Shown piece after piece: positions 1 to 64,000 of a stretch of 64,000 nt of DNA; the first letter of the stretch is position 1; each line of letters begins with the position of its first letter. The notes under the pieces are model-generated. The model saw only the letters and a list, made by a program, of their open reading frames with translations. It was not told the DNA's origin and searched no databases. Source of the stretch: Parcubacteria bacterium C7867-001 (GTDB lineage: Bacteria > Patescibacteriota > Minisyncoccia > Phycocordibacterales > Phycocordibacteraceae); assembly GCA_001189095.1 (NCBI GenBank), contig LFCK01000004.1, forward strand, positions 5,674 to 69,673, in the 5' to 3' direction. A program made the position numbers and the translations under genes.

Positions 1-152
1 ATTCGCTGCACTACGCTACTTTGGCGCGTCAGTCTTCGGACTCTTCTTCGCGCTCCAGTTTTATTACGCCTGGGCAATTGCACACATTCTTCTCTCGTTT
101 GTCTCAGCAAAATGGCATTCGTAGACCTGCTACTATATACCTATCCGCAGTC

Positions 153-2264
153 ATGAAAAAAGACGAACTCCCTACGGCTGGAAAAGACTCGCTCATCACG
201 CTCGCGCTCGGGGCCGTCGCTGTCGTAACGTCACTTGCCGCAGGTTGGATAGCACTTTCGCCCACTGACCACACTCCGCGTAAGCCGTTGCCAGCTATTG
301 AGCAACAGATAGCGGCGCTCCGCGGTAAGCAAATAATAAGCTCCGAGCACTACAAAGAAGGGAATGAAACGAGAGTCCGGTATAGCTACATAGGAGAGCC
401 ACTCCCAGCAAAACTCTCTGTCGACGAAGTGGTTGGGAAGCGAACTCCAACCTCCTATACGCGCGATCTTGGAAAAGGGAACGACGGATCGCCGAAACTA
501 CAAGCGCTCGTCTATCCAAAACCCCAGTTCTTCAATAAAGAGGGTACCTGGTACTACCAAGAGTACGGTGTCGCTTCGCAAAAAGCTTTTGATACCGTAT
601 TCCCGAAAGCATTTCTTTCGTCATGGATTCCTGTCGCGTACGCAAAGACGGACTCGGCATACACCAAAGCATCAGGCGACGGGGATGTATATACGAGTGT
701 AGACACCACCGATACCGGCTATGACTGGACTACCGCACACGATTCAAGTAGCGGGTACTCATATGATACGTCTTCAACAATTTTTGGCGTCGGTATCAAT
801 CTGGTCCAGTTTCCGGGTCCGGAAGGTTGTGACGACATAAAGGTCGCTTGTCACACGTACTACACTACGCAGATATTCCGTGGATTCTTACCGTTCGATA
901 CGTCGTCCATACCGTATGGTTCGAAGATTAGCTCCTCAACGCTAATCCTCGTTGAGTCGGGTTCCCTCTCGGATTCTCACAACGATACCAAAGATTATTT
1001 TACGCTCGTGCAGACCACCCAGAATTCCGATCAAGGACTTGAAGTGGGTGATTTCGATCAGGCGGGTTCTGTTACGAGTCCAACCGAGGGAATAGATTCG
1101 GGTCAACGCAAAGATATTAGCTCTATGGTAGCGAATACGTCGTACGCAATGACACTTAATTCAACAGGTCGCAGCTGGATCAAAACGAATGGCCAGCAGA
1201 GCGTGTGTAGTGCGGCAAGCTCTGGAACTGGACAGATCTTTCTTACCTCAGGATCGAGCTGGGTCGTTCCTCCAAACTGGGGCGGCACCAATACCATTGA
1301 AACAATCGGTGGTGGAGGCGGCGGCTCAGCATTCAATTCAGGCGGTGTCGGCGAAGGCGGCGGTGGTGGTGGCGCATATTCGAAAGCAACGAATGTTAGC
1401 CTTGTGCCAGGGAGTACGGTTACCTATGCAATAGGTGCAGGCGGCGGCTTTTCAACCGCTGGCGGGGATACGTATTTCTGTAACTCAACCTCAAATTGCG
1501 CCTCTATTGCTGGTAGTGCAGTGGTGGTTGGTGCAAAAGGAGGTAGCGGCGCTTCGGTCGGAACCGGTGGTGCTGGCGGCGCGTCTGGATCTGGTATTGG
1601 GACTACAAAGGTATCTGGCGGTACAGGAGGGAGTGCTGGGTCATGGGGTGGGGGTGGGGGTGGGGGTGCCGGGGGCCCTTCTGGTGCAGGTGCTAACGGA
1701 GGCTTAAGTAGCACGGGTGGGGGTGGGGGTGGGGGTGCGAGCGGCGGCGCTGCAGGAAGTGCTGGATCTGGCAGTACTGGCGGCGCTGGCGGCAATGGTC
1801 CTCTTGGTTCTGGTGGCGGCGCGGCAAATACAGGCGGCACGAACGGAGGCGGAGGCGGAGGCGGCGATGGCACTGTTGGTGGCGGAGCGGGTGGCGATGG
1901 CACGGATTGGAATAGTACGCATGGCGCAGGCGCAGGCGGTGGCGGTTCAGGAGACAATTCGTTCGTATATGGTGCTAATGGAGGTCTCTATGGCGGCGGC
2001 GGCGGCGGCGCGCCTGATGACTCTGGTTCTGGTGGCGGCTCAGGCGCCGGCGGTATTATTGTCATGAGTGGTTCTGGTTTTGGAAGCGGTATTACCTGTC
2101 TCGGTATTCGGGAAGGACACGACACGACCAACACGAATCCGGGCACAGTCGGAGGAACCTATGCAAACCCGTACTCTTCAGAACAGACGGGGACAAGCCA
2201 AGATCCTGTTCTTGCGGTTACCTACACACCGCCGTTTGCGTTCTGGCAGTTCCAAGATTTCTAA
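153..2264 (+). CDS. Secreted/surface protein with N-terminal signal-anchor, globular domain and long Gly-rich C-terminal repeat region (GGxGGxG)
   Basis: ORF 21..2264; likely start at ATG 153 (MKKDEL...) followed by a hydrophobic helix; C-terminal ~400 aa is poly-Gly/Ala/Ser low complexity; the antisense Pro-rich ORFs are a mirror artefact. Confidence 0.55.
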   Translation: MKKDELPTAGKDSLITLALGAVAVVTSLAAGWIALSPTDHTPRKPLPAIEQQIAALRGKQIISSEHYKEGNETRVRYSYIGEPLPAKLSVDEVVGKRTPTSYTRDLGKGNDGSPKLQALVYPKPQFFNKEGTWYYQEYGVASQKAFDTVFPKAFLSSWIPVAYAKTDSAYTKASGDGDVYTSVDTTDTGYDWTTAHDSSSGYSYDTSSTIFGVGINLVQFPGPEGCDDIKVACHTYYTTQIFRGFLPFDTSSIPYGSKISSSTLILVESGSLSDSHNDTKDYFTLVQTTQNSDQGLEVGDFDQAGSVTSPTEGIDSGQRKDISSMVANTSYAMTLNSTGRSWIKTNGQQSVCSAASSGTGQIFLTSGSSWVVPPNWGGTNTIETIGGGGGGSAFNSGGVGEGGGGGGAYSKATNVSLVPGSTVTYAIGAGGGFSTAGGDTYFCNSTSNCASIAGSAVVVGAKGGSGASVGTGGAGGASGSGIGTTKVSGGTGGSAGSWGGGGGGGAGGPSGAGANGGLSSTGGGGGGGASGGAAGSAGSGSTGGAGGNGPLGSGGGAANTGGTNGGGGGGGDGTVGGGAGGDGTDWNSTHGAGAGGGGSGDNSFVYGANGGLYGGGGGGAPDDSGSGGGSGAGGIIVMSGSGFGSGITCLGIREGHDTTNTNPGTVGGTYANPYSSEQTGTSQDPVLAVTYTPPFAFWQFQDF

Positions 2265-2283
2265 TTTCATCTTTCGGTAGGCG

Positions 2284-3819
2284 TTACGGGATAGTGGTCG
2301 AGAGAAACGATACGGTATGACCATCGGAGCGAGTCACGACTCGTCCTGTTGGATCGATGATGAACGAAGGAGAGGCATTCGCTGATTGGAGATACCATGC
2401 ACGGTTCCGGACGGCATGCACTTTTCCTATCTGCTCCATTTTCTCTGAGAGCGTACGTGAACCGCGGAACCATGCTGGGTTGAATAGCTCAACGAGGACT
2501 GAAGCGCCTTTGTTCGCTGCAAGGTCGTGAAAGAGGTACGGCGATATGGATTCGGAGCAGAGTAACGCGCCTACTATCTTTCCGTTCCATGGCACCGCAA
2601 CTGTCTCCGAGCCGCGCACGAGCGAACGCAGACGGGTAAGATACTGATCTATTTCGGGGTCCCCGAACAGGGAAAGTACCGGTGACGTCGTGTATGGTTG
2701 GTACTCGCCGAGCGGCATCAAGAACATTTTTGCGTACGAAGCAATTTTCCCATGGACGGTGCTGTAGTAATAGAGCGTCGCATGCTCTACGGAACCGGGT
2801 TTCGTCGGCGCTATATATCGGTCATACGATGTTGTGCCTTCAGTTTCAGTCACGCTACGATACTCAGAGTTCACAATGAGAATGTCCTTTCCTTTGAAGA
2901 GGTTAAGAACGCTGTCGTGAAGTTCTATCGAAGAATATGCTTGGTCGAGACTGAATCCTTCAGGAACCACTATCATATCTGGATACGGTTCTCCCTGCGC
3001 GGCTATTTCTTCCATGAGCAGTCGAACTCGGCCGGCGTTATAAGAATCGTCGATTGGTGCTACAGGACTTGCTATCGTCACCTTAAACGGGTTGCTCGTG
3101 TTTTGAGAGGGCGCTGGCACGGTAAGGAATGCGGGAACACAAAGAAGGAGCGCCCCAGCGCACGCAACTTCCACTACATGCTTCGGAGAGTGTTTATTCC
3201 CAAGTAGGAGGGTTGCAGCACATGCGGCAAGAAATCCTACAACGAAATCGAGTACGGTGATGCCGCCGAGTCTCGAAAATTGAAGAAGGTACGGGTTCTC
3301 AGCTAGGGTGTAGCCGAGGGAGGTAACTGAAAAGTGCGGACCGAAGAGCGATTCACGGCCGAGGGTAATAAGGGCGAATCCCCACATACGTCCGTGACCC
3401 TCGAGGGTCCAAAGAAATGCTGCGCTGAGCGGACCAAAACGGCTTTTTCGTATGAGGAAAAGAAGCACTGCAGTGAGAGCGGTTGCGAGAGCCATGCTCG
3501 CCGACGCCATAAACCACATGGAGCCGACCGCGAGTCCCTCAATCCATGGGTCGCTCACATGAAGCCAATTGAGCGGAATGGTATCCCAGAACCATACGAT
3601 ACCCGCTCCTGCCGTTGCGATGCCGAAGAGGAATCCGCGCCACGCAGCACTCGTCTTGTTTTTTGCGGTATGCCAGATGTCGACGAAGAAAAGCGTTAAC
3701 CCGATTGGTGCACAAAACCAGAGAATGGAAAAAGACTCACCGAGCGCTCCTAGCGTGCTCGCAAGAAGAATGAGAAGAACCGAACTCTTTCGCACAGAGT
3801 CTACAAGGTAGTGGTACAT
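2284..3819 (-). CDS. lnt: Apolipoprotein N-acyltransferase-like protein (polytopic N-terminal domain + CN-hydrolase domain)
   Basis: About 6 N-terminal TM helices followed by a nitrilase-fold region with VVPEG (Glu) and LLCSE (Cys) motifs typical of Lnt. Confidence 0.55.
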   Translation of the reverse strand: MYHYLVDSVRKSSVLLILLASTLGALGESFSILWFCAPIGLTLFFVDIWHTAKNKTSAAWRGFLFGIATAGAGIVWFWDTIPLNWLHVSDPWIEGLAVGSMWFMASASMALATALTAVLLFLIRKSRFGPLSAAFLWTLEGHGRMWGFALITLGRESLFGPHFSVTSLGYTLAENPYLLQFSRLGGITVLDFVVGFLAACAATLLLGNKHSPKHVVEVACAGALLLCVPAFLTVPAPSQNTSNPFKVTIASPVAPIDDSYNAGRVRLLMEEIAAQGEPYPDMIVVPEGFSLDQAYSSIELHDSVLNLFKGKDILIVNSEYRSVTETEGTTSYDRYIAPTKPGSVEHATLYYYSTVHGKIASYAKMFLMPLGEYQPYTTSPVLSLFGDPEIDQYLTRLRSLVRGSETVAVPWNGKIVGALLCSESISPYLFHDLAANKGASVLVELFNPAWFRGSRTLSEKMEQIGKVHAVRNRAWYLQSANASPSFIIDPTGRVVTRSDGHTVSFLSTTIP

Positions 3820-3821
3820 GG

Positions 3822-5165
3822 TTATTGGCTCGGAATGAGCAGAAGTTTTACAACGAGTTCGTCTACCAGCTTTTTATCTTTTGGGGAGAGAACGGGATGC
3901 AAACCCAAATCTTGCTGCTCACTAGGATCGGTATCGATGCGGTACAGATGCACCCCGCCGTCCGGCGTTCGAAGTGCGTGCCAAGGCCACGAAACGGCCG
4001 AGGCAGTCCGTGCGAACCGTGCGCCACCCGGTATCAGTACGGACTGTACCGATGTAGCCATAGAATTCTGTAGATACACGGAGAGGAAGTGGGAGCGAGT
4101 CTCTCCGGTCTGCGCCATACTTATGCTTTGAGGAGCGGTTTCCGTACGCATGGCTTCCACAAGGGAAGCACCTTCGAACGCAGGTTCTTCAGGAAGGTTG
4201 AGAATGTCGAGCAGGGTAGCTGGAAGACTTCGCAGCTCCACATTTCCTCCAATACGCTTTGCGGTTTTTTGTGGAAGAATAATCATGAGCGGTACATGTA
4301 TGCTTTCGTTGTAGAGCGAAAATGCATGCAGGCCGACGCTGCCGTGTTCTCCGAATTCAGCTCCTGCTCCTGAGGTGATAATGACTACTGTATTTGAACG
4401 AAGTCCACTTGCGGCGAGGCGGCCGAAGAATTCTTTGAGTGCTGTGTCGACTGATCGCACGTCTTCCTTATATCCGGCGAGCGAGCGCGCAGCCTCTTCG
4501 CGTGTCGGGCCTCTGGCCTGTGAATTTATTGCTCCAATTTCTGACGACGAAACGTAGGTACCTGATTCGCGCGATCCGTAGGGAATGAAAACTTCGAGCG
4601 GATGGATGAAAAGGAAAAAAGGCGTCTGGGTATCTGTGCGCGCGCTGAGCCACGAAGTCGCCTCAGTAAATATCTTGGGTATGTCGCTTGTTCCGGCCGG
4701 AACAGGTTTGCTTACAAATTCATCGAATCCAGCTCGGACTCGGTATGCCTGACTCGGAAGCGCTGTATTAGAGAAGGCCGCCGTATCGTATCCGGAGGCG
4801 CGCAGGACTTTTGCGATTGTTAGCGTGGAGCTTGCAATAGCGTCTTTGTCCGTCCATATGCCGAGATCCCAAGGATAGCGTCCGGTAAACATCGAGACAT
4901 GGGACGCGAAATCCCAAGGAGCTTGTACGTATGCGTGATCGAATACGATACTCTGGTCGGCAAGCGAAGCAAGAAACGGTGTTGTATCAAGCGTCGGGTC
5001 AAAGAGTGATGTGTACTTCGCCCCGAGGTTTTCAATGGAAATGACAATGACGTTGCAGTTCTTACAAGAAAAGGAGTTTGAAACAGCCGCTCGGTTGAGA
5101 AGGGTAGTAAGCGCCACGCCGACGCCGACGAGAATGATGAGGATGAAAACGGCCCGCGGAATCAT
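3822..5165 (-). CDS. Membrane-anchored alkaline-phosphatase-superfamily enzyme (sulfatase / LTA-synthase-like)
   Basis: N-terminal TM, then a sulfatase-like core (…FDHAYVQAPWDFASHVSMFTGRYP…); its stop overlaps the lnt start (ATGA). Confidence 0.5.
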   Translation of the reverse strand: MIPRAVFILIILVGVGVALTTLLNRAAVSNSFSCKNCNVIVISIENLGAKYTSLFDPTLDTTPFLASLADQSIVFDHAYVQAPWDFASHVSMFTGRYPWDLGIWTDKDAIASSTLTIAKVLRASGYDTAAFSNTALPSQAYRVRAGFDEFVSKPVPAGTSDIPKIFTEATSWLSARTDTQTPFFLFIHPLEVFIPYGSRESGTYVSSSEIGAINSQARGPTREEAARSLAGYKEDVRSVDTALKEFFGRLAASGLRSNTVVIITSGAGAEFGEHGSVGLHAFSLYNESIHVPLMIILPQKTAKRIGGNVELRSLPATLLDILNLPEEPAFEGASLVEAMRTETAPQSISMAQTGETRSHFLSVYLQNSMATSVQSVLIPGGARFARTASAVSWPWHALRTPDGGVHLYRIDTDPSEQQDLGLHPVLSPKDKKLVDELVVKLLLIPSQ

Positions 5166-5248
5166 GAGTGTAATTCTATACTATGCGCTTTTGAGCGCAG
5201 CGACGTCTCAGCCACCGTGGGTGTCGTCTCGAAGTTCCTCCATTCCTG

Positions 5249-6109
5249 TTGATATACTCTAGATACATGACCGAAAGCCGCGCCCTGCAGTATCCTGTTG
5301 GTCCTCTCCGGGAGCTCCTGCTCCCCGCACTATGCGGAGTCTTCTTTTTTCTCCCTTACATATGGGCTGGGTACGCGTTCGTGGTATTCGGGTACACGCA
5401 CTTTTTCATGGCGGCACTGTATCAGTATCGGGCAGGAAAGGTGCTGACGCCGCGATATCTCCTCACCGCAGCAGTTCTCGCGGTTGGCATCGTGGTGTAT
5501 TTTCTGTTTTTTAACCACGGACCACTACCTCTTTTTATTGCAGCAAGCGTAATGTTCGCAGCGCACTTTTCATTCGACGAGTTCACTCTTCATGGTGAGC
5601 GGCTTTCGCTTGCGGGTGTCACGACTGTCATCGGCTTCACAGCACTCTATGCGCTCATCGTCTTTTCGATTCCATTCCCGCAACTTACAAACTTCGTGCC
5701 GCTCTTCGGGCTCTCGCTTCTCGTCGGTGCCGGAGTTCGCTACGTAGCGAAGTCTTCGTCCGTTACCCGCGCGGAACGCTATATATTTCTTATTGAACTT
5801 GTATCAGTCGTTGGGTTTGTCGTCTTTTCAGATCCGGTCAAAGTTGTCGTCGTTATGACGCTCTTGCATTTCGCGAACTGGGCGGTGGCGTATGGTTTCC
5901 GTTTGCGAACTGACCCGGTTCGTGCACGGAAGTATTGGACGGAAACCCTCCTTGCGACACTGTTCGTGCTGCCGTTCTTCGTATTCTATGAGCTAAATAA
6001 TCAGACTCCGTGGCTCGCGTTCTTCTTTGCGCTCTCAACCTATCAAGCTTGGACGCTGGTGCATATAACCTTGTCCTTTGTATCGACTCCATGGCGTCTT
6101 CGCTCGTAA
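5249..6109 (+). CDS. Polytopic membrane protein, paralog 1 of a tandem triplicated family (unknown function; conserved His/Glu/Asp motifs)
   Basis: 7-8 TM helices; motifs YQYRAGKV, HFSFDEFTLHGE, LLHFANW, YQAWTLVH shared with the next two genes. Confidence 0.6.
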   Translation: MIYSRYMTESRALQYPVGPLRELLLPALCGVFFFLPYIWAGYAFVVFGYTHFFMAALYQYRAGKVLTPRYLLTAAVLAVGIVVYFLFFNHGPLPLFIAASVMFAAHFSFDEFTLHGERLSLAGVTTVIGFTALYALIVFSIPFPQLTNFVPLFGLSLLVGAGVRYVAKSSSVTRAERYIFLIELVSVVGFVVFSDPVKVVVVMTLLHFANWAVAYGFRLRTDPVRARKYWTETLLATLFVLPFFVFYELNNQTPWLAFFFALSTYQAWTLVHITLSFVSTPWRLRS

Positions 6110-6144
6110 TTCGTCTCCCAGCGCTTCAGTCAAAAGAGGCCATA

Positions 6145-6951
6145 ATGCTTGCTCGCGACATCGGGCTGCCGCTCGCGCTTTTTTCTATTGCGCACGCTCT
6201 GCCGGAATCCACGGTTCTCCTAATCTATATCTGTATCGGGTGGGGCCATCTGTACATGGCGCCTTTGTATCAGTATCGTTCCGGAAAGGTGAATGCGCGT
6301 TACTTGAGTGTTGTTGCGGTACTGGTGGTGCTGACACTCGCTTATTTCGTATTATTTGACAGCAATATATCGCTCTTTGTATTGACTGTCGCGTTCTTCG
6401 GGCTCCATGGAGCAGTCGACGAGTTCTATCTGCACGGGGAGACGCTTACGTGGCGTGGTGCCATAACCGTCGCCGCCTTCGCCGCCCTGTTCGCCGTGGT
6501 CTCTCTTCTTCCGCGCTGGCCTGTCTTTGCGGTCTTCTTGCCGTATATTGCAGCAATCGTGGGCGTTGCATTCTTGCTTCGGTTACTTGTGCTCAAGGAG
6601 CTTCCTTCCCGTACTGAACTCTACTTGCTCTACATGGGTCTTCTTATAGGAGCATTTACCTACAACGCATCTCTCTATACGACTATCGCAGTGGTGAGTT
6701 TGCTGCATTACGCGAACTGGTACATTGGCTACGGTATCAAGGTTAACGATATGCCGCCGCGGCGAGTCCAGTATTGGAGGGAAGTAGCGCTATTTACTGT
6801 CGCTGGTTTCGGTTTTTATTATCTCTACATGCTTGGCGTTCCAGCACTCAAGTATTTCTTCGATCCGTACTATTACACGGCATGGACGCTCTGGCATTTC
6901 GTGCTTTCAAGCCGCTGGGTAAGCGGGCTCAAAAAACCTCTCTTTGGCTGA
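6145..6951 (+). CDS. Polytopic membrane protein, paralog 2 (alternative start 6091)
   Basis: ORF 6010..6951; the homologous region begins MLARDIGLP; motifs YQYRSGKV, DEFYLHGETL, LLHYANW, SSRWVSGLKKPLFG. Confidence 0.6.
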   Translation: MLARDIGLPLALFSIAHALPESTVLLIYICIGWGHLYMAPLYQYRSGKVNARYLSVVAVLVVLTLAYFVLFDSNISLFVLTVAFFGLHGAVDEFYLHGETLTWRGAITVAAFAALFAVVSLLPRWPVFAVFLPYIAAIVGVAFLLRLLVLKELPSRTELYLLYMGLLIGAFTYNASLYTTIAVVSLLHYANWYIGYGIKVNDMPPRRVQYWREVALFTVAGFGFYYLYMLGVPALKYFFDPYYYTAWTLWHFVLSSRWVSGLKKPLFG

Positions 6952-6952
6952 T

Positions 6953-7804
6953 ATGACCAGTCTTTCCATTTCAATCATTCGTTCTCAGGGCTTTCTGATG
7001 CTTCTTCGCGATATCGGGCTGCCATTCGCGCTCTTCGCGCTCTTCGCGCTCCTCCCGAATGACTGGATACTCATGACCTTCGTTATTGTTGCGTGGGGTC
7101 ATATCAATCTCGCGATGCTGTATCAATATCGAGCAGGGAAGATTACCTCCCGGTATGCACTGGTCGCCGCGGCATCTATCGCCCTTGGCGTTGGGTATTT
7201 TCTCTGGGTCGGTTACGAATTCCCGATCTATGTGCTTGGTATTGCGGCGTTCGCACTCCATTTCAGCGTAGATGAATTCTATTTGCACGGAGAGACGCTT
7301 ACGTGGAAGAACGGGATCATTGCAGGCATCGTTACGGCCCTCTTTACCTCAATATCGCTCCTTCCCTCATCTCCCGTATATCAAACGGTCATCATGCTTC
7401 TTGTTGGTTTCGGTCTCGCCGTTCTGGCTCTGCGTTCGGTGGTAGCCCGAATACCGCCCTCACGCACCGAGGTGTATCTTTGCTATGTGGGAGCCCTTCT
7501 CATGGTATTTAAGTTCGGTACGCATTTCTATACAGCGTTCGGTGTCTTAAGCCTCCTGCATTTCGTAAATTGGTACATCGCGTACGGGATGAAGGTATCA
7601 GGTACTGCGCGTGCACTTCGTTACTGGAGCGAGGTCGCGCTCTGTACGGTGATGGGGGCAACACTATTCTTTCTCTACTTCATCGATGCCATATCCTTCC
7701 TTAAATATTTGTTCGGTCCGCTCTACTACACCGCTTGGTCCATATTGCACTTCATTCTTTCGAGTCGGTGGGTGAGTGGGCTGAAGAGGCCGCTGTTCGG
7801 ATAG
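6953..7804 (+). CDS. Polytopic membrane protein, paralog 3
   Basis: ATG 2 nt after the paralog 2 stop (the ORF track used TTG at 6944); motifs YQYRAGKI, DEFYLHGETL, LLHFVNW, SSRWVSGLKRPLFG. Confidence 0.6.
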   Translation: MTSLSISIIRSQGFLMLLRDIGLPFALFALFALLPNDWILMTFVIVAWGHINLAMLYQYRAGKITSRYALVAAASIALGVGYFLWVGYEFPIYVLGIAAFALHFSVDEFYLHGETLTWKNGIIAGIVTALFTSISLLPSSPVYQTVIMLLVGFGLAVLALRSVVARIPPSRTEVYLCYVGALLMVFKFGTHFYTAFGVLSLLHFVNWYIAYGMKVSGTARALRYWSEVALCTVMGATLFFLYFIDAISFLKYLFGPLYYTAWSILHFILSSRWVSGLKRPLFG

Positions 7805-7945
7805 GTTTTAGAAAATGGCTTATATAAAGGCTATTCAGTCGGTAAGGCTATCCACAAGGAACTCGTTTACCCAGTCGGCCCTACATAAAGCGGCTATACT
7901 TATAGGGGTAAGGCCGCTACGGCCTCTTATAAACTAAAGAATCAT

Positions 7946-8362
7946 ATGGCTAAGAAGCTTGCTCTCGTGCTCGGTGTGGTGTTTGTTCTCGTGGGTCTTC
8001 TCGGTATGTTCGTCCCGAATCCGCTCGTCGGTGCAGGTGCGATTTTCGATACCAACACGCTCCACGACATCGTGCATCTCGTGTTCGGCATTATCCTTAT
8101 TGTCGTTGCGCTCAAGGCGCCGATGAAGTCAGGCCTCTGGCTCAAGATCCTCGGCGTCGTGTACCTCCTCATCGCGGTACTCGGCTTCGTGCTTATCCCG
8201 ACCGGTGGAATGCTCCTCGGTCTTGTTGAGGCAAACGATGCGGACCACTGGCTCCATGTCGTGCTCGGCGTCGTGCTTCTTGCTGCAGGTTTCCTCGGCG
8301 GCAAGGGCAAGGCACCGGCTGCTCCTGCAGCTCCCGCTGCTCCGGCAGGTCCGTCGATGTAG
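7946..8362 (+). CDS. Small membrane protein (DUF4383-like), C-terminal PAAPAAPAAP tail
   Basis: 138 aa with 4 hydrophobic helices; followed by an intrinsic terminator. Confidence 0.5.
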   Translation: MAKKLALVLGVVFVLVGLLGMFVPNPLVGAGAIFDTNTLHDIVHLVFGIILIVVALKAPMKSGLWLKILGVVYLLIAVLGFVLIPTGGMLLGLVEANDADHWLHVVLGVVLLAAGFLGGKGKAPAAPAAPAAPAGPSM

Positions 8363-8427
8363 TCGATGTGCCTTTAGAAAACGCGTCTCGTCGGTTCACC
8401 GGCGGGACGTGTTTTCGTATTGCCAAA

Positions 8428-8456
8428 CAAAAACCGGACGCGAAGCGTCCGGTTTT
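8428..8456. terminator. Intrinsic terminator hairpin (ccggacgc-gaa-gcgtccgg + T-run)
   Basis: Perfect 8-bp stem flanked by an A-run upstream and a T-run downstream. Confidence 0.6.
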
Positions 8457-8881
8457 GGTTAGTCGAACTTACGGCTGAGGCAGATGAAAAGCGTGAGCAT
8501 TCGCAATGAGCGCAGATGCGGCCATGGCGGATGATTCAGCGCCGTTCAAGAATGCGACAGCGGTGTGTTCGATGTGCGAGAAGACCTCGGGGACCGATGC
8601 TTTGAGAACAAGAATCGTGAGTCCGAGACCGAGTGCCTGAAGTATACCCATAGGATAATCTGGTAATCGGATAAATCGTGAGCGAATGCGCACGATAAGA
8701 CTGCAGTAACGCGGTCTCGATGGTTCTTATTCTCAATGTCCGGTCCCTCTAGTCTCTAGAACCCTTAGTATAGAAATAAGGTTGCTCTCCAGCTCTCTAC
8801 GAAAACGAGAAGGCCCACCGAGGCGAACCTTTCGCCTGGGTGGGCCCAGAGTTCAGGAGCTAGTCGGCCTGAACGTTGTAT

Positions 8882-9598
8882 TTAATGCAGGGGCACAAGG
8901 GGATTGCGAGTGAAGTACTCCTCACGCCCATGGACGCCCGATGAGATGATTCTCAAGAACTGTCTGTTGAAGTTCTCAAGGACTGGCAGGCTTTCGTGCG
9001 GCGTCAGGATGCCGATGCGGTGCACTTCGCCCGCTTTGAGGAAGGTCGCGTCGCTGTATGGATACATATCGGCAGCGTGTCCGATATCGCCGTCGAGCGA
9101 GGTGTCTTCGTGTTCCGCATCCCACACAGCGCAACTGTCGTCGAGGTTATTCGCGAGCAGAATTTTGACATCCCGATCGAGTGTAACAAGACTTTTGTTG
9201 TTTGAGCCCCACCGATACGGAGAGGGTCTGCCCCATCCCCATTCGATCGGAGCGGGAGTTGGAGTCTGTCGAGGAGGTGGGGAACCCCAACCGTACCCGG
9301 GGGTGGGTTGCCCTCCCCACATGTACAACGGGTTGACTGGGTGCTTCCCAGCTTCGGTATGAAGTGCCCTCTCGTACTGCGCCCGCTGTCCGCGGTGCGG
9401 TTTTCCTGCCGAAGCGAGAGACTCGTCGATGGTCAGGAAGCCGAGATCGCCCTTCTTCACGAACACTGATTCAACGATGTCCTGATAGGGGGCATAGATA
9501 TCTGGAATCGATGCTGCGTCGCCCTGAATGTAGGGCATCATGAGGCATCTAATTCCAGAAAATTGAGGGAACACTACTACTTGTCCAGTTGCGGTCAT
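8882..9598 (-). CDS. Hypothetical protein with a central Trp/Pro/Gly-rich low-complexity segment
   Basis: ATG at 9598 preceded by AAGGAGG; the segment GGQPTPGYGWGSPPPRQTPTPAPIEWGWGRPSPYRWG; followed by a hairpin at 8812-8847. Confidence 0.5.
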   Translation of the reverse strand: MTATGQVVVFPQFSGIRCLMMPYIQGDAASIPDIYAPYQDIVESVFVKKGDLGFLTIDESLASAGKPHRGQRAQYERALHTEAGKHPVNPLYMWGGQPTPGYGWGSPPPRQTPTPAPIEWGWGRPSPYRWGSNNKSLVTLDRDVKILLANNLDDSCAVWDAEHEDTSLDGDIGHAADMYPYSDATFLKAGEVHRIGILTPHESLPVLENFNRQFLRIISSGVHGREEYFTRNPLVPLH

Positions 9599-9673
9599 TA
9601 CCGCCTCCTTTAGTTTGAGTCCGGGTGATTTATAGTACAAGTTCTACTATTTGTCGAATGCTTTTGGGGTAAG

Positions 9674-10231
9674 TTATGTATGCTTCGAGGCGTCGTTAAG
9701 AAGATCGGCAAACTGCTTCTGCACCTTCTGGAGTTTCGGCGCGATGATCACTTGGCAGTATCCCTGATTCGCGTTGTTTGCGAAGTAGTCCTTATGGTAG
9801 TCCTCTGCGGTGTAGTAGTTGGTGAGCGGTTCGACAGTGGTTACGATAGGGTCGCCGCCTGCTGCTGAAACTTGGAGCTCGGCGATGAATTCGTCGGCGT
9901 CGTGTTTCTGCTCATCGGTCGTATAGAAAATTACCGAGCGATATTGAGTCCCGACGTCATTGCCTTGTTGATTGAGTTGCGTCGCGTCATGGCTCCCAAA
10001 GAAAACGGTCATAAGATCGCGGAAACGGATCTGAGAAGGATCGTATTCAACACGTGCGACTTCGACGTAGTCCGTGTTTCCATTCGCGACCTCAAGATAG
10101 GTCGGGTTCGGCTTTTCTCCACCCGCATAGCCCGGCTCAACCGCCCTCACGCCGCGCAGCATCTTGAACACTGCTTCCGTGCACCAGAAGCAACCCCCGC
10201 CAAATACTGCGATCTCAGTCTTATTTTCCAT
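9674..10231 (-). CDS. msrA: Peptide methionine sulfoxide reductase A
   Basis: GGGCFWCTE active-site motif near the N-terminus. Confidence 0.9.
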   Translation of the reverse strand: MENKTEIAVFGGGCFWCTEAVFKMLRGVRAVEPGYAGGEKPNPTYLEVANGNTDYVEVARVEYDPSQIRFRDLMTVFFGSHDATQLNQQGNDVGTQYRSVIFYTTDEQKHDADEFIAELQVSAAGGDPIVTTVEPLTNYYTAEDYHKDYFANNANQGYCQVIIAPKLQKVQKQFADLLNDASKHT

Positions 10232-10640
10232 CCTCTTCAAATCCTAAGCATACGGAATTGATGCAGTAATGCTTCTGGTCCTTTCCTTCTATGTGTTCGT
10301 CAAAGACGTGGCCTAAGTGGCTGCCGCAGTGCTTACAGTAGACTTCCGTGCGGTGCATGCCGAGTGAATCGTCGGGGCGCAAGCCAATGTTTTCAGCGAC
10401 CGCTGGGTCGGAGAAGGAGGGCCAACCCCGCAACCCCGCACCGCTTTTTTCGGAGTCGAGTTTATCCTTCGAGTTGAAAAGGGGATTGCCACATACTTTG
10501 CAGGTATACATGCCGGAAGCGGTGTGGTTGAGGAATTCACCGGAATATGGTGCTTCTGTCCCGCCCTCCCGTAGGACTTTATACTCCTCAGGAGTCAACT
10601 CCTGTTTGAGTTGCTCATCGCTTTTTTTCATCGGTTCCAT
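10221..10640 (-). CDS. msrB: Peptide methionine sulfoxide reductase B
   Basis: SelR fold: two CxxC zinc pairs, HLGHVF and RYCINS catalytic Cys; overlaps the msrA start by 11 nt. Confidence 0.85.
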   Translation of the reverse strand: MEPMKKSDEQLKQELTPEEYKVLREGGTEAPYSGEFLNHTASGMYTCKVCGNPLFNSKDKLDSEKSGAGLRGWPSFSDPAVAENIGLRPDDSLGMHRTEVYCKHCGSHLGHVFDEHIEGKDQKHYCINSVCLGFEEDGK

Positions 10641-10699
10641 ATAGAGGAAGTATACCCCGTCGTTGATTTCATTGGTTGGGAAGGGTAGTATGGGTTTCC

Positions 10700-11149
10700 A
10701 TGAAGAAAGGGGTTCTCATTGGGCTTTTCATTTTCCTTTGTTTGTTCGGGGTTGCCGACTCGTGGTACATCTACGCAAACGAAGAGAACCAGACCGCGCT
10801 CACCTGCGATATTACGGGGCTTGATGGCTGCAATGCTGTTGCACAGAGTCAGTATTCGCAGGTCTTGGGTATCCCACTCGCACTCTACGGTGTTCTATTC
10901 TATGGCCTCCTCTTTACGCTGGTCGCTTCTACCGCGTTTACGCACAAGCGCCTCGCGTATCGTTCGCTCTACTGGCTTACCGCGGGCGGGGCCGTAGCGT
11001 CCTTCGTGTTCATTCTCATACAGCTGCTCATCATCAAAGCCATCTGCATTTACTGCTTTGCCTCGGCGGGGGCCTCCTTCCTCCTTCTCGGCATCGCGTT
11101 TGTTCTCTATCGCCGGTACGCTCCTCCACCGCTTGCTGTGGTAGGATAG
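10700..11149 (+). CDS. Vitamin K epoxide reductase (VKOR)-family thiol oxidoreductase
   Basis: 4 TM helices, a loop Cys pair (CDITGLDGC) and a CIYC active-site motif in the last helix. Confidence 0.65.
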   Translation: MKKGVLIGLFIFLCLFGVADSWYIYANEENQTALTCDITGLDGCNAVAQSQYSQVLGIPLALYGVLFYGLLFTLVASTAFTHKRLAYRSLYWLTAGGAVASFVFILIQLLIIKAICIYCFASAGASFLLLGIAFVLYRRYAPPPLAVVG

Positions 11150-11155
11150 TTTCGT

Positions 11156-12304
11156 ATGAAGCTGCGGATTTTCCTCATCGCGGCCCTCGTCTTCCTCCTT
11201 CCGGATGTTTCTTTTGCTGCTACCTTCCTCGGTAAGCAGACCGTACTTTTTGCCGACGCCTCTTCCACGAACGTGTATCTCACGGGTGGCGACGTCCGAA
11301 TTGCGACCGCGACGCCTGCTGATCTTTCGATTGCGGGTGGTACGTTGTCCATCTCGGCACCCGTTGGGGGCGACGCGCTTCTTTTCGGAGGTTCGATAGA
11401 TGTTCAGCGTCCAGTGAAAGGGGACGTACGCGCCGTGGGCGGCAGTGTGGTTATCGAAGATACGGTTGGCGGGGATGTTGTTGCGCTTGGTGGGGCCATA
11501 ACCGTTTCCGGACATCCAAAAGACGCATTTCTCGCTGGTGGAACGGTAGCGCTTACTAATGGCGCGTCGGGTCCCGTGACTATTTATGGCGCTGGCGTCC
11601 TTCTCGCAGGAACATTCGAGGATGACGTGCGTGTCACGGCAAGCGATCATATTACGCTTGCCGAAGGAACAATTATTAAAGGTTCGCTCGTGTATGACGC
11701 GCCGCAGCAGGCTGAAATTCCTGCGTCCGCGACTATCGGCAGCGTTGAATACACCGGTTCATCATCCTTTCTTCCAACGAACGCAGAAGCGAAGACTTTT
11801 GCGGTCGCCGGCGCGGGCGTCTTCCTTGTCGTAAGTGTTCTTTCGGCGATGCTTCTCTCGGGACTTGTTGCTGGACTCTTCCCAGACTTCACACAAACAG
11901 TTGCTCAGTTCGCGTTGCGCGGCTCGCTGCGCCGGTTCGTGCTTACGGCGCTCCTCGGATTTGCTGCTTTTGTCGCAACTCCCGTCTTTATTCTTCTGCT
12001 CCTCGCCTCGTTTGTTGGCATGGGTGTGGCGATGCTTGCCGGCGTGTTGTACCTCCTCCTCCTCACCCTTTCGTATGTATATGCAGCCGTTCTTGCGGGT
12101 AGCGCGCTTGCGCGTTCAGTATGGAAACGGGAGACCGTGTTCTGGCGTGACGTCGTGCTCGGCATGCTCGTCCTGCAGCTCATCGGGCGGGTCCCCGGCA
12201 TAGGACCGCTTATCGCGCTCGTACTTTCTGCAGCTGCTGCGGGCACACTCCTTACGCTCGCGTTCCGCTTCGCCTTCAAGCGTGAAGGTCCAGAGGAGTT
12301 ATAA
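11156..12304 (+). CDS. Signal-peptide protein with beta-helical GGDV-type repeats (bactofilin/DUF4097-like) and a C-terminal multi-TM anchor
   Basis: Repeats VGGDALLFGGSIDV / VGGSVVIEDTVGGDVVALGGAITV, then about 4 C-terminal TM helices. Confidence 0.45.
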   Translation: MKLRIFLIAALVFLLPDVSFAATFLGKQTVLFADASSTNVYLTGGDVRIATATPADLSIAGGTLSISAPVGGDALLFGGSIDVQRPVKGDVRAVGGSVVIEDTVGGDVVALGGAITVSGHPKDAFLAGGTVALTNGASGPVTIYGAGVLLAGTFEDDVRVTASDHITLAEGTIIKGSLVYDAPQQAEIPASATIGSVEYTGSSSFLPTNAEAKTFAVAGAGVFLVVSVLSAMLLSGLVAGLFPDFTQTVAQFALRGSLRRFVLTALLGFAAFVATPVFILLLLASFVGMGVAMLAGVLYLLLLTLSYVYAAVLAGSALARSVWKRETVFWRDVVLGMLVLQLIGRVPGIGPLIALVLSAAAAGTLLTLAFRFAFKREGPEEL

Positions 12305-12367
12305 ACCTCGTGTTCGTTGACGCGTGTGCTTCTGTCCCTAAGAGTAAGGGCAGAAGGGAGACGTGAC

Positions 12368-12739
12368 ATGAAGAAAAAGAATGCGCTCGCCATTCCTAAA
12401 TCAGTGAAGCTTCTCGATTTGTCGTACTACCTCGCGCGGGTGTATCGCGAACATGAGTCATGCGAAGATCCGATATTCATCGGTGAGCTCGGCATGCTTC
12501 TGTTCAGCAAGTTTCTCGGTCAGCACCCACCGTTCGACGGAACCTACCGCTCGCAAGCGTATGCGTTTCTCGAATATGTTGATGCCGGCATTCATGAGTG
12601 GCTTGAGAAGCACGACTTGTATCCGATGTATCACGCGCTCGGCGACGCTCGCATCTACGCTGATATGCTGCGTAGCCTCGCGTATCAAATGCAGCTCGCC
12701 GCGCTTCCTGAGCAAAGGAAAACTGCGTTCGTTGCATAA
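12368..12739 (+). CDS. Hypothetical protein
   Basis: ORF with GGAGA RBS; followed by the hairpin terminator at 12742-12768. Confidence 0.4.
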   Translation: MKKKNALAIPKSVKLLDLSYYLARVYREHESCEDPIFIGELGMLLFSKFLGQHPPFDGTYRSQAYAFLEYVDAGIHEWLEKHDLYPMYHALGDARIYADMLRSLAYQMQLAALPEQRKTAFVA

Positions 12740-12786
12740 AAGACCGCCTCGCCTCTGGCGAGGCGGTTATATGCTATCGTTCCCGC

Positions 12787-13458
12787 ATGAAATCGATGTC
12801 GACACCTGCAGAACGAAAGACTCGAGCAAAGAAGATGCTCGCGTACCTTAAGAAGGCGTATCCTGTTCCTAAAACCGAACTCAACTACACAACACCGATG
12901 CAAATGCTCGCATCCGTCATGCTCTCAGCGCAAACGACCGATAAGCAGGTGAACAAAGTAACGGCAACCCTTTGGAAGAAATATAAAACAGTGAAGGATT
13001 TTGCGAGCGCGAAGTACGCGACCCTCGATAAGGAAATAAGCTCAGTCTCGTTCCATCGCAATAAGGCAAAAGCCATCATCGCAAGCGCGCAAAAGATCAT
13101 CGATGATTTCGGTGGCAAGGTTCCGAAGACCGAGCCCGAGCTCGTGACGCTTCCCGGTGTCGCCTACAAAACTGCACATGTCGTTCTTGGGGAGCTCTAC
13201 AACATCTGGGAAGGTATTCCGACCGACACGCACGTAAAGCGCTTTGCGCTCAGGTTCGATCTGACAAAGCATACGGATCTTAAAAAAATCTCGAAGGATC
13301 TCGAAGCCCTCATACCAAAAAAGGATTGGCGGTACGTCAATAATGGTCTGGTTCTCTACGGTCGTTATGTGTGTCCGGCTCGGCCTCACGACTGCGCTAT
13401 GCACCCGCTCACCAAGATCTGGCCAGAGGCCCAAAAGCGCTGGCCTCGCGCATCCTAA
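12787..13458 (+). CDS. nth: Endonuclease III-like HhH-GPD DNA glycosylase
   Basis: HhH motif LPGVAYKTAHVVL and a C-terminal Cys cluster (CPARPHDC...). Confidence 0.7.
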   Translation: MKSMSTPAERKTRAKKMLAYLKKAYPVPKTELNYTTPMQMLASVMLSAQTTDKQVNKVTATLWKKYKTVKDFASAKYATLDKEISSVSFHRNKAKAIIASAQKIIDDFGGKVPKTEPELVTLPGVAYKTAHVVLGELYNIWEGIPTDTHVKRFALRFDLTKHTDLKKISKDLEALIPKKDWRYVNNGLVLYGRYVCPARPHDCAMHPLTKIWPEAQKRWPRAS

Positions 13459-13462
13459 TTCG

Positions 13463-13490
13463 TTGACCCAAGGTGCTCGAGGTATACAAT
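13463..13490 (+). promoter_or_regulatory. Near-consensus sigma70 promoter (TTGACC - 16 nt - TACAAT)
   Basis: TTGACC at 13463-13468 and TACAAT at 13485-13490. Confidence 0.5.
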
Positions 13491-13496
13491 GTCCCT

Positions 13497-13710
13497 CAGA
13501 CTCTGGCTACGTGGTATCCCGGCATTCCGGAGTGAGAAGGTCGGAGCGTGAAGGGAATCGGGAGCTCTTGCGAGCTCACGGCAGACCGCAGGCGGTTCAG
13601 CCACCATTGCCCCCGCCGACCAATGCTAGCAATATGTTGGGCAGTATCACTCGCGCCAGAGTAGCGCCCCTCGTTTGGTTTCCGGCCGGAACCTGCGAGG
13701 GGCGTTTTGC
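13497..13710 (+). ncRNA. Candidate ~210-nt small RNA (6S-like or SRP-like) with its own promoter and terminator
   Basis: No ORF longer than 16 aa; 5'/3' long-range pairing (ctctggc...gccagag); internal hairpin gagctc-ttgc-gagctc; terminator cgcccctcg...cgaggggcg + T-run. Confidence 0.35.
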
Positions 13711-13727
13711 TTTGCTAGGATAGACCG

Positions 13728-14537
13728 ATGACGATAGCGGCGTTCAGAAAAAGGGTACTCGATTTTCATGCGGCGCAGGGGAGGCACGCGCTTCCATGGC
13801 GCGAGAGCAACGATCCGTACCGCGTACTAGTCTCCGAGATCATGCTGCAGCAGACGCAGGTGGAACGCGTCATTCCGTTTTATAAGGCGTGGATAAAAAA
13901 GTTTCCAATCGTTCGCTCGCTCGCAAAAGCCCCGCTCGCGGATGTTCTCAAACTCTGGCAAGGACTTGGCTACAATCGTCGCGCTCGGCTTCTTCTCGAA
14001 ACCGCAAAAGCGGTGGTTCGTGAAAACAAGGGAGTTTTTCCAAAGACACCGGAAGAGCTCGAAAAACTTCCCGGCATTGGCCCCTATACCGCCCGAGCTG
14101 TTGCGGCTTTTTCATATAATCAGGACGTGGTGTTCATCGAGACAAATATCCGTACGGCGGTGACACATCACTTTTTCCCGCATAAGAAGAAAGTAGAGGA
14201 TAAAGAACTGATCGCGATTCTTGCGAAAGCGCTTCCGAAAGGAAAAAGCAGAGAATGGTACTCAGCGCTCATGGATTACGGTTCGTATCTGAAGCGAAGC
14301 GGCGTTCGTATTAATGCAAAAGCAAAGGGGTACACGAAGCAGCCGAAGTTTGAAGGCTCTCCGCGCCAAGCGCGTGGCGCTATTCTCAAAGCTCTCGTGA
14401 AGGGTCCGCAAGACGAGGCGTTTCTTATTGAACTTCTTGGTTCATCTCGCCGTGTGCAGATGTGCGCTCAGCTAGCAGTACTCACGAAAGAGGGAATGAT
14501 AGAGCTCTCGCGAGGCAAATTCAGGCTTCCCAAATGA
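13728..14537 (+). CDS. HhH-GPD glycosylase, MutY-like N-terminal catalytic domain, with no FeS Cys cluster and no NUDIX C-terminal domain visible
   Basis: LPWRESNDPYRVLVSEIMLQQTQV...LPGIGPYTARAV motifs. Confidence 0.7.
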   Translation: MTIAAFRKRVLDFHAAQGRHALPWRESNDPYRVLVSEIMLQQTQVERVIPFYKAWIKKFPIVRSLAKAPLADVLKLWQGLGYNRRARLLLETAKAVVRENKGVFPKTPEELEKLPGIGPYTARAVAAFSYNQDVVFIETNIRTAVTHHFFPHKKKVEDKELIAILAKALPKGKSREWYSALMDYGSYLKRSGVRINAKAKGYTKQPKFEGSPRQARGAILKALVKGPQDEAFLIELLGSSRRVQMCAQLAVLTKEGMIELSRGKFRLPK

Positions 14538-14565
14538 AAACGCGGCGCCAGAGGCGCCGCGTTTT
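14537..14565. terminator. Bidirectional intrinsic terminator between convergent genes
   Basis: aaaacgcggcgcc-agag-gcgccgcgtttt. Confidence 0.65.
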
Positions 14566-14580
14566 CATTTGCATGTAGTA

Positions 14581-16488
14581 CTAGACCCCGATCAGCACTG
14601 GAATGACCATCGGTGCTTTATTCGTTCGCGAGAAGAGGTAGCCCGCCATGGTGTCGGTGAGCTGGTTCTTCACATAGTCGAGGTCGACGGGGTTCATACC
14701 GCGAGTAGAATCCTCGACGGTCTTCTTGATGAGAAGGCGACCTTGATTGAGGAGATCCTGAGACTCACGCAGATACACGAAGCCGCGGGAAATAATGTCC
14801 GGTGACTTGCGGAGCTTGCCGGTCTTCAGGTTAATCGTGGCGATGATGACGAACATTCCGTCTTTCGCGAGCATCTGGCGATCGCGAATGACCACTTCCT
14901 GCATATCCCCGATAGCGAAGCCGTCGACAATAAGCGGAGAGTTCGGAACCTTTTCCTTGTGGATGGTAAGCGTCTCGCCGTCGATGATGTCGGCGACCGT
15001 GCCGTTCTCCGCGAGGATGATGTTTTCCTTCGGGAAGCCGGACTGCTCGACCGCCTTTGCGTGGCAGAAGGTCATCGAGTAGTAGCCGTAGGCTGGAAGG
15101 AAGAACTTCGCACCCACTTTCTTGTTTATCCAGACGAGCTCTCCTGTGTGGCCGTGGCCGCCCGAGTGAACATCGCTTGAGCGATAGTGAATGAGGGATA
15201 CTTTGTTGTGATAGAGATTGTCCTTGAGTTTCTGGACGGAGATCTCGTTGCCCGGAATGACGGATGACGAGAGGACGACCGTATCGCGCTCGGTAAGCGT
15301 GATGTTCTTGTGCTGCTTGGTTGCGATGCGCATGAGCGCAGCAAACTCTTCACCCTGCGCGCCAGTAGCGAGCACAACAATCTTGTCAGGTGGGTAATCG
15401 CCAATTTCCTGAGCAGGGATGATGGTGTCCTTAGCGAGCTTCACGAGCCCGAGCTTCTGCGCGATTTCAAGGTTTGTCTTTATCGAGCGTCCCTCGAGCA
15501 CGAGCTTCTTTCCGTATTTCTCGGAAATCTCGATGATGCTCACCATGCGTTCGAACTGGGACGCGAAGGTGCCGATGATGAGGCGGCCCGAAACGGTCTT
15601 GATGATGCCTTCGAGCGTCTCATTCACTTTCTTGTCGGGAATGGAGAATCCGTCCACTTCCGCACGCGTTGAATCGCCGATGAAGAGCAGGTTCTTCTGT
15701 TCGCCTATTTTCGACCAGCGCTTTTCTTCTTCGGGCACCGGAATGCCATCCACGTGCTCGAGCTTAAGGTCGCCGGTGATCACGATGTTGCCATAGGGCG
15801 TATCAATGAGAATGCCCATCGAGTCCGGAATCGAGTGCGTAACGGGGAAGAAGGTGCACTTGGTCGAACCAATGGTGTGTGTCTGCCAATCGTCGACGAT
15901 GACGAGATTCGCTGCTGGCATCTCAGGATATTCTTCCTGACGTTTCTGGATCATGGTCGCCGAAAGCTGCTTCGTGTAGATCGGCGGATTGCCGAAACGA
16001 TTCATGAGGAATGGGATACCGCCGATGTGGTCGAGGTGGCCGTGCGTGATGAATACGGCACGGACACGATCCGCGTTCTTCTCGAGGTATTTCGTATTCG
16101 GAAGGATGTAGTCGACGCCCGGAGAAGAATCTTCCGAGGTGAACTGGAAGCCGACGTCGGACACAAAGATGTCGTTGCCGACTTCAAACGCAAGCATGTT
16201 GCGGCCGACTTCTTCGACGCCGCCTAAAGGCACGACGCGAACGACGTTTGATTCGACTGGTGCAGGAATATAGTCTGCACCGCGTTTTACTGCGGGCGAG
16301 GGACCCATGTCGCGACGCATCGGGCCGCGCATCGAACGATCGCGTCCTCCGCGACCGCGACCTCCGCGCGCAGGTGGGCGTCCGCCGGCGCGATTGCCGC
16401 GGAAGCCACCTCCTCGGCGAGGGCCGTCTTTTTGTGGAGCGCCGTGCCCTCGGTTGTCAGGGGCGGGCGCTGGTGCTGGTGCTGTCAT
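14581..16488 (-). CDS. rnj: Ribonuclease J (metallo-beta-lactamase / beta-CASP) with an Arg/Gly-rich N-terminal extension
   Basis: HGHLDHIGG motif; about 60-aa N-terminal RGG/RGR-rich tail. Confidence 0.85.
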   Translation of the reverse strand: MTAPAPAPAPDNRGHGAPQKDGPRRGGGFRGNRAGGRPPARGGRGRGGRDRSMRGPMRRDMGPSPAVKRGADYIPAPVESNVVRVVPLGGVEEVGRNMLAFEVGNDIFVSDVGFQFTSEDSSPGVDYILPNTKYLEKNADRVRAVFITHGHLDHIGGIPFLMNRFGNPPIYTKQLSATMIQKRQEEYPEMPAANLVIVDDWQTHTIGSTKCTFFPVTHSIPDSMGILIDTPYGNIVITGDLKLEHVDGIPVPEEEKRWSKIGEQKNLLFIGDSTRAEVDGFSIPDKKVNETLEGIIKTVSGRLIIGTFASQFERMVSIIEISEKYGKKLVLEGRSIKTNLEIAQKLGLVKLAKDTIIPAQEIGDYPPDKIVVLATGAQGEEFAALMRIATKQHKNITLTERDTVVLSSSVIPGNEISVQKLKDNLYHNKVSLIHYRSSDVHSGGHGHTGELVWINKKVGAKFFLPAYGYYSMTFCHAKAVEQSGFPKENIILAENGTVADIIDGETLTIHKEKVPNSPLIVDGFAIGDMQEVVIRDRQMLAKDGMFVIIATINLKTGKLRKSPDIISRGFVYLRESQDLLNQGRLLIKKTVEDSTRGMNPVDLDYVKNQLTDTMAGYLFSRTNKAPMVIPVLIGV

Positions 16489-16582
16489 ACTGATAGCTAG
16501 TTAATGTTCTCGTATAATTTTTTTGTCTGTTGCACCTGATGTGCAATTGATAGGGAACGGTTACTCGAAAGTATACCGCGCA

Positions 16583-18313
16583 CTATCGACTGCTCACCTG
16601 TGAAAAAACGGGCCAGACGCGTTCCGTCTGTCGATACCATCCCCACACACCCGCAAAGCGATCCGATGGTTCCGCAATCTGCGCAAACGCGACGCCTCCA
16701 AGTCCTTTTGGAATCACGTACACGAAGTCTGGTGTGTGTGTGAAGACCGCAGGGTAGTCAGCGGTGATGAGCGCACTCGCTTTCGCGAGGTCATCCTTGC
16801 GGGTCTCTGCATTCCCTTCAGTGCGCATCTTCTCGAGGAGGTCGTCGACGCTCTTGTTCGCGTACATTGCGATGTTGAGCCCCGGATCGTTGCGTTCTGC
16901 GGAATCCCAGAAGGCGAAGAGGTCTGCGTCGCGGCCAACCACCATACCGAAGAGCAGCGCATCATACTTACGCGGGCGAATAACGTTCTGAGTGAGATCA
17001 CCGGGCTCATAGAGCTCGATAGATACTGGCACATTAAGCGCTGCCCACTGCTCTTTGAGCGCCGTCGCGACGGCCTTCAATTCAGGAACGTTGCTGGTGC
17101 GAAGCGTAACAGTGAGCTCCAATTTGCTCTTTGCGTTCTTCCACGTGTTCGATTCAGTATCGAGTTTCCAGCCGTTGTTCGTAAGCGTCTTCGTCGCTGC
17201 GGCAACGCGTTCCTCCTGCGTTATCGGCGTCGTGCTCGATTGCGGGACTACGATGCCGCTTCCTGGCGGAAGCGGTCCTTCCACTGGCGTCGCAAACCCG
17301 CCAAGCGCGTCTTTCACGATGCTTCCACGATCCGTCATAAGCGAAAGTGCTTTACGGACCTCGATGTGCGTGAACAAAGGATTCTGGTTTCCATTCCAGA
17401 AGACGCCGAACACCTGCGCGTACGGAGCGGTCACCGCGCCCGCTTTCGCAATGCCGTAGGCGCTTTCGATACGACCGTTCTTGAGGGCGGCTTCAAGGTC
17501 TCGCTGCTGAGCGAAGAAATAGAAGCGTATCGAATCGAGGTGTGGGCGGCCGAGCGCGAATTCGCGCGAGGCGACCAAATCCATACGATCGATGATGCCG
17601 CTTCCGTTCCTATGTACGTTCGAAACACGGAAGGGACCTGCACCAACTGGATGCGTCATCAAGGTTGAGAAGGCGAACTCTTCATCAGAAACCGTGCGCC
17701 ACAAGTGCGCGGGAAGGATACCGAGTGTCGTATCTTCGATGAAGGGTGCGTATGGTTTCGGAAGTGTGAAGCGAATCGTTCGCGCGTCGACTGCCTCGGC
17801 GCGGATGTTTGCCCAGTTCGCGAATTCAGGTGATTTAAGCGTCGGATCCTGCGCCTTCTCGACGGTGAACACGACATCGTCTGCGGTCACGGGCGTCCCG
17901 TCTGAGAAGCGGACGCCACTCTTCATAATGAAGGTATAAACGGTGCCATCCTCCGAAACTTCGTAGCTCTCGGCAAGAACCGGAACAAGCGCGCCGTTGG
18001 TGCCTTCGCCCATAAGGCCTGCGTAGGTGAGAGACGAGAGGTCGCGGTCGGTGTCGGAAATTGCAAGCAGCGGATTCACGAAACGAGGTGAGCCAACGAT
18101 GCCCTCAGTGAGCTTCCCTCCATCGGTTGGCTTTTCTATAAGAAAAGAACTTTCAAGCGCGTAGAGCGCCCCGAGGCTTGCTGCTATTGCGAACCCTGCG
18201 AGCACACCAGCGATGAGCTTATCGCCCGCCGAAAGCTTCTCGAGGAAACTCTCGAGTTTGTGCGCGAATGGAACGCGAATAGAAGAAAAGAATCGAGACA
18301 GTCGCTCGAACAT
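16583..18313 (-). CDS. ABC transporter substrate-binding protein, family 5 (peptide/nickel type), N-terminal TM anchor
   Basis: SBP_bac_5-like length and motifs; no adjacent permease or ATPase genes. Confidence 0.55.
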   Translation of the reverse strand: MFERLSRFFSSIRVPFAHKLESFLEKLSAGDKLIAGVLAGFAIAASLGALYALESSFLIEKPTDGGKLTEGIVGSPRFVNPLLAISDTDRDLSSLTYAGLMGEGTNGALVPVLAESYEVSEDGTVYTFIMKSGVRFSDGTPVTADDVVFTVEKAQDPTLKSPEFANWANIRAEAVDARTIRFTLPKPYAPFIEDTTLGILPAHLWRTVSDEEFAFSTLMTHPVGAGPFRVSNVHRNGSGIIDRMDLVASREFALGRPHLDSIRFYFFAQQRDLEAALKNGRIESAYGIAKAGAVTAPYAQVFGVFWNGNQNPLFTHIEVRKALSLMTDRGSIVKDALGGFATPVEGPLPPGSGIVVPQSSTTPITQEERVAAATKTLTNNGWKLDTESNTWKNAKSKLELTVTLRTSNVPELKAVATALKEQWAALNVPVSIELYEPGDLTQNVIRPRKYDALLFGMVVGRDADLFAFWDSAERNDPGLNIAMYANKSVDDLLEKMRTEGNAETRKDDLAKASALITADYPAVFTHTPDFVYVIPKGLGGVAFAQIAEPSDRFAGVWGWYRQTERVWPVFSQVSSR

Positions 18314-18320
18314 AGGTGGG

Positions 18321-18551
18321 TTAGATGAGGAACCCGGCGATTGCGCTTACGACGAAAAGGATAGCGACAACAATAGTTGCACGAAACAGGAAGCTTTCAG
18401 CTCCGCGTCGCTTGTAGAACGTCGATGAGAAATTATCGCCGCCGAATGCTCCTCCAAGGGACGCTCCACGATTCTGGAGCACGATCCCGATGATGAGGAG
18501 AAGGGAAAGGATGATTTCTATGTTGGGCAATGCTGCCTTGAGGGTCTCCAT
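18321..18551 (-). CDS. secG: Preprotein translocase subunit SecG
   Basis: About 77 aa, two TM helices with a Gly-rich loop LQNRGASLGGAFGGDNFSS. Confidence 0.55.
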   Translation of the reverse strand: METLKAALPNIEIILSLLLIIGIVLQNRGASLGGAFGGDNFSSTFYKRRGAESFLFRATIVVAILFVVSAIAGFLI

Positions 18552-18696
18552 CTGTACGGGATACCGTAACACAGCTGGAACGAGCCTTCAACTGCTGTCC
18601 CCATTGACATTCTTATTTTAAATTTCATATCTATTCCTTGCTCGGTTTCCGCTGGCGGCGTACGCTTTGGAAAGGATAGTTCCAACGGAGGTTCAA

Positions 18697-19392
18697 ATGT
18701 CATCAGGACATGGAAGAGATGGGCGTCGCGTGACGCTCTGGGGCGACGGTCAATCGGTCACGTATCTCGAAGTTTCCGAAGAGGAAGCGAGGGGCACCGG
18801 TTTCTTCGTTATGGCGGTCGGCTTCATTGCGTTCTTATTCGCGATATGTGCATCGACCGCACTTACTCATGGGCACTGGCCGCTCAAGGTTAGTCCCTTC
18901 GACGAGGCGCTCAACGGGGGATTCATCTTCCTCGGTCTCTTACTCTTCGTCCTCGGGCTGCGCAGTAATGCGCAGCGCGGGTTCATCCCGGCCCTTTGCT
19001 ACATGCTCGTTCTTTCAGCAGCAATCTCGCATGGCGCGGGCATCCTCCCTCACAGCATGAGCGATAGTGAGGCGACCAAAAAAATCCTCATTCTGTTCGG
19101 ATTGGGAACTGTGGCGTTTCCGGCAGGAGTCGTCTGGCTCTACCCGTATCCACATAAAATCGGCCTCGCGGTGGTGTGGATGATGAGCATGACCGCTCAA
19201 CTTCTCATCATCATTTCGTGGGCTGAGACTGATACGGGAACATTTCTCGGCATCAGTGCGGATTGGGTGCGAATCGTCTTTGCAGGTTTCATCGGCCTCG
19301 GAATCTCACTCTACGGCGCAGGCTACCTCTCCCATCTTCACCGGATGCAGCACGATGCGTGGTCGAACTGGTTCATCCGGCACGGTGACTAA
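18697..19392 (+). CDS. Hypothetical polytopic membrane protein
   Basis: 6 hydrophobic helices; a terminator follows. Confidence 0.45.
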   Translation: MSSGHGRDGRRVTLWGDGQSVTYLEVSEEEARGTGFFVMAVGFIAFLFAICASTALTHGHWPLKVSPFDEALNGGFIFLGLLLFVLGLRSNAQRGFIPALCYMLVLSAAISHGAGILPHSMSDSEATKKILILFGLGTVAFPAGVVWLYPYPHKIGLAVVWMMSMTAQLLIIISWAETDTGTFLGISADWVRIVFAGFIGLGISLYGAGYLSHLHRMQHDAWSNWFIRHGD

Positions 19393-19433
19393 CTCGTTAC
19401 GCCGCAGGCAAAGCCTGCGGCGTTTTCCATATA

Positions 19434-19462
19434 TTGACCAAAATATATATTAATGATATAAT
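19434..19462 (+). promoter_or_regulatory. Consensus sigma70 promoter (TTGACC - 17 nt - TATAAT)
   Basis: Perfect -35 and -10 boxes upstream of the 19511 gene. Confidence 0.55.
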
Positions 19463-19510
19463 AAAATTAGCCTTATCTCCGGGTTCAGGAGAGGTTCTCT
19501 TTTTGGGAGA

Positions 19511-19855
19511 ATGCATATGACGGAATCAATGATGATGGTCGGCTGCGCGCTTGCTTTGATGGCCGCGTCGGGCTTCGCGCTCGGCGTCGCTGTTCACTGC
19601 ATCGGCTGCACCTCGATCATCTTCCGTGACGCCACCTTGCTCGTGGCGACAGGGGTGCTCTTGGCGGTGGCGGGCAGTGCGATCATGCAGCTAGCAACCG
19701 ACTCGCTCAGCTCCGGCTGGATCATGTATCAGGTCGCCGGCTTCGCCGCGTGGGCCACGGGCTTTTCGCTCTTCTGGCTTGCTCGTGAGGCGTACTTCCG
19801 GCTTGCGTCGGCCATGGTCGTGGCTAAAAGCCGCGGTCCGTGGGGCGACGAATAA
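19511..19855 (+). CDS. Small membrane protein
   Basis: 114 aa, 3 TM helices, GGGAGA RBS. Confidence 0.45.
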   Translation: MHMTESMMMVGCALALMAASGFALGVAVHCIGCTSIIFRDATLLVATGVLLAVAGSAIMQLATDSLSSGWIMYQVAGFAAWATGFSLFWLAREAYFRLASAMVVAKSRGPWGDE

Positions 19856-19983
19856 TCGCTCCGATTTCCGCATAATTAAGCGCCGCCCAGAATGGGCGGC
19901 GCTTTTGTTGTAGGCGAAACTTGCTTTGCCTCTCTCACATTCATATACTGCGAGCACCTTTTACAAGCGCATAAAAATTTCCC

Positions 19984-20295
19984 ATGGCAAAATCTGACAC
20001 CCCCGCATTCAGCATCATCCCTCGCGGCGATCGCGTGATTGTGAAGCCGATGAAGAAGGAAGAGAAGACTGCGTCCGGCATCATCATCCCGGACACCGTG
20101 AAGAGCGAGAAGCCCGAGCGCGGCACTATCGTTGCGGTCGGACAGGGCCGCATGGAGGACGGCAAGCTCATTCCGATGGATCTTAAAGTCGGCGACAAGG
20201 TCCTCTTCGAACAAACGTATCGCGATCCTATAAAGGTGGACGGCGAAGAGTACTACATTTTTAACGAGGCAAGCATATTAGCGAAAATAAAATAA
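19984..20295 (+). CDS. groES: Co-chaperonin GroES
   Basis: Full-length Cpn10 similarity. Confidence 0.95.
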   Translation: MAKSDTPAFSIIPRGDRVIVKPMKKEEKTASGIIIPDTVKSEKPERGTIVAVGQGRMEDGKLIPMDLKVGDKVLFEQTYRDPIKVDGEEYYIFNEASILAKIK

Positions 20296-21936
<1,641 letters not shown>

Positions 21937-21956
21937 GAAAAAGCAAAAGGCAAAAG

Positions 21957-21986
21957 AAAAAAGGCGCGCCTCTGGCGCGCCTTTTG
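21957..21986 (+). terminator. Intrinsic terminator after groEL
   Basis: aaaaaggcgcgcc-tctg-gcgcgcctttt. Confidence 0.7.
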
Positions 21987-22024
21987 CTTGTGGATTCTGA
22001 ACGCGGGCGAGTGCCGCGTACAGA

Positions 22025-22558
22025 TTACTGGCAACCGGCCGAAGAGAACGAGCCGGTGTTGCAGCTGCCAGCGCCGACGGTCTGGGCGTTACCGCCTTCA
22101 CCGCCGAGACCGACACCGATCGGAATGTTCGTGTTGTTGTTCACGTTCACCGGATCGGCGACGGCAACCGCCCCCGAGCTGCTGCTTTGAACAACCGTTG
22201 TGTTGTTGGTCTCTTGATCGGTCGCTCGGTGCCGCACCGCATCATTCCAGATGCCAGCGACACCGAGGTCGGCGATCGGTTTCGCAACAATGCCGAGGCC
22301 GCTCGAGCCAGCGGAGGTCTTGGTGGCGCCTTCGATTGGTTTGCAGGCGCCGCCGGTCGGGCAGTGGAAGGCGAGCGATTGAACGGAACTGGGGGCAATG
22401 AAGCCGCCCTTCTTGTTCGTGATCAGCTCCACCTTTGAGCCGTCAGGAAGAATAACTTCCTCGGTCAGCGGTTTAGCGTAGGCCGTCGTCGTCATGGCGG
22501 CGGCGAGCGCAATGCCGGTGAAGGAGGCGAGCAATTTCTTCATTTCGTACTTCTCCAT
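22025..22558 (-). CDS. Secreted hypothetical protein (signal peptide, Cys-containing, Asn/Ser/Gly-rich C-terminus)
   Basis: MEKYEMKKLLASFTGIALAAAMTTTAYA signal peptide. Confidence 0.5.
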   Translation of the reverse strand: MEKYEMKKLLASFTGIALAAAMTTTAYAKPLTEEVILPDGSKVELITNKKGGFIAPSSVQSLAFHCPTGGACKPIEGATKTSAGSSGLGIVAKPIADLGVAGIWNDAVRHRATDQETNNTTVVQSSSSGAVAVADPVNVNNNTNIPIGVGLGGEGGNAQTVGAGSCNTGSFSSAGCQ

Positions 22559-22755
22559 GGTGGCCTTTCTGCCCCCGGCCACAAAAGGGGATTGCCGGCG
22601 CATATGCCGGCAAATAGAAACGCCGCTTGGCTTTTGCTAAGCCAAGCGGCTCTAAAATCGACCCTAACCTAGGCTGTATTTTCTGTCAAATATGGGTCAT
22701 AAAACAAAACCCCGCGCCGGTAGGCGCGGGGTCGGTTTGTTGGGCGTCGGTGGGG

Positions 22756-22908
22756 TTAGCCGCCGTCATCCATTCGTGGGTTCTCGGAGCGGCCGAAGAC
22801 CCCGTAACGGATCACGCCGAACGCGAGCACCGCGAGGATGCAGGCGCCGAAGATCCTTCCCGGCAGGGTCGGATCGCTGAGATCAACGTGAACACCAAAA
22901 ATGTCCAT
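22756..22908 (-). CDS. Small (50 aa) membrane protein, not in the ORF track
   Basis: ATG with a GGAGG RBS 5 nt upstream; one TM helix (IFGACILAVLAFGVIRYGVF); intrinsic terminator ccccgcgcc-tacc-ggcgcgggg + T-run downstream. Confidence 0.4.
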   Translation of the reverse strand: MDIFGVHVDLSDPTLPGRIFGACILAVLAFGVIRYGVFGRSENPRMDDGG

Positions 22909-23037
22909 TCAAACCTCCATCAGGCCGGAAATCAGCCTTTATTTCATAGTATCATATAAAGTGCTTGTTGTCAATGTGGTGTCTATAAAAGAGGCGTAAG
23001 GATTTGGTATACTACTCGTCACTAACCCTACATACTT

Positions 23038-23601
23038 ATGATCATTCTTTGGATTGTGCTCGGCATCGTGGTCGTCCTCGCGTTCTGGCTCGCGGGCGCC
23101 TACAACGGCTTCGTTTCTCTCAAGAACCGCGCGAAGGAAGCGTGGGCAGATATCGATGTGCAGCTGAAACGCCGCTATGACCTCATCCCTAATCTTGTGG
23201 AGACGGTGAAGGGCTACGCGACGCATGAATCGCAGGCATTCGAGAATGTCACCAAGGCACGCTCCGCTGCTATGGGCGCAACGTCTGTCGCCGGTCATGC
23301 TGAAGCGGAAAACATGCTTACGGGCGCACTCAAATCAATCTTCGCTATTTCGGAAGCATATCCAGATCTTAAGGCGAACGAGAACTTCCTTCAGCTCCAG
23401 CGCGAGCTCGGCGACACGGAAGACAAGATTCAGGCAGCTCGCCGCTTCTACAACCAGAACGTAATGCAGCTCAACACCTCTATTGAGTCTTTCCCCGGTA
23501 ACCTTGTCGCTGGTGCGTTCAAGTTCACGAACATGGAACTCTTCCAGCTTTCCGAAAGTGAAAGCGCGGCGAAGGAGCCGGTGAAAGTTAGCTTCAAGTA
23601 A
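23038..23601 (+). CDS. lemA: LemA family protein
   Basis: N-terminal TM and the LemA core (WADIDVQLKRRYDLIPNLVETVKGYA...). Confidence 0.85.
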   Translation: MIILWIVLGIVVVLAFWLAGAYNGFVSLKNRAKEAWADIDVQLKRRYDLIPNLVETVKGYATHESQAFENVTKARSAAMGATSVAGHAEAENMLTGALKSIFAISEAYPDLKANENFLQLQRELGDTEDKIQAARRFYNQNVMQLNTSIESFPGNLVAGAFKFTNMELFQLSESESAAKEPVKVSFK

Positions 23602-23634
23602 TACACGCGAAGGCAAAGCCTTCGCGCCCAACTC

Positions 23635-24531
23635 ATGGCAACGCTGTACCAAGAACGCTCAAGCAACATCACTCGAACGTGGATCATGATGATCGGGTTC
23701 GTTTTGGTTGTGTCCGCGGTGGGCTACGCGGCGAGTTGGTACTTCGGTGACTACACCTTCCTCTACGCGGCATTTGGTCTCGCGCTCCTTACGAATGTCT
23801 GGAGTTACTGGAATTCAGACAAGGTAGCGCTCTCGCTCACTCATTCGCGACCTGCAACTCGCGAGGAATTCTTCGACTTCTACACGGTCGCAGAAAATAT
23901 GGCGATAGCTGCGGGCATCCCAATGCCCAAGCTCTATATCATCGATGATCCAGCGCCAAACGCGTTTGCAACCGGTCGCGACGAAAAGCACGCAGTTGTT
24001 GCTGCAACGACCGGACTTCTCTCGATGATGAATCGCGCTGAGCTCGAGGGCGTCATTGCCCACGAGATGAGCCACATCAAGAACCGCGACATTCTCCTCA
24101 TGACCATGGCAGTGGTGCTCGCGGGGTTCGTGGCGATACTCGCGGATATGTTCCTGCGCATGTCGTTTTGGGGCGGAGGGAATCGGGACAATGATCGCGG
24201 GAATGGCGGCGCGATACTCATGGTGATTGCAATCATCGGCATCGTGCTCGCGCCGCTTGCAGCGCAACTCATCCAGTTCGCCATTAGCCGTCGCCGCGAA
24301 TATCTTGCGGACGCTTCCGGCGCACTCCTCACGCGTTATCCGGAAGGTCTCGCTTCTGCGCTCGAGAAGCTCGGCGCGTATCAGGGTCCGATGAAGAATC
24401 CGTCCCATTCGACTGCGCATCTTTTCATCGATAATCCGTTTGGCGACCGTAAGTCTGACTGGATCAATAACATCTTTTCAACGCACCCTCCAGTCCAGAA
24501 AAGAATTGAGGCATTACTCGGAAAGCAGTAG
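23635..24531 (+). CDS. htpX: Zinc metalloprotease HtpX (M48)
   Basis: HEMSHIKNRD (HExxH) and 4 TM helices. Confidence 0.85.
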   Translation: MATLYQERSSNITRTWIMMIGFVLVVSAVGYAASWYFGDYTFLYAAFGLALLTNVWSYWNSDKVALSLTHSRPATREEFFDFYTVAENMAIAAGIPMPKLYIIDDPAPNAFATGRDEKHAVVAATTGLLSMMNRAELEGVIAHEMSHIKNRDILLMTMAVVLAGFVAILADMFLRMSFWGGGNRDNDRGNGGAILMVIAIIGIVLAPLAAQLIQFAISRRREYLADASGALLTRYPEGLASALEKLGAYQGPMKNPSHSTAHLFIDNPFGDRKSDWINNIFSTHPPVQKRIEALLGKQ

Positions 24532-24557
24532 AGTTTCGTGCTATAACAGCCAAGCAC

Positions 24558-24642
24558 GGAGGCGTCGCATAGTGGTCTAGTGCACCACCTTGGAAAGGTG
24601 GCATACCGCAAGGTATCGAGAGTTCGAATCTCTCCGCCTCCG
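24558..24642 (+). tRNA. tRNA-Ser (anticodon GGA)
   Basis: Cloverleaf with a long variable arm; anticodon loop ttGGAaa. Confidence 0.8.
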
Positions 24643-24652
24643 CCCGAAGTAT

Positions 24653-25246
24653 ATGGATCAACAGACAATCGACACATACAACAAAATGGCCAAGGAGTAT
24701 GACGATGAAACCGTTGATTTTTGGGAGCGTTTCCCTCGGACGTTCCTCGATACGTTTATTGAGTTGTCTGGCGAGAAAGTAATTGATATTGGAAGCGGCC
24801 CAGGTAGGGATGGGTTACTGCTTCAGCAAGCAGCTAAAGAAGTTGTTTGTATCGATGCTTCCGAAGCAATGGTAAAACTCTCTTCGGAGAGAGGTCTCAA
24901 GTCTGTCCTTGCGGGGTTTGATAGTCTGCCGTTCGAAAACGAGTCGTTTGATGGAGTGTGGTCGTACACGGCCCTTCTCCACATTCCCAAGAAATCCGTT
25001 GATACTCCTCTTCAAGAAGTCTCACGTATTCTTAAGCCTTCTGGTATTTTTGCCCTCGGTCTCATTGAGGGAGATGTTGAGGAGTACAAAGAAAGTTCCG
25101 GTGTCGATATGCCACGCTGGTTCAGTTTCTACCAGAAAGATGAAGTGGTAGATCTATGTAGAAAGCATGGTTTTGAATTTGTTCATTTTGAAACATTCAA
25201 ACCGGGCTCAAAGAACTATCTAAACTTCATTTTTCGAAAATCATAG
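24653..25246 (+). CDS. Class I SAM-dependent methyltransferase
   Basis: Motif I VIDIGSGPGRDG. Confidence 0.7.
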   Translation: MDQQTIDTYNKMAKEYDDETVDFWERFPRTFLDTFIELSGEKVIDIGSGPGRDGLLLQQAAKEVVCIDASEAMVKLSSERGLKSVLAGFDSLPFENESFDGVWSYTALLHIPKKSVDTPLQEVSRILKPSGIFALGLIEGDVEEYKESSGVDMPRWFSFYQKDEVVDLCRKHGFEFVHFETFKPGSKNYLNFIFRKS

Positions 25247-25294
25247 ATCGAACCCCCTCCGCCGTTTTTGTTTATTTTGTGGTATAATGCACAA

Positions 25295-25645
25295 CGGACC
25301 GATTCAGACGATCGCTCTCAGGATAGGAATGTCCCGAAGGGAGGAAAGTCCGAGCACAGGCATTCGCAAGGATGCAGCAGGGTAGCGGGTAACGCCCGTC
25401 CGCGGAAACGCGCGAGGTGCGAGCAGTGACGTCAAACGCGAAAGCGCGCGACAACCTTCGGGTTGAAGTCCATCGAAAGGTGGAAGTGAAACGGCTAAAT
25501 CCTTACTTCTGTGCAAGGCCGTATCGATAATCTTCGGATATGTCGAGGCGCCGCTTGAGGTGTACGGTAACGTACATCCCAGATAGATGATCGTCCGTGT
25601 AGCAATACGCGACAGAACTCGGCTTATCGAATCGGTATCCACTTC
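25295..25645 (+). ncRNA. rnpB: RNase P RNA (bacterial type A)
   Basis: P4 GGGAGGAAAGTCCGAGCACAG, GGTAACGCCCG, and the 3' element AGATAGATGATCG...ACAGAACTCGGCTTATCG; TATAAT -10 at 25284-25289; terminator at 25652-25673. Confidence 0.9.
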
Positions 25646-25651
25646 ATGAAT

Positions 25652-25673
25652 AAACCCGCCTCACGGCGGGTTT
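25652..25673 (+). terminator. Intrinsic terminator after rnpB
   Basis: aaacccgcc-tcac-ggcgggttt. Confidence 0.65.
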
Positions 25674-25754
25674 ATTCATACCCTTTGAAACTTTAGCCGT
25701 ATCCGTACGGTATACTTTTTGTATTATCGGCAGTAGCAGTAGTTACCTTTATAT

Positions 25755-28214
25755 ATGACTGATTCATCAGCAAAGACGAGTGCGCCGAAGCGCTTCTCGT
25801 TCGATACCGCAGCGTCGATTGCGCTCGCGATTACGGTCGGCCTTGCCGCACTCCTTATTCTCCCAACAAGCACCGTTCCGGCGGGGTACCTCAAGGTGGG
25901 GGCGCTCGCCATCGGTATGCTCGTATCGCTCGTGCTCTTCATCCTCGCTCGTCTTACGCGCGGCAACGTTATCGTTCCGCCGCTCACGCTCCTCGGTGCC
26001 GTCTGGCTTCTTCCGATTGCGTACGGGCTTTCGACGCTCTTTTCAGGAGTGAACCCAGCAAAAGCATTCTTCGGTAACGGCTTCGATACGGACACCTTCG
26101 GCTTCATGCTGCTTGCGGCGCTTCTGGCAACGCTTGCGGCACTCGCCATGCGCCGCCCCGATCAGTACCGTTCTTTCTTCCTTGTGTCGAGCGTTGCTGC
26201 TGCCGTACTCCTCGTTTCTCAGCTCGGCATCGCTTTCATTGGCAAAGTGTCTCCGAGCTTCCTTTCGCCTATTACCTCGCTTGCAGCTTCGTTCGTTGAC
26301 CTTGGAATGCTCGCTGGCCTCACGACGATTACGATACTCGTCGCGCTCCGCTTCCTTTCGTTTGCTGGTCGCATACGCACGGCACTTCTCGTCGGCCTTG
26401 CGCTCGCGCTCTTCGCGCTCGCACTCACCAACACGCTCATCGTCTGGATTCTCGTTGGCCTTGCTGCGCTTGGTCTTTTCATTGAGTCGGTCATGCGTCG
26501 CAAGATCTCTTCGGACGAGGATGATCTTGAGGGAGTCTCTGTTGTCTCCTCAGAGGAGGGCGGTTCCGTGCATCGCGGCGGTAACATGCTCGTCATTCCG
26601 CTTATCGTGTTGGTGGTCTCGCTCTTCTTTGTTATCGGCAATTCGACCATCGGCAACTCGTTCGTGAACTTCTTTGGCACAAGCATCATCGATGCGCGTC
26701 CATCATGGCAGTCCACCTTCGATGTCGGTAGCCACACCTATGCTTCTTCGCCGCTCTTTGGCTCAGGACCGAGCACCTTCGGTCGCGAATGGCTTAAGTA
26801 TCGCGATCGCAGCGTGAACGACACGGTGTTCTGGAGCGTTGATTTCCCAGCAGGTATCGGCTACATCCCGACCTCGGTAGTGACGACTGGCGCTGTTGGT
26901 GCACTCGCATGGCTCGTCTTCATCGGCTTTTTCCTCTACGTCGGTCTGCGCACGCTTCTTCTCCGCGCCTCAAGTGATCGCTTTGTGCGCTTCGTGTCGA
27001 TCTCGTCGTTCGTCGGAGCGCTCTACGTGCTTGTGCTCTCGCTCCTTATGGTGCCGGGTCCCGCGGTGCTTGCGTTCGGATTCGTATTCCTCGGCATCTT
27101 TATTTCGTCCCTTCGCTATGGTGCAAACCGCACGGAATGGGGCGTTATCTTTGCGAAGACTCCGCGTGTCGGATTCGCGATTGTGTTCATCCTCACACTG
27201 TTCCTCCTCGGCTCGGTGCTTTCCGCATACGTTGTGACGGAACGTTACTTTGCGCTCTCATCCTATGGCAATGCCGCTGCAGCGCTTGGAAAGGGCGATC
27301 TTGCGACCGCAGACATGTTGATTGGGCGCTCGCTTCTCTTTGCTCAGACGGATCGTGCGTATCAACTCGCTGCGTCGAGCGGTATCGCGCACATGAACAA
27401 GATTGCGAACGATACGACGCTCCCTGTCTCTTCTGCACAGCAGCAGTTCCAGACAGCACTCAGCAACGCTATCGCGAACGCAAATGCCGCAACGAAGATT
27501 GATCCGTATAACTACCAGAACTGGGCAGTACTCGGAAGCGTGTATCAGACAGTCGTGCCGCTTAAGATTGACGGCGCCTACGATCAGGCAAAAACTGCCT
27601 ATGACAAGGCAATGGCGCTTAACCCGACCAACCCCGTCCTTCCGTTTATTCTTGCGCAGCTCGATATCGCTGCAGGGAACACCAAGCAGGCAGAAGAGAG
27701 TCTCGTGAAGTCCATCAATCTCAAGCACGACTACACGCAGGCCATCTTCCTCCTCTCGCAGCTTGAAGTGCAGCAGGGCAAGGCGAAAGAAGCGCTTCAG
27801 GCAGCCGAAGCAGCAGCATACTTCGCGCCGAACGATCCAACGGTTATGTTCCAAGTCGGTATCCTCCGCTCGGGGAATGGCGATACAAACGGTGCAATTC
27901 AGGCGCTCACGCGCGCAATCGAGCTCAATCCGCAGTATGCGAACGCACGCTTCTTCCTCGGCGTAATGTACGCGCTCAAGGGTCAGAACGACAAGGCGCT
28001 CGCCGAACTCCGCGCGGTCGGAAGTCTCTCGCCAGATAACGCCGCTGCGGTCGCAAGCGATATTGCGGCACTTGAGGCGGGCAAGAATCCGTTCCCAGCT
28101 TCACGGCTCGGCGCACTCGGCATCCCGTCGAGCACTGTTACTGAGCCATCGCCAGCAACGGAGCCAACCAAACCGGCGGCAACCCCAAAGACCACCGAAA
28201 CGAAGAAGCCCTAG
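25755..28214 (+). CDS. Large polytopic membrane protein (O-antigen ligase/polymerase Wzy_C-like) with C-terminal TPR repeats
   Basis: At least 12 TM helices, then a TPR-like helical repeat region (…ELNPQYANARFFLGVMYALKGQNDKA…). Confidence 0.45.
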   Translation: MTDSSAKTSAPKRFSFDTAASIALAITVGLAALLILPTSTVPAGYLKVGALAIGMLVSLVLFILARLTRGNVIVPPLTLLGAVWLLPIAYGLSTLFSGVNPAKAFFGNGFDTDTFGFMLLAALLATLAALAMRRPDQYRSFFLVSSVAAAVLLVSQLGIAFIGKVSPSFLSPITSLAASFVDLGMLAGLTTITILVALRFLSFAGRIRTALLVGLALALFALALTNTLIVWILVGLAALGLFIESVMRRKISSDEDDLEGVSVVSSEEGGSVHRGGNMLVIPLIVLVVSLFFVIGNSTIGNSFVNFFGTSIIDARPSWQSTFDVGSHTYASSPLFGSGPSTFGREWLKYRDRSVNDTVFWSVDFPAGIGYIPTSVVTTGAVGALAWLVFIGFFLYVGLRTLLLRASSDRFVRFVSISSFVGALYVLVLSLLMVPGPAVLAFGFVFLGIFISSLRYGANRTEWGVIFAKTPRVGFAIVFILTLFLLGSVLSAYVVTERYFALSSYGNAAAALGKGDLATADMLIGRSLLFAQTDRAYQLAASSGIAHMNKIANDTTLPVSSAQQQFQTALSNAIANANAATKIDPYNYQNWAVLGSVYQTVVPLKIDGAYDQAKTAYDKAMALNPTNPVLPFILAQLDIAAGNTKQAEESLVKSINLKHDYTQAIFLLSQLEVQQGKAKEALQAAEAAAYFAPNDPTVMFQVGILRSGNGDTNGAIQALTRAIELNPQYANARFFLGVMYALKGQNDKALAELRAVGSLSPDNAAAVASDIAALEAGKNPFPASRLGALGIPSSTVTEPSPATEPTKPAATPKTTETKKP

Positions 28215-28220
28215 GGTTCT

Positions 28221-29912
28221 ATGGTGCAGGAAATCCTCAGATCGCTCGCGGCCCCGATACGCGGGATAGCCCGACCGGTCTCGGGTCTCCATCAAGCTGC
28301 CTACCTACTCGCGATACTCACCCTTGCGTCGCAAGTGCTTTCGTTGGTGCGTGACCGCCTGTTTGCGCATGCGTTTGGTGCGAGCGAGACGCTCGACCTC
28401 TATTACGCAGCGTTCAAGATTCCAGACCTTGTCTTCGCGCTCGTTGCGTCGCTTGTGTCGGCGTACGTGATCATTCCTCTCATTGCGAACACGAACACGA
28501 AGGAATCGCGCGAAACGCTTTCGCATGCAGCGTCGTTTCTTCTGTTCGCCGGAGGTCTGGTGTCCGCAGTTCTTGCGGTGTTCGCTCCGCAACTCGCGTT
28601 CGCTCTTTTCCCGAGCTTCGAACATTCTGCACAAGCGGACACCTTCGTGCTGTTGGTGCGCATCCTCTTAGTGCAGCCGCTTTTGCTCGGTGTTTCTGGT
28701 GTTCTCACCAGCGTGACGCAGGTGAAGCGCCGCTTCATCCTCTTCGCGCTTTCACCCGTGCTCTACAATCTCGGCATTATCGCCGGCGTCGTATTTCTCT
28801 ATCCCATGTACGGCCTTATCGGCATTGGGTATGGCGTTGTCATCGGTGCGCTTCTGCATCTCCTTATTCATGTGCCAGTGGTTCTTGCGTCCGGACTTTT
28901 CCCGCGTCTCGTCATTCCGTCGCCCCGCATCATAGGCGGCATCATTGCCCACTCGCTGCCGCGCTCGCTCGCGCTCTCGATGACGTCCGTTATCGCACTG
29001 GTTCTCGCGACGCTGGCTGCGACGGTGGGGAAAGGCGCCGTATCGGTGTTTTCCTTTGCGGCTAACCTTGCGGCGGTCCCGCTCTCTCTGATTGGCGCTT
29101 CGTATGCAACCGCCGCGTTTCCTGTGCTCGCCGAACAAGCACAGGAGCGACGCTCTAAGGAGTTCGGTCAAACGGTAAGTGCTGCTGCGCGCCACATCAT
29201 CTTCTGGTCGTCAGTCGTTACGGTACTCACTATCGTGCTGCGCGCACACATCGTGCGCTTCGTTCTTGGTACCGGCGCCTTCGATTGGAGTGCAACGCGT
29301 CTTACTGCGGCGGTACTCGCCATTCTTGTCGTTGGACTCACAAGCCAAGGCATTACGCTTCTCTGTGCTCGCGCGTTCTACGCCTCAAAGCGTTCGTGGA
29401 ATCCCTTTTTCATACAGCTCGGCGACATCGGTATCTCGATTGCGGTGGCGTGGGGTCTTCTTAAGGCTGCTGAAGCATATCCGATGCTGCGCTACTTCAT
29501 GGAGTCGCTCTTCCGCGTGAGCGATGTTCCGAACACGGGCATACTCTTCATCGCGTTCGGAGCTGCCCTCGGTCAGGTGCTTGTATCCATCGTAGCGCTT
29601 GCAACCCTTCGCACGGTCGCGCCGGGAGTTGCGCGCTCGCTCACCAAACCGCTCTTTGACGGCTTTGGTGCGGCGATTCTTGGCGGTGCGGCAGCCTATG
29701 GGGTGCTTATCCTCATGGGAAATCTAGCGCCGCTCACCACGCTTCTCGCGGTCTTCACGCAAGGCCTTCTCGCTGGTATCGTAGGCTTTGCGGTCGCCTG
29801 TGGCGTACTTCTCCTCTTGGAAAACAAGGAGCTTAGGGATCTCTGGAACTCGCTTTCGCGCTTCTCGTCTCGTGCCCTTACCCCTTCGGGAGCTGCCACC
29901 CTCGACCGCTAA
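28221..29912 (+). CDS. murJ: Lipid II flippase MurJ/MviN
   Basis: MviN N-terminal signature VRDRLFAHAFGASETLDLYYAAFKIPD; 14 TM helices. Confidence 0.75.
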   Translation: MVQEILRSLAAPIRGIARPVSGLHQAAYLLAILTLASQVLSLVRDRLFAHAFGASETLDLYYAAFKIPDLVFALVASLVSAYVIIPLIANTNTKESRETLSHAASFLLFAGGLVSAVLAVFAPQLAFALFPSFEHSAQADTFVLLVRILLVQPLLLGVSGVLTSVTQVKRRFILFALSPVLYNLGIIAGVVFLYPMYGLIGIGYGVVIGALLHLLIHVPVVLASGLFPRLVIPSPRIIGGIIAHSLPRSLALSMTSVIALVLATLAATVGKGAVSVFSFAANLAAVPLSLIGASYATAAFPVLAEQAQERRSKEFGQTVSAAARHIIFWSSVVTVLTIVLRAHIVRFVLGTGAFDWSATRLTAAVLAILVVGLTSQGITLLCARAFYASKRSWNPFFIQLGDIGISIAVAWGLLKAAEAYPMLRYFMESLFRVSDVPNTGILFIAFGAALGQVLVSIVALATLRTVAPGVARSLTKPLFDGFGAAILGGAAAYGVLILMGNLAPLTTLLAVFTQGLLAGIVGFAVACGVLLLLENKELRDLWNSLSRFSSRALTPSGAATLDR

Positions 29913-29915
29913 TCA

Positions 29916-31715
29916 ATGACTAGCCAGATACGCAATTTTTCAATTATCGCTCACATCGATCACGGGAAGTCGACTTTAGCCGACCGTCTTTTGGAGCGCA
30001 CGGGCACCATCGAAGCGCGCAAGATGCGCGATCAGGTGCTCGACAAGATGGACCTCGAGCGCGAGCGCGGCATCACGATTAAGATGCAGCCGGCGCGCAT
30101 GAAGTACAAAGCGAACGACGGTAACGAATATATTTTGAATCTCATCGACACTCCGGGCCATATTGATTTTGCCTACGAAGTTTCTCGCGCGCTCACCGCA
30201 GTCGAAGGCGTGCTGTTGCTCGTCGATTCGACTCAGGGTGTGCAGGCTCAGACGCTCACTACGCTCTCGATGGCACGGGACGCGGGCTGCACCATCATTC
30301 CGGTCATTTCTAAAATTGATGCGCCAGCTTCGCGTCCGGAGGAAGTGAAGGCAGAGCTCGCAAAGCTTCTTTCGGTATCGGCAGATTCGGTGCTTGCCGT
30401 CTCCGGACGCACCGGAGCGGGTGTTGAGGAATTGCTGCAGGCAATCGTTGACCGCGTTCCTGCACCAGAGAAGGGAGGTACCGAGCCTCGCGCGGGCATT
30501 TTCGATTTTTCGTATTCAACGCATCGTGGTGTCGCGGTGTATGTGCGCGTGTTTGATGGTGTGTTCAAGAAAGGGGACGCATTAACCTTTAGTGCGGCAG
30601 GGAAGAAGTTTGTATCGCTCGATAACGGCATCTTTACTCCAGATGAGACGCCGACTGAAAGTCTTTCGTCCGGAGAAATCGGCTACATCGTGACGGGAAT
30701 TAAGGAGCCGGGTGTTGTTGCGGTCGGCGATACGATTCTCTCTGAGCGCGGCACACTCCCACCACTTGCTGGCTTCGAGCGCCCACGTCCGGTCGTCTGG
30801 GCCTCGGTGTACCCCGAGAGTCAGGACAGTTTGAATGATCTTAAGCAGGCGCTCGAGCGGCTCCGACTTACCGATTCCTCACTTTCCTTTGAAGAGGAAA
30901 GTTCGGGCGTGCTCGGGCGTGGATTTCGCTGCGGATTCCTCGGCATGCTTCATCTTGAAATAGTTACCGAACGGCTTCGTCGTGAATTTACGCTTTCCCT
31001 TGTGGTAACCATACCAACCATCGAATACGTGGTTACGGATACGCACGGAAAGCGTGAGCGTATATATACGCCGTCCAAGTTTCCGGCTTTTGGTGACATC
31101 GAATCCATTGAAGAACCGTGGGCGAAGATAATCCTCATTACGCCCCCCGACTCTCTCTCGGGTCTTCTCCAACTGCTTCATGAGCATGAGGCGAATGTGG
31201 GGGACACACATGCGTATGCCGACGGCCGCATCGAGCTTTCGGCCGAAATGCCGCTACGCGAACTCATGCGCGGCTTCTTCGACCGCGTGAAGAACGTTTC
31301 AAGCGGATACGCTTCGCTTTCCTATGAACTCCTTACGGAGCGTCCGGCGGACGTCGTGCGCCTCGACATCCTTGTTGCCGAAGAGGAGGTTCCAGCATTC
31401 GCGCGCGTCGTGAGCCGTCGCCGAGTTCAAGAAGAAGGCGAGCGCATGGTGGAGAAATTGCACGGCATTCTTCCGAAGCAGCTTATGGTAACGAAGATTC
31501 AGGCGCAGGCGCTCGGTCGCATTCTCTCGAGTCGTACGCTCTCCGCCATGCGTAAAGACGTGACGGGCTATCTCTACGGCGGCGACGTCTCCCGCAAGAA
31601 TAAGCTCCTGCAGAAGCAGAAGAAGGGAAAGAAGCATCGCGCGCAGTTCTCGAAGAATCGCGTGGATATTCCGGAAGATGTCTTCATGAAAATGGTGCAG
31701 GAGTCAGAGCGTTAA
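29916..31715 (+). CDS. lepA: Elongation factor 4 (LepA)
   Basis: IRNFSIIAHIDHGKSTLADRLL G-domain and the LepA C-terminal domain. Confidence 0.95.
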   Translation: MTSQIRNFSIIAHIDHGKSTLADRLLERTGTIEARKMRDQVLDKMDLERERGITIKMQPARMKYKANDGNEYILNLIDTPGHIDFAYEVSRALTAVEGVLLLVDSTQGVQAQTLTTLSMARDAGCTIIPVISKIDAPASRPEEVKAELAKLLSVSADSVLAVSGRTGAGVEELLQAIVDRVPAPEKGGTEPRAGIFDFSYSTHRGVAVYVRVFDGVFKKGDALTFSAAGKKFVSLDNGIFTPDETPTESLSSGEIGYIVTGIKEPGVVAVGDTILSERGTLPPLAGFERPRPVVWASVYPESQDSLNDLKQALERLRLTDSSLSFEEESSGVLGRGFRCGFLGMLHLEIVTERLRREFTLSLVVTIPTIEYVVTDTHGKRERIYTPSKFPAFGDIESIEEPWAKIILITPPDSLSGLLQLLHEHEANVGDTHAYADGRIELSAEMPLRELMRGFFDRVKNVSSGYASLSYELLTERPADVVRLDILVAEEEVPAFARVVSRRRVQEEGERMVEKLHGILPKQLMVTKIQAQALGRILSSRTLSAMRKDVTGYLYGGDVSRKNKLLQKQKKGKKHRAQFSKNRVDIPEDVFMKMVQESER

Positions 31716-31920
31716 AAGCGCTCGGACAGAGTTCTGCCGGACAAAGAGTCGTTCTCTGCACCGAAACCAACGTAGCTCAGTACGAAAAATCGGAAAACTC
31801 GCTACGCTCAAACAGTTCCGATTTTTCTATTCGCTTTACGCTGGTTACGGCGCCTCCACTCCAAGGTCCGGCAGAACTCCATCCTCGCTTAGGGGATGAG
31901 TAGAAAGGTATAATCGGAGG

Positions 31921-32274
31921 ATGAACCGACGTCGTCGAGTCACCATGCGCGAATACCTTATCGTGGGTGTTTTGAGCGTGCTGGTGTTGGGGCTCCTCAT
32001 TCAGATCTGGAGCATCGGCACTAAGGAAGAAATAGCACGTCATGCCGCGGACGACGCTAAACGCCAGCTGGTCGCCCTTACGAAGCAACAAGAAGAACTC
32101 AAAGGGAATCTTGATGAGCTCGCAACCAAGCGCGGGGAAGAGGCGACACTGCGGGCTACCTACGGCGTTGCGAAGCCCGGTGAAGAGGTTATTATCGTCG
32201 TACCACCGTCAGACGTAAGCGCGACTTCGACGGCGTCATGGTGGCAGCAGCTTCTGGGCTTCTTTAAATTCTAG
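31921..32274 (+). CDS. Septum-formation-initiator (FtsB/DivIC-like) protein
   Basis: Single TM then coiled coil, about 100 aa. Confidence 0.45.
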   Translation: MNRRRRVTMREYLIVGVLSVLVLGLLIQIWSIGTKEEIARHAADDAKRQLVALTKQQEELKGNLDELATKRGEEATLRATYGVAKPGEEVIIVVPPSDVSATSTASWWQQLLGFFKF

Positions 32275-32316
32275 CGGGTATAGTTTAGTGGTAGAACTTT
32301 CGGTCAGAGAAAAAGT

Positions 32317-32387
32317 GCGGGATTGGTTTAGTGGCAGGACGCGACCTTCCCAAGGTTGAGGCACGAGTTCGATTCTCGTATCCCGCA
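32317..32387 (+). tRNA. tRNA-Gly (anticodon CCC)
   Basis: Acceptor gcgggat/atcccgc; anticodon loop ttCCCaa; T-arm acgag-ttcgatt-ctcgt; D-stem pairing is atypical. Confidence 0.7.
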
Positions 32388-32569
32388 CTTTTTCCCCGTA
32401 CCGATGAATTGGGTCCCACCCCAATCCATTTCCCAAGCACCAAGTAGGGGTTCGATTCTCCTATCCCGCACCCTTTTTGTTTAAATTCCTAAGGCACCTC
32501 GACTCCTCTTTACTTAATAGAATAATTATTCTATTATTTTTAGTAGTCACCAGAACTGGAGTGAAATTG

Positions 32570-32794
32570 ATGTTGAAGAAGTTGTTAGAAAATACCGCTT
32601 TTTGGGCAGTGCTCGTCGTTGTCTTTAGCGCTGCGGAAGCTGGGCTCGCTGTATATTTCGAACAAACGAACTATACCGCTGACTGGACCCTCATTCCGGT
32701 GTCGGTTTGCGGGCTTATCGCGGTTGGTTCGGTTATTCGGGCCACACTGCTCACCGAGCGCAAACTCAGTCGCGCAGGACAGAAAATCGGTTAA
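32570..32794 (+). CDS. Small membrane protein
   Basis: 2 TM helices; alternative upstream start at 32477. Confidence 0.35.
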   Translation: MLKKLLENTAFWAVLVVVFSAAEAGLAVYFEQTNYTADWTLIPVSVCGLIAVGSVIRATLLTERKLSRAGQKIG

Positions 32795-32900
32795 CACGAA
32801 CGAGCGCCCAGTACTTACTGGGCGCTCGAATTGTTTTAGACATATATGCATCGTAGGACCGGAGTACCTGTTGATAACTGAAATGGTATAATTTCGGGAT

Positions 32901-33164
32901 ATGGAACCCACAAAGAAGAACGTTCAGATTTACACGACCCCGACGTGCCACTTCTGCCAGATGAGCAAGGAGTACTTCAAGGAGCACGGCGTTGAGTACA
33001 GCGAGCATAACGTTGCCGCAGACCTCTCTAAGCGTCAGGAGATGATCGACAAGAGCGGTCAGATGGGTGTGCCGGTCATCCTCGTCGATAACGAGATGAT
33101 CATCGGTTTTGATAAGAGGAAGCTCGATTCCTTGTTCGCTCCGGCACCCGCTCCGGCTGCGTAA
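32901..33164 (+). CDS. Glutaredoxin-like (NrdH/Grx) thioredoxin-fold protein
   Basis: CHFC redox motif near the N-terminus, about 87 aa. Confidence 0.8.
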   Translation: MEPTKKNVQIYTTPTCHFCQMSKEYFKEHGVEYSEHNVAADLSKRQEMIDKSGQMGVPVILVDNEMIIGFDKRKLDSLFAPAPAPAA

Positions 33165-33232
33165 TCTCCTCTCCTACGGAAACCGCGCGGGATCTCGTGT
33201 CCTGCGCGGTTTTCATGCTAGTCTCTTTCCAC

Positions 33233-33304
33233 GCCCCGATAGTTCAATGGATAGAACCCCTCACTCCTAACGAGGAAATCCATGTTCGACTCATGGTCGG
33301 GGCA
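33233..33304 (+). tRNA. tRNA-Arg (anticodon CCT)
   Basis: Acceptor gccccga/tcggggc; anticodon loop ctCCTaa. Confidence 0.75.
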
Positions 33305-33330
33305 CTCGCGTAGCATGTATACTGAAGAGC

Positions 33331-33597
33331 ATGCAAACACAGACAGATTACCTGTCGCTCGGCGACCAGATAAAGCACCTCACGCAGCTTACGGAGGAAA
33401 ATAATAAGCTACTAAAAGCAATGCGTCGCGATAAGTGGATTGCCCTCATCGTGAACATCGTGTTCTGGGGCGTCCTGTTCTACTTCTCCTATGTCCTCAC
33501 GATGCAGTTCATGGGCCCGCTCATGAGCCAAATGGGCTCGGGCTCGGCTGACTTCCAGAACCTCATTCAGCAATATCAAAGCCAGCTCGGCAAATAA
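33331..33597 (+). CDS. Hypothetical small protein with one TM helix
   Basis: ORF followed by the terminator at 33597-33624. Confidence 0.4.
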   Translation: MQTQTDYLSLGDQIKHLTQLTEENNKLLKAMRRDKWIALIVNIVFWGVLFYFSYVLTMQFMGPLMSQMGSGSADFQNLIQQYQSQLGK

Positions 33598-33634
33598 CAA
33601 AAAGCGGCCGTAGGCCGCTTTTTGTTATTTTCGG

Positions 33635-33707
33635 TGCTTGGACCCGGGCTCGAACCGGGGACCCCTTCCTCTTCAGGGAAGTGCTCTACCAACTGAGCTA
33701 TCCAAGC
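33635..33707 (-). tRNA. tRNA-Phe (anticodon GAA)
   Basis: Reverse complement gives gcttgga...ctGAAga...tccaagc. Confidence 0.8.
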
Positions 33708-33878
33708 AACTGCGCTATCCTACCACAAACCCGTTCTCGCGTGCAGTCTTGACGAGAAACTCCTGTAATCGATGAGATGCAAGGCGCGGAGCTAAGACTT
33801 CTCGACGCGTATCAAGCATACGAAGAGAGAAGTCGGGAGGCTCCGCAACGAAGCAGATCGCGATTACCGGAGTTTCTT

Positions 33879-34388
33879 CTAGCCCGCTTTGACGCGGAGT
33901 TTCGTCTGGCGAGTACGATCAAGCTTCGGAAGGGTAATGCTCAAAAGGCCATCCTTGCACGAGGCAACTGAATTATCGACGTCGATTTCCTGAGGAAGCA
34001 GTACGGTGCGGGTGAAGCTGCCCCAGAAGAGTTCCTGGCTGAAGTAGTCAGGGCCGGAGATGCGTTCGCGCTCTTCGCGCGAACCTTCAATGACGACCAT
34101 ATCGCGGCTGATAGAAACATTCAGTTCGTCCGGGCGGACGCCTGCGACAAAGGAGCGAATGATGATTTCATTCTGCGTCTGGTACACGTCTACCGGAAGC
34201 TGTCCTTCTGCAGCCTGCGGCTCTTCTTCGTGCACCATTGGCTGCGGCGCGGCCGCCTGCTGGTTCAAGGAGAGCTTCTTCACACCACCTTCACGCTTGG
34301 GAGCGGCGACCTCTTCGTCGAACGAATCGTATTCGTCCGAAAGGGGGACGGCACCTGAAATGCGCTGGAAGAACGAGCCTTTTTTCAT
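33879..34388 (-). CDS. Hsp20 / alpha-crystallin small heat-shock protein
   Basis: ACD core (…DVYQTQNEIIIRSFVAGVRPDELNVSISRDMVVIEGSR…). Confidence 0.8.
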   Translation of the reverse strand: MKKGSFFQRISGAVPLSDEYDSFDEEVAAPKREGGVKKLSLNQQAAAPQPMVHEEEPQAAEGQLPVDVYQTQNEIIIRSFVAGVRPDELNVSISRDMVVIEGSREERERISGPDYFSQELFWGSFTRTVLLPQEIDVDNSVASCKDGLLSITLPKLDRTRQTKLRVKAG

Positions 34389-34412
34389 GGTAATGAGGGG
34401 ATAAGGGGGTGG

Positions 34413-35123
34413 TTAACAAACGTTTCTCGGGGCGTTTTGATACTGAATGAATTTTAGTACCTCAAACACCGCAAGGAACACGACGGTACCGGTCCAGACG
34501 ACAAAGAACGAGAGGAGTGTCGCGGAACCGCTCGCATTAATTATAAAAAAGTTGAAGAGGGCATGCAATGCGATCGCAAGGATAAGTCCTATCGATGCGG
34601 TTATCGCGCGAGCGCGCGGGGACCATGTGTAGGAGAAGGCGAGCGCAAAGCCGATCGTCGCCGAGGCGATTGCATGGAGAAGGGTCGAGCCGATGAAGCG
34701 GAGATTATCGGTGGCGATGCCGGCGAGGAACTGTCCCTGCGAGAATGGCTGTATGAGGAAGAGGGTGTTCTCGAGTGCCGCGAATCCAAGAGCAACGGTG
34801 AGCATGTAAATGACGAGGTCGAGGGATTCGTTTACCTGCTTCCTCCAGAGAATGACGAGCGCAGCGAGTCCGTATTTTACCGTCTCTTCGATAGTCGCCC
34901 ACGCAATGATGGTGCCGAGAGTGCCCTCACCAAGCTTTTGAATGGCATAGCTTTCAAGTGGCAGCACGATGGGCACGGCAATCATGCCCGTTATGAAGGC
35001 AAGGCCAACAAGCCAGCGCGGCTCAGGGCAACGGGAGTCTTCCTTATTCATGAAGTAGAGCCACACCAGCGGCGGAAGAATTCCGCCTACAAGCGCGTAC
35101 CCTATGCTCTCAAGGAGAGGCAT
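34413..35123 (-). CDS. PrsW-family intramembrane metalloprotease
   Basis: EExxK-like (ATIEETVKYG), FAALEN and LLHAIAS motifs on TM helices. Confidence 0.55.
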   Translation of the reverse strand: MPLLESIGYALVGGILPPLVWLYFMNKEDSRCPEPRWLVGLAFITGMIAVPIVLPLESYAIQKLGEGTLGTIIAWATIEETVKYGLAALVILWRKQVNESLDLVIYMLTVALGFAALENTLFLIQPFSQGQFLAGIATDNLRFIGSTLLHAIASATIGFALAFSYTWSPRARAITASIGLILAIALHALFNFFIINASGSATLLSFFVVWTGTVVFLAVFEVLKFIQYQNAPRNVC

Positions 35124-37224
35124 GCGTTCCCGTTGGCCAGCTGGTAATCATAAGTAGGTTGGAGCGATCAGGCATCGAAGACCAAATCTCTTCTGTAATG
35201 AACGGCATGAAAGGGTGCAGAAGTTTCAGAATGTCCGCAAGGGCGACACGCAAAAACTTCTGGCGTGACTGTTTAGCGTCAAGGTTCTCACCGTTCAGTA
35301 TCGGCTTCGACTCCTCTAGGATAGCATCCGCAAGTCGGTTCCATGTGTAGTGATACAGCTTCTCAGCGGCGAGATAGAAGCGGTACTCTTCGAGGTCCTT
35401 GGTAACGTCTTCCGCAAGTTCGAAAAACTCAGCGTGGAGCGCTTGGTCGGCGTCCGCGAATTCCACCGACATATCTGCGTCTTCCGTATTTTCAAGAATG
35501 AAGCGGGAAATGTTCCAGAGTTTGTTTGCGAAGTGCTTGTAGCCCTTCACTTTATCCTCGCGCATCGCGAGGTCGGTCCCCGGCGTGTTGCCGACGACAA
35601 GCGCCATACGAAGAGCGTCGGTACCGTATTTATCGGTGAGGTCGAGCGGCGCAATCACATTGCCTTTCGATTTACTCATCTTCTTGCCATTTGCGTCGTT
35701 CACAAGGCCATGGAGATAGACGGTATGGAAAGGAACTTCGTTCGTCAGGTAGAGACTGAAGCAGAGCATGCGTGCGACCCAGAAGAAAAGGATGTCGTGC
35801 GCTGTTTCCATCACTGAGGTGGGGAAGTGTGTCGCAAAATCGGTTCCGTCAGGATAACCAGTCGTCATCAAAGGCCACTGGCCTGAGGAGAACCACGTGT
35901 CGAAGGTGTCGGTGTCTTGCGTCCATCCTTCTCCGGGGCTCTGGGCACTCGCAACCCATTCGCCGTCCTTCTCCCATGCAGGAATGGGGATGCCCCAAAT
36001 GATTTGGCGGCTGATGTTCCAGTCGAGCGTATTTTCCATCCAGTTGCGGAAGATCTTTGCCTCATGGTCAGGGATGAAGCGAACACGCCCGGAGTTTGCC
36101 GCCTCAAGTGCGCGTTCAGCAAGTGGTGCCATCTTTACGAACCACTGATCCTTTATCTGCGGCTCGATCATTGTGTTGCACTTGTAGCAGCGCTTTACGA
36201 CGTTCTTATAGCTCTCATCAGTTTTTGCAAGGAGTCCTTTTGCATTGAGTTTCTCCACTATCTTCGCGCGCGCGTCCGTAATCTTCATTCCTTCGAATTC
36301 GCCCGCGATAGGGAGGAGTTTTCCGCGCCAGTCGATAATCTGCTCGATGTCGAGGTTGTGACGCTTCGCGATTTCAAAGTCTATTTGGGAGTGCCATGGT
36401 GTAATGGTCATCACGCCCGTTCCAAACTCCATGTCGACTGCTTCGTCCTTGATGACGGTCGCGGTGATTGGGCCGTTGATCCACTCAAGGTCGAGCTGCT
36501 GGCCGTGCACGTACTCTTTGTAGCGCGGGTCCTCGGGGTGCATTACGACGTACTTGTCGCCAAACTTTGTCTCGGGACGCACGGTACCGATAGTGAACGG
36601 TCCGTACTTAAAGTAATAGAAAGGGGTCGTCTCTTCGACGCTCTCGGTTTCAATATCGGAAAGGGAGGTCTGGTGCTTCGGACACCAGTTGATGGTGCGT
36701 TGACCGCGATAGATGAGGCCGTCGCCAAACATCTTCACAAACGTCTTTTGTACCCGCTCCACCACATCCGGATCAAGGGTGAATTTCTCGCGCGACCAGT
36801 CACAGGACGCTCCGAGCTTCCGCACCTGATCCTCCATATTCTTCTTGTTGCTCTGCGTGAATTCGAAAATTTCCTTGTAGAGGTCTTTTGGGTCCATGGA
36901 GAAGCGTGAACGACCTTCCTTCTCAAGAATGCGTTCATAGACAACTTGAGTTTCAAAGCCTGCGTGGTCGGCACCGGGGATCCAGAGCGCGCGCTTCCCG
37001 CGCATACGAGCGAAGCGGGTAAGAATATCCTGCACGGTAGTGCCAAGCGCGTGGCCGACATGGAGATTGCCGTTGGCGTTTGGTGGGGGCATCACGATAG
37101 TGAACGGCTCGCCGTTCTTTTGGGGGAGGTTATCCGGATTGAAGTAGCCGCTCTCTTCCCACTCCTTATATATGCGGGGTTCGGTCTCAGAGGGCTGATA
37201 CGGCTTGAGGAATTTAGCGTCCAT
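35110..37224 (-). CDS. valS: Valine--tRNA ligase (compact form)
   Basis: HIGH-type HVGH, KMSKS, WNISRQIIWGIPIPAW and TDALR motifs. Confidence 0.75.
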   Translation of the reverse strand: MDAKFLKPYQPSETEPRIYKEWEESGYFNPDNLPQKNGEPFTIVMPPPNANGNLHVGHALGTTVQDILTRFARMRGKRALWIPGADHAGFETQVVYERILEKEGRSRFSMDPKDLYKEIFEFTQSNKKNMEDQVRKLGASCDWSREKFTLDPDVVERVQKTFVKMFGDGLIYRGQRTINWCPKHQTSLSDIETESVEETTPFYYFKYGPFTIGTVRPETKFGDKYVVMHPEDPRYKEYVHGQQLDLEWINGPITATVIKDEAVDMEFGTGVMTITPWHSQIDFEIAKRHNLDIEQIIDWRGKLLPIAGEFEGMKITDARAKIVEKLNAKGLLAKTDESYKNVVKRCYKCNTMIEPQIKDQWFVKMAPLAERALEAANSGRVRFIPDHEAKIFRNWMENTLDWNISRQIIWGIPIPAWEKDGEWVASAQSPGEGWTQDTDTFDTWFSSGQWPLMTTGYPDGTDFATHFPTSVMETAHDILFFWVARMLCFSLYLTNEVPFHTVYLHGLVNDANGKKMSKSKGNVIAPLDLTDKYGTDALRMALVVGNTPGTDLAMREDKVKGYKHFANKLWNISRFILENTEDADMSVEFADADQALHAEFFELAEDVTKDLEEYRFYLAAEKLYHYTWNRLADAILEESKPILNGENLDAKQSRQKFLRVALADILKLLHPFMPFITEEIWSSMPDRSNLLMITSWPTGTHASP

Positions 37225-37274
37225 TCAAAAAATATAGCAGATACGGGCTTTTTTCGGCATTGCTAAGGGGTCTA

Positions 37275-37303
37275 TTGACTAATAGACCACAAAATGTTAC
37301 AAT
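37275..37303 (+). promoter_or_regulatory. Consensus sigma70 promoter (TTGACT - 17 nt - TACAAT) overlapped by a 7-bp inverted repeat gtctatt/aatagac
   Basis: Seen upstream of the 37351 gene. Confidence 0.5.
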
Positions 37304-37350
37304 GCAGTTTGAGTCGGCATAGGGCCGATTCTGTTCAGTGGGAGAAAGCG

Positions 37351-37887
37351 ATGACTTCATCGCGAACGCGTGATGTGTTACGGAAAACGTCCCGTGTAAG
37401 GGACGTCAACGACGACACGGATGAAAATGTTCCGTTCGTTCCCCGAGGCGCCGTCGTCGAGCGATTGACGATCTGGGGCGCTGAAAACGCTCCGACCTTC
37501 CTGATGACCATTCCGGAGGGCGCGCTTCTGCGCGAGACGGATCATGCTGGCGTGTACCTTGAGTGGTCCACCGCCGGCGTCCAATTCTTCCTGCGCGCGG
37601 ATAATCCGGAAGCCTTCGCAGGCAAACGGGTTCGCGTGCGCGGCGAGATCAACGAGAAGCGGTACGAGAACGGCGACATCAGCCTCTATCTCGACTTCTT
37701 CGATCCTGTCGACTTCGTCAACGACGGCACGACGCAGCCCACCCATGACGTGGTGGTGCACAATCGTGCCGATCAGATGCGCCGCGCGCCGCCGGTGTTT
37801 TCGGTTCCCATCCCAGGGATGCCGGGCGCCATCGCGGTGTATGACCATGTGGTCAGCGCCTACAAACAGAAGAGCGGGGCAGCGTAG
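37351..37887 (+). CDS. Hypothetical protein
   Basis: ORF with GGAGA RBS; terminator at 37921-37950. Confidence 0.45.
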   Translation: MTSSRTRDVLRKTSRVRDVNDDTDENVPFVPRGAVVERLTIWGAENAPTFLMTIPEGALLRETDHAGVYLEWSTAGVQFFLRADNPEAFAGKRVRVRGEINEKRYENGDISLYLDFFDPVDFVNDGTTQPTHDVVVHNRADQMRRAPPVFSVPIPGMPGAIAVYDHVVSAYKQKSGAA

Positions 37888-38018
37888 AACATACGCGCGT
37901 AAGCCCCGCAAAACCTTAACGGGCCGCCCTTCGGGCGGCCCGTTTTTCATACCTATCCTCTTGCGAACATGCCGGTTGCGGTACATAGTCTCGGAAGGTC
38001 AGGACAAAGGAGAAATAC

Positions 38019-38267
38019 ATGGCCGACGGCATCGTCGAAACATGGCTTGAAAATCACGTCGTGCTGAAGATTGGGGGTCGTCTCGTGCAAGTGCCGAAAG
38101 CGGCACTTACGAAAAAGGGCGACCGCTACATCCTTTCGCCGGACGCGCGAATTGAGCATATCTTTCCGCCAAGGAAAGAACCTGATGTCGATATTGTCGA
38201 GGTTCCCGAGGAATTCGGGCGTCGACTTTCGGAATATCTCGCCGGCACGAACGTGTCTGCGGCATGA
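38019..38267 (+). CDS. Hypothetical small protein
   Basis: 82-aa ORF. Confidence 0.35.
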   Translation: MADGIVETWLENHVVLKIGGRLVQVPKAALTKKGDRYILSPDARIEHIFPPRKEPDVDIVEVPEEFGRRLSEYLAGTNVSAA

Positions 38268-38306
38268 AATGGGCCGGAATCGCAGAGCGATTCCGGCCTC
38301 GTTCGT

Positions 38307-39482
38307 TTATGCCGAGAGCGAAAGATTGCCGTCGGCGCGCAGGGTGGCGATGTCAGCGAATTGCTTTTTCAGTGCACGGAAGTAGCCGGCGACGCCGATC
38401 ATAATGGCATTGTCGCCAGTGAGCGACGCTCTCGGTATGAAGAGCGAGACGTCAGGACGTTCATCACGGAGTTTATCGGTGAAGACGCGGCGTATGTGCG
38501 TATTTGCGGACACACCACCACCGATGATAAGAGCCCGAGCGCCAGTTTCTTCAAGTGCGCGCAGTGTTTTTGCATACAGTACATCTGCCGCGGCATCTTC
38601 AAATGCCATCGAGAGCTGTTCTTTCTGGAGCTCAGAAAGTTCGCCGATTTCTTTTACTTTATAGAGGACGGATGTTTTGAGTCCGCTGAAAGAGAAATCG
38701 CAATTGTCCTCGTGGATCATTGGTCGAGGGAGTTGGAAGGGGTTGGTCGAGGAATCCTCTCGGTGGCGCTCGGCAAGCTTAGAAACTTCAGGACCGCCGG
38801 GATACGGAAGGTCCATCATACGTGCCACCTTATCGAAGGCTTCGCCGACCGCATCGTCTCGTGTCTGCCCGAGCAGCTTATAACTTCCGTCTTCCATGCG
38901 GAGATCAAGCTCAGTGTGTCCGCCTGAAATAAGAAGACCGAGCGTTTTTTCTGGAATGGAAACCGAGAGCGCCCCATCTTTTTCTTCGGCGAGCGCAACG
39001 AGGAAGTGGCCCTCCATATGGTTTACGCCGACGACGGGGATATCCCAAAGGACAGAAAGTGCGCGGGCGAAATTCACGCCGACCCAGAGCGCTGGCTCGA
39101 GTCCTGGTCCGTGCGTCACGGTAATTGCATCGATAGCCGGCTTCTCGCATTCATTTACGAACGCAAAAAATGCACCCGTAAGATCGGGTTCGCGGGAAAG
39201 AATCTCGACGATGCGTTCGTACTTTTCGGGAGAAATAACCTGAGTGTCTTCACGAAGCATTTCGGCCTCTTCGAGTGCGGCCTCCAAGAGCGGGACGAGA
39301 TTTTTTGCGTGTTCGCGCTTAGCGATAGCAGGGAACACGCCACCGTACTCTTTATGGATATCAATTTGAGAAATGAGTGCGTTTCCGAGAACGTTGAAGG
39401 TTGCCCCCGCTTCGTCGCCGTTCGCTTCCAGAACGGCGACCGCCGTTTCATCGCACGAGGTCTCAATCGCGAGGAGTTTCAT
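38307..39482 (-). CDS. tsaD: tRNA N6-adenosine threonylcarbamoyltransferase TsaD
   Basis: Kae1/TsaD motifs IETSCDETAVAV, HMEGH, LLISGGHT. Confidence 0.85.
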   Translation of the reverse strand: MKLLAIETSCDETAVAVLEANGDEAGATFNVLGNALISQIDIHKEYGGVFPAIAKREHAKNLVPLLEAALEEAEMLREDTQVISPEKYERIVEILSREPDLTGAFFAFVNECEKPAIDAITVTHGPGLEPALWVGVNFARALSVLWDIPVVGVNHMEGHFLVALAEEKDGALSVSIPEKTLGLLISGGHTELDLRMEDGSYKLLGQTRDDAVGEAFDKVARMMDLPYPGGPEVSKLAERHREDSSTNPFQLPRPMIHEDNCDFSFSGLKTSVLYKVKEIGELSELQKEQLSMAFEDAAADVLYAKTLRALEETGARALIIGGGVSANTHIRRVFTDKLRDERPDVSLFIPRASLTGDNAIMIGVAGYFRALKKQFADIATLRADGNLSLSA

Positions 39483-40326
39483 CTTCAGCAATAATTGTCC
39501 ATGGGAATGGACCTTCACGCCGGATAAGGAATCCTGCGGAGTTTGGATGGCCGTTGCCGCCGAATTTCTGCGCGATTTTCGATACGTCTACCGAACCGTC
39601 GCCCCGAATAGAAACACCGTACCCGTTCGGGTGTGCCGAGATGACCAAGGCGCACGGACCCTTTTTCTTTGCAAGAAGATTCCCGACAAGAGATTTCATC
39701 GACTTCAGTGGATGTGCTTGTGCGAAATATACTTCGTGTCCTTCAAATGACACGAGTTTCGCATGCTCTACGGAGATAGCTGCGAGCCGTTCGAAATATT
39801 CGCGATAGACAGTCGCCCGTGAGAGCATCGTCTCTCTTGTCGATGGGTTGTCGAGGGCTTGAGCAATTTCATCCCATACCTGAAATTCAAATGGCTGCAC
39901 TTCAAGAAAGGTGATAATCGCGCGAGTGTCAGGAAGTGAAAAACGGAATAGGTCGTCGTCCTCAACATGCTGGAGAAGCGTCGGAAAGGGGGTCTCGGGA
40001 TGGAAATAGTCCCACGCAATTGCAGCTCCTGAATGGTCGCTGGCGTAGCGGTATTCCGGCATGCTACGTATGACATCTTCAACACCCTCGTGGTGGTCGA
40101 GCATCGTTACGCTTTTCGCAATTGTGATGAACTGATCCATTACCTCTTTCGTATAGCAGAAATCGATGAAGTAAAGGTTTGCACCCGTGCATGCTTCGTA
40201 CGGCGGCTCACCGTTTCGTGAAAGTGGAATATATTCAGCAGCGTCGCCGAATTTCTTCCATGCGGCATACGCGCCGCCGAATCCGTCGGGGCAGTTGCCG
40301 TGATAAAGAATGATCGTTTTTTCCAT
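39463..40326 (-). CDS. DHH-family phosphoesterase (nanoRNase/pAp phosphatase-like)
   Basis: GNCPDGFG and LDHHEG (DHH) motifs. Confidence 0.65.
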   Translation of the reverse strand: MEKTIILYHGNCPDGFGGAYAAWKKFGDAAEYIPLSRNGEPPYEACTGANLYFIDFCYTKEVMDQFITIAKSVTMLDHHEGVEDVIRSMPEYRYASDHSGAAIAWDYFHPETPFPTLLQHVEDDDLFRFSLPDTRAIITFLEVQPFEFQVWDEIAQALDNPSTRETMLSRATVYREYFERLAAISVEHAKLVSFEGHEVYFAQAHPLKSMKSLVGNLLAKKKGPCALVISAHPNGYGVSIRGDGSVDVSKIAQKFGGNGHPNSAGFLIRREGPFPWTIIAEDETPRD

Positions 40327-40335
40327 AAAGTTAGT

Positions 40336-41193
40336 TTATCGCACGAAGCGGACGTACATGCCGGCGGGGATGAAGCGAGTTGAGTCGGTCTCAGGAATGC
40401 GGAGTTCACCATACTGTACTTCGTTGTTCGCAAAAACGCTCTGAACCAGCTGCTTGAACGAAAGTGGGGAATAGCCAGCGGCATAGCCGTTCAAAAGGAA
40501 GAATGAGCCGGAAGCATCTCCAAGAAGCTCCTTCAGCTGCTCCATGAGCGGGAGGAGATCTTCTTCTATTTTCCACACCTCGTCTTTGGCGCCGCGGCCG
40601 AACGCAGGTGGATCAAGAAGGATGCCATCATACTTCGCGCCGCGCTTCACTTCGCGCTTTACGAAGGTGCGCACATCTTCGTGTATGTAGCGGATTGCGT
40701 CTTCCGCAAGGCCGGATGCTTCTGCGTTTTCTTTGCACCACGCGAGGCTCGCCTTCGACGAATCAACATGGGTAACTTCGGCACCAGCTTTTGCAGCAAG
40801 TACGCTCGCAGCGCCGGTATAGCCGAAAAGATTGAGCACTTTTGGCTTCTTGAGCGTCTTGATGCGTTCGTCGGTCCACGACCAGTTCGCCGCTTGCTCG
40901 GGAAAGAGTCCCACATGCTTAAAGTTGGTGAGCTTCGCGTAGAGCAGCGCGTCTGTATATGCGACGGTCCACGATTCAGGCACATCGGAATTCTTCTTCC
41001 ATGCGCCTTTGCCGTTTTCCCATACGAACTCCGCATTCGCGTTTCCCCAGAGCTCGGGCTTACTTTTTTTCCAGATGGCCTGCGTATCAGGACGCGAAAG
41101 GACGAGATAGCCAAAACGCTCGAGCTTCATGTGGTCTCCCGAGTCGAGGAGTTCGTAACCACTGAAGTCTTCTATCGAAAGATGTTTCTCCAT
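40336..41193 (-). CDS. Class I SAM-dependent RNA methyltransferase (RlmI/YccW-like)
   Basis: GYTGAASV motif I and LDPPAF motif. Confidence 0.55.
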   Translation of the reverse strand: MEKHLSIEDFSGYELLDSGDHMKLERFGYLVLSRPDTQAIWKKSKPELWGNANAEFVWENGKGAWKKNSDVPESWTVAYTDALLYAKLTNFKHVGLFPEQAANWSWTDERIKTLKKPKVLNLFGYTGAASVLAAKAGAEVTHVDSSKASLAWCKENAEASGLAEDAIRYIHEDVRTFVKREVKRGAKYDGILLDPPAFGRGAKDEVWKIEEDLLPLMEQLKELLGDASGSFFLLNGYAAGYSPLSFKQLVQSVFANNEVQYGELRIPETDSTRFIPAGMYVRFVR

Positions 41194-41195
41194 GC

Positions 41196-41951
41196 CTAGG
41201 CGCGAAGTGCGTGCGGGTGTTTACCACTCCATGCATGGAAAACGATTCCCGCTGAGACGGCGACGTTCAAGGATTCGGTGCGGGGATGCATCGGAATAGA
41301 AAGAGTGATGTCGCAGGTCTCGAGCGTCTTTTCGCGGATGCCGTCGCCTTCGTTGCCGAAAACAAACACTGCTGGCGCGTCGAAGTTTTCATTCTGAATT
41401 TGTTCGCCGTCCATGGCGAGGCCGTAGATCCAGAAGCCTTTGTCCTTGAGTGTTCGGAGCGTTGTATTCACGTTGCCTATTGAAACGAGCGGAATGCGGA
41501 ATGCCATGCCGGCCGAAGTCTTCACGACGGTACCGGTCACCTGTGCTTGGTTGTGTTCAGGAATGAGAACGCCAGCGAGTCCGAAGGCGGCAGCCGAACG
41601 GATGATGGCTCCCACATTATGGGGATCTTGTACTTCGCCAAGAACCGCGAGCGCCGTCGCCTTGGTCGGCGTAAGTTCGCGAATGAAATCATCGAATGAG
41701 CGAACAAGGAGGCCGGTGTCGACAACTGCGATGACGCCCTGATGCGTCTTGTCGTCACCGACCTTGCGGTTTGCTTCGCCAGCTTTGAGCTCGCTTACGG
41801 GAATGCCGCGCTGCTTCAGCTTGCTGCGAAGTGCAGCATCGGAAACGTCGGGCGAAAGGTGGACACGCTTAATGACCTGCGGTGCGCTCTCAAGCGCTTC
41901 CATCAGTGCGTTCTTGCCGTATATGTATGCTTTTTCGAGGGGTTTGGGCAT
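41196..41951 (-). CDS. rlmB: 23S rRNA 2'-O-methyltransferase RlmB (SpoU/TrmH family)
   Basis: SpoU motifs GAIIRSAAAFG, VFGNEGDGI, SLNVAVSAGI. Confidence 0.8.
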   Translation of the reverse strand: MPKPLEKAYIYGKNALMEALESAPQVIKRVHLSPDVSDAALRSKLKQRGIPVSELKAGEANRKVGDDKTHQGVIAVVDTGLLVRSFDDFIRELTPTKATALAVLGEVQDPHNVGAIIRSAAAFGLAGVLIPEHNQAQVTGTVVKTSAGMAFRIPLVSIGNVNTTLRTLKDKGFWIYGLAMDGEQIQNENFDAPAVFVFGNEGDGIREKTLETCDITLSIPMHPRTESLNVAVSAGIVFHAWSGKHPHALRA

Positions 41952-42044
41952 GGGAAAAGGGTTAGTCGCCTACGGCTTTCGGATCCTGTATCGCGCTACA
42001 AAAACAATAGTCGCATATTGCTACGCAATCGGCTCCTTTGTTTT

Positions 42045-42117
42045 GTGCGCGATACAGGATTCGAACCTGTGACCCTCCCCACGTCAAGGGGATGCTCTAC
42101 CAACTGAGCTAACCGCG
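42045..42117 (-). tRNA. tRNA-Val (anticodon GAC)
   Basis: Reverse complement gives gcgcggt...ttGACgt...atcgcgc. Confidence 0.8.
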
Positions 42118-42163
42118 CGTATGCGTCGCACTTTAACCCAAAAATGGCTACTATTCAATATAT

Positions 42164-42961
42164 ATGGAGCCGTACGTAGTCCTCGAGAAGAAGGTGGGGG
42201 AGACGCCGCTCATGGCCATGGAGACATGGAAGCGCTCGCGTCCGGACCTTAAGAACGTTCCCGTTACCTATGCGGGCAGGCTCGACCCGATGGCGAGTGG
42301 GAAGCTGCTCGTGCTGCTTGGTGAGGAGTGCAAGAAGAAGGACTCGTACTTGAATCTCGATAAGGAGTATGAGATCGAGGTCTTGCTCGACATTGGAAGC
42401 GATACAGGCGACGCACTCGGTCTTGTTACCTACTCGAATCTCGAAGTGCGTACGAACCCGAAGATGCTCGCAAGTATTCTCAAGAATGAAGAGGGTGCGC
42501 ACATGCGCTCGTATCCTGCTTTTTCTTCGAAACCCGCAGGCGGTATCCCACTTTTCAAGCGTGCGCTTATGGGAACTCTCGACGAAGTCGAAACTCCCGA
42601 GCACATGGAAGTCATACGTAGTATCAAATACACCGGCTCGTACACACTCAGTACCGATGAGCTCAAGAAGGGAATAGAAGAATATCTCGAGAAAGTTCCG
42701 AAGAATGATGAGCGCTCGAAGGAGGTTGGTGCCGACTTTCGCATACATGACGTACGAGCCTCGTGGAAAGAGCTGTGGAGCGGGATGCGTGAGCGCGAAT
42801 TTCGTGTGCTGCGGTTGCGTGTTTCCTGCGGAAGCGGATCGTATATGCGTACGCTCGCGGGACGCATTGGTGAAGCGCTTGGTACCAAATCGCTTGCACT
42901 CTCCATACGTCGTACGAAGCTCGGTCGAGAATGGAATGGCGTCTGGCTGAAATCATACTGA
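42164..42961 (+). CDS. truB: tRNA pseudouridine synthase TruB-like
   Basis: YAGRLDPMASGKL catalytic Asp motif. Confidence 0.6.
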   Translation: MEPYVVLEKKVGETPLMAMETWKRSRPDLKNVPVTYAGRLDPMASGKLLVLLGEECKKKDSYLNLDKEYEIEVLLDIGSDTGDALGLVTYSNLEVRTNPKMLASILKNEEGAHMRSYPAFSSKPAGGIPLFKRALMGTLDEVETPEHMEVIRSIKYTGSYTLSTDELKKGIEEYLEKVPKNDERSKEVGADFRIHDVRASWKELWSGMREREFRVLRLRVSCGSGSYMRTLAGRIGEALGTKSLALSIRRTKLGREWNGVWLKSY

Positions 42962-43190
42962 TATTCATACTCGCTTCACACGGAAAGGCACATGATTGAG
43001 AAGTTCGGACGCGCGGCGGGGCTGCGTGCTCTGAGCACCTCTGTTCTTTCTCCTTAGAGCGCTCAAAATAGCTGCCGCGCGTATCGCGGTATGCAAACGG
43101 GGACACGCGCAGATTCAATCTGCGCGTGTCCCCGCGTATGCCAGCGTTCGCTGGCGCGCTTTTGATCCGCATGTTGCATACTACCTACAT

Positions 43191-44435
43191 ATGAAAACCA
43201 GACAGGTTCTTATCGTCATCGCGTTCCTCCTCGTTATTGGTGGTGGATACGGTACGTATACGTATCTAAAGGAGAAACCGCCACATTGGTTGATTGGTCT
43301 CCTCACGCGCACTGCACCGCCGCCGCCACTTCCCGAAGGAGAGACGGCGCCGCTTACGCTACCGGAAGGTTTTGTAGCAACCATTTTTGCACGGGACATC
43401 ACGGGTGCACGTGTCATGCTTCGTGACCCAAAAGGCACGCTACTCGTTTCTGAAACGGGGGTAGGGAAGGTTGTCGCGCTCCCTGATGTAAATAGCGATG
43501 GAGTTGCAGACAAAACAGTTACGGTGCTCGAGGGTCTGAGACAACCGCACGGCCTTTCCATCATTTGTGCTGACACAGGAAACGCGAGCGCCGATCAGGA
43601 TGCCTGCATGCTCTACGTTGCGGAAACAGGTTCACTCAAGTCGTATGCGTATGACGCCGACACCATGAAAGCGTCGAGTCCAACAGAGCTTGCCCAATTT
43701 CCAGCGGGTGACGGCCACTTTACTCGCACACTGCTTCCCGCGAAGGATAACTCGGGACTCTTCATTTCAATTGGATCTTCGTGCAACGTTTGCAACGAGA
43801 AGAATCCGTTACGTGCGACCGTACAGCTCTTTGATTTCGCAACGCAGAAGCTGACGACGTATGCAACGGGGCTACGCAACACGGTCTTTATGGCGTATGA
43901 CCCCGTGACCGGCGCGCTCTGGGGAACGGACAATGGGCGTGATGTCATTGGTGAGGATATTCCACCGGACGAAGTAAATATCATCAAACAAGGCGGCAAT
44001 TACGGGTGGCCCGTTTGTTACGGCGCAAACATAAACGATCGCGACTTTGATAAAAACGTCTACATTCAGAATCCTTGTAACGGAAAAATCGCACCGCATA
44101 TTGAGCTTCAGGCGCACTCAGCGCCGCTCGGACTCGCGTTCATTCCCGAAGAAGGTTGGCCGGCGGATATGCGTAACGACCTTCTCGTCGCGTATCACGG
44201 CTCATGGAATAGGTCCGTACCAACTGGCTACAAAGTTGTGCGCTTCAATCTCGACGGTTCGCGCAAAGCGTCGGGAGGTCCTATCGACTTCGTTACCGGC
44301 TTTCTTGCTGCAGGAGCAGAAGAAGACGCTGCAATAGGAAGGCCGGTCGGACTTCTTGCAGAGCCAGGTGGCGTCGTGTATCTCTCCGATGATCGAGCGA
44401 ACGCCATCTACAAGATTCGCTACGCAGGGAACTAA
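43191..44435 (+). CDS. PQQ-dependent sugar dehydrogenase-like beta-propeller protein
   Basis: Signal anchor and a GGNYGWP motif. Confidence 0.65.
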   Translation: MKTRQVLIVIAFLLVIGGGYGTYTYLKEKPPHWLIGLLTRTAPPPPLPEGETAPLTLPEGFVATIFARDITGARVMLRDPKGTLLVSETGVGKVVALPDVNSDGVADKTVTVLEGLRQPHGLSIICADTGNASADQDACMLYVAETGSLKSYAYDADTMKASSPTELAQFPAGDGHFTRTLLPAKDNSGLFISIGSSCNVCNEKNPLRATVQLFDFATQKLTTYATGLRNTVFMAYDPVTGALWGTDNGRDVIGEDIPPDEVNIIKQGGNYGWPVCYGANINDRDFDKNVYIQNPCNGKIAPHIELQAHSAPLGLAFIPEEGWPADMRNDLLVAYHGSWNRSVPTGYKVVRFNLDGSRKASGGPIDFVTGFLAAGAEEDAAIGRPVGLLAEPGGVVYLSDDRANAIYKIRYAGN

Positions 44436-44510
44436 GCATCCATCGTTCACGACAAATTGTTATAGTATCTGAGAGCGTTCATTACGAATGCTTTCACGAG
44501 GAGTGAGTGA

Positions 44511-44771
44511 ATGTACGGACTCTTGAAAGATGCTCCGGTTCCGGAAACGGAACGTACGGAACCACCGCGAAAGGTTGCTCCGCTCGATTCGAATGAGACG
44601 CGTGCTATGGAAGCGCGCATCCAAGAGCTCGTCGAGAAGACGGGTCAGAGCAGGCAAACCATTCTGCAGCGGGCGATCCGCATTGCGATGGGGCAACTGC
44701 CAACGGGCTGTCCGGGGACAAACCTCGACTGTCCACATCGGGCAACGTGTCTTGCGAATGCGCAGGACTAA
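44511..44771 (+). CDS. Hypothetical small protein
   Basis: 86-aa ORF; terminator at 44786-44812. Confidence 0.35.
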   Translation: MYGLLKDAPVPETERTEPPRKVAPLDSNETRAMEARIQELVEKTGQSRQTILQRAIRIAMGQLPTGCPGTNLDCPHRATCLANAQD

Positions 44772-44904
44772 CGTCCTAAAAATACGAGCCGGCGCCATAG
44801 GCGCCGGCTTTTCCAATTTCAGAAACTTTACAAGAAACAGGGAATGGGGCATAGTGCGAATCAGTTGAACGTGCCGCACCCTGCGGCTTATTCAGGAGGT
44901 AGTA

Positions 44905-45216
44905 ATGCCCAAGATTGAAAAAGTGGAAGGCGAAACCTTTTCGCTGCGCGTGACGCGTCGCAAAAGCCGCAAACGTTCGAAGCGCACTTCTGAGAGCGCG
45001 CGTATCCGCGTGAAGTGCGGCTGCTGCGACGAGGCTGTCGAGATTTCGCATGACGATCGTCTCATCAGTCCGGCGAGTAATTTCCTCGAGATCAACGGGG
45101 TCATGGGCACCGTCCAGGAGTGGAGGCACGTTTTCGCCCCGCTGCTTGGCTTCCAACCGGTGGTTTCGACCGCGAAGGGCGGCGCCAAGAAGACGACGTG
45201 GGAAAGCCTCATCTAG
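44905..45216 (+). CDS. Hypothetical basic protein with a CGCC motif
   Basis: 103-aa ORF; terminator at 45237-45267. Confidence 0.35.
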   Translation: MPKIEKVEGETFSLRVTRRKSRKRSKRTSESARIRVKCGCCDEAVEISHDDRLISPASNFLEINGVMGTVQEWRHVFAPLLGFQPVVSTAKGGAKKTTWESLI

Positions 45217-45302
45217 GCTCCACCGACAAGAATACAAAGCACGGCCAGAATGGCCGTGCTTTCTTTGTCTATATACGATTTTGTGTTATGTTTTCTTACT
45301 AC

Positions 45303-45374
45303 GGCCCTATCGTCTAACGGTTAGGACAGATCCCTTTCACGGATCAAATCGGGGTTCGATTCCCCGTGGGGTCA
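45303..45374 (+). tRNA. tRNA-Glu (anticodon TTC)
   Basis: Acceptor ggcccta/tggggtc with G-U pairs; anticodon loop ctTTCac. Confidence 0.7.
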
Positions 45375-45377
45375 CAA

Positions 45378-45546
45378 GGAGAGGTGGCTATGAATATAGT
45401 GGGATTATATTCATCCGCGTAGACGGGAGTGTCCGAGGAGGACACGAAGTCACCGAACCGATGAAATACGGAGAGGTGGCTACGAACATGATGGGATCGT
45501 GTTCGTCCCCGAAGAGGGGAGTGTCCGAGGAGGACACGAAGTCACC
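45378..45546 (+). repeat. Two tandem ~77-nt cloverleaf-like repeats (R1 45378-45454, R2 45470-45546), each starting with the first 12 nt of tRNA-Ser (GGAGAGGTGGCT)
   Basis: Closing stem ggtggc/gtcacc plus three hairpins; R1 versus R2 differences are compensatory within the stems. Confidence 0.6.
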
Positions 45547-47214
45547 TCGATTGAGTGAAGCGAAGGAGAGGTGGCTGAGTGGTCGAAGGCACCACACTCG
45601 AAATGTGGCGTACGGGAAACTGTACCGAGAGTTCGAATCTCTCCCTCTCCGCAATACTGGTGAAGAGGTGGCGAAAGCTACCTCTTTTCCTTTATCTACT
45701 TGGGTTTTTAGCAGTTCGTAATCTTTATTCAGCTTCGGTACCCACTCAACCAATAATTGAGCCGCATCTGTGTAGAATCTCCTTATTTCAAGCCTGTTTT
45801 GCTGTAAGTTCGTAAAGATTTGTGAAAAGAGTAATCGCTTCTCATCATTGTTGGCTTTCTCATAGATTTCCCGTGCCTTGTACGCGAGTTCGTGCACAGC
45901 AACTCCTAACTGTAGGTATTCATCGTTCTTATCACCACAACGAACCAGGGCGCTTTCAAGAGCCTCTTCCTCGGTTATCAAATCTCCAATCTTTCTCTCG
46001 AAAAATTCTGCTGGAGCCTCACGATTTATCTTTGCTTCATAGAGCTTATCCTTTTGGGCGCGAACACCTTGCAGCAATCCGTTGAGACGCTTCACATCAC
46101 TTTCGCGTTCAGTAATCTGCTCACTGTGTTGGCTTCTTAAAATATCTTCAATAGCCGAAAGCACACGCTCATCTTTTGGAGCGATGCTATCAAAAATATC
46201 AATAAGCTGTAATTCAACTCTATCCTCTCGAATGCCTGTCTTTTGAGGACAGTTCTTAAAGGCGGTACTGTTATTACAATGCCCGTACCAATTACCTTTC
46301 TTTTGATACCACGTAACCATCCCACCGCATCCCTCACAGAAAATCTTGCTCTTAAATAAAGCGTTGTGCTTTTGATACTTTGGATTCTTCATCTGTCGTC
46401 TCAAGACAAGCTGCACTTTCTCAAAAACATCCCTAGCGACAAGCGGCTCGTGAGTTCCAGGGTACACTTCTCCTAGCCATCGTATTTTGCCGATATAGAA
46501 AGGGTCTTGCAGTAAGTTATAGATTCGGGATTTCAATAGCATCTTGCCGCTCGTATTGCGCAATCCAGCATCGTAAAACTCTTTTTCCAGTCGCTTGAGT
46601 GAATAATCTCCCGTTGCGTACAACTCAAACATTTTCTTTATATGAAAAGCAACAGCCTCATTAGGCGCGTGGATTTTATGTCCTTTTTCTCCCACACACT
46701 TGTAGCCAATAAGAGGCTTGGCAGGTAGTCCGCCTTGTGCGATTTTTTCCTTTTGCCCCTTCTTCACTTCTTCTGAAAGATTTGTAACGTACTTTTTCGC
46801 AAGCACAATTTCAATATCCCACCTAAACTTCTCATCAGATTTAGCATTTTTGTGAATGACAAGATTTTGTTTTACGAAATGGATTTGTCTTTCTTCGTTA
46901 GCCTCAAGCCAGTCATTGATAGCTAGAGCATCTTTAAGGTTTCTGGTAAGTCGGTCAACTTTTTCGCAGAGGATATTAGTGACTCTATTTTTCTCTGTGA
47001 ATTTAATCATCTCATCGAATACCTTGCGTTGCTTGGCTCCGCTTGCTGATTCTGCCATCGAAAATATCTTTACGACGGTCAACTTTCTTTTATCAGCATG
47101 TTCTTTAAGTAATTTTTCCTGTGAATCGAGGGAATATCCAGTTTCTTCCTGTTCTCTTGAGGAGACTCGACAGTAGAGTACAGCTTTTGGTTTTAATTCT
47201 TTGTTAGTAGTCAT
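45388..47214 (-). CDS. Large serine recombinase (resolvase domain + recombinase domain + zinc ribbon + coiled coil); the last ~90 codons run antisense through tRNA-Ser and the repeats
   Basis: N-terminal AVLYCRVSSREQ (catalytic Ser), a CEGCGG...HCNN zinc ribbon and a long coiled coil. Confidence 0.8.
   Translation of the reverse strand: MTTNKELKPKAVLYCRVSSREQEETGYSLDSQEKLLKEHADKRKLTVVKIFSMAESASGAKQRKVFDEMIKFTEKNRVTNILCEKVDRLTRNLKDALAINDWLEANEERQIHFVKQNLVIHKNAKSDEKFRWDIEIVLAKKYVTNLSEEVKKGQKEKIAQGGLPAKPLIGYKCVGEKGHKIHAPNEAVAFHIKKMFELYATGDYSLKRLEKEFYDAGLRNTSGKMLLKSRIYNLLQDPFYIGKIRWLGEVYPGTHEPLVARDVFEKVQLVLRRQMKNPKYQKHNALFKSKIFCEGCGGMVTWYQKKGNWYGHCNNSTAFKNCPQKTGIREDRVELQLIDIFDSIAPKDERVLSAIEDILRSQHSEQITERESDVKRLNGLLQGVRAQKDKLYEAKINREAPAEFFERKIGDLITEEEALESALVRCGDKNDEYLQLGVAVHELAYKAREIYEKANNDEKRLLFSQIFTNLQQNRLEIRRFYTDAAQLLVEWVPKLNKDYELLKTQVDKGKEVAFATSSPVLRRGRDSNSRYSFPYATFRVWCLRPLSHLSFASLNRGDFVSSSDTPLFGDEHDPIMFVATSPYFIGSVTSCPPRTLPSTRMNIIPLYS
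45565..45651 (+). tRNA. tRNA-Ser (anticodon CGA)
   Basis: Long variable arm; anticodon loop ctCGAaa; followed by the hairpin at 45671-45695. Confidence 0.8.
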
Positions 47215-47230
47215 AAATTTATTTGGAATG

Positions 47231-47575
47231 TTATTTCTTGGAGAAGTGTTTTGTGAGAATCACTGTCACAAGAATCGTTATTATTAAAATAAGCGCAAAC
47301 ACGATTACATTTCCATATTCATTTATGCCTGCTTGCGAAGGCGCGTTCTCTGCGGTAGTTGTCGGTTGAATTTTCAAGGCATCAAGCTCACTTCGGATTT
47401 CTTGGACTTGCGTTTTCAGTTCAGTATTTTCTTGCTGGAGATTTGAGCTTGGTTGCTGATTCTGCTGTCTTTGATAGTAAGTCTGTATACACGTTTGAAG
47501 CGCAGCCTCATCAGTGGTCTTACAACCTGTTGCAGTATCTTGATATTGTTTTTGAAACTGTAGAATTTTTGCCAT
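47231..47575 (-). CDS. Tail-anchored coiled-coil membrane protein, element-encoded (ORF extends to 47731)
   Basis: Gln-rich coiled coil and a C-terminal TM (VIVFALILIITILVTVILT). Confidence 0.4.
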   Translation of the reverse strand: MAKILQFQKQYQDTATGCKTTDEAALQTCIQTYYQRQQNQQPSSNLQQENTELKTQVQEIRSELDALKIQPTTTAENAPSQAGINEYGNVIVFALILIITILVTVILTKHFSKK

Positions 47576-47772
47576 AGGTGCTAGCACCTGTAGCAGTCCG
47601 TTACGCAAAAAGGGACAGCCCAGGAGCCTGCTACCCACAAGATTGAATTGCACGAGGCAACCAATTGCGGAGGTCTGGACTGCCCCTTTTCGCCCACAAT
47701 TGGGGCTTAAAAAAGCAGAGACCTCGTGCACTATTCAAAACTTATGGGTAGCATAGTAAGTATAGCAAGATG

Positions 47773-47988
47773 TCAGCTTTTGGCAAGTTCAATATCACTA
47801 CTTTTTATTGCCATTTTTATTGCGCTTGCTAATAGCTGAGTTCTTGACCAGCAAACATCCTCGTCGAGGTACCAAGACATCTTAATTTCATCCAACTCTA
47901 CCTTTGTGAGTTCTCGTCCAAAATTTGCTTCAGCAAAACTTTGGATTTCATCCGTATCAAACTCAACTGTAAGTAATATTTCTTCCAT
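47773..47988 (-). CDS. Small acidic hypothetical protein, element-encoded
   Basis: 71-aa ORF, pI acidic by eye. Confidence 0.4.
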   Translation of the reverse strand: MEEILLTVEFDTDEIQSFAEANFGRELTKVELDEIKMSWYLDEDVCWSRTQLLASAIKMAIKSSDIELAKS

Positions 47989-48031
47989 TTTTTTGGTTAG
48001 TTAAATTTATAAATCTCTATATGATGAAATT

Positions 48032-49768
48032 TTACCCATCATCAGCACTAAAGGGTACGAGGGAGCAGAAGACGCTGTTTTTACCACCCTTCTTTGTGAA
48101 AAGTTGTGAATCTTTAATCATCTCTTCTATGGCTGTCTTGAATGTTGAGTGACCTGTTTTAATCCCAGTCTTTTCGACCAACTTCCATATCTCACTTTTG
48201 ATTAAGGGGGTGCCAGTGTCCTCTAATGCTAGTTGGATAGAGGTTTTCAATTCCTCCTTTTTATTTGTTCTACCTTTGCTCTGTCCTCCATATTTGAAGT
48301 AACCTTTTTCACCGTCACTGTGCAAGCGAACTACAAAAGGTTCCATTTCTTGCCCCTCTCGTAATTTGTTTTGCTGGATGGTTACACTAGCGTCATTGCC
48401 ACGTCTATCAACGGCGAGGTGACAATCCACTTGGGCAAGAATATCTGATGAGCCGCGCATATCCTGTGACGCGTTACTCCTGTCAGCTCCTTTCTTGCGA
48501 TGATGATGGATAACAATGACCGCAATGCCATGATTGGTAACTTCCTTAAAGTGCTTCATTACTTCTCTCATTTCGCTTGCTACATTTTCATCTGAATCGT
48601 GGATACAGATGAGGGAGTCGAAAATCACAAGCTCGATATTTTTGCTTTTCGCAAATTCAATAACTTTTCCTACACTCTCCTTAGTGAGCAAAAAGTCTTT
48701 TTTGGAAGCAATGAAAATAGGCAGCTCGTTATTCTGCAAAAGCAGCTTCGCTCTATCTTTCAGAATCCGTGGATGATTCTCTTCGTCAATAATCAGCACA
48801 GGGCTTTGCCTGGTCTGAAATTCGTCAAATAGCTTCTCACCGCCAGCTATCTTTAGTGCAATATCTAGAGTAATAAAAGTTTTATAAGACCTGGGTGCTC
48901 CAGAAATGATAGTGACAGCTTCGTGTGGAATCAGTCTCTCAACAAGCCATTTAGTATTTTTGTATTCAGTTACAAGTAGTTGTGAAAGCGGTACCGCATC
49001 TATGCCACGGCTAGTTTTAGGTTCGCTTTTTTCTGCTCTCTGTTTCAGCTCTCGATTGGCAATACTGTTGAAGACATTTTTTAATTCTGCATCTGGAAGA
49101 GGTGGTTTGTTGTTTTGATTCCAGCGTTGCATACCAAGCCATACCAGCTCCCAGGTATCCTCTGGAAGATAACCCAGCATTTTTCCTGCCATCTGCGCCG
49201 ATACCTCATTTCTACTTCCTTCCATTACTGGTTTTGCAATGGTTGCTTTCCAGTCAGCATCTTTTTCTTCCTCTCCGAAAGCCCAGTGCGGTAGTTCTGC
49301 AAGTTCCATTTCGCCTGGAGGGATGTTCCAAACGTATTGATTGCCAGATGAAAGTAAAGAGGGTGGCACTACCACGTATCCACCATCAGCTCTAATATCA
49401 ACATTGGGTACAATGCGCACTCGATTCTTCACTTCTCGACCAGGGTGTTTGCAAAATATGTGCCGTCCGCCGCTTGCAGTTTGAGATGCAACAGTAAGAG
49501 GCAGTGGGTAGTCAATTTTTTCTGGAGTATCTATATCAATGACAACAATTCCAGAGATAGCGCCTGTAACGATTCCCACATTCGCATCTGGGTATCTTGT
49601 GAACCACGCCTCAATCTCTTTTTTCGTGGCTCTGGTACGTTGGTAGACTTCCCACTTAATGAGAGCTTTCTTATCTTTGCCGATTGGTATAACAGACCAG
49701 CCTAAATCAGCATATTGAAGCGCGGCTATGAGGTTTTGATTTTCATTTTTCATAAAATTATTTGGCAT
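48032..49768 (-). CDS. Bifunctional PrimPol-domain primase + AAA_25/RecA-like ATPase (replicative primase-helicase of a mobile element)
   Basis: PrimPol motifs GIVVIDIDTP, GGRHIF, DIRADGGYVVVPPS; Walker A GAPRSYKT; Walker B ELVIFDS. Confidence 0.75.
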   Translation of the reverse strand: MPNNFMKNENQNLIAALQYADLGWSVIPIGKDKKALIKWEVYQRTRATKKEIEAWFTRYPDANVGIVTGAISGIVVIDIDTPEKIDYPLPLTVASQTASGGRHIFCKHPGREVKNRVRIVPNVDIRADGGYVVVPPSLLSSGNQYVWNIPPGEMELAELPHWAFGEEEKDADWKATIAKPVMEGSRNEVSAQMAGKMLGYLPEDTWELVWLGMQRWNQNNKPPLPDAELKNVFNSIANRELKQRAEKSEPKTSRGIDAVPLSQLLVTEYKNTKWLVERLIPHEAVTIISGAPRSYKTFITLDIALKIAGGEKLFDEFQTRQSPVLIIDEENHPRILKDRAKLLLQNNELPIFIASKKDFLLTKESVGKVIEFAKSKNIELVIFDSLICIHDSDENVASEMREVMKHFKEVTNHGIAVIVIHHHRKKGADRSNASQDMRGSSDILAQVDCHLAVDRRGNDASVTIQQNKLREGQEMEPFVVRLHSDGEKGYFKYGGQSKGRTNKKEELKTSIQLALEDTGTPLIKSEIWKLVEKTGIKTGHSTFKTAIEEMIKDSQLFTKKGGKNSVFCSLVPFSADDG

Positions 49769-49940
49769 TGTCTTTGCTTGCTTCTTGATGGAGACGCAAA
49801 TTGATTTTGGCGAGCGTAACGTAAAAAGTAGCGAAGTCTTTTAGAAGTTTCTGTATCTCGCTTTCAGAACGTCCTTCAAAAACACCTGTCTCTTCAATAG
49901 GGATTCGCAGCTTCGCAAGTTGTTGCGGTGTGAACTCCAT
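49758..49940 (-). CDS. Small hypothetical protein (60 aa), element-encoded
   Basis: Internal ATG of ORF 49758..50021; abuts the stop of the 49942..50181 ORF. Confidence 0.25.
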   Translation of the reverse strand: MEFTPQQLAKLRIPIEETGVFEGRSESEIQKLLKDFATFYVTLAKINLRLHQEASKDNAK

Positions 49941-49941
49941 A

Positions 49942-50181
49942 TTATTTGAGAGCGTACAGACGATTCTTGAGCTGCTTTTGATTACTAAAGAGGCTCTGTA
50001 TCGAAACAGAGATTTCAGCACCAGCCCAATAATCGCTTACAGCTTTTTCAAATCCTTCTGCGCGGCGAAATAGAAAGTTTATTCGTTTCGCATCTGCACG
50101 CTCCAAGCCGACCAAATCAAATTGGAGAGTAAGCAAAAGGGTTGCGAGTCCCAGGTCACTAATTTTTTCTGTATCTTCCAC
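49942..50181 (-). CDS. Small hypothetical protein (79 aa), element-encoded
   Basis: ORF only. Confidence 0.3.
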   Translation of the reverse strand: MEDTEKISDLGLATLLLTLQFDLVGLERADAKRINFLFRRAEGFEKAVSDYWAGAEISVSIQSLFSNQKQLKNRLYALK

Positions 50182-50321
50182 ATAGAGATTGTCCCAATAA
50201 TCGCCGCCGTTTTTTAGTGTTTGTCAGCAATATTTCTCTTTTGAAATACACTCACAAAAACAGCCGCCATACGGCGACTAATTCGAGTTATCAACAAACG
50301 GAAGTAAATGGTAATAAAAAT

Positions 50322-51023
50322 CTACTTCTTTGGAGGGTTATGGAGCGCAATGCCTACTCTTGGCTCAATGCGAACGTAGCCCTTGATGAAATCTCCCGCT
50401 TGGCGATAAAGACCGTTATGAACAGCATTTTTGATACGCTCAATTTTCTTTTCTTTCTCCTCCAGCTTCGACTGATTATAAAGCGGCTTTTCAAGCTCGT
50501 CATTCAATTCTTCGTAAGTCATTGACCTGCTCAAGCCATCATCGCCGTAGAGGATATTTAGAACAAAATAATGAATCGAAGAATAAGTATCAAATGGAAT
50601 TTTTCTGTCGTTGCAATAAAAATCATTTCCGTGTTTTTCGATTGTGCGGATTACAGTATGGGCAGACGCTAGGGAGGCGATATGTTTTTTTAGCTTCGAT
50701 TCATCAACCTCTATCACGTAAACCTCTTCCTCTTTTCCTGCCTGGTCTCCATCATCAAATTGCGACTCGCTCCCAGTTTCTTCAAAAATCTGATGCTTTT
50801 CTTCCGCCTTCTTTATAAAAAATCCCCATCGTGCGCGGTACTCTTTGACAGCCCCCACTTTTTTCAATCGCTCCAGTGATACCTCAACTTCTTCTTTTGT
50901 AACTCCTCGGACATTGAAATCTTTTACCTTGATAGCAAGAGGGCGAACGCTCTTGGAGTCGTTCGCAACAATTTTGGCTACTATTATTTCGCTATCTTCA
51001 ATACTCATTCCCATAATAATCAT
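50322..51023 (-). CDS. Hypothetical protein, element-encoded, with an acidic central region
   Basis: 233-aa ORF divergent from the xis-like gene. Confidence 0.45.
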   Translation of the reverse strand: MIIMGMSIEDSEIIVAKIVANDSKSVRPLAIKVKDFNVRGVTKEEVEVSLERLKKVGAVKEYRARWGFFIKKAEEKHQIFEETGSESQFDDGDQAGKEEEVYVIEVDESKLKKHIASLASAHTVIRTIEKHGNDFYCNDRKIPFDTYSSIHYFVLNILYGDDGLSRSMTYEELNDELEKPLYNQSKLEEKEKKIERIKNAVHNGLYRQAGDFIKGYVRIEPRVGIALHNPPKK

Positions 51024-51091
51024 AGTCTAACAGAACTTGCCAAAACTTGCCACACACAACCAAAAGAGCTAAACTGTAAGGACATAACATT

Positions 51092-51268
51092 ATGAAACAA
51101 GAAAAGTATTTAACACTGCAAGAAGCAGCAAAAATCTTAGACGTTAGTGAGCGCTCAATGTTCCGCTACATCCATAGTGGAAGGCTTAAAGCCAGCAAGA
51201 TTGGTTCCTGGCGTATCAAAGAAAAAGACCTTGAAGATTTTATTAAAAAAAGTTCCAACCTTTCTTAG
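51092..51268 (+). CDS. Excisionase-family HTH (HTH_17/Xis-like) DNA-binding protein, 58 aa, not in the ORF track
   Basis: LTLQEAAKILDVSERSMFRYIHSGRLKASKIGSWRIKEKDLEDFI; its stop TAG is immediately followed by the PHP-ATPase start. Confidence 0.65.
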   Translation: MKQEKYLTLQEAAKILDVSERSMFRYIHSGRLKASKIGSWRIKEKDLEDFIKKSSNLS

Positions 51269-51280
51269 GTGTCTGATTTT

Positions 51281-54200
51281 ATGAGTAAATCACTTTACAA
51301 CCGAGGTTCAGAGTGGAGAAAATGGGATTTACATATTCATACCCCAGCTTCTTTTCATTGGAACGGTGGAAAGAGATTTTTCGAGATGACTGCGCCAGAA
51401 AAAGAGCAGGCATTTCAGAAAATGCTTGAGACTATAAATAATTCCGATGTTGCTGCTTTCGCAATGACTGATTATTGGACGTTTGATGGATATTTAGAAT
51501 TTAAGGATTATATAAAAAGGAAAAATCTAAAACTTAATAAGACCGTATTTCCTGGAATGGAGTTGAGAGTAGAAGCACCCGTAGACTACCGATTAAATAT
51601 CCAGGTAATTCTTTCAGACGAGCTGACTGCTCAACAACTCAAGGACTTTAAAGCAAAGTTAAGAATAGGTAGCCTTAATAGGAGTCTTTCAGATGATGCC
51701 ATAAAAGAATTCGCCCAAACTCTGGACGACAGCAAAGCAAAAACTCACGGTTTTAAATCACCTTCGACTCTTAACGACACAGAACTACTTGAACTTGGTT
51801 CTAAGACTGTAGTAGTCACAAAAGAATCTCTTTGCAGAGATGCTTTTACTGCAATTCCACCAAAGTGCGGGTACATTCTTTTACCTTATGACACATCAGA
51901 CGGCTTGGTGAAGTTGGATTGGGCTACTCACCCTCACGATGACAACTACTTTATGCAGTCCGCTCATATTTTTGAATCGCGCAATGATGAGTGTATTGAT
52001 TTGTTTTTATGCAAAGAGACACCCAAAAATAAGAGTTTTATCAAGAATTTTATTAAGACGATAGGGGGTAAACCAAAACCAGTTGTCTCTGGTAGTGATG
52101 CCCATAAAATTGAAGACTACGGAAATTATCCTAGTGGGAAAATTACTTGGATAAAAGCTGATGTTACTTTTCAGGGTTTAAGACAAGTTGTTAATGAACC
52201 TGCGGATAGAGCATATGTTGGAACTTCTCCACTTAAGCTTATTGAAGTAGCGAATAATAAATCTAAATACGTAGACTCAATTAAGATTGCACACACTTCA
52301 CCAGGCACCACGCCTGCTTGGTTTTCCAGTAAACTGCCACTAAACAGTGGTTTCGTTGCTATTATTGGTAAAAAAGGAAGCGGTAAAAGTGCACTTGCGG
52401 ACATCGTGAGTCTTTGTGGTGACAGTAAGATAAACCCAAAGGATTATTCATTTCTCACAACCCAGAAGTTTAAAAAGCGTAGCTTGGCAAAAAATTATGA
52501 GGCTAATCTCACGTGGCTTGATGCCCAAGAAATATCTAAAAACTTGGACAGCGAGGTTGAGGTTGCTACCTCTGTTGAAAGAATAAAATACCTACCGCAG
52601 CAATATGTTGAAACTATCTGTAATGAGGAAGGTGTTAGTATTTTGTTTCAGCAAGAGATTGATAAAGTAATTTTTTCTTATGTCCCAGATGAGAGCAGGC
52701 TTGGCACAAATAGCTTGGCAGAGTTGATAAAAACAAAAACAGAATCAGTGGACGGTTCTATTTCTGTGTTACGTACAGAGTTGCATAGAATTAACGAAAA
52801 AATAACTTTACACGAAGACAAAGAAGCTCCTAAGTATGAGGAATCTTTAAATAAGAAACTTGAAGAGAAGCAACGTGAACTCAAGAATCTCCCTCAGCCG
52901 AAAGTTGTTAAGAAGCCTAAGACTACTTTAAACAAAGCAACGGAAGCCAAGATTAAAAGGCTCACCGCGTCCATTACTAAGTTTGATGAACAAATAACAG
53001 TTGCAAAGCAAGAGTTAAAAGATGTTAACGGCAGACTCCATAAACTTGAGAAGATTACTGATAAAGTTACTTCTCTTGGTGGAGATGTTGAAGCATTTAT
53101 TGAAACTTTCCAAGAAGATGCAACTGGAATGGGCATTGACCTTACCAAAGTCCTAAGTCTCAAAATAAATGACGGAGTCCTTAAGACGAAGAAGACGGAG
53201 CTGTCTGCGGAAAAAGAAAAATTGGATGAGAAGCTAGAACAGAACAATCCTAAATCAACGACAAGTTTTTATATCAAGAAGGCAAAGCAGGAAGCAGAGT
53301 TGGCGAAGATTACAGCTACACTTGATGCAGACCAAAAACAATACAAGGAGTATTTGCAAGCACTCAAGGAGTATGGAGAGAAAAAGCAAGCAATTGAAGG
53401 GAAAAAGGGTGATACAAGTTTGGATACTATAATTTCCCTTGAAGAAGAAATTGATTTTGTTAAAAACAAGCTCAAGGGTTTTTTGCAGCAAGGATATAAG
53501 AAACGCGAGGAAACCCTAAAAAAAGTTTTTAAAGAGCTGGGACAAAAAATTAAGTTCTACCAAGAAATCTATACCCCAATCGTTAGTTTTATTGAAAGTG
53601 AAAAAGAAACCCAAGAAAAATCTGGTAATGTTTTAAGTTTCAGTGCGGGGCTTGTCTTTGGGCGACCCAAATTTGTTGATGACTTCTTTTCTTTTGTGAA
53701 TCAAGGCAAGGACGGAAGTTTTCAAACTGTTGCGGGTGGTCAAAAAATACTCAACGCAATTATGGATAAGTATGACCTCACTAAAGAGGACGGGGTATGT
53801 GGATTTACCGAAGACCTTTTGACTCACCTTAGAAATGACAATACTGGAACAACTCCAAAAACAAATCACATCAAGTCTCAACTCAAGAAAGACCAGACTG
53901 ACTTCTACGATTATGTATTCAACCTTGATTACCTAGATGTGAAGTACAAAATCCTTTTCAACGGGAAGGATTTGAACGCCAATGAATTTTCGCCTGGAGA
54001 GAAAGGTGCGCTACTGCTCATTTTCTATTTACTGATTGATAAGGAGAACATACCTCTAGTGATTGACCAGCCAGAAGAAAACCTTGATAACGAATCAGTC
54101 TATACATTACTTGTCCCGTACATTAAAAAAGCAAAGAGTAGACGACAAATTATTGCCGTTACTCATAACCCCAACCTTGCCGTGGTATGTGACGCGGAGC

Positions 54201-54358
54201 AGATTATCTGTGCATCAATGGATAAGAAGAAGTCGGAAGTAAAATATGTTTCTGGAAGTATTGAGGACTCGGATATTAACAAAAAAATTGTAGACATTCT
54301 GGAGGGTACGTTACCTGCCTTTACGGTAAGAGATAGAAGTTATATTAGGAGAAACTAA
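51281..54358 (+). CDS. PHP-domain phosphoesterase fused to an SMC/OLD-like ABC ATPase with a long coiled-coil insertion (alternative GTG start 51269)
   Basis: PHP motifs WDLHIHT, MTDYW, GSDAH; Walker A GKKGSGKS; coiled coil about aa 480-800; ABC signature FSPGEKG; Walker B LVIDQPEENLD; H-loop VTHNPN. Confidence 0.7.
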   Translation: MSKSLYNRGSEWRKWDLHIHTPASFHWNGGKRFFEMTAPEKEQAFQKMLETINNSDVAAFAMTDYWTFDGYLEFKDYIKRKNLKLNKTVFPGMELRVEAPVDYRLNIQVILSDELTAQQLKDFKAKLRIGSLNRSLSDDAIKEFAQTLDDSKAKTHGFKSPSTLNDTELLELGSKTVVVTKESLCRDAFTAIPPKCGYILLPYDTSDGLVKLDWATHPHDDNYFMQSAHIFESRNDECIDLFLCKETPKNKSFIKNFIKTIGGKPKPVVSGSDAHKIEDYGNYPSGKITWIKADVTFQGLRQVVNEPADRAYVGTSPLKLIEVANNKSKYVDSIKIAHTSPGTTPAWFSSKLPLNSGFVAIIGKKGSGKSALADIVSLCGDSKINPKDYSFLTTQKFKKRSLAKNYEANLTWLDAQEISKNLDSEVEVATSVERIKYLPQQYVETICNEEGVSILFQQEIDKVIFSYVPDESRLGTNSLAELIKTKTESVDGSISVLRTELHRINEKITLHEDKEAPKYEESLNKKLEEKQRELKNLPQPKVVKKPKTTLNKATEAKIKRLTASITKFDEQITVAKQELKDVNGRLHKLEKITDKVTSLGGDVEAFIETFQEDATGMGIDLTKVLSLKINDGVLKTKKTELSAEKEKLDEKLEQNNPKSTTSFYIKKAKQEAELAKITATLDADQKQYKEYLQALKEYGEKKQAIEGKKGDTSLDTIISLEEEIDFVKNKLKGFLQQGYKKREETLKKVFKELGQKIKFYQEIYTPIVSFIESEKETQEKSGNVLSFSAGLVFGRPKFVDDFFSFVNQGKDGSFQTVAGGQKILNAIMDKYDLTKEDGVCGFTEDLLTHLRNDNTGTTPKTNHIKSQLKKDQTDFYDYVFNLDYLDVKYKILFNGKDLNANEFSPGEKGALLLIFYLLIDKENIPLVIDQPEENLDNESVYTLLVPYIKKAKSRRQIIAVTHNPNLAVVCDAEQIICASMDKKKSEVKYVSGSIEDSDINKKIVDILEGTLPAFTVRDRSYIRRN

Positions 54359-54501
54359 TTTCTGAATCATAATTCTAAAGGCGGATACTCTCCAAAAGTT
54401 GTATATACTCAAGGCGATATGCCTTGTATAATTTTCAAATAAATTTTACCTATAGATATTTGAACACTTGCAAACATATAACTATGTAGTAATATGTTTG
54501 T

Positions 54502-54816
54502 ATGAGTAGAAACCAAGTAGAACTTGAAGCCAAACTATTTAAAGGCTTTGCTGACCAATCCCGCCTCTTAATACTATCCACTATTTTAGGCCAACCAAAA
54601 ACTGTAAGTGAAATTGTTGATGAAACAAAACTTTCTCAACCAAACACTTCGGCTCATTTAGCGTGTCTTTTGGAATGTGGTCTTATTCGTAACGAAAAGA
54701 AAGGACGAGAGGTTTTTTATGAAGTTTCAGGCAAAGAAGTTGTGGGTATGCTTCAACAGGCACAAAAAGTTTTGAAAAAACACTCCAAGGAGATTTATGA
54801 ATGCACAAACTACTAA
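54502..54816 (+). CDS. ArsR/SmtB-family metalloregulator
   Basis: wHTH and a Cys pair LACLLEC. Confidence 0.7.
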   Translation: MSRNQVELEAKLFKGFADQSRLLILSTILGQPKTVSEIVDETKLSQPNTSAHLACLLECGLIRNEKKGREVFYEVSGKEVVGMLQQAQKVLKKHSKEIYECTNY

Positions 54817-55439
54817 CTATGTGTAAAGAAGATAACGACAATTTAGACCTTTCCCATATAAACCCCGCATATAAGCGGGCACTATGGATAGTGGTCATAC
54901 TCAATCTAGGTTATGGAATAGCCGAAATGATTGGTGGGTTTTTAGCTAACTCTCAAGCTCTTAAAGCTGATGCTTTAGATTTCCTTGGAGACGGTTCAAT
55001 TACATTTATAGGACTGCTTGCTATAGGTTGGTCATTGAGATGGCGTGCTCGTTCTGCTCTTACCCAAGGCATATTCCTAGGAATTATGGGTCTTGGAGTA
55101 ATAACGACTACAGCGTATAAGATATTTGTGCTAAACACACCTGAAGCAGAACTTATGGGCATATTAGGAGTTATTGCTCTTGTTATAAATGTGATTTCGG
55201 CTGTCGTGCTAATTCCTCATCGCCACGGAGACGCTAATATGCGGTCAGTATGGCTTTTCAGCCGTAATGATGCCTTTGGCAATTTAGCTGTGGTTATTGC
55301 TGCAGGTATAGTTTATTGGACAAACACCTCTTGGCCAGACCTTGTAGCCGCACTTATCATCGCAGGATTATTTCTTCATTCGTCTTGGTCGATTATCAAA
55401 GACGCACGAAGAGATTTAAGTAAAATTAACAACAAATAA
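54801..55439 (+). CDS. Cation diffusion facilitator (CDF) transporter, membrane domain only (no C-terminal cytoplasmic domain)
   Basis: 6 TM helices; HRHGD and ExxxD-like motifs; overlaps the arsR stop. Confidence 0.6.
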   Translation: MHKLLTMCKEDNDNLDLSHINPAYKRALWIVVILNLGYGIAEMIGGFLANSQALKADALDFLGDGSITFIGLLAIGWSLRWRARSALTQGIFLGIMGLGVITTTAYKIFVLNTPEAELMGILGVIALVINVISAVVLIPHRHGDANMRSVWLFSRNDAFGNLAVVIAAGIVYWTNTSWPDLVAALIIAGLFLHSSWSIIKDARRDLSKINNK

Positions 55440-55450
55440 TAAATAAAATT

Positions 55451-55645
55451 ATGTCTATAAAAAGTGCCCTCAATTTTGACCGTCATCACATTTTTCTTAC
55501 TAACGCCAGCCATCTTGCTCTTGGGTTTGGATTAGCTTTAGTTTTGCAGCATTATATTTCTGGCAATGCCTTTCTTCCAGTTGTCATAGGTTGGGTTTTG
55601 ATAGGGTTTGGTTTACTTACTCACTTGGTTGCGTGGACAAAATAA
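55451..55645 (+). CDS. Small membrane protein
   Basis: 64 aa, 2 TM helices. Confidence 0.35.
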   Translation: MSIKSALNFDRHHIFLTNASHLALGFGLALVLQHYISGNAFLPVVIGWVLIGFGLLTHLVAWTK

Positions 55646-55766
55646 ATGTTTCTAAATAGGGTTTATGCTTGGTGTATAGAGCGGTTAAAATTAGCATCTA
55701 TAGGTATATAGAATTTTACCCATAAGAAAGAGAGGTCTACGCCCTTTTGTATGCATCTGTTTGTTT

Positions 55767-55901
55767 TTGGTACTAAATGGTACAAAACTACACACCTGAT
55801 AGTAATTTTGCCAGTACCATGTCTGTATTTGATGCTAGTCCTATGGTACTAACTGATAGTGGAAAGATGGTACATATAGAACTGTACATACCAGTACGTA
55901 C
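55767..55901. repeat. Cluster of (A)TGGTAC iterons (at least 5 copies, one inverted) near the right end of the low-GC element
   Basis: Copies at 55767, 55776, 55814 (reverse complement), 55843, 55867, plus degenerate gtaca/gtacgtac. Confidence 0.5.
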
Positions 55902-56200
55902 CCAGACAAGAAAATTTTTCCTAAAAATAGCTCCTGGGATATGGGCTGTCCCCCCTAAAATAAAATCTCACGCCAGGGAAACACCCACCACCCCAAATAC
56001 GAAAAATGGAGCTTCTATGCTCCTTTCCTTGAACCGAGTATAATAAGCCCATTAGGGGGCTGTTTAAGCCACAATAGCGAGCAACTGACGCATCTGTTGC
56101 AGGGAGACGCTAGGATAAGGGAAGATTTCTTCCCATTTAACAGTTCGTACATAGTCCCCCCAAGCCCGCAGATGACAAAGAAGGCGCGCAAGCGCCTCTT

Positions 56201-57070
56201 TTGTTTGGTGTAAGATTCTATATATATCCGTATGGAACTCCTTTCCTACACATGGACGTACTTGGCGCAGGCACCAGCAGTATGGAATTAATTGCAGGCG
56301 ATAAAGAGCTTGAAGCGCTCAATATTCAGCTCAACGATCCAACGCAGCTTGCGGCGTACAAGGGACCGCTGGATACCTACCGGCCGCACCTCCTCCCGAG
56401 GGTATTCGGATCTTTTTTGGTGTTTTGCGGCAACCTTGTGTACGGGCGCGAACCGTCCTATCTAAAGTTTCGAGCGGTTGAGATAATTGCGCGCGTGCCA
56501 TATCACTCGTGGTCATCTGCTGCTTTTACGCTCCTGACTCTGTTCTTTTCGAATGAGAAAAAAGCCTTGCGGCTGTCGAATGTTGCGCGCTACTCGCGTA
56601 TTGCTTCTGACAACGAAACCATGCATGTGGTTGTTATTTCCCAGCTTGCGAGAAAAGAAGTAAAAGCGGGTTATGTTCGGCACACCCTTGTTCCGATGCT
56701 GTTCGCCTTTTTCTACTTCTGGGCTTCCTATTGGATGTACCTTATCCGTCCGCGCTGGTCATATGAACTGAACTATCTGTTCGAATCACATGCGTTTGCG
56801 CAGTACGACAGATTCCTTGAATTGCATGACGAGGAGTTGCGACACAAAGCAGTCGAAAGCGATTTCCTCGCATGGTACGGACGTACGCCGATACATCAGT
56901 ATGACTTCTTCCGCTCGGTACGTAATGATGAGATTGTGCATCGAAATCAGTCTATTCACGACATCGACGAGGAAGCGGATCTGCGCCGCATTCGTCTCCT
57001 GAAACGCATCGCGCTTTTCGTTGTTGGGGTACTGCTGGTGCTCGTTGCCGCCGCTGTTCTGCTTGTTTGA
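56201..57070 (+). CDS. Alternative oxidase (AOX/PTOX)-like diiron carboxylate protein
   Basis: Four helix motifs matching the AOX iron-ligand motifs: AVEIIARVP, NETMHVV (NERMHL), FESHAFAQY (LEEEA..Y), RNDEIVHR (RADEAHHR). Confidence 0.6.
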   Translation: MFGVRFYIYPYGTPFLHMDVLGAGTSSMELIAGDKELEALNIQLNDPTQLAAYKGPLDTYRPHLLPRVFGSFLVFCGNLVYGREPSYLKFRAVEIIARVPYHSWSSAAFTLLTLFFSNEKKALRLSNVARYSRIASDNETMHVVVISQLARKEVKAGYVRHTLVPMLFAFFYFWASYWMYLIRPRWSYELNYLFESHAFAQYDRFLELHDEELRHKAVESDFLAWYGRTPIHQYDFFRSVRNDEIVHRNQSIHDIDEEADLRRIRLLKRIALFVVGVLLVLVAAAVLLV

Positions 57071-57122
57071 GAAGAAACCATAGGTGCGGTTTCTTCTGGT
57101 ATGTAGGGTATATACTTTTTGT

Positions 57123-57284
57123 ATGGAAAAGATAAAAATCGAACAACATACGGTTTCGGGCGGCGCATGGATTGCGGCGTGGATGTTCACTATCGGCTAC
57201 CTCCATCTTTCATTCTGGAACGGAGTACTTGCGGTGGTCATCTGGCCGTATTTCCTCGGTGCGTATTTCGCAGCACCAATGTAA
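57123..57284 (+). CDS. Small membrane protein
   Basis: 53 aa, 2 TM helices; bidirectional terminator at 57293-57327. Confidence 0.35.
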   Translation: MEKIKIEQHTVSGGAWIAAWMFTIGYLHLSFWNGVLAVVIWPYFLGAYFAAPM

Positions 57285-57334
57285 GGAAAATAAAAACACC
57301 CGGCCGCGAAAGCGGCCGGGTGTTTTTTAATCGT

Positions 57335-57763
57335 TTATACCCACGCCGTGAGAATGGCGCCCATGAGGATGAGGGAGACTAGATAGTAGCCGCCTTGGAT
57401 AAGCCAGAGCTTCCATGGTTTTCCTTCCCAGATCACGACGCCGAGTGTCACTGGTGCGATAAAGCCAAGCCAGCTCCAGAACGCCCCTTGAAGGGCTGAA
57501 GGGAATCCGCCGATACCAAGATAGCTTTGAGCGAAGACGAGACTGTGAGCAAAAACGTACGCCATGATGAAGGTTGTAATCGCCATCCCAAGATAGCTCA
57601 TCATCATTTTTCGCTTTATCGCCTTTGTTAGTACGGCTGGCTTTTCAATACCAACGAGCTTCATCCACTGCTTGCCGAAGAGGGGGCCGTACCACAACGT
57701 TCCGAGAACGATGGCGGCAAGCGTGGCTCCGAATACGGAGAGATAATTAATGGGTACTTCCAT
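57335..57763 (-). CDS. DUF1761-like membrane protein
   Basis: 142 aa, 4 TM helices. Confidence 0.45.
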   Translation of the reverse strand: MEVPINYLSVFGATLAAIVLGTLWYGPLFGKQWMKLVGIEKPAVLTKAIKRKMMMSYLGMAITTFIMAYVFAHSLVFAQSYLGIGGFPSALQGAFWSWLGFIAPVTLGVVIWEGKPWKLWLIQGGYYLVSLILMGAILTAWV

Positions 57764-57820
57764 AGGGAAATGTTAGGTTGCTATGCTTCCAGTATATCGC
57801 CGCAGGAGGGCAGTGGGTTC

Positions 57821-58282
57821 ATGGGCGTGCACAATGTCTTGCGTAGCAAAAATTTTGGTTCATACTCCGTGCTTATGGACGGTTTTCGAATCGTCCTATT
57901 CGATCTTTCACATACGGGGGAACTCCTCATGGGAAAACCGAAAGAAAAAGCAGTGCCGTTCGTTGCGGTGCACGCGAACGAAACGTATCGCATCAGTCGC
58001 GGAAACGGCGGCGCTGCAGTGTTCCATCTGGAAAGCAAGAAGCCGAACGAGCAAATCGCTATTCCGCTTCCACAGCAGCTGTTCACGCTCATTCTCTCGG
58101 GCTCGAAGCCCGTCCGTAACAGATACAAGCTGAAGAACGAAGAGCTCGTCTCTTTTGAGCTTTGCGTTCAGCGCGGTGGTTGTGTCCGTCTCCCAGACGG
58201 ACGGCTCATCCCGCTCGCCGAGATTGCCGGTCGCGGCGTCCTTGCGTATGCGGGGCGTAAACCCCAATTGGCTCTCGCTTGA
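57821..58282 (+). CDS. Hypothetical protein (ORF from 57770)
   Basis: ORF only. Confidence 0.35.
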   Translation: MGVHNVLRSKNFGSYSVLMDGFRIVLFDLSHTGELLMGKPKEKAVPFVAVHANETYRISRGNGGAAVFHLESKKPNEQIAIPLPQQLFTLILSGSKPVRNRYKLKNEELVSFELCVQRGGCVRLPDGRLIPLAEIAGRGVLAYAGRKPQLALA

Positions 58283-58362
58283 ATAGCATGACCCGCGCCA
58301 AAGGCGCGGGTCACTCTTTTTTACGAAAATGGGGCTCGACGCGTTGCGTCGAGCCCCGAGCC

Positions 58363-58638
58363 CTAGTGGGCTTTTTGCGCTTTCTTCTTCGGCCTGAACG
58401 GGTTGCGGAAGATGACACTGCCGATCGCGGTGAAGAGTTCACCGAGACAAAGCAAGATGCCGCCGATGCAGAACTGCACGAGGCCGATATAGAAGGAGGT
58501 GACACTCACAATGCTTTTAACATTCTGAGTGACCGCAATCGCTACTGCCATGCTTATTCCCCAAAAGGCGAGGATGATCGCAAGCAGCAGCGTGAGAATC
58601 TGGCGCAGGTCCAGATTCTGGAGGTCGAGAAAGGTCAT
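58363..58638 (-). CDS. Small membrane protein with a basic C-terminus
   Basis: 91 aa, 2-3 TM helices. Confidence 0.4.
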   Translation of the reverse strand: MTFLDLQNLDLRQILTLLLAIILAFWGISMAVAIAVTQNVKSIVSVTSFYIGLVQFCIGGILLCLGELFTAIGSVIFRNPFRPKKKAQKAH

Positions 58639-58686
58639 GGAAAAGCTCCGTTGCCTGAACTCAGAGTACTATATTTTTAGGAAGTG

Positions 58687-59319
58687 TCAACCTTTCGTTC
58701 GTTGCCCGCGTGCGTTCCATTCAACGCGATCAAGGCCACGGCGTTCGAATATTCCTGCCGGACGAATGAGCTTTTTATTTTTGGCTGGAACGAGCGGGAA
58801 GTGGCGGATATCGTCGAGTGCTGCGCCGATGTCCCACAAGTCTTCCTCCTCAGTCATCCAGCTCGTTCCGTATCCCTTCAGAGAAAAAGGGCGGGAGTAG
58901 GAAACGAGCGTTTTCTTTCCTGAGCTCGAGAGGAAGTATTCATGAAAGTAGGTGAGTGCGAGTTCGCGTATCGAGCGGTGTATGGGATCACGGTAGCGCA
59001 GAATGGCGTGGTTTGTTTTACTTATCGCTCCCCAGTAACCATTCTCCTTGAACAATGCGACGACATGGTCTTGATCGCCGCCAGTTGTTTTAAGATCAAG
59101 AAGAAACGGTGGTTTGCCATGCATCCAGAGCGCTGTGGCTGCAAGGAGTGCGCCTTCGATGCAGTGCGCTTTTCGCTCGCGCAGCACACGCCGCGGACTC
59201 ATGAGCGTATCGTTACCCTCATCAAAATTCTGGGGAAGGGTGTCGAGGAAATCTTGAATGCGGGTCGGTGTCGAAAGTCTCTTCAGTACCGCATTTTCCT
59301 CTTTCGTAAATCCGAACAT
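58687..59319 (-). CDS. Transglutaminase-like / papain-fold putative cysteine peptidase (ORF extends to 59352)
   Basis: AHCIEGALLAA (Cys), DHVV (His) and a downstream Asp, in the usual order. Confidence 0.4.
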   Translation of the reverse strand: MFGFTKEENAVLKRLSTPTRIQDFLDTLPQNFDEGNDTLMSPRRVLRERKAHCIEGALLAATALWMHGKPPFLLDLKTTGGDQDHVVALFKENGYWGAISKTNHAILRYRDPIHRSIRELALTYFHEYFLSSSGKKTLVSYSRPFSLKGYGTSWMTEEEDLWDIGAALDDIRHFPLVPAKNKKLIRPAGIFERRGLDRVEWNARGQRTKG

Positions 59320-59339
59320 TCCTATATAGTAGCTCGATT

Positions 59340-59828
59340 GTGAATAAACCAAAAAAGCGCGTTAGTAAATTCACACCCGGAGACTATCGTCTCCGGGTCG
59401 GACGTTCGTCTGCGGGGCTCGGCCTTTTTGCCGAAGAGGGGATTCCGAAAGGGAAATGCATCATCGAGTACGTTGGTCGCACCGTTTCAAAGGAAGAGGA
59501 GACGACGAGTCGTAGCAAATACCTTTTCGAGGTGAACAAGAACAAGACTATCGACGGAAAGCCGAAGTGGAACAAGGCGGGCTACATCAATCACTCCTGC
59601 AAGCCGAATTGCGAGATAGAGATACGCAACGCACGCGTCTATGTTATGGCGCTCCGGAATATCAAGCCAGGCGAGGAACTCTTTTACGATTATGGCGAGG
59701 AATATTTCGATGAACACATCAAGCCGTTTGGGTGTCGGTGCGTAAAGCACAAAAATAAGAACCGACCCGCGCATGCGCGGGCCGTATTCATGAAGGAAAG
59801 AAGTGGGGAAAAACTACGTCTGCTATAG
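59340..59828 (+). CDS. SET-domain protein (putative lysine methyltransferase)
   Basis: NHSCKPN and ELFYDYG SET signatures plus a C-terminal Cys-rich post-SET-like segment (FGCRCVKHK). Confidence 0.75.
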   Translation: MNKPKKRVSKFTPGDYRLRVGRSSAGLGLFAEEGIPKGKCIIEYVGRTVSKEEETTSRSKYLFEVNKNKTIDGKPKWNKAGYINHSCKPNCEIEIRNARVYVMALRNIKPGEELFYDYGEEYFDEHIKPFGCRCVKHKNKNRPAHARAVFMKERSGEKLRLL

Positions 59829-59835
59829 TGAGCCT

Positions 59836-61065
59836 ATGTCGCATTTCACTCCTCTTTCGCGTGCGTTTATCGGCGTATTTTTCGCTTTCGCGCTTCTTGT
59901 GAGTGCGGCGCCTTCGGCGAACGCAGCAACCTCCTCGTTTGAAATTTCTGGATGGATTCCGTACTGGCGCACAGCGACCGGCACTGCTGACGTGCTCCCA
60001 CATCTTTCCCAGCTTACCGAAGTGAATCCGTTCGGTTACACCGTGAAGCAGGACGGCTCTCTTTATGACGTTGCAAAGTTCACACAAGAACCGTGGACGA
60101 ATTTCTTTGCAAAAGCAAAGGCGGCGAAAGTCCGCGTTATACCGACGGTCATGTGGAGCGACACTGAGTCAATCGACCGCATTCTGCGCGACCCGAAACT
60201 CCGTGCCGAGCACGTGAAGAACATCGTCGCGAAAGTGAACGAGATGGGCTTCGACGGCGTCGATATCGACTACGAAGGCAAGAAAGCAGAAACGAAGCAG
60301 TACTACTCTGCCTTCCTCAAAGAGCTCTATGCAGCTATGGGAAAGAAGTGGGTTATGTGCACCATCGAGGCACGAACACCAGTCGACTCTCGGTATCTCG
60401 GTACGCCGCCAGCGGATGCCACGACCTACGCAAATGATTTCGTCGCTATCAATAAATACTGCGATCGTGTACGGCTCATGACGTATGACCAGCAGTTCGT
60501 CGATCAGAAACTCGTAAAGGCGAATAAGGGTGTGCTCTATGCTCCGGTCGCAGATCCTCTGTGGGTTGAAAAAGTCGTGAAGCTCGTGAAGAAGGACATA
60601 AAGGCGTCGAAGTTGGTGGTCGGCATCGCGACGTACGGCTACGACTACCAAGTCATTCCTAATTCTGATGGTAGCGGGTATTCCTACACGCTCGTTGAGG
60701 CATTCAATCCGAAATACGCACTCGATACTGCGGCTGAATTTGGCATCACGCCAACGCGCAACGCTGCAGGGGAGATGAGCTTCTCGTATGTTCCCTCAAA
60801 TACTCCGTCCATGCTTCCATCGCAACAGTCGCTCGAAGCGCTCGCACCATCGGGAACCACGTCGAGCTATCTCGCTGCTGCGGGTGCCCTCGCGCTCCAG
60901 AAAAATAGCGGCAAGCAGGCGCCGTTCCATGTTCTGTGGTGGAGCGACTCGAAAGCCATTGCGGACAAAGTTGCACTCGCGAAGAAGCTCGGTGTGCGTG
61001 GAGTCGCCGTCTTTAAGTTCGATGGGGGAGCGGATCCCCTCATGTGGAGTGTGTTGAAGAAGTAA
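59836..61065 (+). CDS. Secreted glycoside hydrolase family 18 (chitinase/peptidoglycan hydrolase-like)
   Basis: Signal peptide and GH18 catalytic motif FDGVDIDYEG. Confidence 0.7.
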   Translation: MSHFTPLSRAFIGVFFAFALLVSAAPSANAATSSFEISGWIPYWRTATGTADVLPHLSQLTEVNPFGYTVKQDGSLYDVAKFTQEPWTNFFAKAKAAKVRVIPTVMWSDTESIDRILRDPKLRAEHVKNIVAKVNEMGFDGVDIDYEGKKAETKQYYSAFLKELYAAMGKKWVMCTIEARTPVDSRYLGTPPADATTYANDFVAINKYCDRVRLMTYDQQFVDQKLVKANKGVLYAPVADPLWVEKVVKLVKKDIKASKLVVGIATYGYDYQVIPNSDGSGYSYTLVEAFNPKYALDTAAEFGITPTRNAAGEMSFSYVPSNTPSMLPSQQSLEALAPSGTTSSYLAAAGALALQKNSGKQAPFHVLWWSDSKAIADKVALAKKLGVRGVAVFKFDGGADPLMWSVLKK

Positions 61066-61114
61066 CGTTGAAACGGCGGCCCCGAAGGACCGCCGTTTTT
61101 GTATCTGGTTCGCG

Positions 61115-61483
61115 TTAGTAGCGGTAGCGAACCAAATGATTTGCGGACTCGCCGAAGATCAGTGCGGACGCAAGGCCCACCTTCTCCGGTTCATGGCGAG
61201 TCCGTGTCGGACGCTTGTGTTCGGGGATCCCGAGCATGCGTCGCTCGCTCGCGGTAAGCTCCGCTTCGTCTGCGGCTCGTGTCGCATCGCGCAGTGCATA
61301 CTCGTACCTGCGGCGCTCCGGGGTATCCCAGAACGCATTCTTGAAATGCATGACCGGCGCGAGAATGCGGCGGACATGATTCAAGCGTTGCTTGTACTCG
61401 TGTGCCTCTGCACGGGGACCGATTGCCTTTTGCACACGCTTCCGTTGCCGGTTGCGCGCACGTTTCGTATCGACTTTACGCAT
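61115..61483 (-). CDS. Hypothetical basic protein
   Basis: 122-aa ORF, Arg/Lys-rich. Confidence 0.35.
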   Translation of the reverse strand: MRKVDTKRARNRQRKRVQKAIGPRAEAHEYKQRLNHVRRILAPVMHFKNAFWDTPERRRYEYALRDATRAADEAELTASERRMLGIPEHKRPTRTRHEPEKVGLASALIFGESANHLVRYRY

Positions 61484-61562
61484 GGAACCTCCACGTAAAA
61501 TGACTGAGATTAACTATATCATATATTATGACTATAGTCAATAGTACTGTGAACGGACATGA

Positions 61563-61596
61563 AAAAACACCGCGGCCTTGGCCGCGGTGTTTTCCT
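61563..61596. terminator. Intrinsic terminator hairpin
   Basis: aaaaaacaccgcggcc-ttg-gccgcggtgtttt. Confidence 0.6.
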
Positions 61597-61878
61597 TATG
61601 CTGCTGTTTCTTCTTCAGGTGCAGCTTCTGGCGCTGCGCCTTCCATGGTCTCTTCTGCGGGTGCTGCTGCGACATCGTCAGCAGGAGGCACCATTGCTCC
61701 ATCTCCATCCATAGTAGGTTGGTTATTTAATAATACTCCGGCAGTATAGCACTTTTGCCGGTTCGCAAGTACTAAACAAAATGGAGCCTCCCAAAGGGAG
61801 GCTCCATGCGTAGTTGTGGTAGCGCTGTTACTGCAGCGAGGCGAGAATGGTTTGGACATGGTCCATGTTGCCACTAAG

Positions 61879-62838
61879 TCAGTAGCCGCCATAGACGCCC
61901 GCTGTCCCGAGAACCGTGGTCAGGATGCCGTACGCCCATGCGTTTTCCGGCATCACTTCGTACATCTTCTCGATGATGAACAGGGCACCGAATGCCGCGG
62001 CGATGTAGAGCAGCTGGCCGTTATTGAGGGCCAATCCGCCGAAAACACCGAGGCCGATGATGCCGGCGCCGAGAATGAGCTTAATAGCGTAGGGCGGACG
62101 GCGTTTTTCTTCACTGCCGCCGTACCACCGGCTCGACATGATGAGCACGCCGATACCGGTCACGAACGTTCCCATCCAGAAGGCGCCATCTTTGAAGATG
62201 GCGAACCACGGAGCGGAAACGCCGTACCAGGCCGCGAGCGAAAAGCCGGCGCAAAGTCCGAATGCGGCAATTGTCGCGCCCGGAATGTGGTCGTCATCTT
62301 CGTAGCCAACCGCGTACGACAATCCGCCGCCAATGGCCGTGAAGCCCATCGTCCCGAGGAACGCGATTACGGCAAGAAAGCCGATAGGCGAGCTCACGAG
62401 AAGTCCGGCGGAAATCGTGTAAGCGACCGTCATGATTGCCATGTACACATAGGTCGGACCCGAAGATCCAGACAAGACCGCGGCAACTGATGGCGCCAGC
62501 ACGAGGGCGCCGATGAAGGTCACGACGCCTGCCGGCAGATAGTCGACGAACATCGTGCCCCACAAAGACCCGTAGGTCAGCATGGCGCCGGAGAGGACGC
62601 ATCCGAGGATGCCCCACATATTCGCCGACATCCAATCGAAGTCGATGAGTTTGCTGAGCAGCGTGCCGACGCCGCCGAGCACCAAGAGCGCGCCCAAAAA
62701 GAGGAGCACTCCGGGTGTGTCAATGACGCCAACAGCTTTCTGAAGCGGCGTCAGTTGGACGCAGCTCGGTTCCGCAGCCAAGGCTGGGGTTATAAGAGCA
62801 GTCGCGAATGCGAGTGCCCAGAAGAGCATCTTTTTCAT
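61879..62838 (-). CDS. Signal-peptide polytopic membrane protein (hypothetical)
   Basis: MKKMLFWALAFATALITPALA signal peptide, then about 8 TM helices. Confidence 0.5.
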   Translation of the reverse strand: MKKMLFWALAFATALITPALAAEPSCVQLTPLQKAVGVIDTPGVLLFLGALLVLGGVGTLLSKLIDFDWMSANMWGILGCVLSGAMLTYGSLWGTMFVDYLPAGVVTFIGALVLAPSVAAVLSGSSGPTYVYMAIMTVAYTISAGLLVSSPIGFLAVIAFLGTMGFTAIGGGLSYAVGYEDDDHIPGATIAAFGLCAGFSLAAWYGVSAPWFAIFKDGAFWMGTFVTGIGVLIMSSRWYGGSEEKRRPPYAIKLILGAGIIGLGVFGGLALNNGQLLYIAAAFGALFIIEKMYEVMPENAWAYGILTTVLGTAGVYGGY

Positions 62839-62930
62839 CTGCTGCCTTTCTGTGTAGGTATACAAGAACGCTGCTCCGAGGATGGAACAGACTGCTTAGT
62901 ATATGATCATATTTTTCCATCATGTCAAAT

Positions 62931-63788
62931 TTAGGGTAGATTCTCGAGACGGAAACTGTCGATGCGGACGTCCATGAAGTCCGTTCGAATGCCAGCCGAG
63001 CCCGAGCCGGTAATAGGTATCGTTCCTCCATACTGCCCGCTATCGGTCGCTTCGAGGAGCTTCGTCCACGTATTCGAGCCGATATAGCGCATGAAGAGCG
63101 CAAGCGTGACGTTGCCGTCGGTATTTGTTCGTGTTTCTGAACGGAGCGCAAACCACGTTTGATGGGGCAGGAGATTCTTCGTGTCTTTCGGCGCGTTGTA
63201 CGTTCCGGCGAATACCGGTTTTTGCGCCATGGTGTAATACGTACCGCGATATTTCTTTTTGATCACGGCCGTACCGTCGACGCGTACACCCGTGTAGTAG
63301 AGCGTTTGCGAGTCCTTATAGCGGTTGAAGAGAAGAAGTCCGTTTGATTCGTTGCGGTTCGGCGAAGAAGAGAAATTGTCGCGAACGATGTAGAACGAGG
63401 ACTCAGCGCGAACAGTATCCCACTGGGACTTCGTAATGAGCCGGAAGAGGTTCTGTGGATGAGTACCGTTATCTGTATCGACAGGGTTTGCCGCGGCGTA
63501 AGCGACACGCCACGGATTTAGAAGGGGGGCCGTTCCTTGCATGGTCGCGCCTATGCCGCCATCCATGATGAGCTGTCCGCCGGAATTGATCCACCAATAC
63601 GGACTTGAGCTCTCAAGCAGAGATCCTGTCTCGTTCAAAATACCGGACGTGTTGAAAGAGTACACAAAAGGTGACGTCGTCATTGCGGTTTGCGTGACCG
63701 AAGAGGGAGTGACGGCGACAAGGTTCGCGGCGAGTGCGAGTGCAATAATCATGAGTACAAACCCGATGATATCGAGCTTGATACGCAT
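62931..63788 (-). CDS. Secreted hypothetical protein (possible glycan-binding/lyase-like beta-sandwich)
   Basis: N-terminal signal anchor; no recognisable catalytic motif. Confidence 0.4.
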   Translation of the reverse strand: MRIKLDIIGFVLMIIALALAANLVAVTPSSVTQTAMTTSPFVYSFNTSGILNETGSLLESSSPYWWINSGGQLIMDGGIGATMQGTAPLLNPWRVAYAAANPVDTDNGTHPQNLFRLITKSQWDTVRAESSFYIVRDNFSSSPNRNESNGLLLFNRYKDSQTLYYTGVRVDGTAVIKKKYRGTYYTMAQKPVFAGTYNAPKDTKNLLPHQTWFALRSETRTNTDGNVTLALFMRYIGSNTWTKLLEATDSGQYGGTIPITGSGSAGIRTDFMDVRIDSFRLENLP

Positions 63789-64000
63789 GAACAACTTTTC
63801 GTTCATGAAAAACACACATACTCGCTAACGCGCACTCGTCACGGTTATCTTCGAAGTAGTGAGTGCTGCCGAGCCAAGTGTTGGAGACCACACCTCGATG
63901 CCGACGCTACCGCTTTTTGCGAAGCGTTCCGGCACGCTTGCGGTGAGTGATTCTCCATCCGCCGAACAGGTAACCGATGAGCCGACCGACCGCATCGAGA

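Follow-up and report, generated by a model that had tools for sequence, protein, structure and literature searches.

A divergent AOX/PTOX-type diiron protein of Parcubacteria bacterium C7867-001 and its putative role as a quinol oxidase

Introduction

Alternative oxidases (AOX) and the plastid/cyanobacterial terminal oxidases (PTOX) make up a superfamily of membrane-bound diiron carboxylate oxidases. Plastoquinol is the substrate of authentic PTOX and, to our knowledge, every characterised member of the Pfam AOX family (PF01786) is a quinol oxidase. In the trypanosome alternative oxidase (TAO; PDB 3VV9 and 9KUN), which stands here for the mitochondrial and proteobacterial AOX as the only family member among our PDB matches, Arg118 and Thr219 are contacts of the quinol or inhibitor head group.

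The CPR bacteria (Patescibacteria) have been described as obligate fermenters devoid of electron transport chains and of oxygen reductases (PMC7507113). The main survey behind that view covered haem-copper and bd oxidases only, any of which was present in 3 of 492 Patescibacteria single-cell genomes, and an AOX-like gene lies outside its scope (PMC7507113). A cytochrome o known from CPR genomes is a terminal quinol oxidase that stands without the remaining respiratory chain, and it has been read as serving O2 scavenging or detoxification (PMC9530719; PMC9938205). Many CPR lineages live and grow in oxic groundwater, and how they tolerate oxygen is treated as an open question (PMC9938205; PMC12577380). 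Searches of the literature for alternative oxidases in Parcubacteria, Patescibacteria, CPR, DPANN or the phyla of the sister clades described below yielded neither a description of the clade reported here nor a characterised member of it; the sole trace was a passing remark on one CPR AOX match, assumed to have been transferred from Proteobacteria (PMC9540462).

Results

Gene, start codon and family membership

The window analysed is a 64-kb stretch of the genome of Parcubacteria bacterium C7867-001, a CPR bacterium. An uninterrupted reading frame at 56201..57070 (+) encodes 289 amino acids counted from a TTG codon, and the window protein is 100% identical to the NCBI entry 'Oxidase [Parcubacteria bacterium C7867-001]', in which the chosen start gives 272 amino acids. 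Because all 16 aligned homologues begin at Met28 of the 289-residue frame ('MEL...'), the coding sequence most likely extends from the ATG at 56282 to 57070 (+; 262 amino acids plus stop), its annotation as an AOX-like diiron protein being derived from the ORF list, the homologue alignment and PF01786. The in-frame 5' extension with the TTG start (56201..56281, +) is absent from all homologues and has low pLDDT, the AlphaFold values for residues 1-32 of the 289-residue frame being below 50; it is probably untranslated and probably holds the promoter and leader. Residue numbers given hereafter are those of the 262-residue protein. An alignment of 17 proteins of 60-80% identity contains 70 invariant columns, and every clade-invariant residue is kept in the intact window frame. 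The gene is maintained by selection.

The observation of an AOX-like diiron protein was confirmed. The search with PF01786 that had been recommended for this gene passed the gathering cutoff of 22.7 with 35.6-36 bits (E about 1e-8), although the match is partial, covering residues 108-223 of 262 and profile positions 95-210 of 216. AOX was the sole Pfam family matching the window protein; Pfam COQ7 gave no match to it, and no NCBIfam model matched it. All 37 sequences of a broad alignment of the clade, its sister clades and PTOX-like proteins matched PF01786, and three of them showed weak cross-matches to COQ7. Sequence searches of the PDB differed in their reach. A single-sequence phmmer search returned spurious GPCR matches only, and a narrow profile of 17 family sequences found nothing at E<=10, TAO included. 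TAO was reached only after the profile had been extended to the sister clades and to PTOX-like sequences, with an E value of 8.5e-12 and the four motifs in register. The coding sequence 56282-57070 encodes a divergent member of the AOX/PTOX superfamily.

The diiron site

The four iron-binding helix motifs recognised in the original prediction, RNDEIVHR among them, are all present and align residue for residue with the TAO ligands and the catalytic Y220. In motif 1, FRAVEIIARVPY (56468..56503, +), E67 aligns with TAO E123, and the invariant positions are E67, A70, R71, P73 and Y74; just before this motif, K62 is aligned with TAO R118. Motif 2, DNETMHV (56609..56629, +), places N111, E112 and H115 opposite TAO N161, E162 and H165. 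E112 and H115 are invariant in the 37 sequences of the broad alignment as well as in 51 aligned sequences of prokaryotic clades, while N111 is invariant in the former and at least 90% conserved in the latter. Motif 3, NYLFESHAFAQY (56771..56806, +), contributes E168, equivalent to TAO E213, and, seven residues past this third ligand, Y175, equivalent to the catalytic Y220; it also aligns H170 with TAO E215, A171 with A216 and Q174 with T219, and the invariants of the region are N164, E168, H170, A171 and Y175. Motif 4, RNDEIVHRN (56921..56947, +), the codons of which were checked directly in the DNA sequence, aligns D216, E217 and H220 with TAO D265, E266 and H269.

The six ligands (E67, E112/H115, E168 and E217/H220), Y175 and D216 are invariant in the 37 sequences, PTOX-like proteins included, and likewise across the 51 prokaryotic sequences. 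The diiron site is complete, with four Glu and two His, and the catalytic Tyr is kept together with the second-sphere Asn and Asp, the TAO residues conserved being E123, E162, H165, E213, E266, H269, Y220, N161, D265 and A216. Departures from TAO are found at R118, replaced by a Lys that is invariant in the prokaryotic clades, at T219, replaced by Gln, and at E215, replaced by an invariant His.

Fold and membrane features

An AlphaFold model of the core protein (pLDDT 94.1, pTM 0.91) was compared with the PDB by means of Foldseek. The 14 best matches were all TAO chains, with TM values of 0.65-0.70 and rmsd of 3.1-4.3 A over about 212 columns, and the best non-AOX match was COQ7 (TM 0.41), bacterioferritin and MiaE scoring 0.37 and 0.26. 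The modelled protein shows a TAO-like helical fold of AOX type. With 36 bits for PF01786 and TAO chains in all the leading fold matches, the assignment to the AOX family is upheld at a level far above chance, and the suspicion that it might be MiaE or a rubrerythrin-like protein fails, Pfam finding AOX only and TM being 0.70 for TAO, 0.26 for MiaE and at most 0.37 for ferritin-like proteins. A first model, built from the 289-residue frame (pLDDT 80, TM about 0.5 to TAO), was mediocre, an effect of its spurious N-terminus and of the tail helix, and was replaced by the core model.

The helix of residues 37-54, LPRVFGSFLVFCGNLVYG (56390..56443, +), with conserved Y54 and G55, is seen in the model and lies upstream of the aligned TAO fragment; it probably corresponds to TAO helix alpha1 and would be an interfacial membrane-binding helix. 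Residues 131-155, HTLVPMLFAFFYFWASYWMYLIRPR (56672..56746, +), form in the model an aromatic, hydrophobic helix that aligns with PLRVSIIITQAIMYLFLLVAYVISPRF of TAO and is the counterpart of the TAO membrane-binding helix alpha4, whose membrane role it would share. The hydrophobic C-terminal tail (residues about 236-262, ...IALFVVGVLLVLVAAAVLLV; 56987..57067, +) is the sole segment in which the 19-residue Kyte-Doolittle mean rises above 1.6, with a peak of 3.27, and it formed a long helix in the first model. The tail, found in 44 of 119 close homologues and missing in the others, is predicted to be a transmembrane anchor.

Neighbouring genes

Downstream of the AOX gene a hydrophobic ORF of 53 amino acids was read from the sequence (MEKIKIEQHTVSGGAWIAAWMF...; 57123..57284, +), which is possibly co-transcribed with it. 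The ORF matches no Pfam family, and its one homologue (67% identity) follows the AOX gene of locus L050 at a distance of about 1.2 kb on the downstream side. A strong hairpin of 16 pairs with A/T-rich runs on both sides (57292..57327) was reported on the - strand by a scan for terminator-like structures, and the A- and T-runs were confirmed in the sequence. It is probably a terminator shared by the unit of AOX and small ORF and by the convergent gene of a DUF1761 membrane protein (57335..57763, -; PF08570, 89.8 bits). DUF1761 is a recurrent neighbour, being found at most 2 kb downstream of AOX in the window and in five other loci (L024, L042, L063, L074 and L082), and genes of the right flank are also met next to the AOX genes of other Parcubacteria.

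The AOX-like gene stands alone, without a conserved operon partner. Neither such a partner nor a redox-partner gene was found on three long contigs or among the clustered ORFs of 80 loci, where the genes around AOX vary and for the most part lie on the other strand. These neighbours comprise a 156-amino-acid membrane protein, a PduO-type cobalamin adenosyltransferase, an EamA transporter, riboflavin kinase, a DsbD-like protein and PAP2, with no obvious quinone reductase among those listed. Neither the 64-kb window nor the commonest neighbours in the 80 loci included a gene for quinone biosynthesis, NDH-2 or another quinone reductase, and the about 50 window ORFs scanned against Pfam contained no respiratory or quinone gene, in line with the original prediction. 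A GSDH gene is situated directly upstream of AOX in locus L005 and would lie about 1.5-2 kb upstream in the window if the island described below were removed. A conserved link between GSDH and AOX was set aside because a comparison of the two GSDH proteins gave no match at E<=1e-5. Proximity to tRNA genes, often noticed for AOX, was dropped as a specific feature because 19% of the other ORFs of these loci are equally close to a tRNA gene, against 26% of AOX genes.

The low-GC island

The adjacent low-GC island (45.7-56.15 kb) is bracketed by the 9-bp direct repeat CAGTTCGTA, of which the window contains just two copies, at 45712-45720 and 56141..56149 (+), both at GC transitions. The right copy ends 133 bp before the AOX-like coding sequence, so that the gene had been correctly located just outside the element. 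A GC-rich hairpin with a T-run on either strand (56182..56197), detected by the terminator-like scan, lies between the end of the island and the gene. The GC content of the gene is 0.503 and its GC3 0.559, within the native ranges of 0.503-0.585 and 0.517-0.703; island genes have GC of 0.37-0.44 and GC3 of 0.28-0.42. The AOX-like gene has a native composition, lies outside the mobile island and is not island cargo. In two relatives the AOX gene sits between M48/tRNA-Ser(gga) and TPR-MurJ, a position different from that in the window. The window site is a tRNA-Ser(cga) site. The IMG/VR viral contigs scanned contained no relative of the AOX-like protein.

Distribution and phylogeny

The window protein matches 959 clusters at E<=1e-3. 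Relatives of 56-80% identity are present in at least 223 GTDB species genomes, almost all labelled CPR, and the best 80 relatives are all so labelled except for a few that are generic or probably mis-binned. The closest homologues reach 80% identity and are encoded on the chromosomes of other Parcubacteria. The rarity ascribed to bacterial AOX holds for the canonical enzyme (PMC9540462) and does not extend to the CPR clade. Two contigs with archaeal markers also bear a gene of the clade, and the archaeal subclade nests among CPR sequences; therefore the gene can move between domains. In a rough neighbour-joining tree, computed without support values and with TAO as the only canonical AOX, the CPR/archaeal clade and two prokaryotic sister clades are placed opposite TAO and the PTOX-like sequences. 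From these comparisons the clade appears to be prokaryote-only, separate from mitochondrial-type AOX and from PTOX, and common in Parcubacteria/Paceibacteria.

Discussion

Proposed function

The best explanation, to which we attach a probability of about 0.55, is that the protein is a functional AOX/PTOX-type oxidase that reduces O2 with a lipophilic quinol at the cytoplasmic membrane. Its most likely role would be the non-energy-conserving reduction of O2 with scavenged quinol. The protein would sit on the cytoplasmic membrane by means of its two interfacial helices, complemented in its subclade by the C-terminal transmembrane tail, would be supplied with electrons by a lipophilic quinol and would convert O2 to water without proton pumping. 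In a fermentative, respiration-less episymbiont this activity may provide O2 scavenging, an oxidative electron sink, or both. We know of no quinone synthesis in CPR bacteria, and the quinol would for that reason have to come from the host or the environment, perhaps acquired together with membrane lipids; a putative dehydrogenase would then reduce the scavenged quinone.

Several observations speak against a quinol oxidase: the head-group contacts R118 and T219 are replaced and E215 is an invariant His; the Pfam match is partial and modest, at 36 bits, and the narrow profile misses TAO; and no quinone gene, quinone reductase or operon partner was found in the window or among the commonest neighbours of the 80 loci. 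On the other side, a locus of the sister clade P0144 contains three rubrerythrin genes, a rubrerythrin-SpoIIE fusion, rubredoxin, a Fur/PerR-type regulator and MsrAB, a setting that by analogy suggests O2 defence and is counted here in favour of a quinol oxidase. The orphan cytochrome o quinol oxidases of other CPR lineages have likewise been interpreted as a means of O2 detoxification (PMC9530719; PMC9938205).

Alternative explanations

With the same fold and diiron centre, the protein may catalyse another reaction, as an oxygenase, hydroxylase or oxidase that acts on a non-quinol membrane substrate, such as a scavenged lipid, a polyprenyl-phenol or another phenolic, or that receives electrons from a protein donor. 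Such an activity, which we consider possible but rather doubtful, would suit the changes of R118 to K, T219 to Q and E215 to H, invariant or nearly so in the clade, the weak matches to the diiron hydroxylase COQ7 in 3 of the 37 broadly aligned sequences, an actinobacterial-looking relative that is translationally coupled to an MMPL lipid transporter, and a window without quinone genes in a host lineage regarded as lacking electron transport chains (PMC7507113). However, the catalytic Tyr and the full second sphere of O2-reducing AOX and PTOX are retained, the substituting K and Q can still form hydrogen bonds through their side chains, His at the E215 position also occurs in the aligned PTOX-like relatives, and the structural match to COQ7 is much poorer than that to TAO (TM 0.41 against 0.70). 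As far as we know, moreover, the characterised members of PF01786 are quinol oxidases throughout.

Two further explanations concern the origin and the identity of the gene. That it was recently acquired horizontally as cargo of the adjacent low-GC integrative element could be argued from the mere 133 bp between its start and the right end of the island, from a position unlike that in the two relatives with M48/tRNA-Ser(gga) and TPR-MurJ, and from the archaeal subclade within the CPR sequences, which shows that cross-domain movement is possible. The native-like GC of 0.503 and GC3 of 0.559, set against an island GC3 of 0.28-0.42, the location beyond the CAGTTCGTA repeats, the chromosomal homologues of up to 80% identity in other Parcubacteria, the right flank (DUF1761, SET, GH18) syntenic with other Parcubacteria and the lack of relatives in the IMG/VR viral contigs largely refute this explanation, which is very improbable. 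The original prediction had invoked horizontal acquisition since the gene abuts the island, and this is not supported for a gene of native GC and GC3, outside the repeats, with relatives in at least 223 species. Finally, the partial match of 36 bits, the lack of a matching NCBIfam model and the single-sequence and narrow-profile searches without a PDB match could raise the suspicion of another ferritin-like protein (MiaE, rubrerythrin, COQ7 or ADO) misread as AOX, or of a decaying, non-functional relic. This hardly credible explanation is refuted by Pfam, in which AOX is the sole family, by the broadened profile that reaches TAO, and by the fold search, in which TAO is the only convincing match (MiaE 0.26, bacterioferritin 0.37, COQ7 0.41); besides, the ORF is intact and all clade-invariant residues are present.

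Significance

The AOX-like protein is plausibly an overlooked oxygen-consuming enzyme of ultra-small symbionts thought to be respiration-less. As a single-gene AOX-type oxidase in at least 223 GTDB species, almost all labelled CPR, together with relatives on archaeal contigs, it is a testable candidate for O2 consumption, and it bears on whether episymbionts take quinones, beyond lipids, from their hosts. More tentatively, and at less than even odds, we propose that this AOX-like clade is a real O2 reductase for respiration-less, quinone-auxotrophic Parcubacteria and some ultra-small archaea, with host-membrane quinols or a non-quinone compound as donor. Were this so, the view of Patescibacteria as ancestrally without oxygen reductases would miss the commonest O2-consuming enzyme of one of the largest CPR classes, and the gene for it would moreover have passed between CPR bacteria and archaea. 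For AOX biology, a deep prokaryotic clade with altered substrate-contact residues could help to explain the determinants of quinol specificity and the origin of the AOX and PTOX families.

Comparison with known systems

The window protein shares with TAO the four-helix-bundle diiron site with its ligands E, ExxH, E and ExxH, the Tyr, Asn, Asp and Ala216, the fold (TM 0.65-0.70), a hydrophobic helix equivalent to alpha4 and the distance between the two ExxH motifs, which is 105 here and 104 in TAO as calculated from the ligand numbering. However, identity is only 13-17%, and the motifs VEIIARVPY, DNETMHV, FESHA and RNDEIVHR stand against LETVAGVPG, ENERMHL, LEEEA and RADEAEHR in TAO. R118, T219 and E215 become K, Q and H, the order of Y246/W247 is swapped, and the window protein has a clade-specific conserved N-terminal region of 60 residues, a predicted C-terminal transmembrane tail in its subclade and a host without known quinone pool or respiratory chain. 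The signatures of canonical AOX (EC 1.10.3.11), LET(V)AGVPG, NERMHL, LEEEA and RADEA(H)HR, are absent from it, Lys62 and Gln174 occupy the positions of the contacts Arg118 and Thr219, and in the rough neighbour-joining tree, where TAO is the only canonical AOX and branches have no support values, it falls outside the canonical AOX clade.

With PTOX (IMMUTANS type) the protein has in common the ARVPY form of motif 1 and the His at the position of TAO E215 (E-x-H-A), features that by themselves are not diagnostic of PTOX because the sister prokaryotic clades have both. Among canonical relatives, the PTOX-like sequences rank nearest by HMM score, with about 60-70 bits. They differ in the ExxH-to-ExxH spacing, about 121-140 owing to an insertion before the last helix against 105 in the window protein, which lacks this extra segment before its last iron-binding helix; in retaining Arg at position R118 and, ahead of the catalytic Tyr, Thr, as opposed to the Lys and Gln of the window clade; and in grouping with TAO in the rough tree, apart from the CPR/archaeal clade and the two sister clades. 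The latter, the P0144 group (Hydrogenedentes, Omnitrophica, Margulisbacteria, Spirochaetota and Kiritimatiellae) and the high-GC P0136/P0161 group, are the nearest sister clades, likewise uncharacterised and from non-CPR hosts. They share the invariant Lys62 and His170, a similar length and a spacing of 104, but show 23-34% identity, carry Glu instead of Gln before the catalytic Tyr, and differ in context, one locus containing rubrerythrin, rubredoxin, Fur and Msr genes and one being coupled to an MMPL transporter.

COQ7/Cat5 demethoxyubiquinone hydroxylase resembles the window protein in being a membrane ferritin-like diiron four-helix bundle that acts on a quinone, in the weak Pfam cross-matches of 3 of 37 relatives and in the name 'demethoxyubiquinone hydroxylase' given by JGI to one clade member, but its structural match (TM 0.35-0.41) falls well below the 0.70 of TAO. 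The cytochrome o (bo3) ubiquinol oxidase found in Saccharibacteria and in a small number of other CPR bacteria is a functional analogue, not a homologue: whereas that enzyme is a haem-copper, multi-subunit, proton-pumping oxidase of unrelated sequence, the AOX-like gene is single and small.

The gene and its family assignment

The AOX-like gene lies in a + strand open reading frame (56201-57070) of 289 amino acids when counted from a TTG codon. Because Met28 of this frame ('MEL..G..ELEALN') is the first residue in all 16 aligned homologues, the true coding sequence is most likely 56282-57070, with 262 amino acids, and residues are numbered accordingly throughout; the identical NCBI protein is annotated at 272 amino acids. 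The four iron-ligand helix motifs recognized in the original prediction were all confirmed by reading their codons directly in the DNA sequence: FRAVEIIARVPY with E67, DNETMHV with E112 and H115, NYLFESHAFAQY with E168 and Y175, and RNDEIVHRN with E217 and H220.

AOX (PF01786) was the sole Pfam family matched, over residues 108-223 and at 35.6-36 bits versus a curated cutoff of 22.7, and NCBIfam yielded no model for the protein. Searches of the PDB with the single sequence or a narrow profile found no AOX, which shows how far the sequence has diverged. The trypanosome alternative oxidase (TAO) was matched at E 8.5e-12, with the four motifs all in register, by a broadened profile built from the family, its sister clades and sequences resembling the plastid/cyanobacterial terminal oxidase (PTOX). 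In that 37-sequence alignment the iron ligands E67, E112, H115, E168, E217 and H220 (TAO E123, E162, H165, E213, E266 and H269, respectively) are invariant, as are the catalytic Y175 (Y220), the second-sphere N111 and D216 (N161 and D265) and the conserved A171 (A216).

An AlphaFold core model of 228 residues, computed from a 51-sequence alignment (pLDDT 94.1, pTM 0.91), contains 11 helices of at least 4 residues. Its 14 top PDB structure matches are all TAO chains, with TM 0.65-0.70, probability 1.0 and rmsd 3.1-4.3 Å over ~212 columns. Non-AOX diiron proteins fall far below: COQ7 0.41, bacterioferritin 0.37, aldehyde-deformylating oxygenase 0.34 and MiaE 0.26. Given this gap, and with Pfam returning AOX alone, the MiaE or rubrerythrin-like identity considered at the outset is rejected. 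The prediction of an AOX-like diiron protein is thus borne out by the profile score, the six retained ligands and the TAO-like fold: the protein has a complete AOX-type diiron site within an AOX-type fold, strongly conserved across hundreds of species.

The TAO membrane-binding helix α4 is matched in the alignment by residues 131-155 (HTLVPMLFAFFYFWASYWMYLIRPR). By hydropathy, one segment alone qualifies as a classical transmembrane helix: the C-terminal tail (residues ~236-262, Kyte-Doolittle peak 3.27). A tail of this kind is present in 44 of the 119 close homologues, the rest stopping soon past the fourth motif. The first 60 residues, strongly conserved inside the Patescibacteria (CPR) clade, are not matched by any part of TAO in the alignment.

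Distribution of the family

The protein is 100% identical to 'Oxidase [Parcubacteria bacterium C7867-001]', of the Patescibacteria/CPR group. It is matched at E ≤ 1e-3 by 959 clusters (90% identity), the best 120 of them at 60-80% identity; among these 120 the named ones are Paceibacterota, Minisyncoccia, Yonathbacteria or Kaiserbacteria and are annotated as 'alternative oxidase', 'ubiquinol oxidase' or hypothetical proteins. A GTDB scan with one genome per species gave a relative in at least 223 genomes, and the best 80 of these were all CPR-labelled, bar a few generic or probably mis-binned. From 1.84 billion representative proteins the family profile retrieved only 490 at E ≤ 1e-3, of which 17 reach E ≤ 1e-30; viewed from the window protein, the superfamily is compact.

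A rough neighbour-joining tree, built on 213 trimmed columns without support values and with TAO as the sole canonical AOX, placed TAO and the PTOX-like sequences on one side and three prokaryotic clades on the other: the CPR clade with archaeal sequences nested inside, the P0144 type, and a high-GC P0136/P0161 type. The archaeal members P0123 and P0277 share ~40-55% identity with CPR members, and their contigs bear archaeal markers: P0123 (L090, 8001-8696) adjoins rpoH, a split rpoB and rpoA', and P0277 (L091, 1899-2585) adjoins eS31 (S27a), a GatE-type amidotransferase subunit and a β-CASP nuclease. Their nesting among CPR sequences in this tree suggests inter-domain transfer. The P0144 clade comprises 1309 proteins at E ≤ 1e-5, with named members in Hydrogenedentes, Spirochaetota, Omnitrophica, Margulisbacteria, Marinimicrobia, Kiritimatiellae and Terriglobia. 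P0144 itself lies in an oxidative-stress locus (L089, 504-5788) with three rubrerythrin genes and a rubrerythrin-SpoIIE fusion, rubredoxin, a Fur-family regulator and MsrAB. The gene of P0161 (L087, 3002-6045; high-GC, actinobacterium-like) ends at the start base of an MMPL transporter gene, an apparent translational coupling, and adjoins a LuxR-type two-component system.

The family assignment is not new, since 'alternative oxidase' or 'ubiquinol oxidase' is already the database label of some members. Our literature search found no paper describing the clade or discussing AOX in CPR/DPANN metabolism; the sole trace was one CPR AOX hit regarded as 'probably' a transfer from Proteobacteria (PMC9540462), a remark that the clade structure seen here does not support. 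The main survey of Patescibacteria oxygen reductases left AOX out of its search (PMC7507113). The clade offers a real and testable lead on how CPR bacteria deal with oxygen, though its function is one that we infer.

Genomic location

GC content at 46-56 kb of the window is 0.37-0.44 vs ~0.54 elsewhere, the low-GC stretch starting just past tRNA-Ser(cga) (45565-45652). Within the window the 9-mer CAGTTCGTA is found just twice, its copies at 45712 and 56141 coinciding exactly with the GC transitions; they bracket an integrative element of ~10.4 kb (45712-56149) next to that tRNA gene. This island carries a large serine recombinase (45388-47214, −), a PrimPol/AAA_25 primase-helicase (48032-49768, −), an AAA_21-type ATPase of 1029 amino acids with an N-terminal 'DLHIHT' motif (51269-54358, +), an ArsR regulator (54502-54816) and a cation-diffusion facilitator (54801-55439).

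The AOX gene abuts the island, which had led to the suggestion that it could have been acquired horizontally. Its start lies 133 bp outside the right-hand repeat, and its GC of 0.503 and GC3 of 0.559 are native-like: 25 native genes span 0.503-0.585 and 0.517-0.703, respectively, and island genes have GC3 of 0.28-0.42. The genes of its right flank, a DUF1761 membrane protein (57335-57763, −), a 221-residue ORF, a bacterial SET-domain protein (59340-59828, +) and a secreted GH18 chitinase-like protein (59803-61065, +), recur near AOX genes of other Parcubacteria, the SET and GH18 genes in several loci; the DUF1761 gene is convergent within 2 kb in six loci (the window, L024, L042, L063, L074 and L082). 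On these three grounds the gene is not regarded as island cargo. No relative of the protein was found among IMG/VR viral contigs. Between the AOX gene and a hairpin (57292-57327) that is probably a terminator shared with DUF1761 lies a hydrophobic 53-residue ORF (57123-57284, +). It matches no Pfam family, and its one homologue, at 67% identity, lies downstream of the L050 AOX gene.

Two related loci, L007 (80% identity) and L013 (68%), are collinear with the window at 14.5-31.7 kb in the order RNase J, SBP_5, GroEL, LemA, M48, tRNA-Ser(gga), then TPR, MurJ and LepA. There the AOX gene occupies a slot (L007 9831-10786, L013 10019-11736) after M48/tRNA-Ser(gga) and before TPR-MurJ; the corresponding window slot (24557-25755) holds a SAM-methyltransferase ORF (24590-25246) and the RNase P RNA (25296-25642). 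Hence the gene is relocated in the C7867-001 genome; taken with the archaeal subclade, this shows that it has been somewhat mobile in the course of evolution. No conserved operon partner was found across 74 loci, the immediate neighbours being diverse and mostly on the opposite strand; the commonest are an unassigned 156-residue membrane protein, PduO-type cobalamin adenosyltransferase, EamA transporter, riboflavin kinase, a DsbD-like protein and PAP2. A GSDH-family gene (43191-44435, +; PQQ-type glucose/sorbosone dehydrogenase fold) is the nearest large gene preceding the tRNAs, island and AOX gene, and in locus L005 one (4882-5979) directly precedes AOX. The two proteins are too divergent to match at E ≤ 1e-5, so any GSDH-AOX link would be putative. 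tRNA genes are dense around AOX genes (223 in 1.22 Mb, 0.18 per kb, in the 10-kb surroundings of L007-L086), and 26% of AOX genes vs 19% of neighbouring genes have one within 150 bp, a slight excess only.

Proposed function

As the original prediction had noted, the window is devoid of obvious quinone or respiratory genes: a Pfam scan of ~50 ORFs found none, these being CPR housekeeping genes plus MsrA and MsrB, and the generic methyltransferase ORF gave a weak UbiE/COQ5 match. The adjacent MsrA and MsrB genes (9674-10640, −), for repair of oxidised methionine, show that the genome has further oxidative-damage functions. An MsrB homologue lies ~5 kb from the L007 AOX gene.

By analogy with established AOX/PTOX biochemistry, the enzyme would bind the membrane, oxidise a lipophilic quinol and reduce O2 to water without energy conservation. 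Its role would be O2 scavenging and/or an oxidative electron sink, favoured because the lineage has been described as having no electron transport chains (PMC7507113) and because the sister-clade P0144 gene sits in an oxidative-stress locus. In Saccharibacteria, orphan cytochrome o oxidases have been proposed to play such a role (PMC9530719, PMC9938205). We give this quinol-oxidase, O2-scavenging model a probability of about 0.55, but the head-group contacts are replaced (K62, Q174, H170), and the same diiron chemistry acting on a different substrate or donor is a less probable, though serious, alternative. Little weight is left for island cargo, a wrong family and a relic gene taken jointly.

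Comparison with AOX and PTOX

The window protein is a member of the AOX/PTOX superfamily, and by the membership tests of both canonical subfamilies it falls outside AOX and outside PTOX. In all three prokaryotic clades the position of TAO R118 is an invariant Lys and that of TAO E215 an invariant His. The PTOX-like sequences share the His with the window clade but keep Arg where it has Lys. At the position just before the catalytic Tyr, TAO and most aligned PTOX-like sequences have Thr, the CPR clade has Gln and the sister clades have Glu. The ExxH-to-ExxH spacing is 105 in the window protein and 104 in TAO, in contrast to ~121-140 in the PTOX-like sequences.
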